Of a DNA stretch of 64,000 nt, positions 1 through 64,000 are shown in pieces. The DNA is taken from positions 22,931 to 86,930 of the forward strand of contig CAZKQK010000003.1 in assembly GCA_964554865.1 (NCBI GenBank), written 5' to 3'. This stretch comes from an uncultured Luteolibacter sp. (GTDB lineage Bacteria > Verrucomicrobiota > Verrucomicrobiia > Verrucomicrobiales > Akkermansiaceae). A program made the position numbers and the translations under genes. How positions within the stretch are numbered: the first letter of the stretch is position 1; each line of letters starts with the position of its first letter. The notes beneath the pieces were generated by a model. That model did not search any database and was not told where the DNA came from. It saw only the letters and a program-made list of their open reading frames with translations.

Positions 1-2
1 CG

Positions 3-245
3 TTCGTGCTGACCGTCCACCATCTCGACGGCAACAAGGCCAACTGCGCTGACTGGAATCTCGCCGCTCTGTGTCAACGGTGTCATCTCAAAATCCAAGG
101 CCGCGTGAAAATGGATCAACTGTTCTTCGCGGAAATCCTCGACGTGTCGGAGTGGTTCAAGCCGCACCTCGAAGGCTACCTGCGCTCGAAGTCGCCGAAC
201 GCAGAGTCCAGCAATCCCCGGAAGCCGGAGGCTGTAGGGGATTAG
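3..245 (+). CDS. HNH endonuclease-like protein, 5'-truncated by window edge
   Basis: LTVHHLDGNKANCADWNLAALCQRCH matches the HNH H-x(n)-N...CxxCH signature; frame is open from the window start. Confidence 0.75.
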   Translation, partial: FVLTVHHLDGNKANCADWNLAALCQRCHLKIQGRVKMDQLFFAEILDVSEWFKPHLEGYLRSKSPNAESSNPRKPEAVGD

Positions 246-274
246 CTGGGACGATTTGTTAGCCTTTTTATTTT

Positions 275-643
275 ATGAAACGACACACCCAAGAAGAAAT
301 ATTCGGAGAGTTCGGATTCCGGCTGATCTGGTCGGTCGAAGATCACTGGGCAGACGTGCGCGTCTATGAGATCACATGCCGCGAAGAAGGGAAACCGCTG
401 TTCAACCGCAATGACTGGCAAAGCCTTCCTGATCCGGTCGAATCTACGGAAGAGGCGGAAGAGTATCTGACCGGCTACGTCAAATGGGACGGCTGCACGG
501 AACTGAATATGGGGCAACCTCACTGGTGCGGGCCGAGCGGATACGCCAAACACTGCTCCCTGCTGAAACACATCTACCACCGCGCTTTTGACCTCATGGG
601 GCGCGAACCGGAAGAAGCATGGCCCAATGAGGCTAACGCCTAG
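275..643 (+). CDS. Hypothetical phage protein
   Basis: 122-aa ORF with normal composition in the phage operon; no motif recognised. Confidence 0.7.
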   Translation: MKRHTQEEIFGEFGFRLIWSVEDHWADVRVYEITCREEGKPLFNRNDWQSLPDPVESTEEAEEYLTGYVKWDGCTELNMGQPHWCGPSGYAKHCSLLKHIYHRAFDLMGREPEEAWPNEANA

Positions 644-676
644 CTCTGGCACCTCCACCACTAACCACAAAAGACT

Positions 677-1111
677 ATGCCAAAAGAGAAAACATCATCG
701 AAGCCAAAACCCTCCGCCAAGAAAAAGACTGGTGGAGGTTGTCCAGAAGCGACTTGTTCGACTTCTGACGCTGGGGTAGAACGTCAATACTTCCACCCAG
801 CACCCAATCCAATGTTCAGCGAGGCGCAACGAGCCTGCACGCTGTTCGTGCGATACAAAACGGCGGTGCCGTGCGCAGTGACCGGAAAGCGAAGCAAGCA
901 CCACTGGACATCGCAAGCCCGCTTCAAGGCAGCGCGGCCAGGCCCCGGCGATTTCACGCTGAAATTCGGGAAATGGCTACCAGCCGGAACGCCCGTGCTC
1001 CGCGACTGCATCATGCAGCCGGACATGAAGGAGTTCATGCGAAAGGTTCGTGCCGCTCAACGTGAGTCGAACGCCTCAGTGGAGCAACCCGCACCCGTGA
1101 AAACTTTATGA
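677..1111 (+). CDS. Hypothetical phage protein
   Basis: 144-aa ORF; its stop overlaps the next start (ATGA at 1108-1111). Confidence 0.6.
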   Translation: MPKEKTSSKPKPSAKKKTGGGCPEATCSTSDAGVERQYFHPAPNPMFSEAQRACTLFVRYKTAVPCAVTGKRSKHHWTSQARFKAARPGPGDFTLKFGKWLPAGTPVLRDCIMQPDMKEFMRKVRAAQRESNASVEQPAPVKTL

Positions 1112-1539
1112 ACACGCCAAAATCCCCACCGACCCTAACCGTTGTCGAAGCCGAGAAGCCCGCTGGTGCGGGTTGCGCTCCCACGCCTGGTTCTCCTTTG
1201 CCGTGCCCGTTCTGTGGAGCGCGGAACATATATTGGTCGGAATGTGGGAGCTTTGTGACGAATCCCTCTGGGAGCGATTACACGCGGCTGGTGTGCATGA
1301 CGTGCGGCTGCGGGACGACGACATATCCTAAAAGCTCGGCAACCCAATGCCTCGCTCTCTGGAACAGACGACCGGCGGAAGACGCGCTCCGGCAGCTCGA
1401 CGCGATATACCGATCCGAGATGGACGAGAAATACATGGCGGGAGAACGTTCCCAGCAACTGCTTGACTTCGACCAAGCCAAGGCCGCGCTGAAAGCGACG
1501 GCGGATCAGGGGCAGGAACAACTCGGATTCGGAAGCTGA
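1108..1539 (+). CDS. Lar (restriction alleviation)-family zinc-finger protein
   Basis: PLPCPFCG...VCMTCGC...ALWNRR is the typical Lar-family CPFCG/CxxC/WNRR pattern. Confidence 0.7.
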   Translation: MNTPKSPPTLTVVEAEKPAGAGCAPTPGSPLPCPFCGARNIYWSECGSFVTNPSGSDYTRLVCMTCGCGTTTYPKSSATQCLALWNRRPAEDALRQLDAIYRSEMDEKYMAGERSQQLLDFDQAKAALKATADQGQEQLGFGS

Positions 1540-1556
1540 ACCCACCGCCTCCCGCC

Positions 1557-2213
1557 ATGGTCCCAACATCCCTCAAAGGCAAGGAATTCGAATCGCTTAT
1601 CCTCGACGCGGCAAAGCGCGAGGAATCCGGCGGAAGGCTGACCCTCTCTCGCTACGGCGTGCAGGGGGTCACCTTCGGAGGCAAGACGATCCTGATTCCG
1701 AGCCTGCCGGACTTCGAGGGGGTGCTGGCGGGCGGGCGGCAATTCATTGTCGAGGCGAAATGCGCCAAGGCTGCTAGTTTCGAGCTTCGGGACGACAAGT
1801 TCAAGAACCGCCAATATGCGCACATGGCGAGGAGGGCCGAATTCGGAGCCCTCTGCTTCCTGTTGATCCATTTCGCGGAGCGCCAGCTTGTGACGAAGCG
1901 CGATCCGGGAATGACCGTGGCGGTTCCTGTGAGCGCCCGCCACCCGTTCTGGATGCTCTACGAGACCGGCGAGCGCAAGACGCTCTCCCGCGACGAGGCG
2001 CTGATCATCGGGCAGGTGGTTCCGTGGCGCGTTCCGAAAGGCTGCCGCAAGCCTCTGCCGGATCTTCTTTCCTTCCTCCTGCCGGAGGCCAGAGCCCTTC
2101 AGCTTTCCGCAGAACAACCGATACTTTTCTGGTGTACTACTACAAAGAAAACGACCAAAACGCCGCCGCCGAGTTCATCGCCTTCACCCCATGACCCTTC
2201 ACTTACCGAATGA
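1557..2213 (+). CDS. RecU-like Holliday junction resolvase (PD-(D/E)xK nuclease)
   Basis: KGKEFE...PDFEG...FIVEAK...Q..HM.....FGALCFLLIHF follows the RecU motif order (G..FE, DYxG, xEAK, Q..HM, GG.xF). Confidence 0.7.
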   Translation: MVPTSLKGKEFESLILDAAKREESGGRLTLSRYGVQGVTFGGKTILIPSLPDFEGVLAGGRQFIVEAKCAKAASFELRDDKFKNRQYAHMARRAEFGALCFLLIHFAERQLVTKRDPGMTVAVPVSARHPFWMLYETGERKTLSRDEALIIGQVVPWRVPKGCRKPLPDLLSFLLPEARALQLSAEQPILFWCTTTKKTTKTPPPSSSPSPHDPSLTE

Positions 2214-3043
2214 GCCACAAGATAAGCCGGGCCGTTTGGTCCGCTAAAATCCAAGACCCTCAAGCCAAGCTGATACTCCTGAAGCTGGCCGACTGCGCCA
2301 ACGACAAAGGCGTCTGCTGGCCATTCGTTTCAACCATCGCCGCCGACACCGAACTTTCCGAACGCACCGTGAGACGCAAAACGGAACATCTGGAAGAGAC
2401 CGGTTGGATAGTTCGTGACCGGGTAAAAAACAGCGTTACATACACCATAAAGATTCCCCCAAGGGGTGACACACAGACCGGGTCAGGGGTGACACACAGT
2501 CACCCCCTAAACGCCCCAGGGGGTGACACACAGACCGGGTCAGGGGTGACACACAGTCACCCCCTAAACGCCCCAGGGGGTGACACACAGACCGGGGGTG
2601 ACACACAGACACCCTGTCAGGCTGACCGGTCAGGGGTGACACACAGACCGGTAGGGGGTGACACACAGACCGTTACCTATACTAGAGAATCGGTAATAGA
2701 ACCGGTAAAGGAACCAAAGAGAGAAGCGCACGCGAGGCAGGCTGAGACGATCGTTTCCGAATATCCCCGGCGGGAAAAATTCGCATCCGCTCTGAACCTC
2801 GTGAAAAAGGATCTCGATGATGGCGGCGATTTTGAAGCGATGCTGAAGGGCACGAAGGCGATTGCGGCCGTCATCCGCTCCCTGCCATCCGGCGGCGCGA
2901 ATCGCTACGTCCCGAGCGCCGAGACATTTTTTCGGGACAAGCGGTGGCAGGACGACCCCGAATCGTTCCGCCGAACCGATCGGAATCCAGCCGATTCCGA
3001 GACCCCGCCAAAACGCAGCAAATTCGACACCTGGAGCCAATGA
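2210..3043 (+). CDS. Phage replication initiator (N-terminal winged HTH, central iteron-coded repeats)
   Basis: AKLILLKLADCANDKGVCWP..STIA..TELSERTVRR....LEETGWI is an HTH_36-type N-terminus; GGDTQT repeats; followed by a DnaC-like loader. Confidence 0.85.
   Translation: MSHKISRAVWSAKIQDPQAKLILLKLADCANDKGVCWPFVSTIAADTELSERTVRRKTEHLEETGWIVRDRVKNSVTYTIKIPPRGDTQTGSGVTHSHPLNAPGGDTQTGSGVTHSHPLNAPGGDTQTGGDTQTPCQADRSGVTHRPVGGDTQTVTYTRESVIEPVKEPKREAHARQAETIVSEYPRREKFASALNLVKKDLDDGGDFEAMLKGTKAIAAVIRSLPSGGANRYVPSAETFFRDKRWQDDPESFRRTDRNPADSETPPKRSKFDTWSQ
2463..2668 (+). repeat. Iteron cluster, probable phage origin of replication: 8 copies of GGGGTGACACACAG
   Basis: Copies start at 2463, 2486, 2520, 2543, 2577, 2595, 2633 and 2655; 2463-2519 is tandemly duplicated (57 bp); lies inside the initiator gene as in lambdoid origins. 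Confidence 0.85.
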
Positions 3044-3726
3044 CCGCCACCCTCAAATCCGCCCAATGCCCGACCTGTGGAACAACGCATGAGTTCGAGC
3101 CATGCGACGCGCTGCCCGACTGCGTGCCTCTCTGCGATGCGTGCGACAGGCATCAGGCCGCAACGTGGAAGCTCGGCGAGAAACGCCGGATTTGGCGCAA
3201 GCACTACGTTTCGCGATTGCCGAAAGGATACCTCCTCGCCGAGCCGGAAAAAGTGCCTCCCTGGTTCGTTCCCGCACTGAAATGGACGGCATCGGAGCAT
3301 CATGGCGGAATGGGCCTGATAGGAGATTCCGGAGCCGGGAAAAGCTGCGCGATGGCCTGCCGTCTATGGACGCTGGAGACTCCCTTTTTGTGGTGGTCCG
3401 GCACCGAGGCTCGGGACGCCGCGATTGAGGTGGCGACCGCCGACAAGGACCGGGAGGGAGCATCGCGCCGATGGGAGCACGCGATGCGCGTTGAAATCCT
3501 GGTCATTGACGACATCAGCCAGGGCAGGATGACGGAGGCGTGGAGCTCGAAGCTGTTCGATATACTCGAAACGAGATTGAGCAACGGCCTCCCGACGCTC
3601 TGGACCTGCCAGGTTCCGCCCGACGATCTCCGCGCCAAGATCATCCGCCAGAACGGCGGCGATACCGCCCAGGCCGACGCGATTGAACGCCGCCTGGCCC
3701 AACACTCGCTCGTTCTGAAGGCATGA
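3040..3726 (+). CDS. DnaC/IstB-like AAA+ helicase loader
   Basis: Walker A GDSGAGKS, Walker B ILVIDD, N-terminal CxxC zinc knuckles; ATGA overlap with the initiator stop supports the 3040 start. Confidence 0.85.
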   Translation: MTATLKSAQCPTCGTTHEFEPCDALPDCVPLCDACDRHQAATWKLGEKRRIWRKHYVSRLPKGYLLAEPEKVPPWFVPALKWTASEHHGGMGLIGDSGAGKSCAMACRLWTLETPFLWWSGTEARDAAIEVATADKDREGASRRWEHAMRVEILVIDDISQGRMTEAWSSKLFDILETRLSNGLPTLWTCQVPPDDLRAKIIRQNGGDTAQADAIERRLAQHSLVLKA

Positions 3727-3813
3727 TTCGTGAGCGTGACCATCCGTTATCTGAGAAAAGCCCGGATCCGGGGCTTGACTAGGATGCTTAAAATAAGCAG
3801 GGGAGAGAAGACC

Positions 3814-4230
3814 ATGGCCAAACATCCATTGAATGACAGGCAGCGACGGTTCGCGGAGTTTGTTGTGTCGGGTGACACGGCGACGGTTGCTTACGTCAAG
3901 GCAGGATACTCTAAAAATGGAGCGAAGGTGGGGGCGTCGAAGCTGCTAACCCATGCTAACGTGAAAGGCTACCTCGCCAAGCTCCGAAAGCCTCAGACAG
4001 AAAAAGCCATTGCGACCCGCCAGCGGAAGAGGGAAATCCTCGCCGCGATCATGGAGGGAAGGACCAAGGGAGCGACCGTGGCCGACCGAATCCGGGCGAT
4101 CCAAGCCGACAACCTTATGACCGGCGACAACAAGCCGATCAAGGTCGAAGGGGAAATCACGCTGAAGCGCGTGCTCGATGCCATCGGCGGCAGCGAGGGC
4201 CCGGGAGTGAGTAACGACGACTTCGCATGA
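3814..4230 (+). CDS. terS: Terminase small subunit
   Basis: LNDRQRRFAEF....ATVAYVKAGYS.....ASKLLTHANV is the classic TerS N-terminus; GGGGAG upstream of ATG 3814. Confidence 0.9.
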   Translation: MAKHPLNDRQRRFAEFVVSGDTATVAYVKAGYSKNGAKVGASKLLTHANVKGYLAKLRKPQTEKAIATRQRKREILAAIMEGRTKGATVADRIRAIQADNLMTGDNKPIKVEGEITLKRVLDAIGGSEGPGVSNDDFA

Positions 4231-5906
4231 CATCCGAAGAACTCCAACTCCACGGGAAACTCTGCAAGCGCGGCTGGAGGCTGAGCAATCTCTACTGGAT
4301 CGAAGACGAGAAGGGAGTGAAGCGGAAGTTTCGCCTGAACTGGGCACAGCGGGCGTTCCTCGCCGCCATGTGGTGGTTAAATGTCATCCTCAAGGCCCGC
4401 CAGCTCGGCATGTCAACGCTGATGGCGATCTACATTCTCGACACCTGCCTGTTTGGAAAAAACAAGACGTGCGGCATCATCGACAAGACCGACAAGGACG
4501 CGATCAAGAAGCTCAAGAAGATCCTCTTCGCCTACGAGAATCTTGATTGTACCGATCCCAGCGACGGGCCATCAACCGCCGAGCTTGGGGCGCTGATCAA
4601 GGAGGCCGTCCAACTCATCCGAAACAACGATCACGAGCTCGAATTCTCAAATGAGTCGAAGGTTTGGGCGGGAACCTCGCTGCGCGGCGGCACGATCCAG
4701 GTGCTTCACGTTTCGGAACTGGGATACATCGCCAGGAACTTCCACAAGCGCGCGGAGGAAATTCGAAGTGGATCGTTCAACACGGTTCACCAAGGCTGCG
4801 TGATCGTCATCGAGTCAACCCACGAGGGCGGAAAGACCGGGCTGAACTACGAGATGATAGTCACGGCTCAAGAATCGCCGGCCGATCTTTCTCCGCTCGA
4901 CTGGAAGTTTCACTTCTTCGCGTGGTGGCAAGATCCAAAATATTCGCTTGAGAACCCGAAGCCAATCACCGACGAGCGACTGGTGAAGTATTTCGATGAC
5001 CTGCTCGTCACCCATCAAATCGAACTGACACCGGGCCAAAAGGCATGGTATGCCGCGAAGGATAGAACCCAGAAAGAAGCCATGAAGAAGGAATTCCCAA
5101 GCACGCCCGAGGAGGCCGTCAACGCCGTGATCAAGGGCGCGATCTACGGGCCGGAGATCAGCCGAGCCCGCGCCGATGGCCGGGTGTGCGACTTCAACCT
5201 TGAGCCGGGGATGCCGATCTACTGCGCATGGGACATCGGCATGAGCGACTTTGCCGACCTGTGGTTCATTCAGCCCGTGGGCCTTCAACATCGGATCGTT
5301 GACTTCTACGAGAACAACGGGATGGGGGCTGCTCATTACCTCGAATTCATCAGGGCATGGGAGAAACAGCACGGCGTCACGATTGCTTGGAACCTGCTGC
5401 CTCACGATGCCGGACATCGCGAGTTCGGCACCGGAATGAGTGTAATTCAGCAACTTGACGCGATGGGGCTCCACAACTGCCTGATTGTGCCGCGCACGCC
5501 TGACGTGTGGGTCGGCATCAACAAGCTCCGGGCGATGATTTCGAACATGGTTTTCCACAAGACGGCATGCGGCAACGACCGGTTCAAAGAGGGCAGGCGA
5601 TACCCCTCCGGACTCGGAGCGTTGGAGGCCTACCGCACGGCCGACGACACGAGCGCGGCCGTCATCAAGGAGATGCCGCTTCACGACGACTGCTCGCATG
5701 CGGCCGATGGTCTGCGGACCTACGCCGAAGCGTTTTCCGCCGGCATGGTCAGCCAGCACAATTTCAAGACGCAGGGGAATAAGAAGGCCGCCGTCACCGT
5801 CACCAAGCACGGCCCCCGCGTGATCGATGATGACTTTGACGACGACAAGCCCACCGTCTCACGGGGCGGATCCATCAACTTCCGGAAAATCCGGGTCACG
5901 AAATGA
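4227..5906 (+). CDS. terL: Terminase large subunit
   Basis: ILKARQLGMST Walker A, LHVSELG Walker B, IESTHEG coupling motif, WDIG and HAADGLR RNase H-like nuclease motifs. Confidence 0.95.
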   Translation: MTSEELQLHGKLCKRGWRLSNLYWIEDEKGVKRKFRLNWAQRAFLAAMWWLNVILKARQLGMSTLMAIYILDTCLFGKNKTCGIIDKTDKDAIKKLKKILFAYENLDCTDPSDGPSTAELGALIKEAVQLIRNNDHELEFSNESKVWAGTSLRGGTIQVLHVSELGYIARNFHKRAEEIRSGSFNTVHQGCVIVIESTHEGGKTGLNYEMIVTAQESPADLSPLDWKFHFFAWWQDPKYSLENPKPITDERLVKYFDDLLVTHQIELTPGQKAWYAAKDRTQKEAMKKEFPSTPEEAVNAVIKGAIYGPEISRARADGRVCDFNLEPGMPIYCAWDIGMSDFADLWFIQPVGLQHRIVDFYENNGMGAAHYLEFIRAWEKQHGVTIAWNLLPHDAGHREFGTGMSVIQQLDAMGLHNCLIVPRTPDVWVGINKLRAMISNMVFHKTACGNDRFKEGRRYPSGLGALEAYRTADDTSAAVIKEMPLHDDCSHAADGLRTYAEAFSAGMVSQHNFKTQGNKKAAVTVTKHGPRVIDDDFDDDKPTVSRGGSINFRKIRVTK

Positions 5907-6283
5907 CTCCCGTGGAAGCCGCCGCCGCCGTCTATTCCCGCGAGCCGTGCGCCCGTTCGTTCCGCGAGGATCTGGAGGCGCACCTTCTGCATGGCATCGT
6001 CGTCAACACGCAGACGGCCTTCGTGCTCGCCCGCTACGTGTGCCGGGCTTGGCCCGCTGCCGCCATCGTCAACCCGTGGATAAACGATCTGACGTGCGCC
6101 CCGCGCGACTGCCTCCACATCCACCTTGCGGCGGGGCGCACGTCAGAGTTCTTTACTTTTCCGCACGCTCCATGTAGTTGGGTTTCGTTCGAACGACGCA
6201 ACATCCTGCGTTTCCACCCATACGACACCATTCAAAGGCGATGCAACACGAACTCTCAGGCCCTTTCTTCACCCCGGATCTGA
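5903..6283 (+). CDS. Hypothetical phage protein
   Basis: 126-aa ORF coupled to the terL stop (ATGA overlap). Confidence 0.65.
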   Translation: MTPVEAAAAVYSREPCARSFREDLEAHLLHGIVVNTQTAFVLARYVCRAWPAAAIVNPWINDLTCAPRDCLHIHLAAGRTSEFFTFPHAPCSWVSFERRNILRFHPYDTIQRRCNTNSQALSSPRI

Positions 6284-6504
6284 TCGGTCCCGACGGCAAA
6301 CTCCGCCGCCTTCACAAGGGCGGAGATCCTCCGAAACCGGTAGCGCCGCCGCCGCCTGTCCGGGATTCGTCCAGAGTGATCGCCAAGGAGGGCGAGACGG
6401 CGCGCCGCGACGCGTTGATGCGGGCCGGATACGCTTCCACCGTCAAACCGAAGAGCCTGCTCGGTTCTGCCGACCAACCCGGAACCAAGTCCCTTCTGGG
6501 CTGA
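6241..6504 (+). CDS. Small Pro-rich virion protein preceding the portal (gp7.3-like position)
   Basis: GGDPPKPVAPPPP...KSLLG pattern and position just upstream of the portal; start uncertain. Confidence 0.55.
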   Translation: MQHELSGPFFTPDLIGPDGKLRRLHKGGDPPKPVAPPPPVRDSSRVIAKEGETARRDALMRAGYASTVKPKSLLGSADQPGTKSLLG

Positions 6505-6511
6505 CACCACC

Positions 6512-8167
6512 ATGCCTGCCGACATCGAGGAACTCTGCCAGCGCCACGAGGCACTTAAGTCCGACCGCTCCACGTGGGACTCGTGGTGCCAGGAACTCGG
6601 GAACGTGGTTTCCCCGCGCAAGGCGGAGATCACGAGCAAGAACACCACGCCGAGCGGAGACAAGGAAAGCCGCCTTTACAACACAATGGCAGTCGAGTGC
6701 AACATGACACTGGCGGGAGGTACCATGAGCTATCTCTTCCCCATCAGTGAGAAATGGTTTCAGGCGGAGCCGCCACAGGGTGGCGATGATGCCGCATTCA
6801 GATGGTATTCGAAGTGCGCGGAAATCATGCTCGAAGGGCTCGCGAACTCGAATTTCTACACCGAAGCACACGAAGCCTGCCTTGATCGCTGCGGATTCGG
6901 CACCGGGCTTATTTACTGTGAGGAAAGCATCACGAGCGCGTCCGGCCTGATCTTCGATGCGGTTCCATGCGGAACCTACGCGCTGGCAGAGAACTCCGAG
7001 AAGATGGTGGACACCACGTTCCGCGAGCGCCAGATGACGGCCGTGCAACTCGCGCAAGAGTTCGGCGAGGGCAGGCTTCCGAAGAAAATCGCCGAGGCGC
7101 TGGCCGATCCGAAGAAACGCAACAGCGAGAAGTTCACCGTCGTTCACGCGGTCTATCCTCGCGCGGATCGCGACACGCTCAAGCTCGATTCCCTCAACAT
7201 GGGAGTCGCCTCATGCTGGTTTGTCACCGGAGAAAAGCACATGCTCAGAGAGGGCGGCTACGAGTCGAACCCCTACCTTGCCAGCCGCTACCTGAAATGG
7301 GGCGGCGAGGTTTATGGCTGGTGTCCGGGCTGGCAGGCGCTCCCGGCCGCGAAGCAGCTCAACATGCTGGAACGCCTGATGGACGGAATGGCCGAGGTGG
7401 CACTGTATCCGCGCATGCTGATCCCTTCCACGCTGGAGGGTGTCGTCGGCCTGGGGGCGGGGGAGGGGACCATCTACAACCCGTTCCAGAACGCGAAGCC
7501 CGAGACCTGGGGGACCGACATCCGCTTCGATGCGGGACTCGAACGCCTCCAGCGCCGGGAGCAGGAGATCAAGGACGCCTACCACTACGATCTGTTCAAG
7601 ATGTTCTCCCAGTTGGACAAGCAGATGACCCGCGCGGAAGTGTGGGAACGCGCGGCGGAAAAACTGATTCTGTTCTCTCCGACCACGACCAGGGTCCAAA
7701 CAGAGTGGCAGATACCGCTGCTCCAGCGCGTGTTCCGCATCTACATGAAGCAGATGCGTTTTCCGCCGCCACCGGCTTCGGTGGTCGCGATGGACGGGCA
7801 AGGACCGCATGTCCGCCCGCCGCGCATTCTGTTCACCTCCCGCGTTGCTCTGGCGATCCGTTCGCTGCAATCGGCCGGCTTCATGAGCCTGCTCGAATCC
7901 CTGCAACCGATGCTGGCGATTGACCCGAGCGTGCGCCACGTCGTGAAGATCCAGACCTCCGCGAAGGGTCTCGGCCGCAACTTCGGAGTGCCCGAGGAAT
8001 GGATGGCATCCGAGGAGGAATACCAAGGCTCGATCCAAGCCGAGCAAGAGGCGATTATGCAACAGCAGCAGATGGCCATGGCCGCGCAAGGCGTGACCGC
8101 CGCATCCAAACTCAAGCCCGAGCAGATCAACGCCGTGGCCAACGCGCTGGGAGGGAAAGCCGCATGA
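6512..8167 (+). CDS. Portal / head-tail connector (T7 gp8-like)
   Basis: 551 aa; MTAVQLAQEFG, RYLKWGGEVYGWCPG and MTRAEVWERAAEK resemble the conserved MTATEV..R..E motif of podoviral portals. Confidence 0.9.
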   Translation: MPADIEELCQRHEALKSDRSTWDSWCQELGNVVSPRKAEITSKNTTPSGDKESRLYNTMAVECNMTLAGGTMSYLFPISEKWFQAEPPQGGDDAAFRWYSKCAEIMLEGLANSNFYTEAHEACLDRCGFGTGLIYCEESITSASGLIFDAVPCGTYALAENSEKMVDTTFRERQMTAVQLAQEFGEGRLPKKIAEALADPKKRNSEKFTVVHAVYPRADRDTLKLDSLNMGVASCWFVTGEKHMLREGGYESNPYLASRYLKWGGEVYGWCPGWQALPAAKQLNMLERLMDGMAEVALYPRMLIPSTLEGVVGLGAGEGTIYNPFQNAKPETWGTDIRFDAGLERLQRREQEIKDAYHYDLFKMFSQLDKQMTRAEVWERAAEKLILFSPTTTRVQTEWQIPLLQRVFRIYMKQMRFPPPPASVVAMDGQGPHVRPPRILFTSRVALAIRSLQSAGFMSLLESLQPMLAIDPSVRHVVKIQTSAKGLGRNFGVPEEWMASEEEYQGSIQAEQEAIMQQQQMAMAAQGVTAASKLKPEQINAVANALGGKAA

Positions 8168-8463
8168 TAAACGCACAAGTCACATTGACCGACGATGACG
8201 GCGACGACGATCTCCAGCGGTCGCTCAAGCGCCAGGCACGCAAGGAGTGCCGCGCCTTCGCCCGTCTTTTCAAGACCGAGGACGGCAAGCTGTTTCTCGA
8301 AACCCTGAAACGTGACATAGGCTGGGATCAGTCCGGGCCGGTCGATCAGGAAAATGAACACCCGATCCACCACTGGCTGGGACAGCGCTCGGTCATCTGG
8401 GGCATCCAGCACAAGATTTCGACGGGGGAACGCCTCACCGAAGAAACCAACAACAACGACTGA
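8164..8463 (+). CDS. Bbp19-like small phage protein
   Basis: F.TEDGK..L..L...G......GQRSVI..I pattern; follows the portal with an ATGA overlap. Confidence 0.6.
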   Translation: MINAQVTLTDDDGDDDLQRSLKRQARKECRAFARLFKTEDGKLFLETLKRDIGWDQSGPVDQENEHPIHHWLGQRSVIWGIQHKISTGERLTEETNNND

Positions 8464-8467
8464 CAAC

Positions 8468-9043
8468 ATGAAAACCGAGGAAATCTACATGATCGACGAT
8501 TCCGGCAAGCTCTTCCGCAAGGGCGAGGAAATCGGCAGGCTCGAAGACGATACGATGACGCTCAAGCCCGAGGCGAAGAAGTATCAGGCCGCCGTCACCC
8601 GATGGCTGCGCGAGAAGGCCGACGAGGCGGAGAAGGTGGCCGCGCCTGTGATTCCGAGCGAGGCGCAACAGGACGAAAGCCGTTTGGCCGCGGTGCAACG
8701 CGATGTGGCGAACGGCAAAGCGCTTGCAAAGACCCAATGGGACGATGATTGCGCGTTCGCTATCCGCACGGGATGCCCTCCCCCTCCAAAGAAAAACCCG
8801 CAGTTCGGAGACAAGTCCCCCGCGTTCGTTGAATGGCTCCACAAATATCGGCACGAGGAATTCCTGAAACGATATGGAGTGATCAGGCGCGGCAAGGTTC
8901 CGGTGGTCGCCACCAACCCGGAGACCGGTATCGATGAGGTGACCGGTTACCGGGAAACTTATTTCGCCACCAGGAAAACGCATCTTACCGAAGTTGTCAG
9001 CACGAATTCCAACCTCGGCGATGACATGGACTGGAACGCCTAA
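8468..9043 (+). CDS. Hypothetical phage protein
   Basis: ORF from ATG 8468 in the head operon; no motif recognised. Confidence 0.7.
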   Translation: MKTEEIYMIDDSGKLFRKGEEIGRLEDDTMTLKPEAKKYQAAVTRWLREKADEAEKVAAPVIPSEAQQDESRLAAVQRDVANGKALAKTQWDDDCAFAIRTGCPPPPKKNPQFGDKSPAFVEWLHKYRHEEFLKRYGVIRRGKVPVVATNPETGIDEVTGYRETYFATRKTHLTEVVSTNSNLGDDMDWNA

Positions 9044-9053
9044 CACCTGACGC

Positions 9054-10082
9054 ATGAAACCATTCACATTCCTATACAATGAAGCGGGCGACGGCGACGG
9101 CGCGGGTGGTGGCGGTTCTGGTGGTGGCCAATCGGCAGCTCAGGGAAACGCAGGCGGGCAATCATCCGGTAACCAAAGCCTTTTGGGCGGAGGTCAGGGC
9201 GGCGGCGGAGACGGATCTTCAGGCGCATCTGCGGCGTCTGGCGGGCAACCGGCTTCGCAAGCTGCAACGGCGGGCGCGTTCGACTTCCGGACGCTGATCG
9301 GCGATGACGGCAAGTTCGTTCCCGGCTATCAGGACAAGCTGCCGGACAGCCTCAAGGAGCATGGCAAGCATTTCCAGAAGTATGCCGATCCCCTGCAGGC
9401 GCTCCAGCACACGCTGAACCTGCAACAGCTTCTCGGACAGAAGGCGGATGCGGTTGTCATTCCGGGGCCGGACGCGCCGAAAGAGGCGTGGGCTCCGGTT
9501 TTGAAGCGCCTCGGCGTCCCCGATACTCCCGATGGCTACAACCTCAAGGCTCCCGACAAGCTGCCGGAAGGTGTGAAGGTGGACGAAGCCGAGTTGAAGG
9601 AGTTCGCCACGTTCGCCCATGGTCTCGGGCTGACTCCGCAACAGGTGGCCAAGCTTCAGGAATACGATCTCGGGCGCGCCGCGAAGTCGGTAGCCGGATC
9701 GGCCGAGCAAGCCCAGGCGTTCGAATCCCAGGAGTTTTTGAAGCAAAAGGAACTTCTGACGAAGGAGTGGGGCAACGGTCCCGAGGCGGTGAAGAAACAG
9801 GCGCTCGCAGAGAGAGCCGCCCTGACCTTCGGTTTCACTTCGGAAGAAGTTCAGAACGATCCGCTGTTCCGCAACGCCCGTTTCGTCATGACGCTAGCCC
9901 GGGCCGGGGCGGCGATGTCCGAAGACACGCTTGTCAAAGGCTCCGACCTGAACAGCGTCGGGGGGCTCAAGGCGAAGGCCCAAGACGTGATCTCGAATCC
10001 GAGCAATCCCCTTTACGGGAAGTATTGGGACGGTGACGAGGACACCAACAACCAGGTCCGGAACTGGATGCGGGCGGGTTGA
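9054..10082 (+). CDS. Capsid scaffolding/assembly protein (gp9-like)
   Basis: Gly/Ser-rich N-terminus, LG.P.TPDGY..., L..EWG motif, position immediately upstream of the capsid gene. Confidence 0.8.
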   Translation: MKPFTFLYNEAGDGDGAGGGGSGGGQSAAQGNAGGQSSGNQSLLGGGQGGGGDGSSGASAASGGQPASQAATAGAFDFRTLIGDDGKFVPGYQDKLPDSLKEHGKHFQKYADPLQALQHTLNLQQLLGQKADAVVIPGPDAPKEAWAPVLKRLGVPDTPDGYNLKAPDKLPEGVKVDEAELKEFATFAHGLGLTPQQVAKLQEYDLGRAAKSVAGSAEQAQAFESQEFLKQKELLTKEWGNGPEAVKKQALAERAALTFGFTSEEVQNDPLFRNARFVMTLARAGAAMSEDTLVKGSDLNSVGGLKAKAQDVISNPSNPLYGKYWDGDEDTNNQVRNWMRAG

Positions 10083-10135
10083 TCGAAGAATCCGGCCGCC
10101 GCCTCTCTGGACAGAGCGGCGGCCACTCATGAAAG

Positions 10136-10187
10136 CGCCCGTCTCCAATCCGGCTGGTTGTGGAGGCGGGCGTTCCTGTTTTTATTT
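10136..10187 (+). terminator. Putative intrinsic terminator after the scaffold gene
   Basis: Stem CGCCCGTCTCCA (10136-10147) / TGGAGGCGGGCG (10161-10172) followed by TTCCTGTTTTTATTT. Confidence 0.55.
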
Positions 10188-10216
10188 GACGTGCTCCCGT
10201 TAGCCGTGCTATCGCT
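10186..10216 (+). promoter_or_regulatory. Possible sigma70-type promoter for the capsid gene
   Basis: TTGACG, 18-nt spacer, TG-n-TATCGCT; the -10 is imperfect. Confidence 0.3.
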
Positions 10217-10362
10217 CGCCCCGTCACTGGACCACTTGAGCGAGGCCGGCCCCGAGTCGATCACCGCACAGCCAAGCCCGGAAGCCTTAAACCGCTCTCC
10301 GGGTCTTACGTTTTGAGACCCAGCAAGGGGAGGGAATCCACCAAAATTCACCACTCAAAATC

Positions 10363-11250
10363 ATGGCTGATCTCACCATTGACCAATTCTACACCGACCA
10401 GTTCGACGCGAACTGGCAGCATCTCGTCCAGCAATCGGAAGGCCGCGCGCACGCGCGGGTCCGCCAGGAAACCGTGAGGGGCAAGCGCAAGCTGCTCAAC
10501 TTCATGGGCAAGTCCAAAGCTCGCCTCATCACCACCCGCAGCGGGAAAACCATCCCGTCGAACACGCCGCTCGCGAAACGCAAGCTTTCGATGCGGGCCT
10601 ACGACGAGGTTTATCACGAGGACGAATGGGATGCGGAGCTTCTCGGAGACGTCACCTCCCCGCGCTCGGCGGTGGTGGAGTCACACGCCAAGGCGTTCCA
10701 GCGGGCGATGGACGAATCCGTCCTGCTCGCCTCCATCGGCACCGCCTACATCGGCGAGGACGGGGAGGAACCCGTTGACCTGCCGGACACCCAGAAGGTA
10801 GGGGTGAGCTTCGGAGCCGCCAACAGCGGGCTGACCCTCGCGAAACTCATCGAAGCCCGTTCGATCCTCGGGAAGAACGAGGCCGATGATGACAAGCTCC
10901 TGTTCTTCTACACGCAGAAGCAGCTCGATAACCTGCTTAACAACGTCAACCAGGTGAACAGTTCCGATTACAACAACGTGAAGGCGCTGGTTGAAGGCCG
11001 CGTGACCACGTTCCTCGGTTTCGAGTTCATCAAGACGCAGCTGCTGCCGCTCGAATCCGGAACCAACGTGCGCACCTGCGTTGCCATGGCGGCCTCCGGC
11101 GTGGCGTTCGCGAAGAACGGCATGAACACGAAAATCATCATCCGGGACGATCTCAACGAGACGCTCCAAATCCGCACCAAGGCGCGTTACGGCGCGACCC
11201 GGACGGAAGAGGAGAAGGTCGTGGCGGTTTTCTGCGATGAAGACGCGTAA
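10363..11250 (+). CDS. Major capsid protein (BPP-1 Bbp17-like HK97 fold)
   Basis: 295 aa; QF.ANW.HL.QQ...R..V N-terminus, KAFQRAMDESV, FLGFEFI and YGATRTEEEKVV C-terminus. Confidence 0.9.
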   Translation: MADLTIDQFYTDQFDANWQHLVQQSEGRAHARVRQETVRGKRKLLNFMGKSKARLITTRSGKTIPSNTPLAKRKLSMRAYDEVYHEDEWDAELLGDVTSPRSAVVESHAKAFQRAMDESVLLASIGTAYIGEDGEEPVDLPDTQKVGVSFGAANSGLTLAKLIEARSILGKNEADDDKLLFFYTQKQLDNLLNNVNQVNSSDYNNVKALVEGRVTTFLGFEFIKTQLLPLESGTNVRTCVAMAASGVAFAKNGMNTKIIIRDDLNETLQIRTKARYGATRTEEEKVVAVFCDEDA

Positions 11251-11288
11251 TCCCTGATCCGAGCCCAACAAAAGAAAGAGCCAACATC

Positions 11289-11771
11289 ATGCCTACTCTC
11301 CATACCGACCGCTCCAACGAGGAGCTTCCCGCAACCGCAGCCGATACCTGGAGCCGTTCGCCCGGCGTCAAGGTGACCGGCGACCTCACCTACAAGGAGG
11401 CGGTTTTCACGGTCGCGACTCCGGCAACAGGCGACGCCATCCGCATTTGCAAGATCCCGGCCAACGCGATCGTGATCCCGCACTTGTGCAAGATCGTCGC
11501 GGAAGCCTTGGGAACCGCGTTCAACATCTCCAAGATCGGCGACCTCGCCGTTGACGGGAGCACCGACGCGAACGACGACGACCGCTATTCCGGCGCGGTG
11601 AACATCACCGCCGGTGGCGCGTTCGACTTCGCGCACGCCGCCGCCGCCGCCGGTCTGGCCGGATACCGGACGCTCCGGGAAATGTGGCTGACCGCCACGC
11701 TCGGGACGATCACCGCCCCCACCGAGGGGAAGAAAATCCGGTTCGTGATCGCCTACGCCGTGCCGACCTGA
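11289..11771 (+). CDS. Capsid cement/decoration protein (Bbp16-like position)
   Basis: 160-aa beta-rich Ala/Thr/Gly protein directly after the capsid gene and before a terminator. Confidence 0.55.
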   Translation: MPTLHTDRSNEELPATAADTWSRSPGVKVTGDLTYKEAVFTVATPATGDAIRICKIPANAIVIPHLCKIVAEALGTAFNISKIGDLAVDGSTDANDDDRYSGAVNITAGGAFDFAHAAAAAGLAGYRTLREMWLTATLGTITAPTEGKKIRFVIAYAVPT

Positions 11772-11796
11772 ATCACCCCTAACCGGTTGGAATCCA

Positions 11797-11841
11797 GAGG
11801 GGGGAAGGGTGTTGTGTCCCCTTTCCCCCTCGCTCTTTTTT
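11797..11841 (+). terminator. Intrinsic terminator after the capsid genes
   Basis: GAGGGGGGAAGGG / CCCCTTTCCCCCTC stem followed by CTCTTTTTT. Confidence 0.7.
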
Positions 11842-11848
11842 CACGGTC

Positions 11849-12490
11849 ATGCCATCAGAAACCGACATCTCTAATCTGGCGCTCCAGCATCTCGGGGAAT
11901 CCCGCATAAACTCCATCGCGGATACCGGGGACAAGGTTTCCCGGACGTGCGCGGTGAATTTCGATCAGGCGCGCGACGAGGCGCTTCAGAGCGCCCGCTG
12001 GAGCTGCGCGAAGAAGCAGGCGGCGCTCTCGAAGCTGGCACAGGCACCGCTCTACAAGTGGCGTGCCGCCTATCAACTGCCGCCCGATTTCATCCGGCTG
12101 ATCGAGATCGAGGGGGAGGACGCCTGGCTGCCGAAGGAATACTTCGACCGTCAGGGCAACAAGCTGCTGATCGGCCGTGGCTGCGAATACGACGGCGACA
12201 TGCCCGATTCCCTGAACATCGAATACATCGCCCGCGTGGAGGACACGACGCTGTTCGACCCGCTGCTTGTCGAGTCGATGGCGATTCTGCTCGCCATGAA
12301 GTGCGCCCGCGCTCTGACCGGCTCGGACTCGAAACAGGCAGAGCTGCGCAAGGAATACGAACAGGTGGTCCTGCCGCGCGCGATGACGCTCAACGCCCAG
12401 CCGATCAATTCGGGAGTCAATCACCCCGTCCGTAAGATGATGATGAAATCATTCATGAACCGCGCCCGCCGCACCGGCACCTTCCGATGA
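11849..12490 (+). CDS. Tail tubular protein A / adaptor (T7 gp11-like)
   Basis: DISNLAL.HLG...I.S...W.CA.K..L....W..AYQLP.DF.RL pattern. Confidence 0.85.
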   Translation: MPSETDISNLALQHLGESRINSIADTGDKVSRTCAVNFDQARDEALQSARWSCAKKQAALSKLAQAPLYKWRAAYQLPPDFIRLIEIEGEDAWLPKEYFDRQGNKLLIGRGCEYDGDMPDSLNIEYIARVEDTTLFDPLLVESMAILLAMKCARALTGSDSKQAELRKEYEQVVLPRAMTLNAQPINSGVNHPVRKMMMKSFMNRARRTGTFR

Positions 12491-15400
12491 TCACCAGCCT
12501 CATTCCCTCTTTCAACGCGGGCGAGCTCTCGCCGCTGATCCATCTGCGTTCGGATCTGGAGAAATACCGGAGCGGCTGCCGCTCGCTGAAAAACATGCTC
12601 ATCTCGCCGTATGGCGGCGTTCGTCGCAGGCCTGGTCTTTCCTACACCGCCACGGCTCCCGGCGTCTCGCGGCTGTTCCGTTTCCAGGCATCCACCTCCA
12701 TGGGCTACATCCTCGAAATGAGCGCGGGCAGGATTCGGTTCTACTTGAGGGATGGTCTGGTACAAAGCGGGGGCGCTCCATACGAGGTTTCCACTCCGTA
12801 TGGTGGGGACCATTTGTGGGGCGTTCAGATGGCGCAGATAAACAACGTGGCCTACTTCACCCACCCTCTGTATCCGGTCCACAAGCTGAGCCGTATCGCC
12901 AGCGCCAACTGGGAGTTCATGCCGGTGGAGTTCTCCTATCCGGCGATGCTCGAGGAAAACCTGGGGAGGGGCCGAAGGCTTTCAACCTCGGCCGCCGGAG
13001 AGAAGGGGGAAACGATCAAGGTCGAATCATCATGGAACTTCTTCACGGCCAAAAACGAGGGCTCCTATCTGGAAATTTCCCACGAGCGGGAAGCCGACCA
13101 GTTTGAAGTCGAGCTTGCCGCGACCAGCGGTAACGACGGACAGGCATCCGCGCCGCTGACCGTTCAGGGAGCGTGGAACATCACCACGCGGGGCACGTGG
13201 ACGGGAACCTTTCAAGTACAACGGAACACGGGCAATGGGTGGGAGACCATCCGCAGGTTCTCCAGCGCGGCCGACGCCAATTATTCGTCCGGCGGAGAGG
13301 AACCGGCGCGTTGTCTTATGAGACTCAGATGGATTCACGGGTCCTCGGGCTCATCCAATCCAAAAGCCGTTCTGGAGGCCTCCGGCGCGTTCGTCACCGG
13401 ACTGGTAAGGGTCGTTACCGTTCATGAGTCGAGGAAAGCCACGGTGGAAGTGGTTCGGGCTGTGGAGAAAGGGGCCACGAGCTATTGGAGGGAATCGGCA
13501 TGGAGCATGAGGAGGGGCTATCCCCGGACGGTGGCGGCGCACGAGCAGCGGCTGGTTTTGGGAGGCAACGGTTTCCGGCCGCAGACGGTGTGGGCGTCGG
13601 CCGTGGATGACTACGAGAACTTCGAGCCGGGGGTTGAGGATTCGGATTCGTGGACGCACACGCTGGTTTCCGGCCAGCAGAACGATATACAATGGCTGGT
13701 TTCGCATAAGGCCTTGCTCGTCGGGACCTCCGGCGACGAATGGGTGATTTCCGCAACCAAGGAAGAGGCGATCATCACGCCGACGAACGTCCGCGCCCGC
13801 CGTCACTCGGGCAACGGCTCGGACTTCCTCAGGGCCAGACTTTTGGATGATTCCGTGCTGTTCGCGCAGCGTGGCGGCAAGGTGTTGCGCGAGATGTCCT
13901 ACAGTTTCGAGGCGGACGGGTATGTGACGGCGGATCTGACCTTGCTGGCGGAACACATAACCGGGGCGGGCATCACAGATATGGCGCATCAGGCGCAACC
14001 GGAAAGCCTCCTTTGGTGTGTTACCAGGGGCGGCGACCTGATCGCGCTGACCCACGACAAGGCGCAGAACATCGCAGGATGGCACCGGCACACGACCGGA
14101 GGCGGGGAAGACGGCTTCGAGAGCGTGGCCGTGAAGCAGGTGGAGGGCGAGGCGGACCAGGTGTGGGTTGTGGTCCGCCGCGCTATCAACGGGCAGACAC
14201 GCCGGTATGTCGAACGGTTCAAGCCCGATGGCTTCTTCCTCGAAACGCCGTGGAGCATGCTCTATCCGGACACCGACTTTCTTCCGCCGTGGGATTTCTT
14301 CTATTCGGTTTATGGGCCGGAAGAATTCGCTCTGCGTGGGCATCCCATCGGATCGGTAGATGACCCGATCACCGACACGACGGCGCACGCTCAAGGCTTC
14401 ATGATGTCTGACGGGCAGGTGGTCTATTTTGCTAATGAAACCGAAAGCACGGCTAGCAGCGATACTTTCCCGGGGGCGGTTGTTTTCGGCTATTCATTAA
14501 TCCCATATCCCGGCTGGGACTTCACGCGTGAGGTTGGCGAAATGTTCGTTCGCGAGGGCAAGCTGTATCGATGCACCGTGGCGCACTCTCAGACGGACAC
14601 CGATGTCGGCGGGCTCTACAAATACGTTCCCGGATGGGGTTCGGCCTGGGCGGATGTTTGGGAAATCGTTCTAGAGGACGCTTCGGCCGCCTACGCTCCT
14701 TCGCCGGATTGGCATAGGTCCACGAAACTCTATGACCTCGGAGAATGGGCGGTTTGGGCAGGGAAAGTCATGGAGGTGATCGTCGATCACAGGCCCGCAT
14801 CAGATCACCTGACGGGTGGCGTGGCCCACCTCATCACCCCATCCAATGACGACTATTGGAAGCTGGCGCAGGGTTCCTATGTCGCCGGCGATCTCGTCTC
14901 ATCGAAGGGCGTCAACTACATTTGCACGGTGGAGCACAAACCCACCTCCGCCAGCAGGCCCGGCTACGGAGCCGATTGGGGGGATTACTGGGAGGTGCGG
15001 CCGACCGACAACCTTATTTTCCACGTGGATTCCGGCGTGACGCTCATCAACCCCGGAGCCATAACCGAAATGACGGGGCTGTCCCATCTTGAGGGCGAGA
15101 CGGTGCAAGTGGTGGCGAACGGAGCGGCGCTGGCTCCTCGCGTCGTCACCGGCGGAAAGATCCAATTCGACCGGGAAGGCGATCCGTCCACCTTCACGGA
15201 CGTTTGCGCGGGGCTGGCCTACGAGTCGGTTCTCGAGCCGATGGCGCTTGAGATCGGCTTGCAGAACGGAACGAGCGTTTCACGGGAGAAGCGGATTCAC
15301 GAGCTGGTTATTTACTTCAAGGACTCCTACTGCTGCAAGGTGTCCGACCGGATCAACGGGCGGTTCGACACGCTGGCGTTCTTCGATACCGGAGAACGCG

Positions 15401-15552
15401 ATCCGCCGAAGCTGTTCACCGGGCCGCTGGTTCACAAGCTGGACTCGCGCCACGACCTCGCGGCGTCCTTCGTGCTGAAGCAGGACCTGCCGATGCCGCT
15501 CAACGTGCTGGCGGTGGTCCCGAAATGGAACGTCTATGGAGACCAGGGCTGA
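12487..15552 (+). CDS. Tail tubular protein B / nozzle (T7 gp12-like) with an internal insertion of CBM5/12-like repeats
   Basis: SFNAGELSP..R.DL.KY..G...LKN....YGG..RRPG start; PQTVWAS..DDY.NF, WHRH, YVERF, GLSHLEGETV conserved blocks. Confidence 0.9.
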   Translation: MITSLIPSFNAGELSPLIHLRSDLEKYRSGCRSLKNMLISPYGGVRRRPGLSYTATAPGVSRLFRFQASTSMGYILEMSAGRIRFYLRDGLVQSGGAPYEVSTPYGGDHLWGVQMAQINNVAYFTHPLYPVHKLSRIASANWEFMPVEFSYPAMLEENLGRGRRLSTSAAGEKGETIKVESSWNFFTAKNEGSYLEISHEREADQFEVELAATSGNDGQASAPLTVQGAWNITTRGTWTGTFQVQRNTGNGWETIRRFSSAADANYSSGGEEPARCLMRLRWIHGSSGSSNPKAVLEASGAFVTGLVRVVTVHESRKATVEVVRAVEKGATSYWRESAWSMRRGYPRTVAAHEQRLVLGGNGFRPQTVWASAVDDYENFEPGVEDSDSWTHTLVSGQQNDIQWLVSHKALLVGTSGDEWVISATKEEAIITPTNVRARRHSGNGSDFLRARLLDDSVLFAQRGGKVLREMSYSFEADGYVTADLTLLAEHITGAGITDMAHQAQPESLLWCVTRGGDLIALTHDKAQNIAGWHRHTTGGGEDGFESVAVKQVEGEADQVWVVVRRAINGQTRRYVERFKPDGFFLETPWSMLYPDTDFLPPWDFFYSVYGPEEFALRGHPIGSVDDPITDTTAHAQGFMMSDGQVVYFANETESTASSDTFPGAVVFGYSLIPYPGWDFTREVGEMFVREGKLYRCTVAHSQTDTDVGGLYKYVPGWGSAWADVWEIVLEDASAAYAPSPDWHRSTKLYDLGEWAVWAGKVMEVIVDHRPASDHLTGGVAHLITPSNDDYWKLAQGSYVAGDLVSSKGVNYICTVEHKPTSASRPGYGADWGDYWEVRPTDNLIFHVDSGVTLINPGAITEMTGLSHLEGETVQVVANGAALAPRVVTGGKIQFDREGDPSTFTDVCAGLAYESVLEPMALEIGLQNGTSVSREKRIHELVIYFKDSYCCKVSDRINGRFDTLAFFDTGERDPPKLFTGPLVHKLDSRHDLAASFVLKQDLPMPLNVLAVVPKWNVYGDQG

Positions 15553-15982
15553 CATCACCATCAGGCACTATCAGCCGGGCGACTACCCGCTTCTTGAAAG
15601 CTGGTGGGAGAGCCACGGCGCGGAACCGATGCACGAAAGCATGGTTCCCGTTTCGACGTGCATCGTGTGTATCGATGGCGAGCCCGCCGCCTCCGGTTCG
15701 GTTTTCCCGTGCAACAACAACCATGTCGCGTTCTTCCACGGGATGGTGACACGTCCGGGGCTCTCGATGCGCGAGGCGCGGGAATGCCTGCTGGCATTGC
15801 AGGACGGCATCGACATCATCATGCGCTCGTCCGGGCACACGCTGCTTCTCGGGACTGTCACCGAAGGGGCGATGGTGCGGGGTGCCAGGATGATGGGATT
15901 CTCGCCGGCCGGGGAGCCGGTGCAGGCCGTCGCCAGACTCGTTCGTCCGAAACCCGAAACCACTCAAGACAATGGGAGTTGA
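15536..15982 (+). CDS. GNAT-fold-like phage protein (gp13-like position)
   Basis: IRHYQPGDY..L..WW start and alternating beta/alpha pattern; position after the nozzle gene. Confidence 0.5.
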   Translation: METRADITIRHYQPGDYPLLESWWESHGAEPMHESMVPVSTCIVCIDGEPAASGSVFPCNNNHVAFFHGMVTRPGLSMREARECLLALQDGIDIIMRSSGHTLLLGTVTEGAMVRGARMMGFSPAGEPVQAVARLVRPKPETTQDNGS

Positions 15983-16463
15983 AACCTTGGCATTCGCCGC
16001 CGTCGCCGCCTCGCTCGCCGGGGCGGGCATTTCCGCCTACTCGATGTATCAGCAGGGTCAGGCACAGGAGGCCATGGGCAAATACAACGCCAAGGTGGCC
16101 GAGAATCAGGCGACGGCCGAGGCGGACGTGGCACAGGAGAACGCCAAGCGGCAACGCGACATGAACCGCCGCCAGCTATCCGCCATCCGCGCCAGAATGG
16201 CGGGGTCCGGTGTCCAGATTTCCTCCGGTTCCTCGCTCGATGTGCTGGGAACCGCCGCGTCCGAGATGGAACTCCAGACGCTTGATCTCTTCCGGGAAGG
16301 AGAGGCGAAACAGGCCGCCTATCGGAATCAGGCGGGCATCGAGCGCTGGCAGGGCAAGCAGGCGGCGCGCGCCGGGAACATCGGAGCGATCGGTTCCCTG
16401 ATTGGCGGGGTGGCATCGGCCGGCCAAAGCCTCTACTCGGCGCGCTACACCGGCACCGTCTAA
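15972..16463 (+). CDS. Internal virion/ejection protein (gp14-like)
   Basis: AVAASLAGAGISAYSMYQQGQAQ...YNAKVA Ala/Gly/Gln-rich helical protein. Confidence 0.8.
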   Translation: MGVETLAFAAVAASLAGAGISAYSMYQQGQAQEAMGKYNAKVAENQATAEADVAQENAKRQRDMNRRQLSAIRARMAGSGVQISSGSSLDVLGTAASEMELQTLDLFREGEAKQAAYRNQAGIERWQGKQAARAGNIGAIGSLIGGVASAGQSLYSARYTGTV

Positions 16464-16475
16464 CTTTTCATCATC

Positions 16476-18575
16476 ATGGACCCACTACCCGGAAAAGTAC
16501 TCGTCAGGGCATTCAACGTCGGAGCGCAAGGCAGCATGCAGGCCGCGGGCGCGCCGTGGCAGGCGCTCGGAGGACTGGGCGAAATGATCGCCGCCACCGG
16601 CGAGAAGGGAATCGCCCTGCTCAACAAGCACAAGGAGCTTCAGATTCAGCGCGAGGCCGCAGACATGGAGGTTGAATTTGCGGGCATTCACGATGGATTC
16701 GAGCGGGAGATGCTGCAAAACCCGAACATGACGCCTGAGCAAGCAATAGCGGGTTGGGAGAAGCGCATGCAGAGCTTCCAGGCCAAGTATCAGCGTGAAG
16801 GAATGTCACCGCTGGAACAGGATGTTATTGGAACACGCTCGAAGGCACTGGCTCAACGGGGCGGGGCAAGCGTCGCCAAGAGTTCGCTGATCGCCGGAAT
16901 CCAGAATACTAAGCAGGCAGGTATCAACCTTGCCGAATTGGGAATTCAGACCGGAGACATGGAGAAGGTTGATAAGGGCCTTGCCGTCCTGAAAACCGTC
17001 ATGCCGGAAGCTGATGTGGAATCATTCCGGATGAAGGCGCAAAGCCGCATTGCAACGAATCGCATTGAATCGGAAATCATGGGCGACCCGCTCGGCATGC
17101 GCGATTCGCTCGATGATCCGGACTTCGTAAAAAACAATCCCGGCGTGGCCGTCGATGACGTGCCGCGCTTGCGCGAGATGGCGCGCACGGCCGCCCGTCG
17201 CAACGTGGGGGATGCCGTCGATGAGTTCGGCGACGATCTGGCCACCGGCAAGGTGAAGACCGCGGAGGACATCGACAGGCTCTATGGCGGCAAGGTCCCG
17301 CCTCGCATCGCCGAAGACATGAAGGGGCATCTGGCCAGGCGGTACGACACCGAAGAACGCGAGCGCATGAAAAGCCCCGAAGCGCAGATGCAGACGCTGG
17401 GACAGGCGACCGGCATCATCGCGGGGATCGGCGACACCAAGGACTTCGAAGCCGAATATTCGAAGGCATCGTTCCTGCTTGATTCAATGAAGGATAGCCC
17501 GGCCAAGCGTTATTATTCCGAGAAGCTGAGGGCGGCGAAAGACGGCAGGCAGGCCGAAGCGAAGTCGCAGACGGATCTTGCGATGAAGGCGCTCGAAGAC
17601 TTCGACAAGCGGGCGGTCGCGCGGCTTCCCGAGCCGATGAGCACTACCAAGGCGATCAACGACGGGTTCCTGCGCAACAAGGGGAAACTGAAGGCGCTCG
17701 GATTCACCGAAGACCAGATTGCCGAGATTTGGGCACCGGTGAAGCTCGCCAACGACAAGGAGCGGGACGCAACCGACAACGACCGCCGCAACCGCTTTGA
17801 AAAGCTATGGGAGTTCCGCAACGGCGAGAGCACCGCCGACGGCTACACGCGGGCGACGGCGCTCGCCATCGTCGGTCAGAAGCCAGCGATTGAAAACATT
17901 TCGCCGGAAAACGAGGATGCAGTGATCAGTGCGCGGATCGAGTTCGACCGCGAGGCCGGCGCGCGCAAGGCGAAGTTGCTGGAATGGATGGAAGTGAATC
18001 CGGACGCCAGCCGCGATCAGATCGAAAAGAAGCTCGGCGACATCACCGGCGAGCAGTTTCGCGGGAAACTCAAGGCAGGCATCCTCGAGACCCGTGCGAA
18101 TGATACCAAGGGGGCGAGTGAATCCACGTCGGCGGTCCCGGTCGGGAAAAACCTGGCCGAGATCGTGAAAAACTTTGAGGCGGGCGGCGCGCCGGGGGGA
18201 TTCCATGAGAAGGCGTATTGGGATTACGGACAATGGAGCATCGGCTACGGGACGAAAGCGAAGGAGGGGGAAAAGATTTCCAAGGCGGATGCCGAAAAAC
18301 GGCTGGCAACCGAACTGGCGATGCACCGCGGGCGGGTGGAAACCTACGCCGCCAAGGCCGGGCTGACGCTCAACGCGCACGAGGCGGATGCCCTGACGAG
18401 CTTTGATTTCAACACCGGGCGGATTGAGCAACTGCTGGCGAACGGACAGCGCAGCAAGGCGGAGATTGCCGCGGCGATGCTTCTTTATCGCAACGCCGGC
18501 GGCGAGCGCCTTCGCGGGCTGGAAAAGCGCCGGGCCGCGGAACAACAGCTTTTTCTTAACGGATACAAATCATGA
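16476..18575 (+). CDS. Ejection protein (gp15-like) with C-terminal GH24 lysozyme domain
   Basis: Helical body; C-terminal IVKNFE..AYWD.GQWSIGYG...DALTSF.FNTG...GLEKRR.AE.QLF is the T4L/GH24 signature. Confidence 0.8.
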   Translation: MDPLPGKVLVRAFNVGAQGSMQAAGAPWQALGGLGEMIAATGEKGIALLNKHKELQIQREAADMEVEFAGIHDGFEREMLQNPNMTPEQAIAGWEKRMQSFQAKYQREGMSPLEQDVIGTRSKALAQRGGASVAKSSLIAGIQNTKQAGINLAELGIQTGDMEKVDKGLAVLKTVMPEADVESFRMKAQSRIATNRIESEIMGDPLGMRDSLDDPDFVKNNPGVAVDDVPRLREMARTAARRNVGDAVDEFGDDLATGKVKTAEDIDRLYGGKVPPRIAEDMKGHLARRYDTEERERMKSPEAQMQTLGQATGIIAGIGDTKDFEAEYSKASFLLDSMKDSPAKRYYSEKLRAAKDGRQAEAKSQTDLAMKALEDFDKRAVARLPEPMSTTKAINDGFLRNKGKLKALGFTEDQIAEIWAPVKLANDKERDATDNDRRNRFEKLWEFRNGESTADGYTRATALAIVGQKPAIENISPENEDAVISARIEFDREAGARKAKLLEWMEVNPDASRDQIEKKLGDITGEQFRGKLKAGILETRANDTKGASESTSAVPVGKNLAEIVKNFEAGGAPGGFHEKAYWDYGQWSIGYGTKAKEGEKISKADAEKRLATELAMHRGRVETYAAKAGLTLNAHEADALTSFDFNTGRIEQLLANGQRSKAEIAAAMLLYRNAGGERLRGLEKRRAAEQQLFLNGYKS

Positions 18576-21500
18576 TCAACAACCTTTTGTCCGAGGGCAT
18601 TCCGCAATCTTCAGCCCCGCCGTCGCTGGTTCCCGTGTGGGGTGAAAACCTGTGGGAGGTGGAAGACCGCGAGGCCGACGCCATCAAGGCCGAGAGCTAC
18701 CGCCAGACGACCGACCGCATCGACGGGATCGCGCTCGATCCGGACTCGTATTTCAAGGGGCTGGATCTCGGGCCAGGGGATGCGGAGAAAACAAAGAGGC
18801 TCGTCATCAACGCTGCTTTTCTGGAACACGCATCCGGCGCGCCGGTCCCTGATGGGGAAACTGATCTCACGCGGGCGTTGATCCGCCAGCAAGTGGCACA
18901 CGAGCGCTTCGAAGGTCGCGGCGCGGACAGCGAGGAGGCATTCCATGCCGAGATCGTCAGGGAGGCCACAGGACGCAAATCCACCCGCGAGAATCTATCG
19001 GCTCTGTTCAAGAACGGCGCGAAGTCCGCGCTGATCGAATCGGCCGGCGAGGCGGCGAACCCTGAATTCGGTTTTGCCAAGTGGAAGGAGTCCGCCGCGG
19101 CGACTCCGGGCTATGATCCGACCAGCGAGCCGGAGTATTACGAGGCGTTCACGAAGGCCAAGAGCGCGGCCAAGGACGCCTGCCGGGAGTTCGCGCCGGA
19201 GCTGCAAGCGGTGTGGTCCGCGTTCACTGAAACCAAGAAAATCACAGCGGCTTCCGCGGCGGTGAATCCGATCACATTGCTGACCGGGAAATTCAGGGAG
19301 ACATCGGAAATTGAGGTGCCTGCCAAGTCCGTTGCGGACGAGGCGTGGAAGGCCTATGACGCCATGCCAGATGCAGAGGACCGCAAGCGGTTCATGGCAT
19401 CGCTGCACCTGTTGGCGGAGACGCTTCCCAAGGAGGAACAGGCGACGTTCTGGGGGAATCTATCCAAACAATCCGGTCGCGATCTTTCGGGGCTTGCCCG
19501 CGGACTCGGGGATTTTGTTGGAAGCAACACCGCACCATTCGCCGGGGCGTCCCGGTCGATGCGCGATCCGTTCACCCCGGACAGTCCGGAGCAAATCCGC
19601 CAATACGAAGAGCAGTCAAAGGGTGATGAGGAATTCCGCCGACAGGCCGATTTCCTGGCTGATGTGATGGCCATCCAGCAATCGACCTACGACCCGATGA
19701 AATATCTCGCGCCGGATGGGTCATGGACTCAGGCGTTTGAGAAGGGAGCCTATGCCGCCCCCGGAGCAATCGCTTCGTCGGCAATGGCTGCCATCCCCGG
19801 AATCGGCATGCCTGCTTTCTTCGCCACCGCCAAGGAAGGCGCGTATCAGAGCTATCGCCAGCAATTCGAGGCGGCCGGAATGAGCTACGAGGAGGCGCGG
19901 TACAAGGCGGACATCCTGTCAACGCCCGGGGCCGCGCTGGAAATGCTCGCCGAGCGGTTCGCCATCAAGGCGTTCGCCGGGAAGCTGCCGTTCTTCGAGA
20001 AGGCGATGGCGAGCGCAACCGCCCGCATCAACTCGCTCCCTGCGAGATTCGCCGCGAGGACCATCGCAGGATCGGTGGAAGAGGGGATGCTGGAGCAAGG
20101 GCAGGGGTTGATCTATCCGGTGCTTCAGAAACTCGCCGGAGGTCTCGGGATGGACGTTCCCGATCAGCAATGGCTGAATGGGAAAAACGGCATCCTTGAT
20201 GGTTTTTGGAAGGACAGCGCCTCGATGATCGTCACGATGCTGCCGCTCTCGATCTTCGGCGGGGCTCGTGGTGCCATCTCCGATTCCGCCAGGGTGTCGG
20301 CATTCCGCGAGGCGAGCGACAAACAGCTTCTCGCGCTCGGAATGACGCCGGAGGCGGTTTCAAATTTCCGCATGGCCGACAGGGTAGGGGTCGGAGCGGC
20401 AACCGTGGCGCTCGAACAGGGCGTGGCGACCATCGACCCGCAAAGCGAGGTGGCGAAGAAGGCCGTCGAAGAACTCAAGGTCGAGGTCGAGAAGGAAGCC
20501 GCCGCAGCCGAGGCCGCGCGGATAGCCGGGATCGTTCCGAGCTTCACCCGCGCGGATGCCGGGTGGACGGTTCACGACACCGAAACCGGGCAGGAACTCG
20601 CCACTTCACCGGACCTCCAGGGCGCATGGAAGATCGCGGGCAATCATTCCGACCTTGTGAAGCAATCCAATGCGCAGGAGACGGCGTTTTACGCATCCCT
20701 TCTGATGGCGACGGAACTCACCACGCCGAAAGGATCGAAAACCATCGCTTCGCCGTTCAGCGAAATGACAACAACAAAGAAGTCTCAGGCATCCCCCGAG
20801 GATGCACGCCGCGTCATGGCTCAGACCAAGGGGCGCGAGGCGGTCGAGGGTGGCGACCCCGGCATGGTGGACCTTATTTTCGGAGAGTCGGAAACGAAGT
20901 TCAACCAGCGAGCGCGGGAGACGACGAATCGGATTTACCTTGGCGGCACCGTGCTTACGGTTTTCCACGAAGAAGCACACGGCTATCTTGATGAGGCATG
21001 GGCGACCGGGCGCATGACCTACGACGAGACGCTTGAATCCATCCGGTTTTTCGAGAAAAGCCGCGAAGGCAAGACCGACCGAAAAGGGCGCGAGTTTCGG
21101 CTTTTGCCTGCCGACTTCGATTCGATGACTCCTTACGAGCAGAGGGTGAAAGTTCAAGAGGCGGTGTCGGAACTGATGGAAATCGAGATCATCCGCACTC
21201 GCGGAAAGCACAGGGGGATTCCTCGCTCTCTTGTCTCTCAGAACCTTTCCGCCGCCGCGAAGATGGTCGACGGGAAGGCCGCAAAGAAGTTCGCTTCGTT
21301 CCTGAATGTCTTCCGGGACTACTTCGGATTCGTCCTGTCTCGCGTCTGGCACATGAAGCAGGCCATCAAGGAAGGCAAGATCAAGGAGGCGGACTTGCAG
21401 GCGTTCACGGCGAAACTCTTCGGCCTGGATACCCAAGACCAGCATGAGGCGGCTGTTGTCGAGGAGATCGCGGCGATTGTTGAGGAGCCGACACCAGCGA

Positions 21501-24500
21501 AACCGGAGACGCCGAGGAAGACGGCAGCCAACCGCAAAAAGCCGCGCAAGATCGACACGCCAGCCAGACGGGAGGCGTTCCGACTCCTGAACTCTCAAAA
21601 CACAGAGTTGACGAGCATCAATAAAATCATCAGCGAAGGCGGAAAACTTCAGTCCCCTCCAACCGGAATGCTGAAGATTATCATGGGATTGGCGGGCGCT
21701 CGCAACCTCACGGAAAAGCAGATGGCGATGCGTCGCCGATGGGTTGATTACTCCGCATTCCAGCCGAAGAGCGCGTTCGGGAATGGATTCAACGGAAAGG
21801 TTGCGCAGGAGATTCACGGGATGCTCTTCGGCCAGGCAAAAAATGCGGCAACGCTTGACGATTGGGCGGGGATTCTTGGCGGCGTGACCAACGATGAAGC
21901 CATGATTGCAATCATGGGAGAGCTTGACCGGGTGGCACGCGGGCTCTCCAAGGAGAATGACCCACGCAACAGCAACCGCGAGTTCACCGATGCGGAGATT
22001 TCGGCGGAGATTTCAAAACCCGCCACTCCGAAGCAAACTGAGAATTTCAATGAGTCGAACAGCTTCGATTTTGGCCGTAACGAGATCAGGGTTGACGATT
22101 TGAAAGAGGGCGACGTGATCACAATCGACGGCGAGGAATTTACGGTTGAAGCGGTCGAGGATGGCGGAACGGTGGTCTTGCGCGATGGCGCTCGCTTCGG
22201 ACGGCAAGTCTTGGAATCAGGGGAAATCTTGTACATCGAGGATGTTTCTACCGAGATCGATCCCGATCTTCTGGAGATCGAAGCGGAATGGCTCGTTGAC
22301 AAATCGGCGGCTCAGGGCTACACGTCGATTGATGAGCACGCCGATGCAGACCCCGCAGGATTCGAGCAAATCGCCAGTGAGGCGGAAGCTTTCGGGCAAG
22401 GAGATTCACAGGCTGGCTCTCCTGCAAGCGGCGAGGAAGCTTCAGGCGAAGCGCAAGGCTTCTCGCTAGAGACACAGACCGGCGAGGACATCGACCGCGA
22501 GAACGCAGCCGCCAAGACCAAGGCGGAAATCCAGAAACGCGGGGACGCGCGGTTGACCGGATCGGCAGGCGATCTATCCGCCGACATGTTCGGCGAGGGG
22601 GAAACCCCGCTGTTCAACGAGCGGAGAGACACGCTAGGCGAAGGCGACCCGTTCTCGCTCGGTCCCGCCCGCATGGCCGACGCGCTCATTGCCAACGCCC
22701 GCCGCAGGATGAAAGACCCGCGGGCGAAGATGAAGATTTTCGAGAACATCGTGGCCCGCCTCGGAAAGCTCAACGCGCTGATCAACGCCACCGGCAACGC
22801 CTACAACTTCGACGCTTTCGGCAAACCCTTCGAAGGCCGGTTCAGCGATGAGAAAAGCAGCATCCTCAACGGTCTGGCGATCCTCGACGCGATCCTCGCC
22901 GCCGTGCCTCCGGACCTTCGCGGCCGAGTCGGCGGCTACACCCAGCTTGCCAAGCTCGACACCGACGAGAAGCGGCTCGACTACCTCAAGCGCCGGATGA
23001 AGACCGTGGAGCGCGTCGTCAACGAATGGCTCGGCAGGGAATACACGAAGGAGCTCGACAAGCTGCTGGAGCGGGCCAAGCCGAAACGGAAACCGGGCGA
23101 GAAACCGAAGGGCAAGGCGGGGGCCGACGTGCATGCGCTCTTCGACGTTCTCAGGCCGGCGAAGAACTGGAACCAGAATGAAGTGGACAAGCGCGTTGCC
23201 GGGCTGGAAGCGTCGATTCTTTCCGGCAACCTGACGCCCGAGGAGGAAGCCCACGCCACGCTCGAACTGAACCTTGTCGGGCTGGTCGGCAACTGGCGCG
23301 AGGCCGACGTTCCGCGCAAGGCCGCCGCACTGGCGAACGCAACCAGCGTGTTCGAAGCCGGATATGCCACCTTCAAGCTGGCGAAGCTGTTGGAGAAAGA
23401 AGACCGCGCCATTCGCCGCGAGAACCTGAAGGCCGACACCGGCAAGCAGGGCACCGCCGCGGAGCGGGACAAGCGCACGCTCGCCGACAACGGATTGAAA
23501 GCCGGATGGAGGGATTCGTTCCTGTCGCTGATCTCGTTCGAGCAGCTTTCCGAATACCTGTTTGGCCGCAATTCGAAGGAGGCGCTTCGCCTGGTGGACA
23601 TGGAGCGCGAGGCATCGGCCGCCAAGGAGGATGGCACTCAAGAAAAAATGGATGCGCTCGATGACATGTTCACGCAACTCGGCAAGGGCTCGCAACTCGA
23701 AGGCGAGAAGATCCGCTACGACCTCGCGCAGAAGTCACTAACCATCCAAGGGCGCACGCTCTCGCCGCTCGAAGCGATCACCGCAACTCTGATGTGGAGG
23801 CAGGAAGACGGCCGCCGCCACATGGAAGGCCACAAGGACGAGAACGCGCAGTTTGTCGGCCCCTGGCATTACGATCAATCATTCGTGGATGACATCGAAG
23901 CCGCGCTTTCCGATGATGCCAAGGCGGTTCGCTCTCATCTTTCCGCCGCCTATGGCGCGGAATGGGCGGTTCTCAATCCTATCTACAAGGCGTTGAACGG
24001 GATCAATCTGCCATCGAATCCGAATTACTCGCCGCTGACGGTGAAACCACAGCAGGCATCGGCCGGCCAGATGGTGGATCCAGTGACAGGAAGCACGATG
24101 AGCGGAGCGAGCGCCACGCCGGGAAGTCTGCGGACCCGCGGCAGCTCCATCGCCGAGCCGGAGTTTCGCGACGCGCTGCAAACCTACATCGCCCACACGA
24201 AGCAAATGCAGCATTGGATGGCCTACGCGCCGTTCATGACCGAGGCGGGGGCGATTCTCCGCAACCGGGAGCTCGGCAACAGCATCGAGGAGAAGGGCGG
24301 CAAGGAAGCTCTCGGGGTGCTTCGCTCGTGGCTCGACTACTTCCAGGCGGGAGGCGCCCGCGACGCTGCGGCGCATCTCGGATTGAACCAAACGATGAAC
24401 CGGATCTCCGGCCGCGCGGCATCCTCGATCCTGATCGGGCGCATGGGCGTGCTGGCCATCCAGGCGACACAGCTTGCCGCGGCTCTCGCCGAAATGCCGG

Positions 24501-25435
24501 TCGGCTCCTTCGCCCTGCGTTTCGGCAAGCTGATGACAGGGCAGCTCGGATGGGGCGCGGCGTTCCGCTCGGAATACATCCAGCGTCGGCTCACCCAGAT
24601 GCCGGTCGTGGTTCAGCAGGCGATGGACGGACTGAAGGCATCTCGGCCGAACCGGCTCAAGCATCACGTCCAGAAGCTCGGGCGGTTGATCTCCGGCGCT
24701 GACGCGCTGATGACCGCGGGAACCTTCGCCATCGTGCATGACTACCAGTTGAAGCAGGCGAAGGGCATGGGACTTTCCGGCTCGGAGGCCGAAGCCTACG
24801 CGATGAACGCCGCCGAACGGTCGGTGGATCGCATTGCCCAACCGACGCGGCCGGGAGCCCGCTCCCTTTACGAAAACACCGCAACCCATCCGGCAATGCG
24901 CGTGCTATGGTCGTTCGCTTCGGAAAGCCGCCAAAAGATCGCGCTCGGACTGTGGCGCGTGGCGGCAAAGGACCGGAGCCTTGGCGAGAAGGCGCGCGCT
25001 TTGGCCGTGACATGGGTTGTCGGCGGCATGGTGGCATCGATCATTCGAGCCGCGATGCGCGACATCCGCAGCGACGATGACGACGAGATTTTCGACGAAC
25101 GCAACTGGAGCCCGAAGCGCCTGCTTCTCTCATCTCTAACCGCGCCCTTGCAGGGGATTCCATTCCTTGGCGATGCAGCTGAAGGAGGAATCTACAGCGT
25201 GGCGGGCGAGTATCTGCCGGAAGGAAATCTGCTTTCCTCTCTGCCAAGGTCTCTGAAAGCAGCAACGCAAGTCCCGGAGTGGGATGACAAGAAGCCAGAC
25301 GAGATCATGCGCGACGTGGAAACCATTCTTAGCGGAGCCGCGTTCTTCAACGACAACCTGTCAGCCGCGTCCTCTCTTTCCCATCTCGCCAGCGACGTCT
25401 TCGGCATCACCCAGAACGTCACCAAAGACGAATGA
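18572..25435 (+). CDS. Large ejection protein (gp16-like, 2287 aa) with an HExxH motif
   Basis: Size and position after gp14/gp15-like genes; helical composition; VFHEEAHGY at about 20960-20986. Confidence 0.75.
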   Translation: MINNLLSEGIPQSSAPPSLVPVWGENLWEVEDREADAIKAESYRQTTDRIDGIALDPDSYFKGLDLGPGDAEKTKRLVINAAFLEHASGAPVPDGETDLTRALIRQQVAHERFEGRGADSEEAFHAEIVREATGRKSTRENLSALFKNGAKSALIESAGEAANPEFGFAKWKESAAATPGYDPTSEPEYYEAFTKAKSAAKDACREFAPELQAVWSAFTETKKITAASAAVNPITLLTGKFRETSEIEVPAKSVADEAWKAYDAMPDAEDRKRFMASLHLLAETLPKEEQATFWGNLSKQSGRDLSGLARGLGDFVGSNTAPFAGASRSMRDPFTPDSPEQIRQYEEQSKGDEEFRRQADFLADVMAIQQSTYDPMKYLAPDGSWTQAFEKGAYAAPGAIASSAMAAIPGIGMPAFFATAKEGAYQSYRQQFEAAGMSYEEARYKADILSTPGAALEMLAERFAIKAFAGKLPFFEKAMASATARINSLPARFAARTIAGSVEEGMLEQGQGLIYPVLQKLAGGLGMDVPDQQWLNGKNGILDGFWKDSASMIVTMLPLSIFGGARGAISDSARVSAFREASDKQLLALGMTPEAVSNFRMADRVGVGAATVALEQGVATIDPQSEVAKKAVEELKVEVEKEAAAAEAARIAGIVPSFTRADAGWTVHDTETGQELATSPDLQGAWKIAGNHSDLVKQSNAQETAFYASLLMATELTTPKGSKTIASPFSEMTTTKKSQASPEDARRVMAQTKGREAVEGGDPGMVDLIFGESETKFNQRARETTNRIYLGGTVLTVFHEEAHGYLDEAWATGRMTYDETLESIRFFEKSREGKTDRKGREFRLLPADFDSMTPYEQRVKVQEAVSELMEIEIIRTRGKHRGIPRSLVSQNLSAAAKMVDGKAAKKFASFLNVFRDYFGFVLSRVWHMKQAIKEGKIKEADLQAFTAKLFGLDTQDQHEAAVVEEIAAIVEEPTPAKPETPRKTAANRKKPRKIDTPARREAFRLLNSQNTELTSINKIISEGGKLQSPPTGMLKIIMGLAGARNLTEKQMAMRRRWVDYSAFQPKSAFGNGFNGKVAQEIHGMLFGQAKNAATLDDWAGILGGVTNDEAMIAIMGELDRVARGLSKENDPRNSNREFTDAEISAEISKPATPKQTENFNESNSFDFGRNEIRVDDLKEGDVITIDGEEFTVEAVEDGGTVVLRDGARFGRQVLESGEILYIEDVSTEIDPDLLEIEAEWLVDKSAAQGYTSIDEHADADPAGFEQIASEAEAFGQGDSQAGSPASGEEASGEAQGFSLETQTGEDIDRENAAAKTKAEIQKRGDARLTGSAGDLSADMFGEGETPLFNERRDTLGEGDPFSLGPARMADALIANARRRMKDPRAKMKIFENIVARLGKLNALINATGNAYNFDAFGKPFEGRFSDEKSSILNGLAILDAILAAVPPDLRGRVGGYTQLAKLDTDEKRLDYLKRRMKTVERVVNEWLGREYTKELDKLLERAKPKRKPGEKPKGKAGADVHALFDVLRPAKNWNQNEVDKRVAGLEASILSGNLTPEEEAHATLELNLVGLVGNWREADVPRKAAALANATSVFEAGYATFKLAKLLEKEDRAIRRENLKADTGKQGTAAERDKRTLADNGLKAGWRDSFLSLISFEQLSEYLFGRNSKEALRLVDMEREASAAKEDGTQEKMDALDDMFTQLGKGSQLEGEKIRYDLAQKSLTIQGRTLSPLEAITATLMWRQEDGRRHMEGHKDENAQFVGPWHYDQSFVDDIEAALSDDAKAVRSHLSAAYGAEWAVLNPIYKALNGINLPSNPNYSPLTVKPQQASAGQMVDPVTGSTMSGASATPGSLRTRGSSIAEPEFRDALQTYIAHTKQMQHWMAYAPFMTEAGAILRNRELGNSIEEKGGKEALGVLRSWLDYFQAGGARDAAAHLGLNQTMNRISGRAASSILIGRMGVLAIQATQLAAALAEMPVGSFALRFGKLMTGQLGWGAAFRSEYIQRRLTQMPVVVQQAMDGLKASRPNRLKHHVQKLGRLISGADALMTAGTFAIVHDYQLKQAKGMGLSGSEAEAYAMNAAERSVDRIAQPTRPGARSLYENTATHPAMRVLWSFASESRQKIALGLWRVAAKDRSLGEKARALAVTWVVGGMVASIIRAAMRDIRSDDDDEIFDERNWSPKRLLLSSLTAPLQGIPFLGDAAEGGIYSVAGEYLPEGNLLSSLPRSLKAATQVPEWDDKKPDEIMRDVETILSGAAFFNDNLSAASSLSHLASDVFGITQNVTKDE

Positions 25436-25504
25436 TCAGGGCGCACGCCAAATCGTTTCGCCTCGCCAAACCATCCACGAACCCGTAAAGAAACCCCCGA
25501 AGCC

Positions 25505-27424
25505 ATGGCCATCCCTTCCGCCACCTGCACCGCCAGCTATGCCGGCAACAACTCGACCTCGGTCGCCTACGTCGTGCCCTTCCTTTTCTTCAAGCGTGAG
25601 CACCTGAAGGTTTTCGTCACCAGCGCGGCGGGTGTGGAAACCCCGCTGATCCTCACGACGGATTTCACCGTCACCGGGGAGGGCGACGAGGACGGCGGAA
25701 CACTCAAGACCAACGCGCCATGGAACAGTTCCAATACGATCACCATCACCCGCGTGCCGCCGGAGACCCAGCCCTTCGTTTACAGCGAGGGCCAGCGGCT
25801 GCCGATGAAGACGCTGGAGAGGAGCTTCGATTGGATCCTCATGGTGGCGCAGGGAGCGATCCAAACGCTCCGCAGGTCGCTCGAAGCAGTCAAGGGCAGG
25901 CTGGACAACCTAACGCTGCCCTGGGGCTCCATCACCGACAAACCCTCGACCTACCCGCCCTCGGCGCACACCCACTCGTTCGACTCCATCACCGACAAAC
26001 CCTCGACCTACCCGCCGGTCATCGGCGAGGGGGCGGGCGATGCCGTCGCCGGAAACGATCCTCGCCTGAGCGACGCACGCACGCCAAGCGCCCACACGCA
26101 CGCCTCGGCGGACATCTCCGACGCCACGGCAAACGGGCACCACAACCGGGGCAAGGTCATCAAAACGGACGGCGATGGCCTTGTCCGCCTCACACACCTC
26201 TCCCTGGGATCGGCGGTGGCCGCACCCGGCGAAGGATCGCCCGCGCCGGAAACGGGAATGCTGTTTTTGAATAACCTGGGAGACGCGCTCCACGGAACGG
26301 TCATAGTTGCTCAGGCGAACACCTACACCGGGGAGGGCGCGCTGCCCTTCGTGCTCCAGACCCCCCAGGGGACCGGCGTGCTGGCCCTGACCACAAGCGC
26401 CGACGGCTCCGTTTCCTACAACAACCTCACCGATAAGCCAGGCATCACCACCACCGGCGAGGCGGACAAGATCCCCAAGATCGACGCGGGCGGCTGGCTC
26501 CGCGTGCCCCTGCTGAACGTCCAGTATGGCGACCACAGGATTCTGGAGGCGGATTCCGACTTCGTTTACGTGCGTAACAATGCGGGGCGCCTGGTTTTAA
26601 CCACCGAGGAAAGTTTTTTGGCGGACTACGAGGGGAAAATGTCCATTTTATGGGACGGCCGCGCCCTGTACGATGAGGACCAAAACTTCGTCATGGGGTG
26701 GTCAACCGATCAATCGTTGGCGGACTTATACAATCAAAGATCGGTGTCCGTAAATTTGCGGCGGCTTTTTAACTCCGCTGGCGATCTTGTCCTCGACTGG
26801 CAGGAAAAAACCCTTTTCCACTCGGATGGTCCGAGTTTGAGCTGGGAGGTGGACTTGGTAAAGGTCCATGACGACCTTATTGTTGATGGAGCATGCAGCA
26901 TTTCGGAAAACCTGACCATACCGAATGCCACCCTCGCCACGGCCGGCCACGCGGTCACCCGCGCGACCGGGGACGCGAGGTATGGCCGGGAGATGGTGGC
27001 CTGGAAGCAGGCGGACACCACCCGGACAAACACCACCACCCTGGCGGCCGACGCGGACCTGACGCTCGCCGTCGAGGCAAACTCCGTCTACCTGGTGGAG
27101 GCTTATCTCCCTTACACGTCAAACCCGGCCGGAGTGACCAGCGGGCTCAAGGTGGGCCTTGATTTCCCGGGCGGCGGCAGCATCAGGTGCAACGTCACCT
27201 CCAGCATCAACTCGGCCATGGGAGTGGCCGGGCGGCTGCACACCGCCGGGGCGGAAGTCGGCCAAAACAACGGCTCGGCGCAAAACACCCACATGGAGAT
27301 CCGCGGCATGGTCCAGACCGCGGGCACCGCCGGCAACGTCGCGGTGACCTGGGCGCAAAACAACCTGTCGGAGGACAGCACGACGGTCCGCAAGTTCGCC
27401 TACCTCAAATTTAGGAAACTCTAA
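25505..27424 (+). CDS. Tail fibre (T7 gp17-like N-terminal anchor, HxH repeats)
   Basis: YAGNNST..Y.VPF.F....HLKV anchor; PSAHTHSFDSITDKP phage-tail-repeat motifs. Confidence 0.85.
   Translation: MAIPSATCTASYAGNNSTSVAYVVPFLFFKREHLKVFVTSAAGVETPLILTTDFTVTGEGDEDGGTLKTNAPWNSSNTITITRVPPETQPFVYSEGQRLPMKTLERSFDWILMVAQGAIQTLRRSLEAVKGRLDNLTLPWGSITDKPSTYPPSAHTHSFDSITDKPSTYPPVIGEGAGDAVAGNDPRLSDARTPSAHTHASADISDATANGHHNRGKVIKTDGDGLVRLTHLSLGSAVAAPGEGSPAPETGMLFLNNLGDALHGTVIVAQANTYTGEGALPFVLQTPQGTGVLALTTSADGSVSYNNLTDKPGITTTGEADKIPKIDAGGWLRVPLLNVQYGDHRILEADSDFVYVRNNAGRLVLTTEESFLADYEGKMSILWDGRALYDEDQNFVMGWSTDQSLADLYNQRSVSVNLRRLFNSAGDLVLDWQEKTLFHSDGPSLSWEVDLVKVHDDLIVDGACSISENLTIPNATLATAGHAVTRATGDARYGREMVAWKQADTTRTNTTTLAADADLTLAVEANSVYLVEAYLPYTSNPAGVTSGLKVGLDFPGGGSIRCNVTSSINSAMGVAGRLHTAGAEVGQNNGSAQNTHMEIRGMVQTAGTAGNVAVTWAQNNLSEDSTTVRKFAYLKFRKL
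25927..26016 (+). repeat. 33-bp direct repeat in the fibre gene (57-bp period) encoding SITDKPSTYP
   Basis: CTCCATCACCGACAAACCCTCGACCTACCCGCC at 25927-25959 and 25984-26016. Confidence 0.9.
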
Positions 27425-27436
27425 CGGAAACATATC

Positions 27437-28003
27437 ATGAACAAAGACCAGATCAAAGCCCTCCAGCGCCACGTGCGCACCCCTGATGACGGTATTTGGG
27501 GACCCAAGTCCACGGCCGCCGCAACGAGTCATCTCCGGCGGCTGATGGACGCCTCAGCCAGCAAGTGGCCCGCATGCGACCAGGCATCCCTCCGGGCTTT
27601 CTACGGCCAGCCGGGAGACGAGTCCCGGCTGGTCAACATGCCCGTGCCATCCGGAGTCGTCGTCAAATACGAGGGAAAACAGGTTCAGACCATCCGCTGC
27701 CACGGCAAGGTGGCGGCGTCCCTCGGACGCGTGCTCGCGGCAGTGTCAAAAGTCCGGCCGGACATCCTCCTGGAATACGCAGGATGCTATAATAACAGGT
27801 CCGTGCGCGGCGGCTCCACGCCGAGCCTGCACGCCTACGGCGCCGCCATCGACCTCGCGCCCGGCGGCAACGGCAACTCCACCCACTGGCCGACCGGCTC
27901 CACCATGACCATGGAGGCCATGGAGTGCTTCGCGCGCGAGGGCTGGCTCGCCGCCGGCGCCTTCTGGGGCCGCGATGCCATGCACTTCCAAGCCACCCGC
28001 TGA
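27437..28003 (+). CDS. Endolysin: N-terminal peptidoglycan-binding segment plus M15-family zinc peptidase
   Basis: IKALQR...DGIWGPKS binding motif; YNNR......SLHAYGAAID...RDAMHFQ zinc-ligand motifs (SxHxxxxAxD, D.xH). Confidence 0.9.
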   Translation: MNKDQIKALQRHVRTPDDGIWGPKSTAAATSHLRRLMDASASKWPACDQASLRAFYGQPGDESRLVNMPVPSGVVVKYEGKQVQTIRCHGKVAASLGRVLAAVSKVRPDILLEYAGCYNNRSVRGGSTPSLHAYGAAIDLAPGGNGNSTHWPTGSTMTMEAMECFAREGWLAAGAFWGRDAMHFQATR

Positions 28004-28007
28004 TTCC

Positions 28008-28292
28008 ATGATTAACCACATTCATCCGATTATTGGTTTCGGCTCTGCCGGAGTATCAACCCTTGGCCTTTGGTTGGCTCAGACCGCCTCGCCATCAATT
28101 GAGCAGTGGGTTCAGGGCGGTGGCACGGTCGGCCTCATCGGCGGACTCTCCTACGGTTGTGTGACCCTATGGAAAGCCAACCAGAAATCGATGGCCGACA
28201 TCGCCGAACTCAATAAGGAGATCCGAACCGACTGGAAAAACCAGAACGAAAGGCTCATCAACGTGCTCGAACGTCTCGACTCCGACAAGTGA
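28008..28292 (+). CDS. Putative holin
   Basis: Two hydrophobic segments followed by a charged C-terminus; directly after the endolysin. Confidence 0.55.
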   Translation: MINHIHPIIGFGSAGVSTLGLWLAQTASPSIEQWVQGGGTVGLIGGLSYGCVTLWKANQKSMADIAELNKEIRTDWKNQNERLINVLERLDSDK

Positions 28293-29492
28293 TCATCCCG
28301 CCGGGTTTAACGGTTTCATTGAGAAATACGGAAGCGATTGAATCGCCCGGTCGAGGGCCTCGTCGTGGTGGGTGTAATTGGCGTGAATCCCGGCGCTCTT
28401 GTGTCCGGTGAGCTTCTGGCGCACGTCGGCGGCAACGTCCGCATCGGCGAGCCACGAGGTGAAGGAATGCCGCAGGCTGTGGAACGAACGCCTCGCCTCG
28501 ATGCCTCCTGGCAGCGTCACCTTGTCCGGCACTCCGGCGGATTTCATGATTCGCTTGAAGGTGGTCGAGAGCGTCCCCGTGACTCGCTTTGAGAGGTTGG
28601 GGAAAAAATCCCCGTTCTTGCCTTCGATCCAGGCGAGACAGCCCGGCGAAAGCGGGATGACAATCGTGGAGGCGTTCTTGCGGCGCTTGGTTTTTTTCGG
28701 ACGGATCACCAGCCGCTTGTCCGCCACATGCCCGCTGCCGAGCTTCGCCACGTCTCCAAGCCTCAGTCCGGTGGAACCTCCGAAAAGGATCACGCCTTTC
28801 CATTCGTCGCTCGTCTGGGGATGCGAGATCATCCGCCGCACTTCCTCCGGTTCGAAGGGAGCGCGTTCGACTGAATCGTCTTCCGGCAGCGGCCTGATGC
28901 CTTGAGCCACGTTCGCCCGCGCCAGCCCGGCGGCAACCGCAGCGTGCAAGGCCCGGCGGAACGATCTGAGCGCGAGATTGACGGTGGAACCGCGCAGCCC
29001 GCCATCCTTCAGTTTCTGGATGGCCTTGTTGACCTGATCCACGGTCAAATCCCCCACCGGCGCGGATGACACCCGCTTGCCGAGCGCCCCGGTCATGTGG
29101 CGGTGCATGTCCATGTAAACTTCCGTGGTGGACAATTCGACATGGTGTTTCTGGTTGCGAATCCAGCCCATGACGTGATCGGAGAGGCTGACCACGCGGA
29201 AATCCGGATTCGCGTATTTGTGAAGCTTCATGATGAGATCCTGAGCGCGGGCGAGTGTCAGATTGCCTTCGGCGGCTTCCCTGGCCGCGGCTTCCACCAC
29301 GGCGGCAAAGGCTTTCGGCAGCCCTTTCGCCTTTCGGCGGATGTCCCTGCCCTCGCTCTCGAAATCCTCCGCGATCTTTTGAGCCTCGCGTTTTTTCGTA
29401 GCGCCTGTATTTTTCGAGAGTCGCTTGCCGTCCGGCCCGAAATATTTGGCATACCAAAATTCCGAATCCGGTCGCTTGTAAACGGTGGCCAT
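28293..29492 (-). CDS. Prophage tyrosine integrase
   Basis: TGLRLGD (R), FHSLRHSF (HxxR), LTGH and Y catalytic residues; start ATG 29492 (GTG 29510 is an alternative). Confidence 0.93.
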   Translation of the reverse strand: MATVYKRPDSEFWYAKYFGPDGKRLSKNTGATKKREAQKIAEDFESEGRDIRRKAKGLPKAFAAVVEAAAREAAEGNLTLARAQDLIMKLHKYANPDFRVVSLSDHVMGWIRNQKHHVELSTTEVYMDMHRHMTGALGKRVSSAPVGDLTVDQVNKAIQKLKDGGLRGSTVNLALRSFRRALHAAVAAGLARANVAQGIRPLPEDDSVERAPFEPEEVRRMISHPQTSDEWKGVILFGGSTGLRLGDVAKLGSGHVADKRLVIRPKKTKRRKNASTIVIPLSPGCLAWIEGKNGDFFPNLSKRVTGTLSTTFKRIMKSAGVPDKVTLPGGIEARRSFHSLRHSFTSWLADADVAADVRQKLTGHKSAGIHANYTHHDEALDRAIQSLPYFSMKPLNPAG

Positions 29493-29501
29493 GGGCGGAA
29501 A

Positions 29502-29543
29502 CGTAGACACTTGCCAGGTCCGGGAAAGTCCGAAGTGTCTACG
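29502..29543. promoter_or_regulatory. 11-bp perfect inverted repeat between att and the integrase start (arm-type or operator site)
   Basis: CGTAGACACTT (29502-29512) and AAGTGTCTACG (29533-29543), 20-bp spacer. Confidence 0.5.
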
Positions 29544-29581
29544 AACCCCCTAAAATACTGAGTAAGAAAGGCTTTTTCCGT

Positions 29582-30862
29582 TTAGGTCGTTGGTTCGATC
29601 CCAACCGCCGGAGCCTTTTGACCCATTGCGCCAAGGTGCGACAGAAACCGCCTAATCAACTCAGACACAGTGTCTTGTGACGGCACTTCGGGAAAGGGGC
29701 TTGCGACAGGCACCGACTCCAAAACCCCCGAAACGACTAATTCGAGTGACGAATCCGGTGACCACTGGTTTCCGTTAGAGAGGCCCGGCAGCTTGGCAGC
29801 GTGTTCGTTCAGCGCGTAGGCGTCCTGATCTCCATAGACGGCGGCCAGAAGCTTCGGGTCGCTGTGACGCATCAGGCGCATGGCCACGGCGAACGGGATG
29901 CCCGATTCCTTGAGTCGTTGCGCATAGGAATGGCGGAAGCTGTGGAAATCCACGATCCTCCCGCGCTCATCCTTTTTCGCGATCCCTGCCGCCTTCTGAT
30001 CGCGGTGCAGGGCATCCATGCGATGCGGGACCTTCACAGCCTTTACGGAGGCTCCCGGATTGCCCGAGGACTCGCGGTGAGCAAGCAGCATTTCGCGCAG
30101 ATCCGAGGGCAGGGGAAGGGGCTGGTTCTCCTTGTTTTTCGTGTGTTCCTCGCGGCAGGTGACGAAGCCATTCACGAAATCGAAGTCCCCCCACAGCAAC
30201 GAGGCGATTTCTCCGCGCCGCAAGCCCGTGTAGTACGCGAGCGCGTAAACGATCCGGCGAGATGGAGTAGCGACACCTAGCAGGCGCTCGAATTCAGCAT
30301 GGGTGTAAGGACGTCGATTCCTTGCCTTGCGCCCCCTTGTCTCAGACTTGCCCACCGAGAGCAGGGGATTGGACGGGAGCCGTCCCGCCTTCACCAGCCA
30401 GTTGAGGAAGGCCCGGACGCACCCAAGGTATTCGTTGAGTGTCTTTGGAGCCTTGTTGCGGTTCTGACCCCGCCAGTTGTTGAAGGATTCCGGGCGGATA
30501 TCCGCCACCGTGGACCACGAGCATTCCCGCATCAGCACGCCCATGAATTTCTCCATGATGCCGCAATAATGCGGTTTGCGCCCCTTTCCACCCAGATCGA
30601 TCACCCATTCCCGCACCAATGTCTTGAGCGGAGCGGAAACGGTTTCCACTTGTCGCGCTGGAGCAGCCAGTCCTTGCCGCTCCAATTGCTTCTGGAGAAC
30701 GATGTCCGCCAGTTTGGACTGTGCAACCTGCTTTTCTGATACCCCCAACGGAACCTCGGCATCCCGCAAATCCCCATCCAGCCTGTAACGACCCGAGTAG
30801 GTTTTTGCGCGAACCCGCTTGCCATCGACCATCCGGCTGCGCTTGAAAACGTGCTGTTTCAT
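29582..30862 (-). CDS. Tyrosine integrase of the small element (integrated-form C-terminus runs through the att core)
   Basis: YTGLRRGE, FHSFRHSY, LMRHS and Y motifs; last residues APAVGIEPTT are the antisense of the tRNA 3' end. Confidence 0.93.
   Translation of the reverse strand: MKQHVFKRSRMVDGKRVRAKTYSGRYRLDGDLRDAEVPLGVSEKQVAQSKLADIVLQKQLERQGLAAPARQVETVSAPLKTLVREWVIDLGGKGRKPHYCGIMEKFMGVLMRECSWSTVADIRPESFNNWRGQNRNKAPKTLNEYLGCVRAFLNWLVKAGRLPSNPLLSVGKSETRGRKARNRRPYTHAEFERLLGVATPSRRIVYALAYYTGLRRGEIASLLWGDFDFVNGFVTCREEHTKNKENQPLPLPSDLREMLLAHRESSGNPGASVKAVKVPHRMDALHRDQKAAGIAKKDERGRIVDFHSFRHSYAQRLKESGIPFAVAMRLMRHSDPKLLAAVYGDQDAYALNEHAAKLPGLSNGNQWSPDSSLELVVSGVLESVPVASPFPEVPSQDTVSELIRRFLSHLGAMGQKAPAVGIEPTT
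29583..29615 (+). pseudogene. Displaced 3' fragment of a tRNA, probably tRNA-Asn; prophage attR and left att of the small element
   Basis: T-arm GTTGG-TTCGATC-CCAAC, acceptor 3' strand CGCCGGA, discriminator G, then CC; implies a 5'-TCCGGCG start typical of tRNA-Asn; no D or anticodon arm upstream. Confidence 0.8.
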
Positions 30863-30872
30863 TGTCTTGAGG

Positions 30873-31064
30873 TTATTGGATTCCGCCGAAAACGAGGATT
30901 TCTGAGAGAAGCAATCTCACACAGCCGCGGACTTTACGAATCGAAATCGATCCGTGGCTAATAGCTCGCTCCACCGTTCGAATGGAAACGCCGAGGATCC
31001 CGGCAGCTTCACGTTTTGAGATCAGACGATCTCCCGAGAATTCATTCACACATTGATTTTTCAT
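30873..31064 (-). CDS. Excisionase-like HTH (HTH_17/MerR-type) protein, 63 aa
   Basis: RLISKREAAGILGVSIRTVER.I..G.I.......VR; immediately upstream of int. Confidence 0.85.
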   Translation of the reverse strand: MKNQCVNEFSGDRLISKREAAGILGVSIRTVERAISHGSISIRKVRGCVRLLLSEILVFGGIQ

Positions 31065-31442
31065 TGCACATTCAGGTTCCGAAAGTGGCGCAGCCGTCAG
31101 GCCCGACATATTCCGGTGATTTAAGGCACGCCGCCAGAGCAACTCCGCCCCTGACATCCCGCCAAAGGCAACCGAGAGCCGCCCAAGGCGACCTGCCGAG
31201 TCTGTTGCCACCTAGTGTAATGTTTCCCCAAAATAGCACGGCGGCGAATTATGCCGGGGATTTTAGTAATGTAAACCGGCCGCAGCCGGGGGTGCGCACT
31301 ACGGGTGGGGGCAAATTGAAATCCCAACAACACCCGGGCGTCTGTGGGCGGATTCAACTCGGAACCGCCCGCAAGCGTCAAAATAAAAATTCAAAAAAAG
31401 CAGAATCCACCCCCTTTTCACGCTGACGCGACTCCGAACGCC

Positions 31443-31518
31443 CCACCGGTACGGCACGGATACCCCGAGGCTTCACGCTCGCCTTTTGGGGGCTCGCTTG
31501 CCTCTCGCCGTCCGGTGG
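31443..31518. other. Long branched hairpin, candidate single-strand origin (sso)
   Basis: CCACCGGTACGGC / GCCGTCCGGTGG outer stem with inner CCCC-GAGGC / GCCTT-TTGGGG stem, just past the rep stop. Confidence 0.4.
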
Positions 31519-31577
31519 CTTGCGACCCTCCCCGCGTGGCGGACCCTTCACCGCTCCGCGCAAAGGGCAATTTCCCG

Positions 31578-32990
31578 TTAGAACGGATTCCGCGCCAGCC
31601 AATTCCTCATCGCCATGCCCACGAAGCGCATGATTTGAAGCGCCGTCCGTGGGGATTGCGCGGAAATCAGTTTGATTCCCGAAAACCTCACGGACCGGAA
31701 CCGCCGAGCCTTGTTCCCATCCCGTTCCAAAATCTTCTTTTTCGGCTTTGGAAACAGCTTGGCCTTGCCCCACTTCAGCCCGTTCGCATGGGGAAACAGA
31801 ATGAGATAATCGAACGCGCGTTGCGTCGCGACAGGCAGGGAATCAAGATCGGCCAAGGATTGGAGGCGCAGCCCCCGAAGCCGATCACGCATTGAGAGCA
31901 AGCCGAACTGCGAAACCAGCGGCTCGCCCTTGGGATCCACAAGCCCCATGGCCTTTGCGGTGGAACGGTGTTTCGCCTCATCCGCCCGCTTCTGGCGCAG
32001 CTTGCGGGCGAGACGGTGCGCGAGGATCGCGGCCCGCTCCGGCATGGGCATTTCCGAACAGACGGAAAGCGGAACGGCCTTGCCGTTGACCTTGCCCCAC
32101 CAACGGCCGGGGATTTCCTCGAAAACGGTTTCCAGAGGCTTGCCCAGGTATTTCGCGAAGTAGCGGGCGATGTTGCCCCGGACCTTTTCCATGTTCCTCG
32201 CGTGAAGGTGCCAGCGCAGATGCTTGCCCCTTTCCTCACCATCCAGACCGACGCAAACCAAGGCGTTCCATTGCGCGGCGATCCAGCGTTGGAACGCGGA
32301 GCGGGTTTTCTCATCTTCCAGACCGTAAAGCACGAGATGATAATGCAGCGCCCCGCGCCGTTGAAGCTCCCGCTTCCACACGAATCCGACATCCGGGAAC
32401 AAACGGGATGCGGTCAGGCGGTTGCAGAGCTTCTTGAACGCAAGATGGACTATGGCCGAAGTGAGGAATCGCACTTCCCCCGGCAGGGTGAGTGCCATCG
32501 TATAAGCCGAAGCGTCCCGGTTGAGCTTCGCGAGATAGAGCATGAGATTGCGGCGGGATGCGTCCGAGAGCGTTAGAACCTTGCCCCGCACACCGCCTTG
32601 ATTGAGGCCCTGATCGCCCGCCATGGGACTGAGATTCGGAATGCCGGGAAAGATCGCCAACGAGGCATCTTTCCAGACTTGGAACAGGCGGGCGGGTGAC
32701 TTGGGGGAATCCGCGCGGGGGCATGCGTTCGGATTGCTGGTTTTATGCACTATAGACAAGCGTGCGGCCTCCCGTCCCGCAGGGCGGGGCGTCGCTGGCG
32801 CGACGCTTCCGCCTCCGCCGACCGTTCGGCGGCGCCCCAAGTCGAACAGTGGCAAATGGCCGCAGGACTCCCTGACAGCCCGATCCCCATGACGAGGAGC
32901 CAAGCCGACATCCGCCCGCGTGGCCCGATCGAAATATGAAAACCCCTCCGCCCCGGAACGCCCGGAGCGGGAAACGCTGTTTCTGGCCAT
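31578..32990 (-). CDS. HUH-superfamily rolling-circle replication initiator (Rep)
   Basis: Motif 1 YTMALTLP, motif 2 WKRELQRRGALHYHL, motif 3 RYFAKYLGK (YxxKY); true start either 32990 or 32624. Confidence 0.88.
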   Translation of the reverse strand: MARNSVSRSGRSGAEGFSYFDRATRADVGLAPRHGDRAVRESCGHLPLFDLGRRRTVGGGGSVAPATPRPAGREAARLSIVHKTSNPNACPRADSPKSPARLFQVWKDASLAIFPGIPNLSPMAGDQGLNQGGVRGKVLTLSDASRRNLMLYLAKLNRDASAYTMALTLPGEVRFLTSAIVHLAFKKLCNRLTASRLFPDVGFVWKRELQRRGALHYHLVLYGLEDEKTRSAFQRWIAAQWNALVCVGLDGEERGKHLRWHLHARNMEKVRGNIARYFAKYLGKPLETVFEEIPGRWWGKVNGKAVPLSVCSEMPMPERAAILAHRLARKLRQKRADEAKHRSTAKAMGLVDPKGEPLVSQFGLLSMRDRLRGLRLQSLADLDSLPVATQRAFDYLILFPHANGLKWGKAKLFPKPKKKILERDGNKARRFRSVRFSGIKLISAQSPRTALQIMRFVGMAMRNWLARNPF

Positions 32991-32993
32991 GCG

Positions 32994-33156
32994 TCAACGC
33001 CCTGCGGAGCCCTCCACGATTGCCAGAATCGCCACCTTGAGCGATCCATTCAAATTCGGCCATGCCTCGACCACCCGCAGCAGCAACCGCAAATCGGGTG
33101 ACGAATCCGGTGACCACCACTCAAGCAACCCGTTGATGTTCAACGGGGAAGCAGTG
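32994..33156 (-). other. Start-less in-frame C-terminal segment of the element integrase, separated by integration
   Basis: Reads (P)TASPLNINGLLEWWSPDSSPDLRLLLRVVEAWPNLNGSLKVAILAIVEGSAGR-stop in the int frame once 29592 and 33157 are joined. Confidence 0.75.
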
Positions 33157-33183
33157 GGTTCGATCCCAACCGCCGGAGCCTTT
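33157..33183 (+). repeat. Right att site of the small element (tRNA 3'-end duplication)
   Basis: Identical to 29592-29618. Confidence 0.92.
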
Positions 33184-33546
33184 CTGAATCAACGCGCTGC
33201 GAGCGGGAATCGTCAGTCAAAAAGTCTGACGGAACGCTTTTTCTCCGGCATAGCGTGCGCGATGGTTCCGGAAAATCCTCCGGACATCCCGATAAGATGA
33301 ACGGCAGGCGGGGGTTGGGGCAATCTCTCCGCCATGAATTTGGATTGGAAATACCGAGGGGCGCTCAGGCGACTTGAGGAGGTTTGCACACTCAAGCAGG
33401 CGGCGGAATGTTCGAACTTGATAAGGAGCCACGACATTCCTGCCGTGCCGCGAAGCGAGATGAGCGAGGAAGAGGCTGAAACGGCGGATTCTTCCACCGA
33501 ACCCGCGCCCCTGCGACTGCGACAGGAATGTCGCAACTCCTTTGGC

Positions 33547-34668
33547 TCACTTGCTCACGTTGAAGCGGAACTCGATGACATCGCCGTCCCTGACGACGTA
33601 TTCCTTGCCTTCGATGCGGAGCTTCCCGGCTTCCTTGCAGGCGTTTTTGGAGCCGAGGGAAACGAGGTCGTCGTAGTGGACGACTTCGGCGGCGATGAAG
33701 CCGCGTTCGAAATCGGTGTGGATGACGCCGGCGGCGGCGGGGGCCTTGTCGCCCTCGTGGATGGTCCAGGCGCGGGTTTCCTGGACGCCGGTGGTGAGGT
33801 AGGTGCGCAGGCCTAACAAGTGATAGACGGCGCGGATGAGGGCGGAGACGCCGGAGTCGGCCACGCCCATGTCGGCGAGAAACTCGGCGGCTTCCCCGGG
33901 TGACAGTTCGCTGAGTTCCTCCTCGATGCGCGCGGAGATGACGACGGCTTCCGAGCCGCTGTGTTCGGCGGCGAACTTGCGGACCTTGGCGACGAGCGGA
34001 TTGGAGTCCGGGTTTTCGGTGGTGGCGGCGATCTCGTCCTCGCTGACGTTGCAGGCGTAGATCGTGCGTTTCATCGAGAGCAGGAAGAAGTCGCGCACGA
34101 TGGCGGCGTCCTCATCGCCGAGCCGCAAGGTGAGCGCGGGTTTCCCCTGGTCGAGGTGCGGGAGGATGACATCGATGAGTTCGACCTCCTTCTTTGCCTC
34201 CTTGTCGCCGCCCTTGGCTTTCTTCTCGCGGGAAACGCGGCGTTTTTCGAGCGAGGCCATGTCGGCGAGGATGAGTTCGGCGTTGATGATCTCGATGTCG
34301 CGGACCGGATCGACCGAGCCGAGTTCGTGGATGATGTCGTCGTTTTCAAAACAACGGACCACCTGGACGATGGCGTCGGTTTCGCGGATGTTGGCGAGGA
34401 ACTGGTTGCCGAGGCCCGCGCCTTCGGAGGCTCCCTTGACGAGGCCTGCGATGTCCACGAACTCGATGGCGGTGGGGACGAGTTTCTGCGAGCCGGAGAT
34501 TTCCGAAAGCACGGCGAGCCGCGGATCGGGCACGGTGACGATGCCGACGTTGGGGTCGATGGTGCAGAAGGGATAGTTCGCCGCCTCCGCCTTGCGGGTG
34601 CGGGTGACGGCATTGAAGAGGGTGGATTTCCCGACGTTTGGCAGTCCTACGATTCCGGCCTTGAGCAT
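33547..34668 (-). CDS. ychF: Redox-regulated ATPase YchF
   Basis: [37 protein letters not shown]. Confidence 0.97.
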
Positions 34669-34814
34669 GGCGGCGGGAGGGTGGGGGGCGGATGCGGCCG
34701 CGACGAGAAAAATTTGCGCCGGAAGTTCCTGGCGCCGGATCCGGGGCGTTCGTGGGTGTGAAATCGGCGCTTCTCTCCGCAGCGGTGATGGTTTCCAATC
34801 CGCGGCGGCCCCGA

Positions 34815-35846
34815 ATGTCCGAGAACTTTTACCAGCAGACCACCTCCGCCCCGGCGACGGCATTTGACGTTTCGCTGCGGCCGCCGGCGTTTTCTGAATT
34901 CATCGGCCAGGAGAAGGTCAAGGAGCGCCTGCTGTTGATGCTGGAAGCCGCCCGGCAGCGCGGCGATGTGCTCGACCACGTCCTGCTTTCCGGGCCTCCG
35001 GGACTCGGGAAAACCACGCTGGCGAACCTGATTTCCCGTGCCGCAGGGACCCAGCTCCACACCACCTCCGGCCCGCAGATCGAGAAGGCTGGCGACCTCG
35101 CCGGCATCCTCACCAACATCCAGAAGGGCGACATCCTGTTCATCGATGAAATCCACCGGCTCCACCCGGCCATCGAGGAGTACTTGTATCCGGCGATGGA
35201 GGATTTCCGTCTGGATATCATCATCGATTCCGGGCCGTCCGCGCGTTCGATCCAGATCAACCTCCCGCGCTTCACGCTGGTGGGAGCCACCACCCGCTCC
35301 GGCATGCTCACCGCGCCGCTGCGGTCGCGTTTCGGGCTGGTCAACCGCCTGGATTATTACACGCACGACGAACTCGCGCTCATCATCGAGCGCTCGGCCG
35401 GACTGCTCGACGCGCCGATCGAACGCGGCGGCGCGCTGGAAATCGCCTCCCGCGCCCGCGGCACCCCGCGGGTGGCCAATGCCTTGTTGCGCTGGGTGCG
35501 CGACTACGCGCAGGTCCGCGGCTCGGGGCTGATCGATCAAGCCATCGCCGACGCCGCCCTGGCCATGATCGAGATCGATTCCCAGGGGCTCGATGAAATG
35601 GACAAGCGCCTGCTTGAGGTTCTCATCTACAAGTTCGGCGGCGGTCCGGTGGGGCTCAACTCGCTGGCAGTCGCGGTTGGCGAGGATGCCGCCACCATCG
35701 AGGAGGTTCACGAGCCCTTCCTCATCATGCAGGGCCACATCATGCGCACGCCCCGCGGCCGGATGGCGATGCCCTCCGCCTATCAGAAGATCGGCGCCCC
35801 CGAGCCGCCCCGCAGGCCGGAGGATCCTCAGGTGGAATTGTTCTGA
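34815..35846 (+). CDS. ruvB: Holliday junction branch migration ATPase RuvB
   Basis: [36 protein letters not shown]. Confidence 0.97.
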
Positions 35847-35897
35847 AAATCCGGGTTTCCTTCCCCGTTTCCCCGATCCATCATCCGGCAGATATTC

Positions 35898-36323
35898 ATG
35901 AACCCCGTCGTCAAGCAAACCATCGACCGCTGCCGCGAGGCCGGCCTGCGCCGGACCAAGGCGCTGGAGGAACTCATCGCCACGCTGCTTGAAAAGGACC
36001 TGCCGATGACGCTGGCCGAACTCGCCTCATCAAAGCGGCTCTCCGACCAATGCGACAAGGCCACCGTTTTCCGGCTGCTCCAGCGGCTTGCCGGCCATGG
36101 AATCGTGAGGCGGCTGGGGCTGCACGAGCGCGCGGCGTATTTCACGCTGTTGGTTCCGGGAAAACACAGCGATTACCTGATATGCACGTCCTGCGGCAGC
36201 ATCGAGGCCATCCAGGCGCCGTGCCCGGTGCATCATCTGGAGGACGAGATTCGCGAGAAAACCGGATTCAGAAACCTCTATCACGAGTTGGAATTCTTCG
36301 GCATCTGCCCGAAGTGCGCCTGA
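35898..36323 (+). CDS. Fur-family transcriptional regulator
   Basis: GLRRT, ATVFR, H..LICTSCG...CPKC zinc motifs. Confidence 0.88.
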   Translation: MNPVVKQTIDRCREAGLRRTKALEELIATLLEKDLPMTLAELASSKRLSDQCDKATVFRLLQRLAGHGIVRRLGLHERAAYFTLLVPGKHSDYLICTSCGSIEAIQAPCPVHHLEDEIREKTGFRNLYHELEFFGICPKCA

Positions 36324-36327
36324 TTTC

Positions 36328-37230
36328 TCACGCGTCCGCCAGCGAAGCGGCGCGCTCGGCGATCAGCGCGATCAGACCGGCCAGTTCCGCTCCCGTCTCG
36401 GCGCGCGGTTTCACCAGCAGCAGTTGGGTGGCGATCACCGGCGAGGAAATTGTTAGAAAGACGCATCCCGCGTGCGGCAGCTTCCTCGCGTGCGCCGGGA
36501 TGATGCCGACTCCCGCTCCGGTGGCGACGGCGGCGAGCATCAGCGGCAGGGAGTCCAGCTCGGCCACGATCCGCGGCCCGAAGCCCGCCGTCGCGCAGGA
36601 TTCTAACAAAAACTCCCGGCGCCCCGGGAAAAACGCGTTCGAGAGCGAGACCCACGCGTCGGTTTTCAACTCCGCGAGTTTCACCGCCTTGCGGCGCGCC
36701 AGCCGGTGATCCTCGGGCACCACGGCGGCGATGCGGTGCCTGGAGAGGCGGCGCACGGAAAACATGGCGCGCTCCGTTTCGTCGATGTTGCCGAGGATGG
36801 CGGCGTCGAGTTCATGGCGGCGCAGCCGTTCGATCTGCGCGCTCGGCGGAAGATCGAAGAGGCCGACCATGGACTTCGGATGCCGCTGTTGGAATTCCCT
36901 GACGGCCGGAGCGACCAGGTCGTCGAGGAAGGGACCGATGAATCCCAGCCGCAGGGTCCGCCGCTCGCCGCCGAAGCGCTCGCGCACCTGCTGGGCGGAG
37001 AGTTCCGCGTCGCAGAGGATCTGGCGTGCCCGTTCGAGAAAGAAACGCCCGGCCGCCGTGAGATGGATGCGCTTTTTCACGCGGTCGAATAACAATACCC
37101 CCACCTCGTCCTCCAGCAGCGCGATCTGGCGGCTCAGCGCGGGCTGCGAGACATGCATGCGCTCCGCCGCCCGCGTCATGCCCTGCTCCTCGGCCGCAGC
37201 CACGAAGTAGCGGAGTTGGTGGAATTCCAT
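36328..37230 (-). CDS. LysR-family transcriptional regulator
   Basis: MEFHQLRYF.A.AEE..MTRAAERMHVSQPALSRQI..LE; divergent from pirin. Confidence 0.95.
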   Translation of the reverse strand: MEFHQLRYFVAAAEEQGMTRAAERMHVSQPALSRQIALLEDEVGVLLFDRVKKRIHLTAAGRFFLERARQILCDAELSAQQVRERFGGERRTLRLGFIGPFLDDLVAPAVREFQQRHPKSMVGLFDLPPSAQIERLRRHELDAAILGNIDETERAMFSVRRLSRHRIAAVVPEDHRLARRKAVKLAELKTDAWVSLSNAFFPGRREFLLESCATAGFGPRIVAELDSLPLMLAAVATGAGVGIIPAHARKLPHAGCVFLTISSPVIATQLLLVKPRAETGAELAGLIALIAERAASLADA

Positions 37231-37347
37231 GCGGAAGCCTCGCACCGGCCGCCGGACGCTGCAAGCAGGTTCATAACCTGAGGGCATGAACTTGGGAAGC
37301 AAGTGGCATTGGCCGTGTTTCCGGTTTCGTGGAATTCTTGCGGCGAG

Positions 37348-38049
37348 ATGAAAACAACACTCCGCAAAGCCTCCGACCGCGGGCACGCCAACCACGGCTG
37401 GCTCGACACCTGGCATACCTTCAGTTTCGCCGATTACTACGATCCCTCGCACATGGGTTTCCGCAGCCTGCGTGTGATCAATGACGACAAGGTGGCTCCC
37501 GGCGCGGGTTTCCCCACGCATCCGCACCGGGACATGGAAATCTTCAGTTATGTCGTTTCCGGCGCCATCGAGCACAAGGACAGCATGGGCAACGGCCGCC
37601 GGCTGCTTCCCGGGCAGATCCAGCTGATGAGCGCGGGCTCCGGTGTGACCCACTCCGAGTTCAACCCGCTGCCGAACGAGCCGCTGCACCTGCTCCAGAT
37701 CTGGATCAAGCCGCGGACCCAGGGGCTGCGGCCATCCTACACCGAGTGGCACCCCACGCCGGAATCCGAAGCCGCGTCCAAAGTGCTGGTGATTTCACCG
37801 GACGGAACCGAAAACTCCGCCACCATCCGGCAGGACGCCAGAATCTATCGGCTACGCCTCAAGGCCGGGGAAAGCGTCAGCCACGACCTTGCCGAAGGCC
37901 GCGGGCTGTGGCTCCAGCTCATCCGGGGAAACGCAAGCGCCGCCGGAACCGAACTCGCCCCCGGCGACGGACTGACCGTCGAGGGCGCCGGCCATGTCAC
38001 GGTTTCCGCCACCAGCGATGCCGAGGCGCTGCTTTTCGATCTCGCGTGA
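37348..38049 (+). CDS. Pirin-family protein (YhhW-like)
   Basis: HTFSFADYYDP, GFPTHPHRDMEI, HKDSMGN, MSAGSGVTHSE. Confidence 0.95.
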   Translation: MKTTLRKASDRGHANHGWLDTWHTFSFADYYDPSHMGFRSLRVINDDKVAPGAGFPTHPHRDMEIFSYVVSGAIEHKDSMGNGRRLLPGQIQLMSAGSGVTHSEFNPLPNEPLHLLQIWIKPRTQGLRPSYTEWHPTPESEAASKVLVISPDGTENSATIRQDARIYRLRLKAGESVSHDLAEGRGLWLQLIRGNASAAGTELAPGDGLTVEGAGHVTVSATSDAEALLFDLA

Positions 38050-38146
38050 CCGAAATTCCACCAGAAACCCCTTGAAAACACTTCGTTCCGCTCCAACCGG
38101 TTTCCATCCGTAATCCGAACACACAACCAATACCCCGACCACCAAC

Positions 38147-38761
38147 ATGAAATCCGCCATCATCCCCATTGTTTCCGCGTTTGGCATCGCCACCGCGTCC
38201 GCCGCGCCCCAGACCTTCGACTTCAAGGATCCGAAGGGCGTCAACCATGCCAAGTTCACCCTCGACGCCCCGCTTGAGACCATCAGCGGCGTGGCCAACG
38301 GCGTGAGCGGCACCCTCACTGTCGATCCCGACAAACCGGAAGCCACCAGCGGCACCATCACCGTGGAAACCAAGTCGCTTCATGTCGAGAACCCGATGAT
38401 GAAGGAGCACATGCTCGGAGCCGAGTGGTTGGACGCGGAGAAAAACCCCAGCATCACCTTCAGGGTGAAATCGCTGAAGGATTACAAGATGAGCGATGGC
38501 AAGGCTTCCGCCACCGTCGTCGGCACCTTCTCGCTCAGGGGAGTTGAAAAGGAAATCGAAGTGCCCGCCACCGTCACCCTGCTTCCCGGCAAACTGGCCG
38601 ACCGCAGCGGCGGCAAGATGCAGGGTGATCTCGCGGTCATCCGCGCCAACTTCACCATCAGGCGCACCGATTTCGGCATCAACCCGAAGGCGCCGGAAGA
38701 CAAGGTGTCCGACGAGATCGCCGTCACGCTCGCCATCGCCGGGGCATCGCCGAAAAACTGA
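38147..38761 (+). CDS. YceI-family lipid/polyisoprenoid-binding protein
   Basis: Signal peptide; WLDAEKNP.I.F, G.F.LRGV.K, I.RTDFGI. Confidence 0.9.
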   Translation: MKSAIIPIVSAFGIATASAAPQTFDFKDPKGVNHAKFTLDAPLETISGVANGVSGTLTVDPDKPEATSGTITVETKSLHVENPMMKEHMLGAEWLDAEKNPSITFRVKSLKDYKMSDGKASATVVGTFSLRGVEKEIEVPATVTLLPGKLADRSGGKMQGDLAVIRANFTIRRTDFGINPKAPEDKVSDEIAVTLAIAGASPKN

Positions 38762-38774
38762 ACCCCGCCCCGTC

Positions 38775-39053
38775 ATGCGCGCCACCCTCCGCATCATTGC
38801 CGCCGTCATCCTGTTAGCCGCCGTGGTTTGGTGGTGGCGCGCCGGGGCCCACAAGGGCTGGACCAAAACCAGCGTCCGGATCTGGAAATACGACGAGATC
38901 ACGGAAATATCATATCCCGAGAACGAAAAACGCTTCGTGCCCGGCGTGGATTTCCTGGCGGCCGGAGGCGTGACATCGGCGCTGCTCGCCGGTGCCGCGT
39001 TTTTCTTCGGCCGGAACAAACATAACAAACCCAAGCCGCATCCCTCATCATGA
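38775..39053 (+). CDS. Small membrane protein, two hydrophobic segments
   Basis: GWTKTSV...DEITEI...FVPGVDFL between two TM segments; coupled to the next gene. Confidence 0.65.
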   Translation: MRATLRIIAAVILLAAVVWWWRAGAHKGWTKTSVRIWKYDEITEISYPENEKRFVPGVDFLAAGGVTSALLAGAAFFFGRNKHNKPKPHPSS

Positions 39054-39955
39054 ATCCGGGCACCCTCCACTCGCTCATGCTCTCCGGTGAGCGCCACGCG
39101 ATCCTCAACGTGCTGCCGCCCGAGGTTTTCGCCGCGAGTCGGATCGCGGGTTCGGTGAACGCCTGCGTTTACGAGACCGCCTTCATCGACAAGGTCATCG
39201 GATCGGGCATCGCCCGCGACGCGGTGCTCGTTGTCTGCGGAGCGGGCGGCGGATCGCGGGATTCCGCCGAGGCGGCGGCGAAACTCGGTGCCGCCGGATT
39301 CGGCAACGTGATGGTGCTCGATGGCGGCATGGATGCCTGGCAGGCCGCCGGTTACGCGGTGGAAGGCCATGGCGAAACGCCGGCCCCTCCAGTTGCCGAC
39401 GGGATCTATCAGGCGGACATCGAACAAAGCGTCATCCGCTGGACCGGGCGCAACCTGTTCAACCATCACAACGGCACGCTGCGCCTCGCCGCGGGCGCCA
39501 TCGTGGCGAAACACGGGGTGCTGGAGTCCGCCCGCTTCACCATCGACATGGAATCCGTCTCCTGCGAGGATCTAACAGACCCGGATTACAATACGATGCT
39601 TCTGAACCATCTGAAAAACTCCGACTTCTTCGAAACCTCGCGTTTCCCCACGGCCGGGTTTGTGATCGGGGCGGCGACACCGGTTGAGGGTGCAAGCGAA
39701 GGGCTTCCGAACCACATCCTGCGCGGAACGCTCACGCTCAGGGGCATCTCGAAGCCGCTTGAATTCCCTGCGGTGATCGCCTGCGAGGCCGGCCGCGTGA
39801 CCGGACAGGCGCAGGTGGAGATCGACCGCACCGAGTTTGGCAGCATCTACGGCTCCGGACGCTTCTTCCGTTTTCTCGGCAAGCATGTGGTGAACGACCA
39901 CATCCAGCTCCATCTCAAGATCCACGCGGTCAGGGTCGCCGGGGCGGCTTGTTGA
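39050..39955 (+). CDS. Rhodanese-YceI fusion protein
   Basis: N-terminal rhodanese (F...RIAGS, LDGG..AW..AG) and C-terminal YceI (HNG, DFF.T..FP.A.F, IDRT.FG..YG). Confidence 0.85.
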   Translation: MNPGTLHSLMLSGERHAILNVLPPEVFAASRIAGSVNACVYETAFIDKVIGSGIARDAVLVVCGAGGGSRDSAEAAAKLGAAGFGNVMVLDGGMDAWQAAGYAVEGHGETPAPPVADGIYQADIEQSVIRWTGRNLFNHHNGTLRLAAGAIVAKHGVLESARFTIDMESVSCEDLTDPDYNTMLLNHLKNSDFFETSRFPTAGFVIGAATPVEGASEGLPNHILRGTLTLRGISKPLEFPAVIACEAGRVTGQAQVEIDRTEFGSIYGSGRFFRFLGKHVVNDHIQLHLKIHAVRVAGAAC

Positions 39956-39973
39956 GGAGTTCCTGGTTTCCGT

Positions 39974-40555
39974 TCAGCGGCCCATCAGCTTCGCCACATG
40001 CTTGGCGAGCATGTCCGCTTCCAGATTCACCGCTTGTCCGGGAATCGCGGCATGAAGATGCGTGTGATCCCAGGTATGCGGGGTGATCCAGAAAACCGCC
40101 TCCGCATCATGGAGTTCGGCGATCGTGAGTGAAATGCCGTCGATGGCGATCGAGCCCTTGTCCACGCACAGCCGGTGGATTTCCGGCGGGATGGAAACAC
40201 CGAGGATGTGATCCTGTCCGCTTCGTTCGAGGCGGGTGATGGTGCCGGTGGCGTCCACGTGGCCTTGCACGAAGTGCCCGCCGAAGCGGTCGCCCGCGCG
40301 CATCGCGCGTTCGAGGTTCGCTTTCGATCCGGCGGCCAGCGCGCCCAGCGAGGTGACACGCAGCGTCTGGGCGAGGATGTCGAACGAGACTCCGCCTGTT
40401 AGATCGGCCGCCGTCAGGCAGCAACCGTTCACCGCGACGGAGTCGCCGAGAGAGAGTTCGCCGGCGAAGGGAATCTCCAGCGTGAGCCGCGCCTGTTCGC
40501 CGCGGGTTTCGAGCGAGGCGACGGTGCCGACGGCTTCGACCAGTCCGGTGAACAT
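39974..40555 (-). CDS. ribE: Riboflavin synthase (alpha chain)
   Basis: MFTGLVE, GDSVAVNGCCLT, NLERA, GGHFVQGHVD, GSIAIDGISLT. Confidence 0.97.
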   Translation of the reverse strand: MFTGLVEAVGTVASLETRGEQARLTLEIPFAGELSLGDSVAVNGCCLTAADLTGGVSFDILAQTLRVTSLGALAAGSKANLERAMRAGDRFGGHFVQGHVDATGTITRLERSGQDHILGVSIPPEIHRLCVDKGSIAIDGISLTIAELHDAEAVFWITPHTWDHTHLHAAIPGQAVNLEADMLAKHVAKLMGR

Positions 40556-40558
40556 GGG

Positions 40559-42193
40559 TTAGCGGGCGGGGGTGGTCTGCTGGATGGCGGCCTTGTGCCC
40601 GGGCGGATGTTCCTTTGCCGGACCGTTGGGCAGGAAAACGAAGCAGGCGTAAACGATGATTGTCGGAACGATCGCGCCGAGGAACAGGCCAAGTGGCGAA
40701 ACCCCGTCCTTGAAAAACCTGGCAAGAATGCTCTGGCCGGCGGGATTGGGGGCATTGGCGATAACGGTGAGTCCGCCACCGGTCACGGCGCCGGCGACAA
40801 CGGCGTGTTTGGCACTCAGGGAGATGTCCTGAACCTGGGCCGCGAGATAGGTGATCGCGGCGTTGTCGTTGAATGCGGTGAGAACCGTCGCGCCGAACAT
40901 CAGCGCCCTGTCATTGAGCGAGGTGATGACCGGGGCGATCCACCAGGCCTGGCAGCCACCGTGGATGACGAGACCGGCGAGGAAGAATCCGACCAGGATC
41001 GGGCCGCGCAGCGACATCGGGTTCTGGTGGTGTTGGGTGGCGGTGGTGAAGGCCATGAAGAACAGGAAACCGCCGATGAAGAGCACCGGGTAGTGCGCGG
41101 TGTAAACCGTCCACGCGAGGAAGACCAGGTGGACGAAGGTCACCCACGGAGGCACGGGATTCTCGCGTTCCACCCAACCGGCGGGCTCGATCACACCATC
41201 CTCCCTGCCGTCCGCGCGATCGGACAGCCGGAAGAGTTCCTTGCGGAACCAGGCGAAATAGAGCGTGCTGGAGAGACCGATGCCGGTCACGGCCTTCCAC
41301 CCGAAGTGCTCGACCATGTACAGCGTGTCCCAGCCCCACTTGCCGGCGACCATGAGCACCGGAGGCGCGGCGAAGTGGGTGAGTGTGCCGCCGACGGAAA
41401 TGTTGACAAAAAGCAGGCCAAGCGTGGCATAGGCGAGTTTCGGAGCCGGGTTGTGGCGGTAGAATTTCTTGGCGAGCAGCAGCGCGCCGATGGTCATGGC
41501 GGCGGGCTCGGTGATGAACGAGCCGAGGATTGGCGCGATGGTCAGGACGCTGAGCCACCATGCCGAGGGCGAGCCCTTGCCGAGCGCGGCGGCCTTGGAC
41601 ATCATCGCCTCGGCGAAACGCAGCACCGGCCGGCTTGAGGCGATGGCCATGATGACCACCACAAACAGCGGCTCGACGAACACCCGGTCCTTGCCGACGT
41701 AGAGCTTGAAGTCCGCCCACGAATGGAAGTAGGCGGCGGCTCCCGCCAGGGCGAGAACCCACAGGCCGAAGACCGCCTCGACCTCGCCGAGGAAATGGAA
41801 CAGCGATGCCTTGAAGGACACCTCCGGCACGCCGTCCGGATGGGTGACGGCCTTGGGGCGGCCGAGGCGTTCCAGTTTCTCCTCGTGTTCGTGTTCGAAC
41901 TTGTGCGCCAGCCTGAGGAAAGTGCTCGCGGCGAAGGTGTGGAGAATGGCCAGAATGAAGATGACGGTGGCGGCCACGTTGAACGGCTCCGCGGCGGCGC
42001 GCGCCTTGATGATCCCGATGGCTCCGCCCCCGATCTTCGGATAGGTTTCGAGCGGCTTGGGAAACGCGGCGTATTGCGTGGAGCCGTCGCTCAGCCGGGG
42101 AAAGGCGGGTTCGGGATCGGCGGCCGCCGCGGCGGGAACGGCGGCGCCAACCAGAAGGGCGATCAGGGCGAGTAGTGAAACCAGTTGCTTCAT
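40559..42193 (-). CDS. Putative Na+/H+ antiporter (Na_H_antiport_3 family)
   Basis: Multi-TM; GEVEAVFGLW, GSFITEPAAMT, NISVGGTLTHFAAPP, GGGLTVIANAPNPAG. Confidence 0.85.
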   Translation of the reverse strand: MKQLVSLLALIALLVGAAVPAAAAADPEPAFPRLSDGSTQYAAFPKPLETYPKIGGGAIGIIKARAAAEPFNVAATVIFILAILHTFAASTFLRLAHKFEHEHEEKLERLGRPKAVTHPDGVPEVSFKASLFHFLGEVEAVFGLWVLALAGAAAYFHSWADFKLYVGKDRVFVEPLFVVVIMAIASSRPVLRFAEAMMSKAAALGKGSPSAWWLSVLTIAPILGSFITEPAAMTIGALLLAKKFYRHNPAPKLAYATLGLLFVNISVGGTLTHFAAPPVLMVAGKWGWDTLYMVEHFGWKAVTGIGLSSTLYFAWFRKELFRLSDRADGREDGVIEPAGWVERENPVPPWVTFVHLVFLAWTVYTAHYPVLFIGGFLFFMAFTTATQHHQNPMSLRGPILVGFFLAGLVIHGGCQAWWIAPVITSLNDRALMFGATVLTAFNDNAAITYLAAQVQDISLSAKHAVVAGAVTGGGLTVIANAPNPAGQSILARFFKDGVSPLGLFLGAIVPTIIVYACFVFLPNGPAKEHPPGHKAAIQQTTPAR

Positions 42194-42256
42194 GGCGGGA
42201 GCGCGGGAGTCTTACCGGCGGGTTCGGGGCGCGGCAAGGGGGAACTTGGCGGGCTT

Positions 42257-43156
42257 TCAGGGCGGGGTGACGGGTTCCAGCCAGGTTTCCCGCCGGAACC
42301 ACGTTTCCTGTCTCTTGGCATATTGGCGGGTGGCGGCGTTGATGAGGTCTTCACAGGCGGGGCGGCCGATGGTTCCATCCAACATGGAACGGATCTCGCG
42401 GAAGCCGATGGCCTTGGCGCAGGTGGCGGAGGCGTGGGGCAGGGCGGCGACTTCGTCGATGGCGCCGCCGTCGAGCATGGCGCGGGTGCGGAGGGCGATG
42501 CGGGCGTGGAGGGCGGCGCGGTCGCGTTGGATGAGGAGGCCGCGCGGATTGGCGGTCAGATCGCGGGTCTTGGTTTCCCATTGGTCGCGGAGGCGGGAGG
42601 CCTTTTGTCCTGTTAGAAGGCAGATTTCCAGGGCGCGGGAAACGTAGCGGCGGTTTTGCAGGGCGGTGCGGGCGGCTTCCGCGGGGTCGAGTTGGCGGAG
42701 TTGGTCGACCAGGTCCTCAAGCGGGCGGGCGTCGAGTTCCGCGCGGAGTTTCGCATCGCCATGAGGCAGGGGAGCGGGGCCGTGGGTGAGGAATTTCAGG
42801 TAGAGGCCGGAGCCGCCGACGATGATCGGGGTTTTTCCCCGTTGTTGGATTTCCGCAATCACCGGACGGGAGAGGCGGAGATATTTGCCGGCGTCCATGG
42901 TTTCGGCGGGACCGATGATGCCGAAGAGGTGGTGGGGGATTTGCCGCCGTTCTCCGGCGGTGGGTGCGGCGCTGAGGATTTCGAGGCCGCGGTAGAGTTG
43001 GAAGGCGTCGGCGTTGAGAATCTCGCCATCGAGTTCGCGGGCGAGTTGCAGAGCGAGCGCGGTTTTGCCGGAGGCGGTGGGGCCGCAGACGTAATAGGGA
43101 GTGGGGGCGCTCTTGTCCCCGGGTCTTGAATCGCTTTCGCCCGTTCGCTTTGCCAT
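42257..43156 (-). CDS. miaA: tRNA dimethylallyltransferase
   Basis: GPTASGKT, DAFQLYRGL.I.SA.P, VGGSGLY, TRQYAKRQ.TWF. Confidence 0.97.
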   Translation of the reverse strand: MAKRTGESDSRPGDKSAPTPYYVCGPTASGKTALALQLARELDGEILNADAFQLYRGLEILSAAPTAGERRQIPHHLFGIIGPAETMDAGKYLRLSRPVIAEIQQRGKTPIIVGGSGLYLKFLTHGPAPLPHGDAKLRAELDARPLEDLVDQLRQLDPAEAARTALQNRRYVSRALEICLLTGQKASRLRDQWETKTRDLTANPRGLLIQRDRAALHARIALRTRAMLDGGAIDEVAALPHASATCAKAIGFREIRSMLDGTIGRPACEDLINAATRQYAKRQETWFRRETWLEPVTPP

Positions 43157-43210
43157 GGGATGTGGATTCCAACTCGCTGTTTGAGGCGATCTCCGCAGTT
43201 CGTTGCCGGG

Positions 43211-43486
43211 CTATTTGCGCCTTGTTCCGAAACGTGGATTCCGGCGGTCGTGGCGCAAGGTCATGACACGCACTCCGCCCGGTTCCTGATAGAACAACAG
43301 GTGGTAGGGAAAGCGGCGTAAATTCGCTTGACGCCAACCGCAGGGGTCGAAGTGGTGGCGCTCGGGATGATCATCAAGCTCACCGCAGATTCGCTCGAAT
43401 TCCGCCCAGAAGTCATCACCCGACGAGTCGTAATGGCGAAGTGCGGCGGATACATCCCGGCGGACTTGTGGATGGAAACGGGGCAT
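43211..43486 (-). CDS. RelE/ParE-family toxin
   Basis: 91 aa, RFPYHLLF...V..L.H.RR.P; overlaps the stop of the upstream antitoxin. Confidence 0.8.
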   Translation of the reverse strand: MPRFHPQVRRDVSAALRHYDSSGDDFWAEFERICGELDDHPERHHFDPCGWRQANLRRFPYHLLFYQEPGGVRVMTLRHDRRNPRFGTRRK

Positions 43487-43704
43487 CAGCGGCGGCGGTC
43501 TGCAAAAACCCCCGTGCGCAGATCAGTCATGGAGATCATCTCCACCTCGCCGGATTGCGCCTGGCGCATTCTTCCGGCGACTTCTTCGTCAGGGACGTCG
43601 TAATCCGGCTCCGGCAGGGAATGGACCGGAAAACTTGCCAACGAGGCCCTCTGCTCCACGGGCAGGGTGGCGGCCATTTCCTTGAAATCGGAGAATGTTG
43701 TCAT
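43486..43704 (-). CDS. Addiction-module antitoxin component
   Basis: 72 aa acidic protein, LP.EQRA.LA..L..SL...E...R pattern; directly upstream of the toxin. Confidence 0.75.
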   Translation of the reverse strand: MTTFSDFKEMAATLPVEQRASLASFPVHSLPEPDYDVPDEEVAGRMRQAQSGEVEMISMTDLRTGVFADRRR

Positions 43705-43746
43705 GGGCGCAGCCTACCGGAATCCGGGAGTTTCGCAAGAAGCGCG

Positions 43747-45120
43747 TTAAAACGGGAATTTTCCGCCCATGCCCTTCATCATGTCCTTCATGCCGGACAT
43801 GCCGCCGAGCTGGTTCATCATGCCTTTCATCTTGTGGGGGGATTTCATCAGTTTGCGCATCTCGCCGAACTGTTTGATGAGTTGGTTCACCTCCATGAGG
43901 GTGGTGCCGGAGCCGGCGGCGATGCGCTGGCGGCGGGAGCCCTTGATGATTTCCGGGCGGCGGCGTTCCCCGAGGGTCATGGAGAGGACGATGGCCTCGG
44001 TGCGCTTGATCTTCGAGGTGTCCAGCGAGCCGCCGGGGAGTTGTTTCCTGATCTTGTTGAAGCCCGGCAGCATGCCCAACAGCCCGTCGAGAGGGCCGAG
44101 GTTGCGGATCATCCTCATTTGATCGAGGAAATCGGTGAAATCGAATTTGCCTTCCTGCATGCGCTTCATCGAGCGCATGGCATCGTCCTCGTTCACTTTG
44201 GAGGCGACTTGTTCCACCATGCCGACGATGTCGCCCATGCCGAGGATGCGGTCGGCCATGCGCGAGGGGTGGAACTCCATCAACTGGTCGAGTTTCTCGC
44301 CCTCGCCGGCGTATTTGATGGGCTTGCCGGTGACGGAGCGCATCGAGAGGGCCGCGCCGCCCCGGGCGTCGCCGTCGAGTTTTGTCAGAACGATGCCGGT
44401 GATGCCGACGGCGGCGTCGAAGTGTTTGGCGACGGAGACCGCCTGTTGGCCGGTGGCGGCGTCCGCGACGAGCAGGGTTTCCTTCGGCTGGAGGAAGTCG
44501 TGGAGGCGCTTGAGTTCGGCGACGAGTCGTTCGTCGATTTCCTGGCGGCCGGCGGTATCGAAGATGAGGACGGTGCCGCGCTGTTGTTCGGCCCACGGGA
44601 GGGCCTCGCGGGCGACCTTGACGACATCGGTCTCGGTGGCGGCCGGGGTGAAGCAGGGGACATCGATCTGTTTCGCGAGGGTGGCGAGTTGGTCGATGGC
44701 GGCGGGGCGGTAGAGGTCGCAGGCGATGAGCAGCGGGCGGCGGCCTTCCTTTTTCAGCCGGTTGGCGAGTTTGGCGGAGGTGGTGGTCTTGCCCGCGCCG
44801 TTGAGGCCGCAGATGAGGATGCGGGCGGGCGGGTTGAGGTCGAGCGGCGACTGGCCGCCGCCTAACAGATCGGCGAGTTCGTCATGGAAGATCTTGACGA
44901 TCTGCTCGCCGGGTTTGATCGACTTGAAGACATCCTCGCCCATGGACTTGTCCTTGACGCGGGCGATGAATTCCTTGGCGACTCCGAATTCGACATCGGC
45001 CTCAAGCAGGGCGATGCGGATGTCGCGCAGGGCGTCCGCGATGTTTTTCTCGGAGATTTTTCCGACGCCGCGGAGGTTGCGGAAGGTTTTGTCGAGGCTG
45101 TCTGTTAGGGAGGAGAACAT
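43747..45120 (-). CDS. ffh: Signal recognition particle protein Ffh
   Basis: ALLEADV, GLNGAGKTT, DTAGR, TKLDGDARGGAALS, Met-rich M domain. Confidence 0.98.
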   Translation of the reverse strand: MFSSLTDSLDKTFRNLRGVGKISEKNIADALRDIRIALLEADVEFGVAKEFIARVKDKSMGEDVFKSIKPGEQIVKIFHDELADLLGGGQSPLDLNPPARILICGLNGAGKTTTSAKLANRLKKEGRRPLLIACDLYRPAAIDQLATLAKQIDVPCFTPAATETDVVKVAREALPWAEQQRGTVLIFDTAGRQEIDERLVAELKRLHDFLQPKETLLVADAATGQQAVSVAKHFDAAVGITGIVLTKLDGDARGGAALSMRSVTGKPIKYAGEGEKLDQLMEFHPSRMADRILGMGDIVGMVEQVASKVNEDDAMRSMKRMQEGKFDFTDFLDQMRMIRNLGPLDGLLGMLPGFNKIRKQLPGGSLDTSKIKRTEAIVLSMTLGERRRPEIIKGSRRQRIAAGSGTTLMEVNQLIKQFGEMRKLMKSPHKMKGMMNQLGGMSGMKDMMKGMGGKFPF

Positions 45121-45161
45121 GGGAACGGGAATTGGGGATATGAGATTTGAAATGGGGAATG

Positions 45162-46331
45162 CTACTCGCCGTCCGGCAGGTAGGCGGCGTCGCGGTCGAG
45201 TTGGAAGGACCAGCGGAGCGGGGTGTCGGGTGTTTTGCCGGCGGTGTTTTTCCAGGTGACGGAGACCTGGCAGGTGGGTTGGCGGAGGCGGCGGTTGACT
45301 TGCCAGGAGAACTTTTTGGTTTCGGCGGAGAAGGTGGCGGGCACTTCGCCGAAGCCGGAGACGCGCATGACGAGGGTGGTGGGATCGAGGTCATCGACCT
45401 TGGCGAGGTCGGTGGAGATTTCGGGCATGCGAGAGTTGACGATGGCGCCGGGTTCCGGGCTGACGGGGTGTGGGGTGGTCTGGATCATGCCGGCGATGGC
45501 GCCTTCGGGCGTGGAGGCCGGGGAGTTGGCATCGCGGAAGGTGGTGGCGAATTCGAAGATGCGGTCATAGTTGCCGAGGATCATGTATCTCGGCAGGCTT
45601 TCATCGGGCATCGAGCGTTTGACTTTCCCGGGCTGGACGGTGAAGGCGTGCACGTAACCGAACTCGCGGGACAGAGGCAGCATTTCCTCGGTGAAGAAGC
45701 CGCCGGGGTAGGCGTAGGTGTTTGCGGGCACCTTGAATCTGGCTTCGAGGAAACGTTTCGACTCGCCGAGTTCCTTGCGGAGGTAGGCGTCATAGGCGTC
45801 CGGTCCCTTGCGTTGGTGTGACTTGACCGTGGCGGGGTAGGGGTGGCTGACCGAGTGGCTGCCGATGGTGGCTCCCTGGCGGATCATTTCCTGGATCATG
45901 GGAGTGGTGAGCGCCTTGCCGCCGCCATCCACGTAGTTCTTGTAGAGGTAGAGGGTGTAGGGGTAGCCGAATTCCCTGAGGATCGGATAGGCGTCGGTAT
46001 AAACGGACTTCCAGCCGTCATCGAGGGTGAGCAGCACGGACTTGGCCGGGATTTCCTTCCCGCCTTTTTTCCAGGCGGTGAAGTCGTTGAGCGAGATCAC
46101 GGTGAGGCCGAGTTGGCGGATGGTTTCCATCTGCTTGCGGAACTTCGAGGTGCGGATCCGCATGGCGGTTTCCGGCAGGGTTTCCGAGAAATCGTGGTAG
46201 CCGAGAATGGAGACCCGCACGCCGTCGTCCGGTTCCTCTTCCACGGGAGTGACGACCGGAGGAGAGGCGGGTTCCTGGGCGTGCAGGAATGCCATGGCCA
46301 GCAGGCCGGAAATGAGCGGGCGAATCGTCAT
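45162..46331 (-). CDS. Polysaccharide deacetylase family protein (CE4)
   Basis: Signal peptide; ILGYHD, LTLDDG, IGSHS.SHP, YAYPGG. Confidence 0.9.
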   Translation of the reverse strand: MTIRPLISGLLAMAFLHAQEPASPPVVTPVEEEPDDGVRVSILGYHDFSETLPETAMRIRTSKFRKQMETIRQLGLTVISLNDFTAWKKGGKEIPAKSVLLTLDDGWKSVYTDAYPILREFGYPYTLYLYKNYVDGGGKALTTPMIQEMIRQGATIGSHSVSHPYPATVKSHQRKGPDAYDAYLRKELGESKRFLEARFKVPANTYAYPGGFFTEEMLPLSREFGYVHAFTVQPGKVKRSMPDESLPRYMILGNYDRIFEFATTFRDANSPASTPEGAIAGMIQTTPHPVSPEPGAIVNSRMPEISTDLAKVDDLDPTTLVMRVSGFGEVPATFSAETKKFSWQVNRRLRQPTCQVSVTWKNTAGKTPDTPLRWSFQLDRDAAYLPDGE

Positions 46332-46395
46332 CGGAGCGGGAAACTAGGCGCGCGCGGCGGATTTTGGAAGCACCAATGAGTCCGGTGGGTGGGGG

Positions 46396-48279
46396 CTATT
46401 TCATGTCCGCCAGGAATCCGGCGAGGGCCTCGCGGACCTGGGGGCTGGCAAGGTTGCCGAGGTGGCCGCCTTCGGGGAAGACGCGGATTCGCGACGGGCC
46501 GAAGGTTTTGCGGAGCCATGAGAGATCGCCGGGAGCGAGCAGGAAGTCGTTGCCGTTGGTGATGACCATGGTGTCTTTCCTCGCGCGCAGGGCGGTGGCG
46601 GAGGTTCTGAGGGTGGCGAATTTCCTGAATTCCGCCTGACTGACTCCTTGTGCCTGGAAATGGGGAAGCGCCAGGCGGTTCACGTAATCGCGGTAGGAGA
46701 AACGCATGATCTCGCCGTAGGCGCCCTTGCGGTTCCACTTCGAGCCCGGCTGGGTCAACACGCCGGGCGAATGGCGGGATTGGCTGCTGAAAATGACGTC
46801 GCGCAGGGTGTAACGGAAAGTGAGGCCGATGAGATATCTGGACTCGACGGCATCGAACGGCGGCGCGCTGAGACCGGATGGCGGGAGGGCGGCGAGCCCG
46901 CCCACCTTGTGGACGGCGTTGTTCACCCGTTGCTGGCGTTGCCCGGAAGGCCATGCGAGCGGGGCGTCGTGGAAGTCATCGAGGCGGGAAATCCCGTAAT
47001 GGAGATCGACCGGGGTGTTGATGGCGACGTGGCGGTCGAAGCGGATCAGTCCGGCCGGGTGTTTCGATTCGGCGGCAGCGAGGAAGAGCGTTTGGTATCC
47101 GCCCATCGAGAGTCCGACGAGGGCGCGACTGGTGAAGCGGCCAGGGTGGCGGCGCTCGAGCAGGCGGTTGATCCCGGTGAGGGCGACGAGCAGGTCCCGG
47201 CCGTCCGTGGGCGGATGGGCGGGGAGGGCGGCGGTGGAGGCGCGCTCCATGAACTCGGGATGGAAGACGCTGGTGGTGGTGACGACCGAGAAACCGCCCT
47301 GATAGAGAGACTCGGCGACCGAGAGGGTGGACATCGAGAGCCGGTGGGAGCCAAGGCCGGGATTCACAAACACCAGCGGAGCCTTGTGTCTTTGGATCCA
47401 GCAGTTGAAGGGAAGGGTTCGGCCGGTGGATGGGATCCTTACTCCGAGAGAAAGCCCCTTGCGGGGGAACTCCGGATCATCGAGGCGGATGGTGGCGACG
47501 GCCAGGGTCTGGAGAGTGGATGGATCCCGCGGGCCGCGGACCGTCCAGTCCGGCGGGTCGAGGCGGGACATGTAGCTCCACGCGAGTCTTGAGGTCGAAT
47601 AGGGATCGGCCTCCGAGCGGATCATCCGGACGAGGTCGCCGCTGGATTCCGTTAGCCGGTTGAAAGTGGTCCCGTAGGATAGCCGGCGGGTGAACGGGGT
47701 GTAGTTCCAGACTTCGGTGGCCTCGTCGATGACGGTGCCGAGGGCGTTGGTTTCGTCGCTCGGTCCGAAAACCGGAAGCATCACGTAGTTTTCCGGTTTC
47801 CATCCCCAGGTTTGGAAGGTTTGGCCGAAATCGGCGCGGGGTTTCGGGATTTCCCAGCGGGTGGCGACGTCGAAAAGTCCCGCGACGCCGGCGGTGGTGT
47901 TGGTGAGGAAGCGTGTGGATTCGTCTCCGGCGTCCTTCCAGCGTCCCTGCAGGGCCTCGTTGACCACGCGGCCGGGAAACATGATGTTGTATGAGAAATT
48001 GCCGATGGATGTGCGGACAGGTCTCGGGACGATGGTTTGATAGATCCGCGCGGCCGGGTCCACCACGCCTTCGAGAAGGCCGCGGTTGAAGGCGAAGACC
48101 CCGCGGTTGAGGCGCTCGGCGGGATCGTTGAGGAATTCCGGCTCGATGGCGGGTGATGAAACCGCCGCCCGGGTGGATGGCGGAGGCGGAGGGGCGGCGC
48201 AGGAGCCGAGCAGCACGGCGGCGAGAACGGCGGAGCCCCGGCCTGTGTGACGGGCGGATGGAAACCGGGAGGAACTCAT
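46396..48279 (-). CDS. mlaA: MlaA/VacJ lipoprotein fused to an alpha/beta-hydrolase
   Basis: Lipobox LLGSC; DPAERLNR.VFAFN, RFLTNTT.G..GLFDVA, DFGQT, LP.FGPS; C-terminal GLSMGG, ND and GGH triad; ATG 48279 is the likely start rather than 49431. Confidence 0.85.
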   Translation of the reverse strand: MSSSRFPSARHTGRGSAVLAAVLLGSCAAPPPPPSTRAAVSSPAIEPEFLNDPAERLNRGVFAFNRGLLEGVVDPAARIYQTIVPRPVRTSIGNFSYNIMFPGRVVNEALQGRWKDAGDESTRFLTNTTAGVAGLFDVATRWEIPKPRADFGQTFQTWGWKPENYVMLPVFGPSDETNALGTVIDEATEVWNYTPFTRRLSYGTTFNRLTESSGDLVRMIRSEADPYSTSRLAWSYMSRLDPPDWTVRGPRDPSTLQTLAVATIRLDDPEFPRKGLSLGVRIPSTGRTLPFNCWIQRHKAPLVFVNPGLGSHRLSMSTLSVAESLYQGGFSVVTTTSVFHPEFMERASTAALPAHPPTDGRDLLVALTGINRLLERRHPGRFTSRALVGLSMGGYQTLFLAAAESKHPAGLIRFDRHVAINTPVDLHYGISRLDDFHDAPLAWPSGQRQQRVNNAVHKVGGLAALPPSGLSAPPFDAVESRYLIGLTFRYTLRDVIFSSQSRHSPGVLTQPGSKWNRKGAYGEIMRFSYRDYVNRLALPHFQAQGVSQAEFRKFATLRTSATALRARKDTMVITNGNDFLLAPGDLSWLRKTFGPSRIRVFPEGGHLGNLASPQVREALAGFLADMK

Positions 48280-48504
48280 GGGCGGGCGGGCAGCGGGCCG
48301 GAAAATAGCCGGGCATTGGCGCACCGCAATGCCTATTTCCCCCGCGTTTTCGTTTCGAGGATGGGAATGCGGCGGGGTTTGACGGTCGATGAGGATATGG
48401 ATGCGGTGCCCGGCGGAGAGTCCGGGATGAAAGCCGGAGTGCCGAAGTGGCGTAGAATGGCTGTGAATTCGGATGGGGAACGGCGAAACCGGGTGGCGGC
48501 GCGC

Positions 48505-49359
48505 ATGCGCTGCCCGATCGCCGTGGTTGTCCTGTCCCTTGGCTCTCTCGCGATGGCGCAGGTGCCTTACCGGACGGCGGCTGGTGAGATGTTGTTGGTG
48601 GAGTCCGCCGCCGCGGCGAGGGTGGCGGAGAAGGTGAGGGCGGGTGCGCCGGGGGTGCTGGTGGAGGTTTTCGTGAAGCCCGGGGAAACGGTGCGCAAGG
48701 GGCAGGTGCTGGGGCACATGGAACTGGAATCGACGAAACTGCAACTGGATCTGGCCGAGCACGCGTTGAATGGTTTGGCGAATGTGGAGGCGGCGCAGGC
48801 CCAGGCGGAGGCGTGGACGGTGACACGCGAGGAAACCGAGGAGGCGGTGAGGAAACGCAGGGTGGACAGGACGCGGCTCGATTGGGCGCTGGCGATGGAG
48901 AAGGTGCACCGTGCGAACCATCAGGCGCAACTGGATGCGGAGAAGACGCAGTTGATCCAATACGAGTATTGGAAGGACCAGTATGAGAAACGGTTTTTCC
49001 GTGCTCCGGTGGATGGCGTGGTGACCGAGGTGATGTGCGAGGTGGCGCAACCGCTGGGAGTGGCGGCGCATGTTTTCACGGTAAGCAACGAGAGCGTTTA
49101 CAGCATTCCGGTGGTGGTTCCCGCGCCATTGGCCGGGGCGGCGCTGCCGAGCGCCACGCTGCCGGTAAGGGCGGCGGATGGGAAATCGGTGGCGAAAGGC
49201 CAGGTGGATACGGTGACCGATGATCCGCGCGGTGCGGGCCACAAGATCATCCGGCTGTTGGTGAAGGCCGCGGATTTCCCGGCGGCGATCCGGCCGAAGC
49301 TGATCGGAATGAAGTTCGATGTGCTGATGCCTGAGTTGGCGGATGGATCGACGGAGTAA
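48505..49359 (+). CDS. HlyD/RND-type periplasmic adaptor (membrane fusion) protein
   Basis: Signal peptide; G.L.EV.VKPGE.V.KGQVL lipoyl half, coiled coil, RAPVDGVV. Confidence 0.8.
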   Translation: MRCPIAVVVLSLGSLAMAQVPYRTAAGEMLLVESAAAARVAEKVRAGAPGVLVEVFVKPGETVRKGQVLGHMELESTKLQLDLAEHALNGLANVEAAQAQAEAWTVTREETEEAVRKRRVDRTRLDWALAMEKVHRANHQAQLDAEKTQLIQYEYWKDQYEKRFFRAPVDGVVTEVMCEVAQPLGVAAHVFTVSNESVYSIPVVVPAPLAGAALPSATLPVRAADGKSVAKGQVDTVTDDPRGAGHKIIRLLVKAADFPAAIRPKLIGMKFDVLMPELADGSTE

Positions 49360-49411
49360 TGACAACAAGTGTTGTGCCGCGGATACCTTGGTGCATTTCG
49401 TGTGACATGTT

Positions 49412-49431
49412 GTGAAATCCGCGGATTTCAC
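49412..49431. repeat. Perfect 20-bp palindrome between convergent genes
   Basis: GTGAAATCCG|CGGATTTCAC. Confidence 0.85.
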
Positions 49432-49558
49432 GGAAACAATCGGGGCCTTGATTCGTTATGTCAGTGTCCGGTGTCCGGGTGGGATTTCCGGGCGGCCACC
49501 GCTCCGCGTCTTCCGAATGATGGGGCTCGGAGCGACGGCGGCCCACTTCCCGCGCGGG

Positions 49559-50830
49559 TCATGCCCGGTTTGTTGCGAGCCATGTGGCTGCGGCGGATCC
49601 GGCGTGTGTTCCGGTGGCGAGGCAACCTTGGATGAGGTAGCCGCCGGTGGGAGCTTCCCAATCGATCATTTCGCCGGCGGTAAAACAGCCGGGCAGGCGG
49701 CGGAGCATGAGCGAGGGGTCGAGTTCGCGCCAGGCGACCCCGCCGGCCGATGAGATGGCTTCGTCGATCGGGCGCGGGCGGGTGAGCGGGATGACGCATT
49801 GTTTCACCTCGCGGGCGAGTGAAAGGGCATCGCCGTGTAAATTTGGGTTTGCGCGAAATGCTCCGGGTTTCACCTCGCGGGCGAGTGAAAGGGCATCGTG
49901 CCAGGTGGCGCGGGAGAGGATGGCGATGGCGGACTCCGGAAGTTTCCAACGTTGTGCGGCGGCTTCCGCGAATCCGCCGCGGACGGATTCCATTTTCGCA
50001 ACGAGTTGACCGACGGTGAAGGTGGGCTTGAGGTCGATGGTGATGGCGGGATGTGTCATCCCGCGCAGGGCGTGGCCGAGTTGATAGATGACGCCGCCCT
50101 CGAGGCCGTGGCGGGTGATCATGAGTTCGCCGGCGGCGTGGCGGCCGTTGGCGGAGGCGGTGATGTTTTTCAGCGGTTTGCCTTCGCCAAGGGCGAGGGT
50201 TTCCGCAGGCCACGGGCATTCCCAGCCGCAGTTGGCGGGGACGAGCGGGGAACATTCGATGTGCAGCCGGCGAAAGATGTCCGTCCATGTGGCGTCGGAG
50301 CCGGTTTGTGGCCATGATGCGCCGCCGGTGGCGAGGATGACGGCGTCCGCGGCGCATGATGCTCCATTGGCGAAATCGAGACGGAGCGGATTTCCCGGAG
50401 TGATGCCGGTTAGGCGGTGGTTGGTGAGGAAGCGGACGCCGAGTTGGCGCAGTGAGGCGATCCAGCGGCGCAGAAGCGGCGCGGCTTTCATGGCGGCGGG
50501 ATAGACGCGGCCGGTGCGGGCCTGGAAGGTATCCACACCGAGGTCCGATGCCCAGGCGCGGGCGTCGGCCGGGGTGAAACGGCCGATGGTTTCCCGCCAG
50601 AATCCGTCGGGCTGGCCGGGGCCTTCGTAGCGGGTGATGAAGGATTCGAAATCCTCGCCGTGGGTGAGGTTGAGCCCGCCTTTGCCGGCGACGAGAAACT
50701 TGCGGCCGACGGAGGGTTTTGAGTCGAACACGGTGACTCCCGCGCCAAGGCGGGCGGCGCATTCGGCGGCGCGGAGTCCGGCCGGGCCGCCACCGATGAC
50801 GGCGAGGCGGACGTGCGGCGGGGTGTTCAT
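49559..50830 (-). CDS. HI0933/BaiN-family flavoprotein (TIGR03862-like)
   Basis: IGGGPAG, GRKFLVAG.GGLN.T, GRVYP, EAISSAGGV, GEMIDWEAPTGGYL; carries an in-frame 22-codon insertion. Confidence 0.92.
   Translation of the reverse strand: MNTPPHVRLAVIGGGPAGLRAAECAARLGAGVTVFDSKPSVGRKFLVAGKGGLNLTHGEDFESFITRYEGPGQPDGFWRETIGRFTPADARAWASDLGVDTFQARTGRVYPAAMKAAPLLRRWIASLRQLGVRFLTNHRLTGITPGNPLRLDFANGASCAADAVILATGGASWPQTGSDATWTDIFRRLHIECSPLVPANCGWECPWPAETLALGEGKPLKNITASANGRHAAGELMITRHGLEGGVIYQLGHALRGMTHPAITIDLKPTFTVGQLVAKMESVRGGFAEAAAQRWKLPESAIAILSRATWHDALSLAREVKPGAFRANPNLHGDALSLAREVKQCVIPLTRPRPIDEAISSAGGVAWRELDPSLMLRRLPGCFTAGEMIDWEAPTGGYLIQGCLATGTHAGSAAATWLATNRA
49801..49898. repeat. 32-bp direct repeat flanking a unique 34-bp insert inside the flavoprotein gene
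   Basis: GTTTCACCTCGCGGGCGAGTGAAAGGGCATCG at 49801-49832 and 49867-49898; insert 49833-49866. Confidence 0.9.
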
Positions 50831-51291
50831 GGGCCGATCCGCGTGGCGAGGTCGTCCCAGAGGGCGGAGACGATGGTCTCCTGGGCGGATTCCATGGTCT
50901 TCCGGGCGTCAGGGTCCCCATCCTCGTGTCCGGCGAGGTGGAGCATGCCGTGGACGAGGTAGCGGAGGATTTCGCGGGCGAGGGGTTCGGTGTATTCGGT
51001 GGCCTGGCGTTCGGCGACCTGGGTGCCGATGACGATCTCGCCGTGGTGGAAGGTGATCACATCGGTGGGGCCCTCGATGTCCATGAAGTCGCGGTGGACG
51101 CGGTCGCTCGTCTCGTCATCGACGAGGGCGACCTCCAGTGTGGCGAGGAGGGAGAGCGGGGAGTCGCCGGTGGCGGCGTGTTCGAGGGCGAGTGCGGCGG
51201 CGCGGGGGGCCATGTCTTCGAGTGCGGTGAGCCAATGCTCGGGGATGGGGGTGGCCCGCTGGTGGTTGCCGATGATGACTTCGAGTGTCAT
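50827..51291 (-). CDS. ybeY: rRNA maturation RNase YbeY
   Basis: PTDVITF, GEIVI, HGMLHLAGHED. Confidence 0.93.
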   Translation of the reverse strand: MTLEVIIGNHQRATPIPEHWLTALEDMAPRAAALALEHAATGDSPLSLLATLEVALVDDETSDRVHRDFMDIEGPTDVITFHHGEIVIGTQVAERQATEYTEPLAREILRYLVHGMLHLAGHEDGDPDARKTMESAQETIVSALWDDLATRIGP

Positions 51292-51313
51292 GGATGGGAT
51301 TCCGTTCGGCCGG

Positions 51314-52966
51314 TCAGGCCGGTTTGGAAATGGGGATGACGCGGCCGCCTTGGGAGGTCTCCCGGTCGGACGCGGAGCGCCTTATGGAAGAGGGCCTGTC
51401 GTCATCCTTCGGGTAGTCGATGCGGCTGTGAAGCATGGAGCGCAGCGTGTTGCAGAAGCTGTCCTTGACGATGGCGAGTTCCTGGAGGGTGAGCGGGCAA
51501 TCGTCGAGCTGGCCGTCCTGGATTCTGGAGCGGACGATGTCCTCGACGAGGGTGCGGATGCGGGCGGGAGTGGGTTTGCGCAGGGTGCGGGAGGCGCTTT
51601 CGATGGAGTCGGCGAGGGCGATGATGCCGCTCTCGCGGGTGGAGGGTTTGGGGCCGGGGTAGCGGAAGTTGTTTTCGGCGATGGAGGGGAGGTCCTCGGG
51701 GTTTTCGAGTCCGCGATCGACCTTTTCGAGTTCGAGTCTCTTCTGCTCCTGGGCGCGGCGGAAGAAGTAGGCGACGAGCGAGTCCCCGTGGTGTTCCTGG
51801 ATGACGTCGATGATGCGGGGGTTGAGCTTGTGTTTCACCGCGAGGTCCACGCCGTCCTTGACGTGGGCGATGATGATGAGGGCGCTCATCGTGGGGGTGA
51901 GGTTGTCGTGCGGGTTTTCGTTTTCGTCGTGCTGGTTTTCGATGAAGTAGCCGGGTTTGGTGAGTTTTCCGACGTCGTGGAAATAGGAGCAGACGCGGCA
52001 CATCGGGGCGTTGGCTCCTATTTTCTCGGCGGCGGCTTCGGCGAGGGACGCGACGACGAGCGAGTGGTGGAATGTTCCCGGCGCCTCAAGCTGCATTTGG
52101 CGGAGCAGCTTGTGGTTGAGGTCGCTGAGTTCCAGCCAACTGATGTCCGTGGTGAGCAGGAAGATGCCCTCGAACACGGGGAGCAGACCGCTGATGAGGA
52201 GGGCGGTGAAAACGGCGGTGCCGAACGCCGCGGCTCCGCCGGTGCCGAGGAGCTGGAGGTTTTCCACCGCCTGCGGGCCGAAGCAGGAGGCGACGTCGAG
52301 CTTGCCGAGAAGCAGGCTGAGGACGAGGGTGATCGCGCCGACATAGATGCCGGATTGGAGGAGCTGGATGCGCTTGCGCACCTGATGTGCAAGCAGGACG
52401 CTGGCGACGCCGCAGACCAGGCTGAGAATCATGTATCCGAGCGCTTCGCCCTGCGGAGCGAAGAGGCAGCCGATGAGGGTGACAAAGACCGCCGAGAAGG
52501 CTCCCACCGCGCGGCCGAGCAGGACGCCATGGAGCATGGGGGCGAGGGCGAAGGGGACGAAGAAGAACCGGAAAACCTCCGGGATCACGCCGATATCCGC
52601 CAGCCCCATGGCGAGGCGGACGAGGATGAGGTGGCCCACCAGACCGCCGAGCACGAGGACCACGCGGCTGTTTCGCCGACAAGTGGTCTGGAGGCTCACA
52701 TGGAACAGCATGATGGCTGTGACGGCGATGATGAGTCCGTAAACCGAGCCTTTGAGGGGATCATTGGCGAAGGAGGTTCCTGGGGCGGCCTTGAGCACCA
52801 TGACGGCGCAGCTCACGACGAAGGTGGCGTAGAGCGCGAACTTCACCCACTGGCTGTCCTCCAGGGCCTGGATCACGGGATTTTCACTGTGAATCCGGCG
52901 TTTTTTGCCCGACGAGAGACCCTGTTGGGCCAACCGCCAGCGTTTGATAGCGTCAAGAAATCCCAC
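51314..52966 (-). CDS. 7TM-HD phosphohydrolase (PgpH/YqfF-like)
   Basis: Multiple TM helices, then APGTFHHS, YFHDVGK, HVKDG, EHHG, LADSIES. Confidence 0.9.
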   Translation of the reverse strand: MGFLDAIKRWRLAQQGLSSGKKRRIHSENPVIQALEDSQWVKFALYATFVVSCAVMVLKAAPGTSFANDPLKGSVYGLIIAVTAIMLFHVSLQTTCRRNSRVVLVLGGLVGHLILVRLAMGLADIGVIPEVFRFFFVPFALAPMLHGVLLGRAVGAFSAVFVTLIGCLFAPQGEALGYMILSLVCGVASVLLAHQVRKRIQLLQSGIYVGAITLVLSLLLGKLDVASCFGPQAVENLQLLGTGGAAAFGTAVFTALLISGLLPVFEGIFLLTTDISWLELSDLNHKLLRQMQLEAPGTFHHSLVVASLAEAAAEKIGANAPMCRVCSYFHDVGKLTKPGYFIENQHDENENPHDNLTPTMSALIIIAHVKDGVDLAVKHKLNPRIIDVIQEHHGDSLVAYFFRRAQEQKRLELEKVDRGLENPEDLPSIAENNFRYPGPKPSTRESGIIALADSIESASRTLRKPTPARIRTLVEDIVRSRIQDGQLDDCPLTLQELAIVKDSFCNTLRSMLHSRIDYPKDDDRPSSIRRSASDRETSQGGRVIPISKPA

Positions 52967-53111
52967 GGCGGTGAGTCAATCGGTTCGGCGGGACGACTCC
53001 CTTGCGGCGAGTGCGGCCCGGCAGGAAAGGTAGCGGCTGTTCCCGGGCTTGGTCAATCCGCAAATCCAGGGCGCGAACGGTCGTTTGAATCCCCGTTTCC
53101 CGGGCTCCCGC

Positions 53112-53750
53112 TTAATCCTGAAGGTATCCGCCAAGCGCCTCGCGCAGGGTGGTGCGGGCTCGGAAAAGCAGGCTTTTGACTGCGGAGACGGAGATTTTGA
53201 GGACGTCGGCGATTTCCTCGTAGGAGAGTTGCTCGTAGCGGCGGAGAACCACGGCCATGCGTTGGGTTTCGGGGAGGTTTTCGATGGCTGCATCGACGGC
53301 TTCCTGGAGTTCCGCCTGGAGCAGTTCGGCGTCCGGGCGGTGTTCCGGGCTGTCTTCGAGGAGTTGGTTGGAGTTTTCCTCGCGTTCCTCGGAGGAGACT
53401 TCCTTCTTGCGTCCGCGGCGGCGGGTTTCGTTGAAGACGAGATTGCGGGCGATGGTGAAAAGGTAGGTGGTGAACTTCGCGTCCGGCCGGTATTTCCCGG
53501 CGTTTCGCCAGATGCGGATGAAGACCTGCTGCGAGATGTCCTCGGCGTCGTGGCTGTTGCCGAGCATTTTGGCGACGGTGCCGATGACGGCGTGCTGGTG
53601 GCGCAGGACCAGTTCGCGGAACGCCAAGTGATCGCCGGCGCCGATTTTTTCCATCAGCGCGTGGTCGAGCGAACTCTCGTCAGCTTGGGCGGGCGTGAGA
53701 TTCTCGTCCATGGGCAGGAACAGGGGCGTTGTGGCGGCGGCCGAGGTCAA
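53112..53750 (-). CDS. ECF sigma-70 factor
   Basis: DAEDISQQVFIRIW, F.TYL..IARN, LPE.QR....L, SYEEIA..L..S..AVKS.L.RAR. Confidence 0.93.
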   Translation of the reverse strand: MTSAAATTPLFLPMDENLTPAQADESSLDHALMEKIGAGDHLAFRELVLRHQHAVIGTVAKMLGNSHDAEDISQQVFIRIWRNAGKYRPDAKFTTYLFTIARNLVFNETRRRGRKKEVSSEEREENSNQLLEDSPEHRPDAELLQAELQEAVDAAIENLPETQRMAVVLRRYEQLSYEEIADVLKISVSAVKSLLFRARTTLREALGGYLQD

Positions 53751-53809
53751 GATGCATCATTGAACCATGTGCCGGGGGTGAAGTTGCGGACGCGTTGGCG
53801 GTCGGTCAA

Positions 53810-54211
53810 TCAGACGCCTGCGGTGAGGGCCCATTGTTCGGTCTCGGGATCGAGATACACTTCTTCGAGCGCTTCCCGTGCCCAATCCTCGCGTTTGGCG
53901 AGTTCGCGCAGCATTCTCCAGGCGACGACCTGAACCGCGGGGAAATCGCTCCAGACGGCGGATGCCAGGCACTGCCAGCCGTGGCCGGCGAGGCGATCCG
54001 GGTGCTCGAGCATTTCGATTACCCCCTCGGAAACAAGGAGCGTGCGATCGATGTCCGGGGATTCGCCCACCGGGGGCACCTCGTAGGGCCAAAGCGAAAC
54101 GCCCGCCGCGCCGGTGATTTCACATTTGGACTTGGCCCGGCGCGCCAGATCCTTGCCGATCGCCTGGAGGGCCATCATCCGCGTCTGATGCAGCTCGTAC
54201 CCCTTTGCCAT
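53810..54211 (-). CDS. PhnA-like protein
   Basis: GKDLARRAKSKCE, W.CL...VWS..PAVQVVAWRML pattern. Confidence 0.65.
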   Translation of the reverse strand: MAKGYELHQTRMMALQAIGKDLARRAKSKCEITGAAGVSLWPYEVPPVGESPDIDRTLLVSEGVIEMLEHPDRLAGHGWQCLASAVWSDFPAVQVVAWRMLRELAKREDWAREALEEVYLDPETEQWALTAGV

Positions 54212-54358
54212 GTGGAAATCCTAGCGGATCCCGCAGCCGCTTGGAATCCCGAATTTCCAATGAAATCCGGAGAGTCGTCCGGGTTTGAGGAATTTTTCCG
54301 AAACCGCTCTTGTCGGCCGCACGGTCCGTGCCCTACCCTCGCGCAACCTTTTGCAGGC

Positions 54359-55128
54359 GTGCCGGAAATCACACAATCCATCCACATTCTAGGCGTTCTG
54401 CCATCCCGCTGGGGCTCCACCCGTTTCCCCGGCAAGCCGCTTCATCCCATTGCGGGAAAACCCCTGATCCGGCATGTTTGGGAACGCTGCCGGGAGTGCT
54501 CGAAGTTAGATGAAATCATCGTCGCCACCGATGACGGGCGCATTCTCGCGGCGGTCGAGGCATTCGGAGGCCGGGCGGTGATGACCTCTCCGGAGCATCC
54601 CACCGGCACGGACCGCATCGCGGAGGCGGTCAGGGCCGTGCCGCGAGCCACGCACATCGTCAATATCCAGGGAGACGAGCCGCTGATCGATCCCGCGCTG
54701 GTTGATGAGCTTGCCCTGGCCATTTCCGCCACCGGCGGGCCGGACATGGCCACCGCGGCCAATCCGCTTGATCCCGCGGATCCGGCGGTGGCGGATCCGA
54801 ACGTGGTCAAGGTGGTCACCGCGCTGGACGGCCGCGCCTTGTATTTCTCGCGCTCGGCGCTGCCGTTTTTCCGGAATGCCGTGGACCGCCTGCCGGTGCT
54901 CCGGCACAAGGGCATCTACGCCTACCGGCGCGCGTTTCTCGAACGCTTCGTCACTTGGCCGCCCTCGCCGCTTGAACAGGCCGAATCCCTCGAACAACTC
55001 CGCGCCCTTGAAAACGGCGCGTCCATCCAGGTCATCCTGACCGACGACACGTCTCCCGGCGTCGATACCCCCGAACAGGCCGCGGCCATCGAATGCCTCC
55101 TGTCATCCACCGCTCACCCGGCACTCTT

Positions 55129-55132
<4 letters not shown>
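54359..55132 (+). CDS. kdsB: 3-deoxy-manno-octulosonate cytidylyltransferase
   Basis: [49 protein letters not shown]; start approximate. Confidence 0.95.
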
Positions 55133-56748
<1,616 letters not shown>

Positions 56749-57210
56749 GGCCGCGTGCCGATATGGTCCGCTACGCATAGGGCGAAATGCGCAAATAAAG
56801 AAAAGGGCAGGGGCGCGGAAAGCGGACGGGCCAACTTCGATGGATGGTGTGCGTTGAGCCGGTTTTTTGCTCTTTTGTGAAAAAGAGCCGTTTCCGTGTT
56901 TTTTGCCCTTGCCCGGCAAGAGTCCTCGTGATCCACTGCTTATGCGGGATGTTCATAACTCCTTGAGTTCACGCACAAATAACGCTTTTGCGACCAAAAG
57001 CTGCCGGGCCACTCCCGAAACCGCGAATTTCCACGGCCCATCCGGAAAAGACAAAGCTGTCGCGCCGGATCGGCGCGGCTTGGCGCGTCTCTTTCAGAGG
57101 CGCTTCGCGGTGGCTGAAGGTGGGGCGTGCTCAAGTCCGCGCCACTTGTTTTCCATGGCAGTCCGGCAGTTTGCGAATCTGCCAAGAAACCTCCGGCATT
57201 ACCTGACTCC

Positions 57211-59805
57211 ATGAAACCACTGCGCATCTTGTTTTCATTCCTGCCGCTTCTTTCCGCCCTTGCGCCGGGTGAGACTGACACGGCCCAAGACTCGCCACGC
57301 CGCCTTCCCGCCGTCCGGCAGAAGCCGCTACCACCCGAAATCCAGGCATTGGTTGAGCGGCTCGGCCGCTATCCGCCACATGATTTCAACCGTGATGGCT
57401 GGGAGGATCTTTGGCAAAGCGTCTACGGATTCTCCCGCGACGGCCGGAATTTCACCGACCATCTGCAACGCGATCCCGAGGGTGACGCGGATGGTGACGG
57501 CGTTTCCAACTACGAGGAAATGTTGGATTTCCGGAATCCGTGGGCAGCGGATTTGCCGGCTCGGCAGTTGACTCCCGAAGAGGCGAAGGCCGCCCGTGCC
57601 ACCGCCGCCAGGGCGGTCCGGGAAAATGACAGGAAGAAACTCGCCCGCTTTCATGCCCTGCTGGAAGATCGCGCCGCGCTCGTGCGTCCCGCCACTGAGG
57701 ATAAGGAAAAAGACCGGCAGCCCCAAATGGAAGAGACACCGGAGGAATCCGCGGAAGGGACATCGTTTTACTTCGGGGATGAAATGGAATGGGATGGGGG
57801 ACTCATGTTGTGCAGTACCGGCGGACCCCGGATCATCGCCACTGAACGCCTTTCCAACGGGCAGTATTTGCTCGCCTGGGAAGGGAATCCGGAAAAGCTG
57901 TATGACATCGAATGGTCGGACGATCTGGTCAGTTGGTCCGGCGGCGGAATGGGGCTCCCAACCCTTGCCGGGACCGGCACATGGGGGCAGACATCGTTTT
58001 TCAAGAAGCGCTTTTTCAGGGTAATCGAGGATATTAACTCTTCCACCGTGCCCAGTGATCCCCTCGGAGGCAATGGAGCCAGCACGTATGGGGGCAGTGT
58101 TTTGATCGATCCGACGGGTACCCTCGCCACCGTTACGGTCAACCTGCCGGCCTATCATCACCCCATCGTCTCACTGCATGTGGATGGCGACTTTTACAGC
58201 TTCTGTGACAGGCAAAGCGACGGGACATACACCTGCGCCATCAATCGGGAGCGTCTCACCACCGGTCTGCACAGCACTCACGCCGTCATCCAGTGCCATG
58301 TCTCCACCACGGAAAGCCCGGAAAATCCCCAGGGGCCCTCCTCTGTCACGGTGCGCAGCGCCGAGGTTCCCTTCGAAAACACCTGGCACGGACTTACCGG
58401 GGTGGGGGCCACCGAACGGGAGATCCGCACCGGTGAGGACGGCTCGCCCCAGTCCACCCTATTCCACGTGGAGTATCCGGCTTTCCATAACTATGACGGG
58501 CCGGCGGAGGAGGTTAACTACGCGCTCCGCATCGATAACGACAGTGGCGAGGATGTCTGGTTCGTCGAAGGCAGCGTGCCAGGGCCGGGGCCCGGACAAC
58601 TGATTGTCGAGTGGGATGGCACGGATATGAGCGGAGCCACACTGCCGGACGGAATATATACCGCCCAATTCTTTGTGGGAGACCACTACTACGGAGCATC
58701 CGGAGACATTTACCATGCGGAGCCGATGCTCATACGGAACGGTCCCGCCGAATTCCGCCTGCTCGCCTTGGGGGAAGCGATGCCTCCTCCGCCCGCCGGC
58801 GGATGGACTGCGGCGCGGGTGGCGGCCTACCGTCCCGAGTGGTGGAACCAGAAGGGAACATCCGCCGGGGCTGTCAATACCCCCACCGCCTGGGGGCCTT
58901 GGGCCGCGCTGGGGAGCGGCCCCACCGCGCTGGTGGGTGGCTTGCAGACCTACATGGACCCGGCAGGCGCCAGGAGATACGAGAGACAGGCCGGTGGCGG
59001 GCAAACCGAGCAGCAGATCAAGAAGCAGGTGGTCACGCGGGCGGCGAATTGCAGCGTCCGCTCGTGGGTTTCCAACGGGCGCTTCAATGACGCGCGCCCC
59101 TGGGCCGGCGCCAACACAACTCCGGCCAGCGCCTTTGTCACAGGCAATCCGTTCAATACCTACGATGCCGGCTTCCTGATCGGTCACGGAGTGGCCAGCT
59201 CCGCCAGCAGCTACGAAGACGCCGCGCAGCAAACCATCAATCTGCCGTCCCAGCACTACTTCCCATTCATCGGTAACCCGGCAACAGGCGATGCCGTCTG
59301 GATCAAGAGCGGCCAGATGGCCGAAAAATTCGGTGCGGCAGGCTCAAAGCTCCGCTGGATGTTCGTGGTCACCTGCAATTACCTGCGCGTGGGAGCGCAC
59401 AACCCGGCGGCAAACCATGACATCTGGACCGACATGAAGACCAATAAAACCCTGCCCATCGGACCCGCCCTGCGCGTGCTCTGCTCATACACCACTTCTG
59501 TGGATGTCACCGGCAAATTGGGCCACGCCTTCGCCAAGGGGGCGATGGGGTATGAGCCGGATGATGAAAACATGAACGTGGTGGATGCATGGAACTACGC
59601 ATGGGCGAATTCGGAGAACAGCAGCGACAAGTCCTATACCAATCCCGGCGAATCAAAGCAAGTTCGCAACGCCCGTTCCGTGTATTGGCCGGGATGCGAT
59701 GATGATATTATCTCCGCGAAAACCAAAGTGCCTGCTAGCCCGCCTGCGGGCCCGCTCGATCAAGATGATTTACAGGCGACCGACTCCAAATATCCGAATC
59801 CATGA
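57211..59805 (+). CDS. Secreted modular protein: Ca-binding DxD repeats, FlgD-like Ig domain, C-terminal DUF6345-like (caspase/CHAT-fold) His-Cys domain
   Basis: Signal peptide MKPLRILFSFLPLLSALA; DFNRDGWED and DADGDGVSNYEE; WDGTDMSG..LPDG.YT; LIGHG...KFG...KLRWMFVVTC...AW; ORF is open from 57127. Confidence 0.65.
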   Translation: MKPLRILFSFLPLLSALAPGETDTAQDSPRRLPAVRQKPLPPEIQALVERLGRYPPHDFNRDGWEDLWQSVYGFSRDGRNFTDHLQRDPEGDADGDGVSNYEEMLDFRNPWAADLPARQLTPEEAKAARATAARAVRENDRKKLARFHALLEDRAALVRPATEDKEKDRQPQMEETPEESAEGTSFYFGDEMEWDGGLMLCSTGGPRIIATERLSNGQYLLAWEGNPEKLYDIEWSDDLVSWSGGGMGLPTLAGTGTWGQTSFFKKRFFRVIEDINSSTVPSDPLGGNGASTYGGSVLIDPTGTLATVTVNLPAYHHPIVSLHVDGDFYSFCDRQSDGTYTCAINRERLTTGLHSTHAVIQCHVSTTESPENPQGPSSVTVRSAEVPFENTWHGLTGVGATEREIRTGEDGSPQSTLFHVEYPAFHNYDGPAEEVNYALRIDNDSGEDVWFVEGSVPGPGPGQLIVEWDGTDMSGATLPDGIYTAQFFVGDHYYGASGDIYHAEPMLIRNGPAEFRLLALGEAMPPPPAGGWTAARVAAYRPEWWNQKGTSAGAVNTPTAWGPWAALGSGPTALVGGLQTYMDPAGARRYERQAGGGQTEQQIKKQVVTRAANCSVRSWVSNGRFNDARPWAGANTTPASAFVTGNPFNTYDAGFLIGHGVASSASSYEDAAQQTINLPSQHYFPFIGNPATGDAVWIKSGQMAEKFGAAGSKLRWMFVVTCNYLRVGAHNPAANHDIWTDMKTNKTLPIGPALRVLCSYTTSVDVTGKLGHAFAKGAMGYEPDDENMNVVDAWNYAWANSENSSDKSYTNPGESKQVRNARSVYWPGCDDDIISAKTKVPASPPAGPLDQDDLQATDSKYPNP

Positions 59806-60947
59806 AATCTCCATTAACTAGGCCGTTTCTATGGATGTCTGTTCGGTCCTTGGTCGTCACCGTCTTTTCGATGGCGAGTGAAATTATTATTGCAAGTGAA
59901 AACAAGCTTCCAGAAATAGAGTTGGTTCCAGAGACGATACTTATGGGCCGCAGCCGCGGAGCGTTCAAGGAAATCACATGGAGTGCGGACAGCCCATGGT
60001 TCTCCAAGCCCGCCCCCGTGTGCAAGGTGGTGGAGGGGAAGTGGGATTTCGCCAAGCTGCGGAAAGCGGCTGAGGAGATGAATATGGTGAAAGTGTATGG
60101 CGGTGGGCCGCGGGATCCGTTCCGTTACAAACTTCCGACCTCGGACCCGTTCACGAAGACCGCATCAGGAGAACCTAGAATCGGGAAATTTTCATTCCGA
60201 ATCGCACGGTATAGGGGCTACAATCGGGATGAACATCTCCATCCGATTGTCGAACCGTTGCCCAAGCGTGACGAGTGCGTTGTCATCGCCCGCGAGTGGA
60301 TGGCCAAACTCGGGATCGACGAGAATGCTCTGGACCGCACAGACAAAGGCCCCGGTGGTTTAAACCTGACATACCGAGTGGACTTGATTCTTGCAAATCA
60401 TCCGGATACACGTGAACCGGTGGAATATGAGTATGGAGCCACTCTCATTTTCGCCCAACAGATAGGAGGGCTGCCGGTGCTTTGGCATGGCTTCGGCGGT
60501 GCTGTGACCTGTGAGATTGGCGATGGTGGGGAATTTTGCTCTCTCTACGGTACCTTGAGCGCTTGGGAAAAGATAGGAGATTATCCGGTGCTCAACCGTG
60601 AGGAAATCACCCAAGCTTTGCATGATCGTTTCTTTTGGGTTACGGCGGCTTTCCAATGCGAGAAAGTGGAGATCACCGACGTGCATTTGGAGGCTTACCA
60701 TGTGAGGGATGATGAAACCCAAAAACACTTTCCTTTAATTTACACCCTGTCCTGCAAGCTCCACGGCGGACCGGACAACGGATACACGGTGGGAATCCGC
60801 ATCCCCGCACTCAGGCAGCACCGTGACAAGTACGGTCCGCCGCCGCCGCCCTGGACGGGAGGCGCGGTATCCATCGAGACCAAACCGGCGGCGGTGTTGG
60901 CGGAGGAACCCGCCGTGCCAGAGCGGGAAGTCCCGGTCGGAAAATAA
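59802..60947 (+). CDS. Exported protein of unknown function, paralogue 1
   Basis: Hydrophobic N-terminus; ATGA overlap with the upstream stop; alignable end to end with the next gene. Confidence 0.8.
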   Translation: MKSPLTRPFLWMSVRSLVVTVFSMASEIIIASENKLPEIELVPETILMGRSRGAFKEITWSADSPWFSKPAPVCKVVEGKWDFAKLRKAAEEMNMVKVYGGGPRDPFRYKLPTSDPFTKTASGEPRIGKFSFRIARYRGYNRDEHLHPIVEPLPKRDECVVIAREWMAKLGIDENALDRTDKGPGGLNLTYRVDLILANHPDTREPVEYEYGATLIFAQQIGGLPVLWHGFGGAVTCEIGDGGEFCSLYGTLSAWEKIGDYPVLNREEITQALHDRFFWVTAAFQCEKVEITDVHLEAYHVRDDETQKHFPLIYTLSCKLHGGPDNGYTVGIRIPALRQHRDKYGPPPPPWTGGAVSIETKPAAVLAEEPAVPEREVPVGK

Positions 60948-62077
60948 GCCTCCCACCCCTCCCTCACCCATCAAATCCCCCCGGCCAAACACAATGCGCC
61001 CACACCTCCTATCCATCCTCACGGTCAGCATCTCCGTGCTTGCGCCTGCCGCCGGGGAACTTCCGGAGGTAGAGTTGGTGCCGGAGACGATCCTGCTGGG
61101 CCGGGCACGCGGAGCGTTCAAGGAACTCCAGTGGAGCGCGGACAGCCCATGGTTCTCCAAGCCCGCCCCCGTGTGCAAGGTGGTGGAGGGGAAGTGGGAC
61201 GCCTCCAAGCTCAGGAAAGTGGCCGAGGAGCACGGCATGGAAATCGTCTATTCCGGCGGCCCCTTGGATCCTGTGCGCTACAAACTCAAGGTTTCCGACT
61301 TGTTCACGAAAACCGCATCGGCAGAACCCAGAATCGGGAAGTTTTCAATTCGGTTGGGCAAGTTCAGCCACACGGAGGAGGATGAACATTTTCATCCGAT
61401 CGTGAAACCGCTTCCGAGCCGCGAGGAAAGCGTGGCCATCGCCCGCGAGTGGATGGCAAAAATCGGGATTGAGGAGGAGATGCTGGATCGCACCGGCAGT
61501 GGTCCAGATGGGTTCGACCTGACCTACCGGCTAAGTGTTATCAGTGGAAATCACCCGATCACACGTGAGCCGGTGAAATATGAAACTGGCGCAACGCTCA
61601 CGTTTGCCCAGCGGATCGGAGGCTTGCCGGTCCTCTGGCATGGCTTTGGTGGCGCGGTAAACTGCGAAATTGCCGACGGCGGGGAATTTTGCGCCCTCTA
61701 CGGCACCATGACTCCTTGGGAGAAAATGGGAGACTATCCGGTGCTGACTCGGGAGGAAATCACCCAAGCGCTTAACGAGCGGTTTTTCTGGGTACAGGCC
61801 CCATTTATGTGTGAGCGCTTGGAAATCATAAAGGTATTTTTAACGGCCTACCATGTTCGGGATTTTGAGACGCAGAAACATTTTCCGCTTATCTATGCCC
61901 TGCTTTGCAAGCTCCACGGAGGGCCGGATGATGGGTATAATCTGGAAATCCGCATCCCCGCGCTCAAACAGCACCGGGACAAGTACGGCCCGCCGCCGCC
62001 GCCCTGGACGGGAGGCGCGGTATCCATCGAGACCAAACCGGCGGCGGTGTTGGCGGAGGAACCCGCCGTGCCAGAGC
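59985..62077 (+). repeat. Two perfect repeat pairs shared by the tandem paralogues (62 bp and 88 bp, both offset 1153)
   Basis: 59985-60046 = 61138-61199; 60837-60924 = 61990-62077. Confidence 0.9.
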
Positions 62078-62109
62078 AGGAAGCCACGGTCGCGGAAGAA
62101 GCATTCTGA
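60994..62109 (+). CDS. Exported protein of unknown function, paralogue 2
   Basis: Signal peptide MRPHLLSILTVSISVLAPAA; paralogue of 59802-60947. Confidence 0.8.
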   Translation: MRPHLLSILTVSISVLAPAAGELPEVELVPETILLGRARGAFKELQWSADSPWFSKPAPVCKVVEGKWDASKLRKVAEEHGMEIVYSGGPLDPVRYKLKVSDLFTKTASAEPRIGKFSIRLGKFSHTEEDEHFHPIVKPLPSREESVAIAREWMAKIGIEEEMLDRTGSGPDGFDLTYRLSVISGNHPITREPVKYETGATLTFAQRIGGLPVLWHGFGGAVNCEIADGGEFCALYGTMTPWEKMGDYPVLTREEITQALNERFFWVQAPFMCERLEIIKVFLTAYHVRDFETQKHFPLIYALLCKLHGGPDDGYNLEIRIPALKQHRDKYGPPPPPWTGGAVSIETKPAAVLAEEPAVPEQEATVAEEAF

Positions 62110-62118
62110 ATCCCGCGG

Positions 62119-62724
62119 TTATGGAATGTTTCCGGCCTCTGACGCGGGTTTCGCGGCGATCAGCAGGAAGGGTGCGGGTCTGCGCGTTCCGGACATCGCA
62201 TACTTCGCCACGCGCCAGCCGTCCGCCGTCCAATTTGTCAGAAGCGCCCCGGCAGCTTCCGCCTCGTTGTTTCCGCCGGGGTGTCCGGGGTAGCAAACGA
62301 CCGAAAGCACCCCGCCGGGCCTGAGTGAGGACGCGGCGGCTACGAGGGCGGCGGAGGTTTCCTCCGGGGAGGTGGCCAGCGCGTGATCGCCGCCGGGGAG
62401 GTAGCCGAGATTGAACATCACCACCGCGGCCGATTCCGCGGCGACGTGCCCACGCATGCGGGCGTGGGAAAGCGTGTGGAAAACAACCCGCCCGGCGAAG
62501 CCCGCGGCTCCGACCCGTGATCGCGCGGACTCGATGGCCTCGGGCTGGATGTCGAATGCGATCACCTTGCCGCCCGGTCCCACGCATTGCGCGAGGAAGG
62601 CGGTGTCGTGACCGTTTCCCGCCGTGGCGTCGATGGCGAGATCCCCCTCGCGGATGGCTTCGCGGAGGATCATCCATGCCAGGCGCGTGGGACGCGGGGG
62701 AAACTGCGGCGCTTCGTCGTTCAC
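62119..62724 (-). CDS. SAM-dependent methyltransferase, YtqB/MnmM-like (rRNA_methylase family)
   Basis: AIDATAGNGHDT.FLA, FDIQ.EAI, VMFNLGYLPGGD...T, VCYPGH.GG..E. Confidence 0.85.
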   Translation of the reverse strand: MNDEAPQFPPRPTRLAWMILREAIREGDLAIDATAGNGHDTAFLAQCVGPGGKVIAFDIQPEAIESARSRVGAAGFAGRVVFHTLSHARMRGHVAAESAAVVMFNLGYLPGGDHALATSPEETSAALVAAASSLRPGGVLSVVCYPGHPGGNNEAEAAGALLTNWTADGWRVAKYAMSGTRRPAPFLLIAAKPASEAGNIP

Positions 62725-63725
62725 GGTTGCTGTTTTGCTAGAAAAACCCGGATGTCCATGGCGGATTCCGCCGTTTGTCCTTCGATGAGCCACGCCGCGA
62801 GGCGATCAGCCATGCCGGGCGCGTAGAGCGAGCCCTTGGAGCCCAGGCCGTTGAAAACCCACGCGCCGCATGGCAACGGGCCGATCAGCGGCTCGCTGCG
62901 GCGCAGGATCGGGCGCACGCCGGCTTCGTGCGCGGTGACGGTGAAATCCGCTCCGCCGAGCCTGCGGATGATGGTTTCCACCTTGTTGCGGCCTTCCTCA
63001 GTGGGGCGGTTGTCGAGGTTTTCCCATTCGTAGGTGGCGCCTGCCTTGAAGTGTCCGCCGCCGATGGGAACCAGCCAGCCACCGCCGCCGATGCGGATGC
63101 TTGACGTGTCCCAGCCTTCCGCGGCGATGGTCAGGATCTCGCCCTTGGCGCAGCGGTGTGGTCCGCAACGACCTGTTAGAAGGCCGGCCGCGCCATCGCA
63201 GAGGATGGCCCGGTCATTGAGGGCGTCCGCCCCGACGTCACCCTTCCGATAGATGCCGCGCTCCGTAAAAAAGGCGCGCGAGCCGTCGAGAAACGCGCGG
63301 GTGTCCAGCCGTCCGCCGCCGCGCAACATGAGCGCGCCGTGCCAGCCGGGCGCATCCACCGGTTTCCGGCCATCGGCCAGCCATGCGGCGATGTCCGGGC
63401 GGCGGGATTTATCGAGCATCTTGGCCCATTCGTCGGCGTTGGATGCCAGACGCAGGACCGGCAGGGGATGCCAGAAACGGGAGCCGAGAGTGGCTTCGAT
63501 TTTCTGATAGAACGCCACGGCTTCCGGCAGAAACGTGTCGATCCGCGCGCTGGGCTCGAAGTTTTTCCCGGTGACCGGATTGACCAGACCGGCCGCCACG
63601 CGGGAGGAGCCGCCCGTTTCCCGGTCAACGATATGGAATGCCTCCCCGCGCTGCCAAAGCCGCCATGCGAGGCAGGTGCCGGCGAGGCCCTGGCCGATGA
63701 TCATCCATGGAGGCGCGGCGCTCAC
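62721..63725 (-). CDS. FAD-dependent oxidoreductase (DAO family, MnmC oxidase-domain-like)
   Basis: IIGQGLAGT, SSRVAAG.VNP, AKGEIL, GATYE, AGVRP, NGLGSKG; GTGA overlaps at both ends. Confidence 0.8.
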   Translation of the reverse strand: MSAAPPWMIIGQGLAGTCLAWRLWQRGEAFHIVDRETGGSSRVAAGLVNPVTGKNFEPSARIDTFLPEAVAFYQKIEATLGSRFWHPLPVLRLASNADEWAKMLDKSRRPDIAAWLADGRKPVDAPGWHGALMLRGGGRLDTRAFLDGSRAFFTERGIYRKGDVGADALNDRAILCDGAAGLLTGRCGPHRCAKGEILTIAAEGWDTSSIRIGGGGWLVPIGGGHFKAGATYEWENLDNRPTEEGRNKVETIIRRLGGADFTVTAHEAGVRPILRRSEPLIGPLPCGAWVFNGLGSKGSLYAPGMADRLAAWLIEGQTAESAMDIRVFLAKQQP

Positions 63726-63997
63726 GGCTTGGGCATGAGCGCCTCGTTGGGATCCTGCCATGCGGGGTCGTGGCCCTTGGCGTAGTTGAACAGATGGCGG
63801 TGCGGGTAGGGCGCGAATTCACCGCGCCGCTCTTTCTCCAGGCGCGGCGGGATGGCGTCGTTGAGGGCGCGGGCGACCTTCTGCATCATGTGCAAGGTGA
63901 GCTGGCGGCCCTTGCGCGCCTTTTGCACCTGTTTGTGGTTGAGTTGCTCCGCGGAGGCCTCGACCAGTTGGTGGTTGGAAAATCCCCAGCGGTCCAT
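63722..63997 (-). CDS. Hypothetical protein, possibly 5'-truncated by window edge
   Basis: Stop overlaps the oxidoreductase start; no motif recognised. Confidence 0.55.
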   Translation of the reverse strand: MDRWGFSNHQLVEASAEQLNHKQVQKARKGRQLTLHMMQKVARALNDAIPPRLEKERRGEFAPYPHRHLFNYAKGHDPAWQDPNEALMPKP

Positions 63998-64000
63998 CAG

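Follow-up and report, generated by a model that had tools for sequence, protein, structure and literature searches.

What is the 3.6-kb unit that lies beside a prophage in this Luteolibacter DNA, and does it depend on that prophage? The whole stretch analysed (the window) is 64,000 nt long. A sequence-only reading had described a stripped-down integrative element, proposed it as a new class and suggested that it may need the neighbouring podovirus for its spread. The features are as follows.

28293-29510, minus strand: prophage integrase, outside the small element (PF00589, E 4.3e-14)
29582-30862, minus strand: tyrosine integrase, integrated form of 426 aa (PF00589, E 1.3e-17; phrog_1, E 1.8e-43)
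29589-29618, plus strand: int-side att copy, which serves the small element as attL and the prophage as attR; exact core 29592-29618
29739-29765, no strand: candidate arm-type Int site, copy 1 (27-nt repeat D2), within the 3′ end of int at about 120 nt from the att core
30873-31064, minus strand: Xis-like HTH_17 protein, 63 aa; ATG at 31064, ORF open up to 31211
31065-31577, minus strand: rep-xis spacer, non-coding; AT-rich tract at about 31370-31400
31248-31275, minus strand: sigma-70-like promoter match, TTTACA-16-CATAAT, upstream of xis
31578-32990, minus strand: HUH rolling-circle Rep, long form of 470 aa (PF23343, REP_ORF2-G2P, E 3.6e-9, above cut-off)
32737-32832, minus strand: candidate double-strand origin inside the rep linker, three hairpins followed by the block CTTGTCTATAGTGCATAAAACC
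32994-33182, minus strand: Int tail, a conserved coding segment of about 50 codons, the displaced 3′ end of int
33091-33117, no strand: candidate arm-type Int site, copy 2 (27-nt repeat), 37 nt inside the rep-side att copy
33154-33183, plus strand: att copy on the rep side (attR), with chromosomal flank beyond
33547-34863, minus strand: ychF-like GTPase gene, beyond the rep-side att copy in the chromosomal flank

The 3,565-bp unit is indeed a mobile element, and it occupies a tRNA-Asn gene in a bacterium that resembles Luteolibacter. Its boundaries, given earlier as 27-nt exact att repeats, were relocated as direct repeats of 30 nt with one mismatch (27 nt exact) at 29589-29618 and 33154-33183, spaced by 3565 bp. 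The window contains exactly two copies of their 24-nt core, where shuffles predict 0.00. Neither ARAGORN nor Rfam detected a tRNA in the 64,000-nt window. A third core copy is found on the same contig (C3:16213-16236), within an intact tRNA-Asn(GTT) gene (C3:16163-16237) that lies 36 kb upstream of the element, outside the window. The int-side copy is identical with the 3′ end of this gene, and its left flank (TAGGTCGTT) matches both the tRNA and the prophage att. A 26-mer of the arm-type repeat borders attP on both sides in four relatives of the element (L005, L007, L015, and L017) and is missing from a fifth, L004, whose Int differs.

The element encodes an integrase, an Xis-like HTH protein and an HUH Rep, all on the minus strand. 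The earlier count of three minus-strand genes holds for these, but “only three” omits the conserved int tail at 32994-33182. As had been stated, no capsid, Zot, relaxase/T4SS, primase or cargo genes are present in the 3,565-bp unit; nor were terS, capsid-redirecting or interference genes, a regulator gene or any transfer function found in it, and no further ORF of the unit has a Pfam match. Int carries the motifs RGE, HSFRHS and Y, as read from its sequence. The small protein is called Xis-like on account of matches to HTH_17 (E 1.3e-4) and TIGR01764 “excise” (E 1.9e-4), both below the curated cut-offs, and a weak match to phrog_66 (E 6e-4). Its MKN start and coding block are kept directly upstream of int in 8 elements.

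Rep is, as judged from its sequence and its predicted structure, a two-tyrosine HUH-superfamily replication initiator. It consists of a conserved N-terminal peptide (aa 1-55), a linker (aa 56-98), the HUH domain (about aa 99-315) and a helical C-terminal domain. Its motifs AYTMALTLP, HYHLVLY and YFAKY follow the order I, HUH and then YxxxY, and the residues H216, H218, Y277, K280 and Y281 are invariant in an alignment of 25 homologues, which bears out the HUH motifs proposed from the sequence. In the AF2 model, most 10-residue blocks of aa 99-470 have a pLDDT >80, and the fold matches ORF2/G2P, GPA and microvirus Reps. PF23343 is the best family; the RepSA family PF20199 scores 18.3 bits (cut-off 34; E 1.4e-3). 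Rep and its N-terminal peptide show purifying selection against their relatives, with a bias of substitutions to third codon positions in aa 1-55 and none in aa 56-98. We think it probable that the element is a minimal non-conjugative integrative rolling-circle replicon, comparable to the rep-xis-int core of pSAM2 minus the transfer genes and independent of the prophage.

The dependence on the podovirus was not borne out. The element adjoins a 36.3-kb podovirus-like prophage with genes for TerL, portal, major head, tail and endolysin. The two share tRNA-Asn 3′-end repeats with the intact tRNA upstream, and are therefore stacked in one attB; they are adjacent because both use this same site, of which the prophage is an independent user. 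A tailed-phage satellite would be excised on infection by this podovirus or by an unseen virulent helper, and its multimeric rolling-circle products would be packaged in helper capsids. The position directly beside a complete prophage, the lack of transfer genes and the defence-type cargo of relatives, as in many satellites, are consistent with this, and PICMI sets a precedent both for three core genes being enough and for virulent phages, which host genomes do not reveal, as helpers (PMC10803314). Against it, the integrases of element and prophage are only 25% identical, unrelated beyond the family level, and the two have no DNA in common beyond chance 15-19-mers, so that no shared pac/cos or operator is apparent. 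The relatives of the element are located between host genes. A portal relative is found in none of the other 19 Rep-positive genomes of the family sample, although 100 of its 401 genomes have one; co-occurrence with the portal of this prophage is thus nil. Considering also the absence of terS, capsid-redirecting and interference genes, and that rolling-circle Reps normally yield unit-length ssDNA circles, we regard such a satellite as unlikely.

The attP site of the element lies inside int. In the integrated form, the int ORF ends 2 codons beyond the att core; in the circular form joined in silico, its frame runs across attP into the tail, which gives an Int of 477 aa instead of 426 aa. The tail stop TGA (32996-32994) is 3 nt ahead of the rep ATG. 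The junction is in frame in all nine intact elements joined in silico and also in L051, with four tRNA targets overall. The tail motif is conserved among relatives, and substitutions in the tail at first, second and third codon positions number 2/0/6, 1/0/5 and 2/1/12, a pattern that points to purifying selection. Some of the frame conservation across att could stem from tRNA 3′ ends being equally long, and not from selection. This explanation is weakened by L004, which has an incomplete int and reaches the same tail via the same tRNA-Asn core but in another frame, namely that in which its type of Int ends.

The element belongs to a family of about 20 relatives, confined so far to Luteolibacter/Akkermansiaceae genomes. 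Rep-positive genomes make up 20 of the 401 in the family sample, and in a phylum-wide sample of 401 genomes the window's own genome is the only one, a patchy distribution typical of a mobile element. Ten elements are delimited by tRNA-end repeats of 26-31 nt; they range from 3365 to 8111 bp and occupy tRNA-Asn, Thr, Gln or Val genes. Their order is always att-(tail)-rep-cargo-xis-int-tRNA. Restriction-type cargo is found in many relatives, and the window's copy has none; its rep-xis spacer, which folds no better than shuffled sequences (z -0.57), takes the position of the cargo genes. Since the relatives carry neither virion nor transfer genes, they are not inovirus remnants, and the concern that homologues might be leftovers of larger elements falls away, the relatives being whole att-bounded units. 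No FtsK-like Tra or spread genes are found among their cargo or in the 3.6-kb unit. The identities of Int and Rep are uncoupled between elements, which indicates module shuffling. Some relatives are degraded, among them the 2.4-kb remnant L025 and L005b with its frameshifted int. Together with the single copy of the element in its 5.5-Mb genome and its lack of a regulator and of cargo, this raises the possibility of an immobile relic: an island that was mobile in the past but has become fixed and decays without present function. But none of the three ORFs is broken, the att repeats agree at 27/27 positions, purifying selection is seen on Rep, the tail and the N-terminal peptide, and the GC content of 0.597 is still below the genome's 0.628; such a fate is very improbable.

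We further identified a candidate origin of replication in the 5′ part of rep. Its hairpins are located at 32832-32815, 32806-32789 (GCGTCGC-GCCA-GCGACGC) and 32788-32776, and are followed at 32760-32739 by the block CTTGTCTATAGTGCATAAAACC, whose first 17 nt fit a degenerate pattern common to the whole family. The block occurs once in the 5.5-Mb genome. An invariant CTTGTCTAT block is present in this part of rep in all 24 family members examined, with a hairpin 28-38 nt upstream of it in 23 of the 23 aligned members. The hairpin covaries: 116 of 120 cells are Watson-Crick pairs, whereas exchanging the arms among sequences gives 78 on average, and 0 of 2000 shuffles reached 116. Double-strand origins have a bind-plus-nick organisation (PMC5714925), and the hairpin plus CTTGTCTATAGTG is a putative sequence nicked by Rep. 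The candidate origin could instead serve translation control at the RNA level, a reading on which the GGGAGG found 8 nt ahead of an invariant TTG bears.

An oriT is an equally good reading of the candidate nick region. The element would then be an integrative mobilisable element (IME) whose HUH protein doubles as relaxase and passes the nicked strand to the conjugative pore of another element, a scheme proposed for streptococcal IMEs with rolling-circle Rep-like relaxases. Relaxase activity of rolling-circle Reps has precedents in pC194 and pUB110, which ICEBs1 mobilises, and in MobT; many IMEs carry just Int and such a protein (PMC5704250, PMC5714925). But no VirB4 and no VirD4/TraG were found in the window's genome and 14 other Rep-positive genomes (mostly >90% complete and mostly MAGs, which can miss plasmids), no element has a coupling-protein gene, and the motif order and family of Rep are those of phage and plasmid initiators. 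Mobilisation of this kind seems quite unlikely.

The ORF2/G2P (gpII-like) family of Rep and the absence of morphogenesis genes also recall the filamentous-phage satellites RS1-phi and TLC-phi of Vibrio cholerae, which are small, live in the chromosome, likewise have a gpII-like Rep and lack morphogenesis genes (PMC3545932). Here Rep would make ssDNA circles to be exported by the coat and pI of a helper, and the same genome does harbour, on contig C45, an inovirus-like prophage with Zot/pI, a PF23343 Rep and a pIII-sized secreted protein. Its Rep, however, is 37% identical to that of the element over 62 aa only, the CTTGTCTAT block is absent from its region, and Zot is found in one of the 15 Rep-positive genomes, the window's own, and in none of the 14 others. 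RS1-phi and TLC-phi use host XerCD at dif, RstR-type repressors and identified helper inoviruses, whereas the element has its own tyrosine Int and an Xis-like protein and integrates at a tRNA. No ssDNA-binding protein or packaging-signal candidate was identified, and export by a filamentous helper is improbable.

The kind of element is already known, from the rep-xis-int module of pSAM2 and from streptococcal IMEs without coupling proteins; what is new is this variant, and “new class” was an overstatement, given pSAM2 (PMC2440964), the streptococcal IMEs (PMC5704250) and PICMI, a minimal satellite with about three core genes (PMC10803314). The element resembles pSAM2 in the rep-xis-int order beside attP and in integration at a tRNA 3′ end; pSAM2 has these genes in an operon, and its circle is replicated by a rolling-circle Rep (PMC2440964). 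It differs in size (3.6 kb against 10.9 kb), in its ORF2/G2P rather than RepSA initiator, in its Verrucomicrobiota host, in having attP inside int, and in lacking the FtsK-like transfer gene, the spread genes and the KorSA/Pra/Pif regulators. Of the features of pSAM2-type AICEs, it has a tyrosine Int and Xis at a tRNA 3′ end, without a RepSA initiator or FtsK-like Tra and spread genes. Like IMEs in general, it brings its own module for integration and excision, which has a site-specific target. Streptococcal IMEs with only an integrase and a rolling-circle Rep-like protein (HUH or Rep_trans) are likewise small site-specific islands with variable cargo (PMC5704250), but their Reps are of the Rep_trans, Rep_2 and PHA00330 families, their targets are mostly 3′ ends of protein genes, and their hosts have conjugative helpers with TcpA, whereas no T4SS was found in 15 host genomes here. 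Placement of attP within int, with a swap of the integrase 3′ end on integration, is known from Mx8 intP/intX and SSV1-type elements (PMC6070905, PMC4383910), and in silico the int ORF here likewise spans attP and changes its C-terminus. Mx8, however, is a 49-kb tailed phage, and in the element a short tail, with its end 3 nt ahead of rep, has been conserved in several Int lineages. The split in SSV1 makes int inactive, whereas here the catalytic domain stays whole. PICMI shares a minimal excision/replication gene set, defence cargo (here in relatives) and the lack of capsid-remodelling genes, but it inserts beside fis, is not reported to use an HUH Rep, depends on a helper and is packaged as concatemers (PMC10803314).

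We found no description of such mini-elements in Verrucomicrobiota, for which the literature on mobile DNA seems very sparse. The family represents a compact natural cassette of 3.4-3.6 kb for integration, excision and replication, and three genes with attP inside int would set a lower bound for an autonomous integrative replicon. Its defined att sites at four tRNAs and natural cargo slot could thus seed genetic tools for Luteolibacter/Akkermansiaceae. The family also poses the question of a route of spread in hosts that show no conjugation system and no helper phage.

What the sequences show directly are the repeats with their origin in a tRNA, the matches to protein domains, the conservation in the family, the in-frame junction and the covarying hairpin; excision, rolling-circle replication, a nick site, an expression switch and any route of cell-to-cell transfer are inferred. 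As a non-conjugative integrative replicon, the element would work as follows. Int, aided by the small HTH_17 protein, would recombine the two tRNA-Asn-derived att copies into a 3,565-bp circle; no terminal overlap, the sign of a circle, was found in small metagenome contigs. With attP inside int, excision would restore the 477-aa Int with its conserved tail of about 50 aa, and would leave 3 nt between the int stop and the rep start that follows it, so that most Rep might come from the circle, expressed under the promoter that precedes xis. With its two tyrosines, Rep would bind the hairpin conserved in the 5′ linker of its own gene and nick at or near the invariant CTTGTCTAT block, and the circle would be copied by rolling-circle replication. 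Int would then re-insert the circle at the tRNA-Asn 3′ end, where two residues replace the Int tail, and relatives would take up cargo, of restriction type or other, in the space from rep to xis.

More tentatively, the element may be a recombination-gated replicon, in which only the circle encodes full-length Int and places rep in the xis-int transcription and translation unit, and DNA topology, not a repressor, decides on replication. Such gating, which we consider possible but doubtful, would explain the silence of a regulator-free three-gene element when integrated, and would be a neat regulator-free switch of rep expression. The TTTACA-16-CATAAT match is the only sigma-70-like one on the minus strand of the element, a consensus match alone in a phylum whose promoters are poorly known. 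TTTACA is found at the same place in L007, L023, and L005.

The 3,565-bp unit next to the prophage is best read as a minimal integrative rolling-circle replicon. Its genes and the conserved block discussed below are located in the window as follows:

29582-30862, minus strand: int, matching PF00589 (E = 1.3e-17)
30873-31064, minus strand: Xis-like HTH protein of 63 aa, matching HTH_17 and excisionase models below their cut-offs
31578-32990, minus strand: rep, matching PF23343 (REP_ORF2-G2P) above the cut-off
32760-32739, minus strand: candidate origin block CTTGTCTAT, conserved in the family

The sequence-only reading had listed three genes. That inventory of int, a xis-like gene and rep is right, but it overlooked a conserved tail of Int. 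No Pfam match was obtained for the nine alternative ORFs in the element, the Int tail or the N-terminal peptide of Rep. The small HTH protein is read as Xis-like because eight elements keep the coding block, with its MKN start, directly upstream of int. Rep carries the motifs AYTMALTLP, HYHLVLY and YFAKY, and H216, H218, Y277, K280 and Y281 are invariant among 25 homologues; it also shows weak matches to Phage_GPA and RepSA. In its AlphaFold model the HUH domain is predicted with confidence, the C-terminal domain is helical and residues 1-98 are disordered; the best fold matches are ORF2/G2P-type, GPA-type and microvirus Reps of phages together with parvoviral nickase domains. A search of PDB sequences with the Rep profile gave no useful match, and the HUH matches in the PDB fold search of the model are weak (best E = 7e-4).

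The element is bounded by a 30-nt direct repeat with one mismatch (27 nt exact) at 29589-29618 and 33154-33183, the two copies being 3565 bp apart. The 24-nt core of the repeat occurs exactly twice in the window (0.00 expected from shuffles) and the repeat resembles the T-arm and acceptor 3′ half of a tRNA. No tRNA was found in the 64-kb window by ARAGORN or Rfam. In a whole-genome search, a third copy of the core was located on the same contig at C3:16213-16236 (contig numbering), 6.7 kb ahead of the window start and within an intact tRNA-Asn(GTT) gene (C3:16163-16237). The order of the locus is thus tRNA-Asn, 36.3-kb prophage, att, 3.57-kb element, att and chromosome, with a ychF-like gene past the outer att copy. 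The prophage encodes a large terminase, a portal, a major head protein, a 1021-aa tail protein, an endolysin and its own integrase, and is plausibly a podovirus. The observed junctions are compatible with integration of either the element or the prophage first. Tandem islands at a single tRNA gene are a known pattern, with 125 tandems among the 3919 islands of Islander (PMC4383910). Also in the prophage, a 2287-aa ORF (18572-25435, plus strand) without PHROG match probably encodes an internal or ejection protein; it is preceded by a 699-aa protein that has a lysozyme-like domain at its C-terminus.

A short ORF upstream of rep is conserved and has the C-terminus ..LRLLLRVVEAWPxLNGSLKxAILAIVEGS. 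We modelled the circular form in silico by fusing the two att copies, int side to rep side. In nine intact elements joined in this way, as well as in the metagenome contig L051, the int frame continues through the att core into this tail ORF, and the in-frame junctions span different cores (Asn, Thr, Gln and Val). The L004 contig holds an incomplete int; there, the same tRNA-Asn core leads into the tail in another frame, namely that in which the Int of the related element L005b ends. Int of the circular form is 474-488 aa across elements; that of the integrated form usually has 422-430 aa, the exceptions being the two tRNA-Thr elements (465 and 503 aa). Compared with close relatives, the tail shows 2/0/6, 1/0/5 and 2/1/12 substitutions at codon positions 1/2/3, and this third-position excess indicates that the tail is a protein under selection. 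Between the TGA of the tail (32996-32994) and the ATG of rep lies a single codon, and the frame is the same throughout, an arrangement that could reflect translational coupling or read-through. At this junction (32988-32996, minus strand), the single TGA, the CGC codon and the rep ATG form CGTTGACGCATGGCC, which is kept in the relatives L004, L007, L008 and L020. Location of attP within int, such that integration gives int a new 3′ end, is likewise found in myxophage Mx8 (PMC6070905), and Islander lists attP-in-int, with SSV, as an exception (PMC4383910). A 26-27-nt repeat (29739-29765 and 33091-33117) lies on both sides of attP here and in L005, L007, L015 and L017; L004, with an Int of another type, lacks it. 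This repeat is a good candidate for the arm-type sites of Int.

All 24 family members examined share a near-invariant block, C-TTGTCT-(A/T)-T-R-G-K-S-CATA, at constant spacing upstream of the HUH domain; the block occurs once in the 5.5-Mb genome. CTTG is the start of the nick sequence of the pC194/phiX174 type. A GC-rich hairpin is found 28-38 nt upstream of the block in 23 of 23 aligned members. Its stem varies and its pairing is kept; for example, pair 4 is G-C, C-G, T-A or A-T, and is Watson-Crick in all 20 distinct hairpins. With hairpins found per sequence, 116 of 120 cells are paired, compared with a mean of 78 and a maximum of 97 when the 3′ arms were dealt to other sequences (0 of 2000 shuffles reached the observed value). 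From a plain MAFFT alignment of the region, RNAalifold derived a structure that was weak and mis-registered, and per-sequence hairpin finding was used instead. The two non-coding stretches of the element, folded as single-stranded DNA, were no better than shuffles. We propose the hairpin at 32806-32789 together with the CTTGTCTATAGTG block as a candidate rolling-circle origin with a putative nick site; rolling-circle double-strand origins are normally built from a binding hairpin and an adjacent conserved nick sequence (PMC5714925). Alternatively, the invariant TTG could be an internal start and the hairpins could act on the mRNA, and in the window element GGGAGG is indeed present 8 nt upstream of this TTG. 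In Rep, substitutions in the N-terminal peptide (aa 1-55) show third-position bias (3/3/16, 5/8/19 and 5/5/12) and those in the linker codons (aa 56-98) show none. The long rep ORF is therefore probably translated, but it is DNA or RNA structure that shapes the linker. The N-terminal peptide (32826-32990) differs from that of L008 at 8 of 55 aa, compared with 123 of 230 in the HUH core. It is disordered in the AF2 model and ends in HLPLFD, which we take to resemble a beta-clamp-binding motif of the QLxLF type. In some members (L014, L023 and L029), the hairpin is CGCGC-GAA-GCGCG and contains d(GCGAAGC), a DNA mini-hairpin of unusual stability that is reported from the replication origins of phages.

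In the reading of the element as a rolling-circle replicon, Int and Xis would excise a 3,565-bp circle carrying full-length int directly followed by rep, Rep would nick at the hairpin/CTTG site so that the circle is copied, and Int would put the circle back into tRNA-Asn. Expression of rep mainly from the circle would fit, weakly, with the location upstream of xis of the sole promoter-like match on the coding strand. This mode of working can be likened to that of pSAM2, with its rep-xis-int core (PMC2440964), and of streptococcal IMEs without a coupling protein (PMC5704250). The element is a member of neither family, because its Rep family differs and it has no transfer genes.

A word-indexed search identified 60 close Rep homologues, and an exhaustive search about 1900 clusters at E < 1e-3. 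Every readable context follows the same plan: att, usually the short ORF, rep, 0-5 kb of cargo, an HTH_17 gene, int and a tRNA gene (tRNA-Asn, Thr, Gln or Val). Ten loci have, just ahead of rep, a 26-31-nt repeat of the tRNA 3′ end; the units so bounded measure 3365, 4460, 4565, 4678, 4853, 5231, 5324, 6364 and 8111 bp, and there is also a remnant of 2394 bp. L007 (3.4 kb) is a second minimal member. Cargo in the relatives includes a Dcm-type methylase with an adjacent gene, an MmeI-like enzyme, Mrr, PIN, HIRAN, a D12 methylase and several secreted proteins of unassigned family. It had been considered that the homologues might be remnants of larger known elements. The contexts read do not bear this out, because they share the same att-bounded plan and their elements have no capsid, Zot, relaxase, T4SS or terminase genes. 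Named records with relatives are from Luteolibacter, Akkermansiaceae and Verrucomicrobiota MAGs. The Rep clade was found in 20 of the 401 genomes sampled in the host's family; among 401 genomes sampled across the phylum, the window's own was the only one to have it. Our literature search found no published description of these Verrucomicrobiota elements. In one Luteolibacter MAG (L005/L012, JAWLDG010000011.1, 180-12250), two members are in tandem at one tRNA-Asn, a 6.7-kb member with a PIN-domain gene and a 5.3-kb member with a frameshifted int. Elements of another Int type carry, just upstream of xis, a conserved accessory protein of ~180-240 aa (..LPLSTxLFPYLxxASRRMSLRxISxWL..) without Pfam match, which may be a regulator and is absent from the window element. 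Its copies are:

L004, 2524-3210
L005, 10302-10721 region
L006, 12131-12667

Terminal overlap as a sign of a circular molecule was not seen in the small metagenome contigs L004, L050, L051 and L052. L051 begins 8 nt ahead of one att core and extends to the other, and L004 begins at an att core and ends inside int; both are compatible with a circle or an integrated form. No member of the VirB4 or VirD4 families was found in the window's genome (97.9% complete) or in 14 other Rep-positive genomes; the VirD4 search gave matches in five control genomes. These absences weigh against mobilisation by conjugation. A filamentous-phage satellite of the RS1/TLC type (PMC3545932) is possible but lacks support. 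The window's genome does hold a low-GC inovirus-like prophage on contig C45 (~8000-13200; ~3500-8700 of locus L049), with a Zot/pI-like ATPase (244 aa), a PF23343 Rep (387 aa), a secreted pIII-sized protein (440 aa) and several small ORFs. However, this is the only one of the 15 genomes with Zot, the C45 Rep shares 37% identity over 62 aa with that of the element and is unrelated beyond family level, and the origin block is absent from the C45 region.

The suggestion that the element depends on the neighbouring podovirus for spread is unsupported. Its Int and the prophage integrase share 25% identity in the catalytic domain only, the DNA common to both consists of chance matches of 15-19 nt, and relatives of the element sit between host genes. 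Of 401 family genomes, 100 have a relative of the prophage portal, but none of the other 19 with the Rep clade does. A virulent helper phage, as for PICMIs (PMC10803314), would still be compatible with the genome data. A second, distant homologue of the prophage portal (33% identity) is located at C90:6739-8295 in the same genome, which therefore has at least one further tailed prophage.

Follow-up and report, generated by a model that had tools for sequence, protein, structure and literature searches.

Comparison of related elements supported a model for the integrase (Int) of a small integrative rolling-circle element: encoded on the circle or across a junction, it bears a conserved C-terminal tail, and integration swaps this tail for residues derived from a tRNA. 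The element was found in the window (the whole stretch of 64,000 nucleotides that was analysed), which comes from a Verrucomicrobiota genome, and it spans 3,565 bp (~3.6 kb) between its att cores. Our whole proposal, which we regard as probable, combines an int gene that extends through attP, the exchange of the tail, different roles for the two forms of Int and a synthesis of Rep that is favoured on the circle. According to this proposal the int ORF would run on beyond the catalytic Tyr343 for ~130 codons through the whole of attP, in the order P-arm repeat, tRNA-derived core, P′-arm repeat and conserved helical-hairpin tail. The crossover would fall within the core, so that int would be complete (477 aa) only on an attP-type junction, either on the excised circle or inside a tandem array. 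Integration would trim Int to 426 aa, with the last two residues read antisense from the tRNA, and excision would restore the 477-aa form.

The region between the cores contains the tail segment, rep, a gene for a small HTH (xis-like) protein and int, all on the minus strand (Table 1). The cores are exact copies of the 27-nt repeat GGTTCGATCCCAACCGCCGGAGCCTTT, for which 0 matches were expected from shuffles, and their sequence is that of the 3′ end of tRNA-Asn (T-arm plus acceptor). A third copy closes, on the 3′ side, an intact tRNA-Asn(GTT) gene (G000:C3:16163-16237), located 6.7 kb left of the window and 36 kb left of the element, past a prophage. The small element and this 36-kb prophage form a tandem array at tRNA-Asn, and tandem arrays were frequent at the tRNAs targeted by related elements. 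Contigs with the attP junction were not found in the window's own assembly, and none of 87 loci yielded a circular (terminally redundant) contig. There was no match among PLSDB plasmids, and the phage collection gave generic integrase matches only.

Table 1. Positions in the window of the features of the integrative element and of the neighbouring prophage integrase gene
Feature	Coordinates	Strand	Description
att core copy 2	29592..29618	+	serves both as attL of the small element and as the right att of the 36-kb prophage
att core copy 3	33157..33183	+	attR of the small element; host DNA to the right
int, integrated form	29582..30862	-	426 aa, lambda-Int-like tyrosine integrase (predicted)
Arm-type repeat (putative), int side	29746..29765	-	GTGGTCACCGGATTCGTCAC, 147 nt before the core; encodes WSPDSS
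Arm-type repeat (putative), tail side	33098..33117	-	identical 20-mer, 37 nt after the core; encodes WSPDSS
Tail segment	32994..33156	-	51 codons plus TGA; joins int in frame only across an attP-type junction
rep	31578..32990	-	470 aa, HUH rolling-circle initiator (HYHLVLY; YFAKYLGK)
Small HTH_17 protein, candidate excisionase	30873..31064	-	63 aa from the ATG at 31064; directly upstream of int
Sole sizeable non-coding stretch of the element	31065..31577	-	candidate region for an origin, a terminator or a promoter
int1 of the neighbouring prophage	28293..29510	-	does not extend across the core (context)

Translation of the integrated int gave the 426-aa protein with the C-terminus APAVGIEPTT that the initial annotation had described. 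The residues APAVGIEP (417-424) are core copy 2 read antisense in the int frame, which places the core inside the int ORF and 3′ of Tyr343; the annotated position of the att site within int was thereby borne out, and the same geometry was observed across relatives. When position 29592 was joined in silico to 33156, the frame was kept and an Int of 477 aa ending in EPTASPLNINGLLEWWSPDSSPDLRLLLRVVEAWPNLNGSLKVAILAIVEGSAGR was obtained. After the tail the joined sequence reads TGA CGC ATG(rep), with the tail stop at 32994-32996 and the rep start codon at 32988-32990, so that the frame, the length and the spacing of 3 nt claimed for the junction were all reproduced. Int matched PF00589 (Phage_integrase) with 64.6 bits (cut-off 27.1). 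Its catalytic residues are R215, E218, K242, H307, R310, H333 and Y343, of which R215, K242, H307, R310, H333 and Y343 were invariant or nearly so. The catalytic domain (187-357) remains whole in the integrated form, and residues 358-426 of that form make up a low-confidence linker running into the core.

An AF2 model of the long Int was built with a 48-row alignment in which tails were entered as separate fragment rows, and it reached a pLDDT of 81; a single-sequence model (pLDDT 37) was not used. The predicted structure consists of an N-terminal three-strand sheet plus helix (strands 2-12, 15-27 and 35-38, helix 44-62, pLDDT about 95), a CB domain and the catalytic domain, followed by disorder over residues 358-437 and by two tail helices (444-454 and 461-475, pLDDT 68-79). 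Pfam gave no match to Int residues 1-90, the putative N-terminal arm-binding region, and the top Foldseek match of the model was full-length lambda Int (1z1b) over 362 columns. The model suggests that Int is a lambda-Int-like heterobivalent tyrosine recombinase. The predicted likeness covers the full-length fold including the N-terminal sheet-plus-helix, and in both systems repeats flank the core at a distance; the attP of lambda is intergenic, whereas here the putative P arm, core and P′ arm would all be translated within int.

Such repeats were detected in all 10 elements tested as a pair of 17-25 nt, at -145 to -181 on the int side of the core and at +24 to +41 on the tail side, with scores of 16-25 versus a shuffle maximum of 10. 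The repeat sequence varies between subfamilies, yet both copies of one element match, and synonymous divergence was halved at the repeat pair. The co-varying repeats look like arm-type sites, and since they flank the core inside the ORF, the whole putative attP would lie within the int ORF. A tail that had lost all function, as a decaying remnant or paralogue of the int 3′ end from an earlier tandem element, would leave WSPDSS as a trace of shared ancestry. This idea could draw on the 27-nt repeat D6, on a weak resemblance of the int linker to the tail and on the common tandem arrays at these tRNAs. We hold it to be highly improbable, because the tail stands in frame, in the same place and beside rep in every related element and is under purifying selection, and because the two copies of the 20-mer agree even at wobble positions although the tail outside it has diverged, which is the pattern of a DNA site and not of shared coding ancestry.

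The AWP.L...AILAIV motif that the initial annotation linked to PVC-group integrase tails proved to be real and widespread. The tail profile matched 2,865 clusters (50% identity) and the tail was present in 24 of the 301 sampled genomes of the phylum Verrucomicrobiota, with no match to it in Pfam, PHROG, NCBIfam or PDB sequences. The tail of the window carries the two-helix motif DLRLLLRVVEAWPNL..SLKVAILAIV and the family consensus reads DL.RVV.AWP.L…LK.AILAIV. Related elements span 27-89% identity and target tRNA-Asn, tRNA-Thr and tRNA-Val. The close integrated homologues measure 426-428 aa and end in GQMAPAVGIEPTT, and the distant ones (35-43% identity) have other antisense tRNA sequences as their C-termini. 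Among the eleven two-copy elements (the window, L008, L009, L010, L011, L014/L050, L016/L079, two in L026, L029 and L081) the distal att copy ran on in its own int frame into the conserved tail without exception, and the circle-form Ints assembled in silico were open in 11/11 cases, with lengths of 459-527 aa. Both conservation and coding-type selection of the tail, on which the annotation had made its claim depend, were found: in the int frame pN/pS was 0.41 for the tail and 0.27 in the motif, versus 1.09 and 1.60 in the other two frames, and the pairwise dN/dS was 0.09-0.32. The linker between the core and the arm repeat was weakly constrained (pN/pS 0.62). The extreme C-terminus of the tail was not conserved, which argues against a C-terminal degron. 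These comparative data support the 477-aa protein as real.

Further evidence came from reading frames. One tRNA-Val core is read in all three frames by three lineages, as MVRAAGFEPA, WCALQGLNLR and GARCRVRT, and every tail in these lineages follows its own int in frame. In tandems of unlike elements the tail of the neighbour does not fit the frame. These frames also bear on the possibility that the tail is not part of Int and is a separate protein or leader peptide of 50-65 aa, translationally coupled to rep and started in both states at an ATG on the core edge or at an internal start, with frame identity arising as a by-product of the CCA-derived ATG. In most relatives the tRNA CCA end plus T does form an ATG that opens a 59-65-aa ORF at attR, so that in those relatives the tail could also be translated on its own, and gene callers do predict such ORFs. 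The best 150 of the 2,865 profile matches were all 52-203 aa long and, among the matches listed, most were 52-130-aa ORFs starting at the core; the tight stop-start spacing to rep would also fit a separate peptide. We nevertheless consider a separate peptide unlikely. The window has AAG in place of this ATG; neither an in-frame ATG from the core onwards nor a conserved internal start is present. In the lineages that read WCALQGLNLR and GARCRVRT, the CCA-derived ATG does not match the int frame and the core edge offers no in-frame ATG, yet the tail is still in the int frame. Moreover, a ribosome-binding site at attR would need unrelated host DNA, and the linker length is equal in 6/6 sequences of the Asn/Thr clade, with all length differences in the Val clade being frame-preserving.

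The tail as the end of Int was also sought in contiguous form, as the initial annotation had proposed. The int C-terminus, core and tail occurred in one ORF in the metagenome fragments L083, P0125/L089, P0143, P0150 and P0160, but no intact full-length long Int was present in any assembly searched. The contiguous examples were contig-limited or degenerate: L083 is interrupted by a stop further upstream and holds a piece of int in inverted orientation, in L089 a stop lies 16 nt from the end of the contig, and L088 is a pseudogene. No full-length protein with the L014-type tail came up in a word-based search. A 475-aa open frame in G273 with a weak tail match was rejected as a false positive, since it is a dihydrolipoamide dehydrogenase.

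The principle of an att-split gene is already known. The initial annotation cited SSV1 and the BPs repressor, and both do share it, but the closest precedent is the IntP/IntX system of phage Mx8. In Mx8, attP lies inside int and integration makes a new 3′ end (PMC6070905, PMC4383910). Mx8 and the element, as reconstructed in silico, have in common an attP in int downstream of the catalytic domain, a tRNA 3′ end as the target, and a shorter int 3′ end on integration (intP to intX) with return of the original on excision; arm sequences are described on both sides of the core within the Mx8 int (PMC6070905, PMC4383910), and the putative repeats are likewise placed here. In Mx8 Int the antisense T-arm (STGLEPV) lies about 112 residues before the end, with a tandem 11-nt repeat upstream of it. 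The integrase of Mx9 is reportedly similar to that of Mx8. The two proteins themselves have little in common: BLASTP aligned Int with Mx8 Int over just 152 aa of the CB and early catalytic region, at 25% identity (pairwise E 2e-5), Mx8 was not among the top phage-collection matches to Int, and the C-terminal 112 residues of Mx8 Int had no similarity to the tail and no AWP.L...AILAIV. The element follows the IntP/IntX design of Mx8 with an integrase that, judged by sequence, belongs to an unrelated family. Mx8 is a phage of 49.5 kb and the element has 3.6 kb with rep, xis and int; in addition, unlike in Mx8, the tail stop abuts a rolling-circle rep, and the design extends through a whole family of bacterial elements in Verrucomicrobiota that uses several tRNA targets and reading frames. 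In the fusellovirus SSV1 the att site also lies within int and integration alters the gene (PMC5861418); there int splits into two separated parts, whereas here the catalytic domain stays intact and only the post-catalytic tail would be exchanged. In the mycobacteriophages BPs and Brujita attP lies in the 3′ end of the repressor gene, and the differing viral and prophage C-termini act as a switch (PMC3694055); the split gene is that of a repressor and the part removed is a degradation tag, whereas here the split gene is the integrase.

We infer a functional difference between the Int isoforms wholly from the analogy with Mx8. By this analogy the long Int would be the integration-proficient enzyme, and the short form made after integration might have lower activity or a different directionality and would stabilise the integrated state.

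Rep matched PF23343 with 37.2 bits (cut-off 27.8), and its score against RepSA was 18.3 bits, under the cut-off of 34. In nine elements the start of rep (PF23343) falls at -4 to +26 nt relative to the tail stop. Ribosomes and transcripts that complete int on the circle would pass straight into rep, and Rep synthesis would thereby be favoured in the excised state; replication may in this way be switched on by excision, as the initial annotation suggested. In the integrated element the minus-strand order is tail, rep, xis, int and att, and rep is therefore the first gene and not a cut-off downstream gene. This order permits another reading, in which rep, xis and int form one operon as in pSAM2, transcribed from a promoter that lies immediately before rep in the tail/P′-arm region and is possibly autoregulated by Int; Rep would then be made in both states without an excision switch, and excision would only change the Int C-terminus. 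We take this to be a serious possibility, though somewhat short of an even chance, and an attP/tail-region promoter fits as well as a single xis/int promoter. The order rep, xis, int, attP is the AICE/pSAM2 layout and RepSA is among the Rep matches; rep has its own Shine-Dalgarno sequence (GAGGG) in L008, L011, L026 and L029, L010 has a promoter-like site at the attR edge in host DNA, and the co-oriented ychF upstream lacks a clear intrinsic terminator. On the other hand, no sigma-70-like match fell within 190 nt upstream of rep in the window, and the one large non-coding region separates rep from xis; a hairpin plus T-run in it, right after rep (31276-31289), is kept in L010 and L008. A sigma-70-like match was found in the same stretch at 31248-31275, and no site from the promoter and terminator scans recurred across relatives. 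The tail-rep spacing, kept over large divergence, also points to coupling with the upstream ORF.

The element resembles pSAM2 in that it integrates at a tRNA with the same gene order, encodes an HUH Rep (the weak RepSA match) and has attP at the int 3′ end. It differs from pSAM2 and the AICEs in having no genes for transfer (FtsK-like Tra) and no spread, kor or pra genes, and in its host phylum. The attP of pSAM2 lies directly downstream of int, whereas here it would lie within int, and rep would adjoin int on the circle without an intergenic region. An Int-Rep fusion by read-through of the TGA was rejected as a family feature, since it is in frame only in the window, L010 and L009, and the frame is not kept in L008, L011, L014, L026 and L029.

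More tentatively, and with rather more doubt than confidence, we propose that throughout this Verrucomicrobiota-wide family the complete attP, with its two arm-type sites and the tRNA core, overlaps a disordered 3′ extension of the int coding sequence, that excision rebuilds a circular expression unit of xis, long int and rep, that DNA topology sets both the Int isoform and Rep synthesis and that the conserved helical-hairpin tail is an isoform-specific effector. If true, the element would by itself sense its recombination state and tie replication to excision. The data indicate that an integrase gene able to rewrite its own end is not a myxophage curiosity but has been conserved throughout a large family of integrases that lacks annotation. 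The three-gene system offers a very small model for C-terminal control of directionality, and also one for whether the replication of integrative plasmids is wired to the excision state. For gene callers and island finders a rule follows from the tail: small orphan ORFs that begin at a tRNA fragment beside rep are probably detached integrase C-termini.

The initial annotation proposed that an att site within int swaps the integrase C-terminus upon excision and places rep behind int. Translation confirmed that int in its integrated form specifies a 426-aa protein with the C-terminus APAVGIEPTT (Int-short), and that joining the two 27-nt cores (GGTTCGATCCCAACCGCCGGAGCCTTT, 0 expected by chance) in silico extends the frame to 477 aa (Int-long), followed by TGA CGC ATG, with the ATG belonging to rep. 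The product was identical wherever the crossover fell inside the identical 27 nt. Close Int homologues from Verrucomicrobiota, Luteolibacter and Akkermansiaceae MAGs were nearly all 426–428 aa long with the C-terminus GQMAPAVGIEPTT; they are integrated copies at tRNA-Asn. Metagenome relatives of 35–43% identity also showed antisense tRNA C-termini (for example MVRGTGFEPVTFRV, GARYRVRTCDLPRVKRTLYR and WCALQGLNLRPLPCEGNALPLS). Since the close and the more distant Ints both end in antisense tRNA sequence, the layout with the core inside int is family-wide. The comparative evidence supports well the reading that circle and integrated forms would carry different Int tails, and we consider it probable.

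Features of the element and its surroundings (window positions unless a contig is named)
Feature	Coordinates	Strand	Remarks
Prophage	1-29591 + G000:C3:16238-22930		~36.3 kb, between intact tRNA-Asn and core copy 2
int1 of prophage	28293-29510		
int	30862-29582	minus	PF00589 match; core follows
att core copy 2	29592-29618		27 nt
xis-like gene	31064-30873	minus	HTH_17
Non-coding stretch	between rep and xis-like gene		513 nt
rep	32990-31578	minus	HUH rolling-circle initiator; PF23343 above cut-off, weak matches to Phage_GPA and RepSA
Tail segment	33156-32994	minus	
att core copy 3	33157-33183		27 nt
tRNA-Asn terminator-like hairpin	~33213-33250	plus	
Hairpin 3' of ychF	33420-33545	minus	

The distal att copy was read in the element's own int frame in all elements with both att copies on the contig. 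In every one the tail frame was open and contained the motif DL.R(V/L)V.AWP.L...LK.AILAIV, and the pattern pointed out in the initial annotation was indeed found in the tails of related elements. From the distal core the tail reads KAPAVGIEPTASPLNINGLLEWWSPDSSPDLRLLLRVVEAWPNLNGSLKVAILAIVEGSAGR in the window, MVRAAGFEPAHLPRENGSDSQGDLQKPVPLSQDLSRVVTAWADLSLPLKAAILAIVNTATTKGGQ in locus L014 and WCALQGLNLRVSPGKTPQASQIASQKSDLPPDLRRVVDSWPDLSQPLKDAILAIIGSVAK in locus L029, while that of locus L010 is 89% identical to the window tail. The in-silico circle-form Ints were open in 11 of 11 cases (459–527 aa). The tail is conserved and protein-level selection on it is confined to the int frame: pN/pS was 0.41 overall (0.27 in the motif, 0.62 in the linker) as against 1.09 and 1.60 in frames +1 and +2, and pairwise dN/dS ranged from 0.09 to 0.32. 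Related elements target tRNA-Asn, tRNA-Thr(CGT) and tRNA-Val(CAC). At one tRNA-Val(CAC) core, three int lineages each use a different antisense frame (MVRAAGFEPA, WCALQGLNLR and GARCRVRT; loci L026 4068–14402, L029 and L014), and every tail in these lineages matches the frame of its own int. In tandems of unlike elements (L026, L065/66) the upstream int and the tail of its neighbour are in different frames. We regard this three-frame use of a single core, with tails tracking their own int, as the strongest single point for the predicted Int-long. In the window the core edge is AAG, not ATG, and there is no conserved internal start, so the tail can be translated there only within Int.

Tandem arrays of unlike elements were seen at the same tRNA-Val(CAC) in the L026, L029 and L014 loci, and a two-element array at tRNA-Asn in L007/L009 (183–12250). 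P0004, a 440-aa 'integrase', is a hybrid running from the int of one element through the core into the degenerate tail region of another (ending in EPMGTALIPNLLASRYQP). At locus L006 (474–1601), probably a decaying element, the tail shifts frame after SWPRLS and is joined to a 375-aa ORF that lacks a Pfam match; no rep was recognised.

An exact 20-nt repeat, GTGGTCACCGGATTCGTCAC (WSPDSS), is common to the tail and the int linker; one copy precedes the core by 147 nt, the other follows it by 37 nt, and the element has no third. Such pairs were present in 10 of 10 elements tested, one copy lying between −145 and −181 and the other between +24 and +41; they scored 16–25, and shuffles reached at most 10. 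The repeat sequence varies by subfamily (GACTCACAAATAGACTCACAAA, CCTCCCAAATAGCCTCCCAAAA, AGGCACACAAATAGGCACACAAA), both copies of one element agree including wobble positions, each copy is built from a pair of short direct half-sites, and synonymous divergence is halved at the repeats. We read these as candidate arm-type Int-binding sites, in which case the whole attP would be translated as part of int. An AF2 model from a 48-row alignment (mean pLDDT 81) gave a confident N-terminal sheet and helix, CB domain and catalytic domain, with tail helices at residues 444–454 and 461–475 (pLDDT 68–79). Residues 358–437, exactly the arm-core-arm region, were predicted to be disordered. The best structural match of the model was full-length lambda Int (1z1b), and the prediction fits the picture of attP inside int. 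In Val-type ints (e.g. L014 4365–4392) the linker repeats a second short motif (SVSLPVT, KSLPVAY) besides the arm repeat, which may represent further protein-binding sites inside coding sequence.

At E ≤ 1e-3 the tail profile matched 2,865 representative proteins, the best 150 of which were all short ORFs. Within Verrucomicrobiota the tail occurred in 24 of the 301 genomes sampled and in 22 of the 149 genera, and it had no match in Pfam, PHROG, NCBIfam or PDB. Natural contiguous int-core-tail junctions were found only in contig-cut or degenerate cases (L083 and the metagenome fragments P0125/L089, P0143, P0150/L088 and P0160), which could derive from tandem arrays instead of circles. No intact full-length Int-long was seen in any assembly examined, the targeted search gave no full-length proteins carrying the tail, and the attP junction was absent from the source genome's own assembly. 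The metagenome contig L083 (1–186) has a contiguous int-core-tail-rep junction with an inverted int N-terminal fragment upstream, and represents a rearranged element or else a chimera of the assembly.

The placement of rep behind the tail is conserved: in nine elements the distance from tail stop to Rep start is −4 to +26 nt. The proposal that excision turns on replication is plausible yet unproven, and we lean somewhat against it. A rep-xis-int operon like that of pSAM2 (PMC2440964) is a live alternative. A single sigma-70-like site lies on the window's minus strand, upstream of xis, and promoter scans did not recover it in relatives; a hairpin with a T-run stands just 3' of rep and is kept in L010 and L008. 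Several relatives have a GAGGG Shine-Dalgarno of rep's own, L010 shows a promoter-like match at attR, in host DNA, and ychF lies upstream and co-oriented, a clear intrinsic terminator being absent. In the window (32988–32999), L010 and L009 rep begins in the frame of the tail stop; read-through of the TGA into an Int-Rep fusion was rejected as a family feature because this shared frame is not conserved in L008, L011, L014, L026 and L029.

The att-within-int switch is a known principle with a direct precedent in Mx8, where attP lies within int and integration creates a new 3' end, a change that has been called a switch (PMC6070905); integrases with attP inside int are explicitly exempted in Islander (PMC4383910). 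The element here is a new variant. Mx8 Int, which carries STGLEPV roughly 112 aa from its C-terminus, has no specific relationship to the element's integrase family and lacks the tail motif. Magrini et al. (1999) reportedly found the Mx8 prophage form, IntX, to be less active. In SSV1 int itself is split, whereas in BPs-type systems it is the repressor. In Mx8 int (L090, AF396866) the 11-mer TGTGACAGCGG stands twice in exact tandem (6369–6390) about 80 nt upstream of the antisense tRNA core, resembling the int-side arm repeats of the element family.

Neither ARAGORN nor Rfam detected a tRNA within the window, which covers G000:C3:22931-86930; a third core copy in the genome forms the 3' end of an intact tRNA-Asn(GTT) 6.7 kb to the left of the window. 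From left to right the order is tRNA-Asn, prophage, core copy 2, the 3,565-bp element, core copy 3, ychF and ruvB. As the prophage and the small element use the same att core, the latter may travel with the prophage or be its satellite. Prophage ORFs include products of 2,287 and 1,021 aa, a tail fibre, and endolysin-like and holin-like proteins, lysis genes being among them. The native tRNA-Asn terminator-like hairpin (CGTCAGTC...GTCTGACG) and its T-run are still present right of core copy 3, and a long, near-perfect hairpin with a ~23-bp stem and no U-run lies immediately 3' of the ychF stop.
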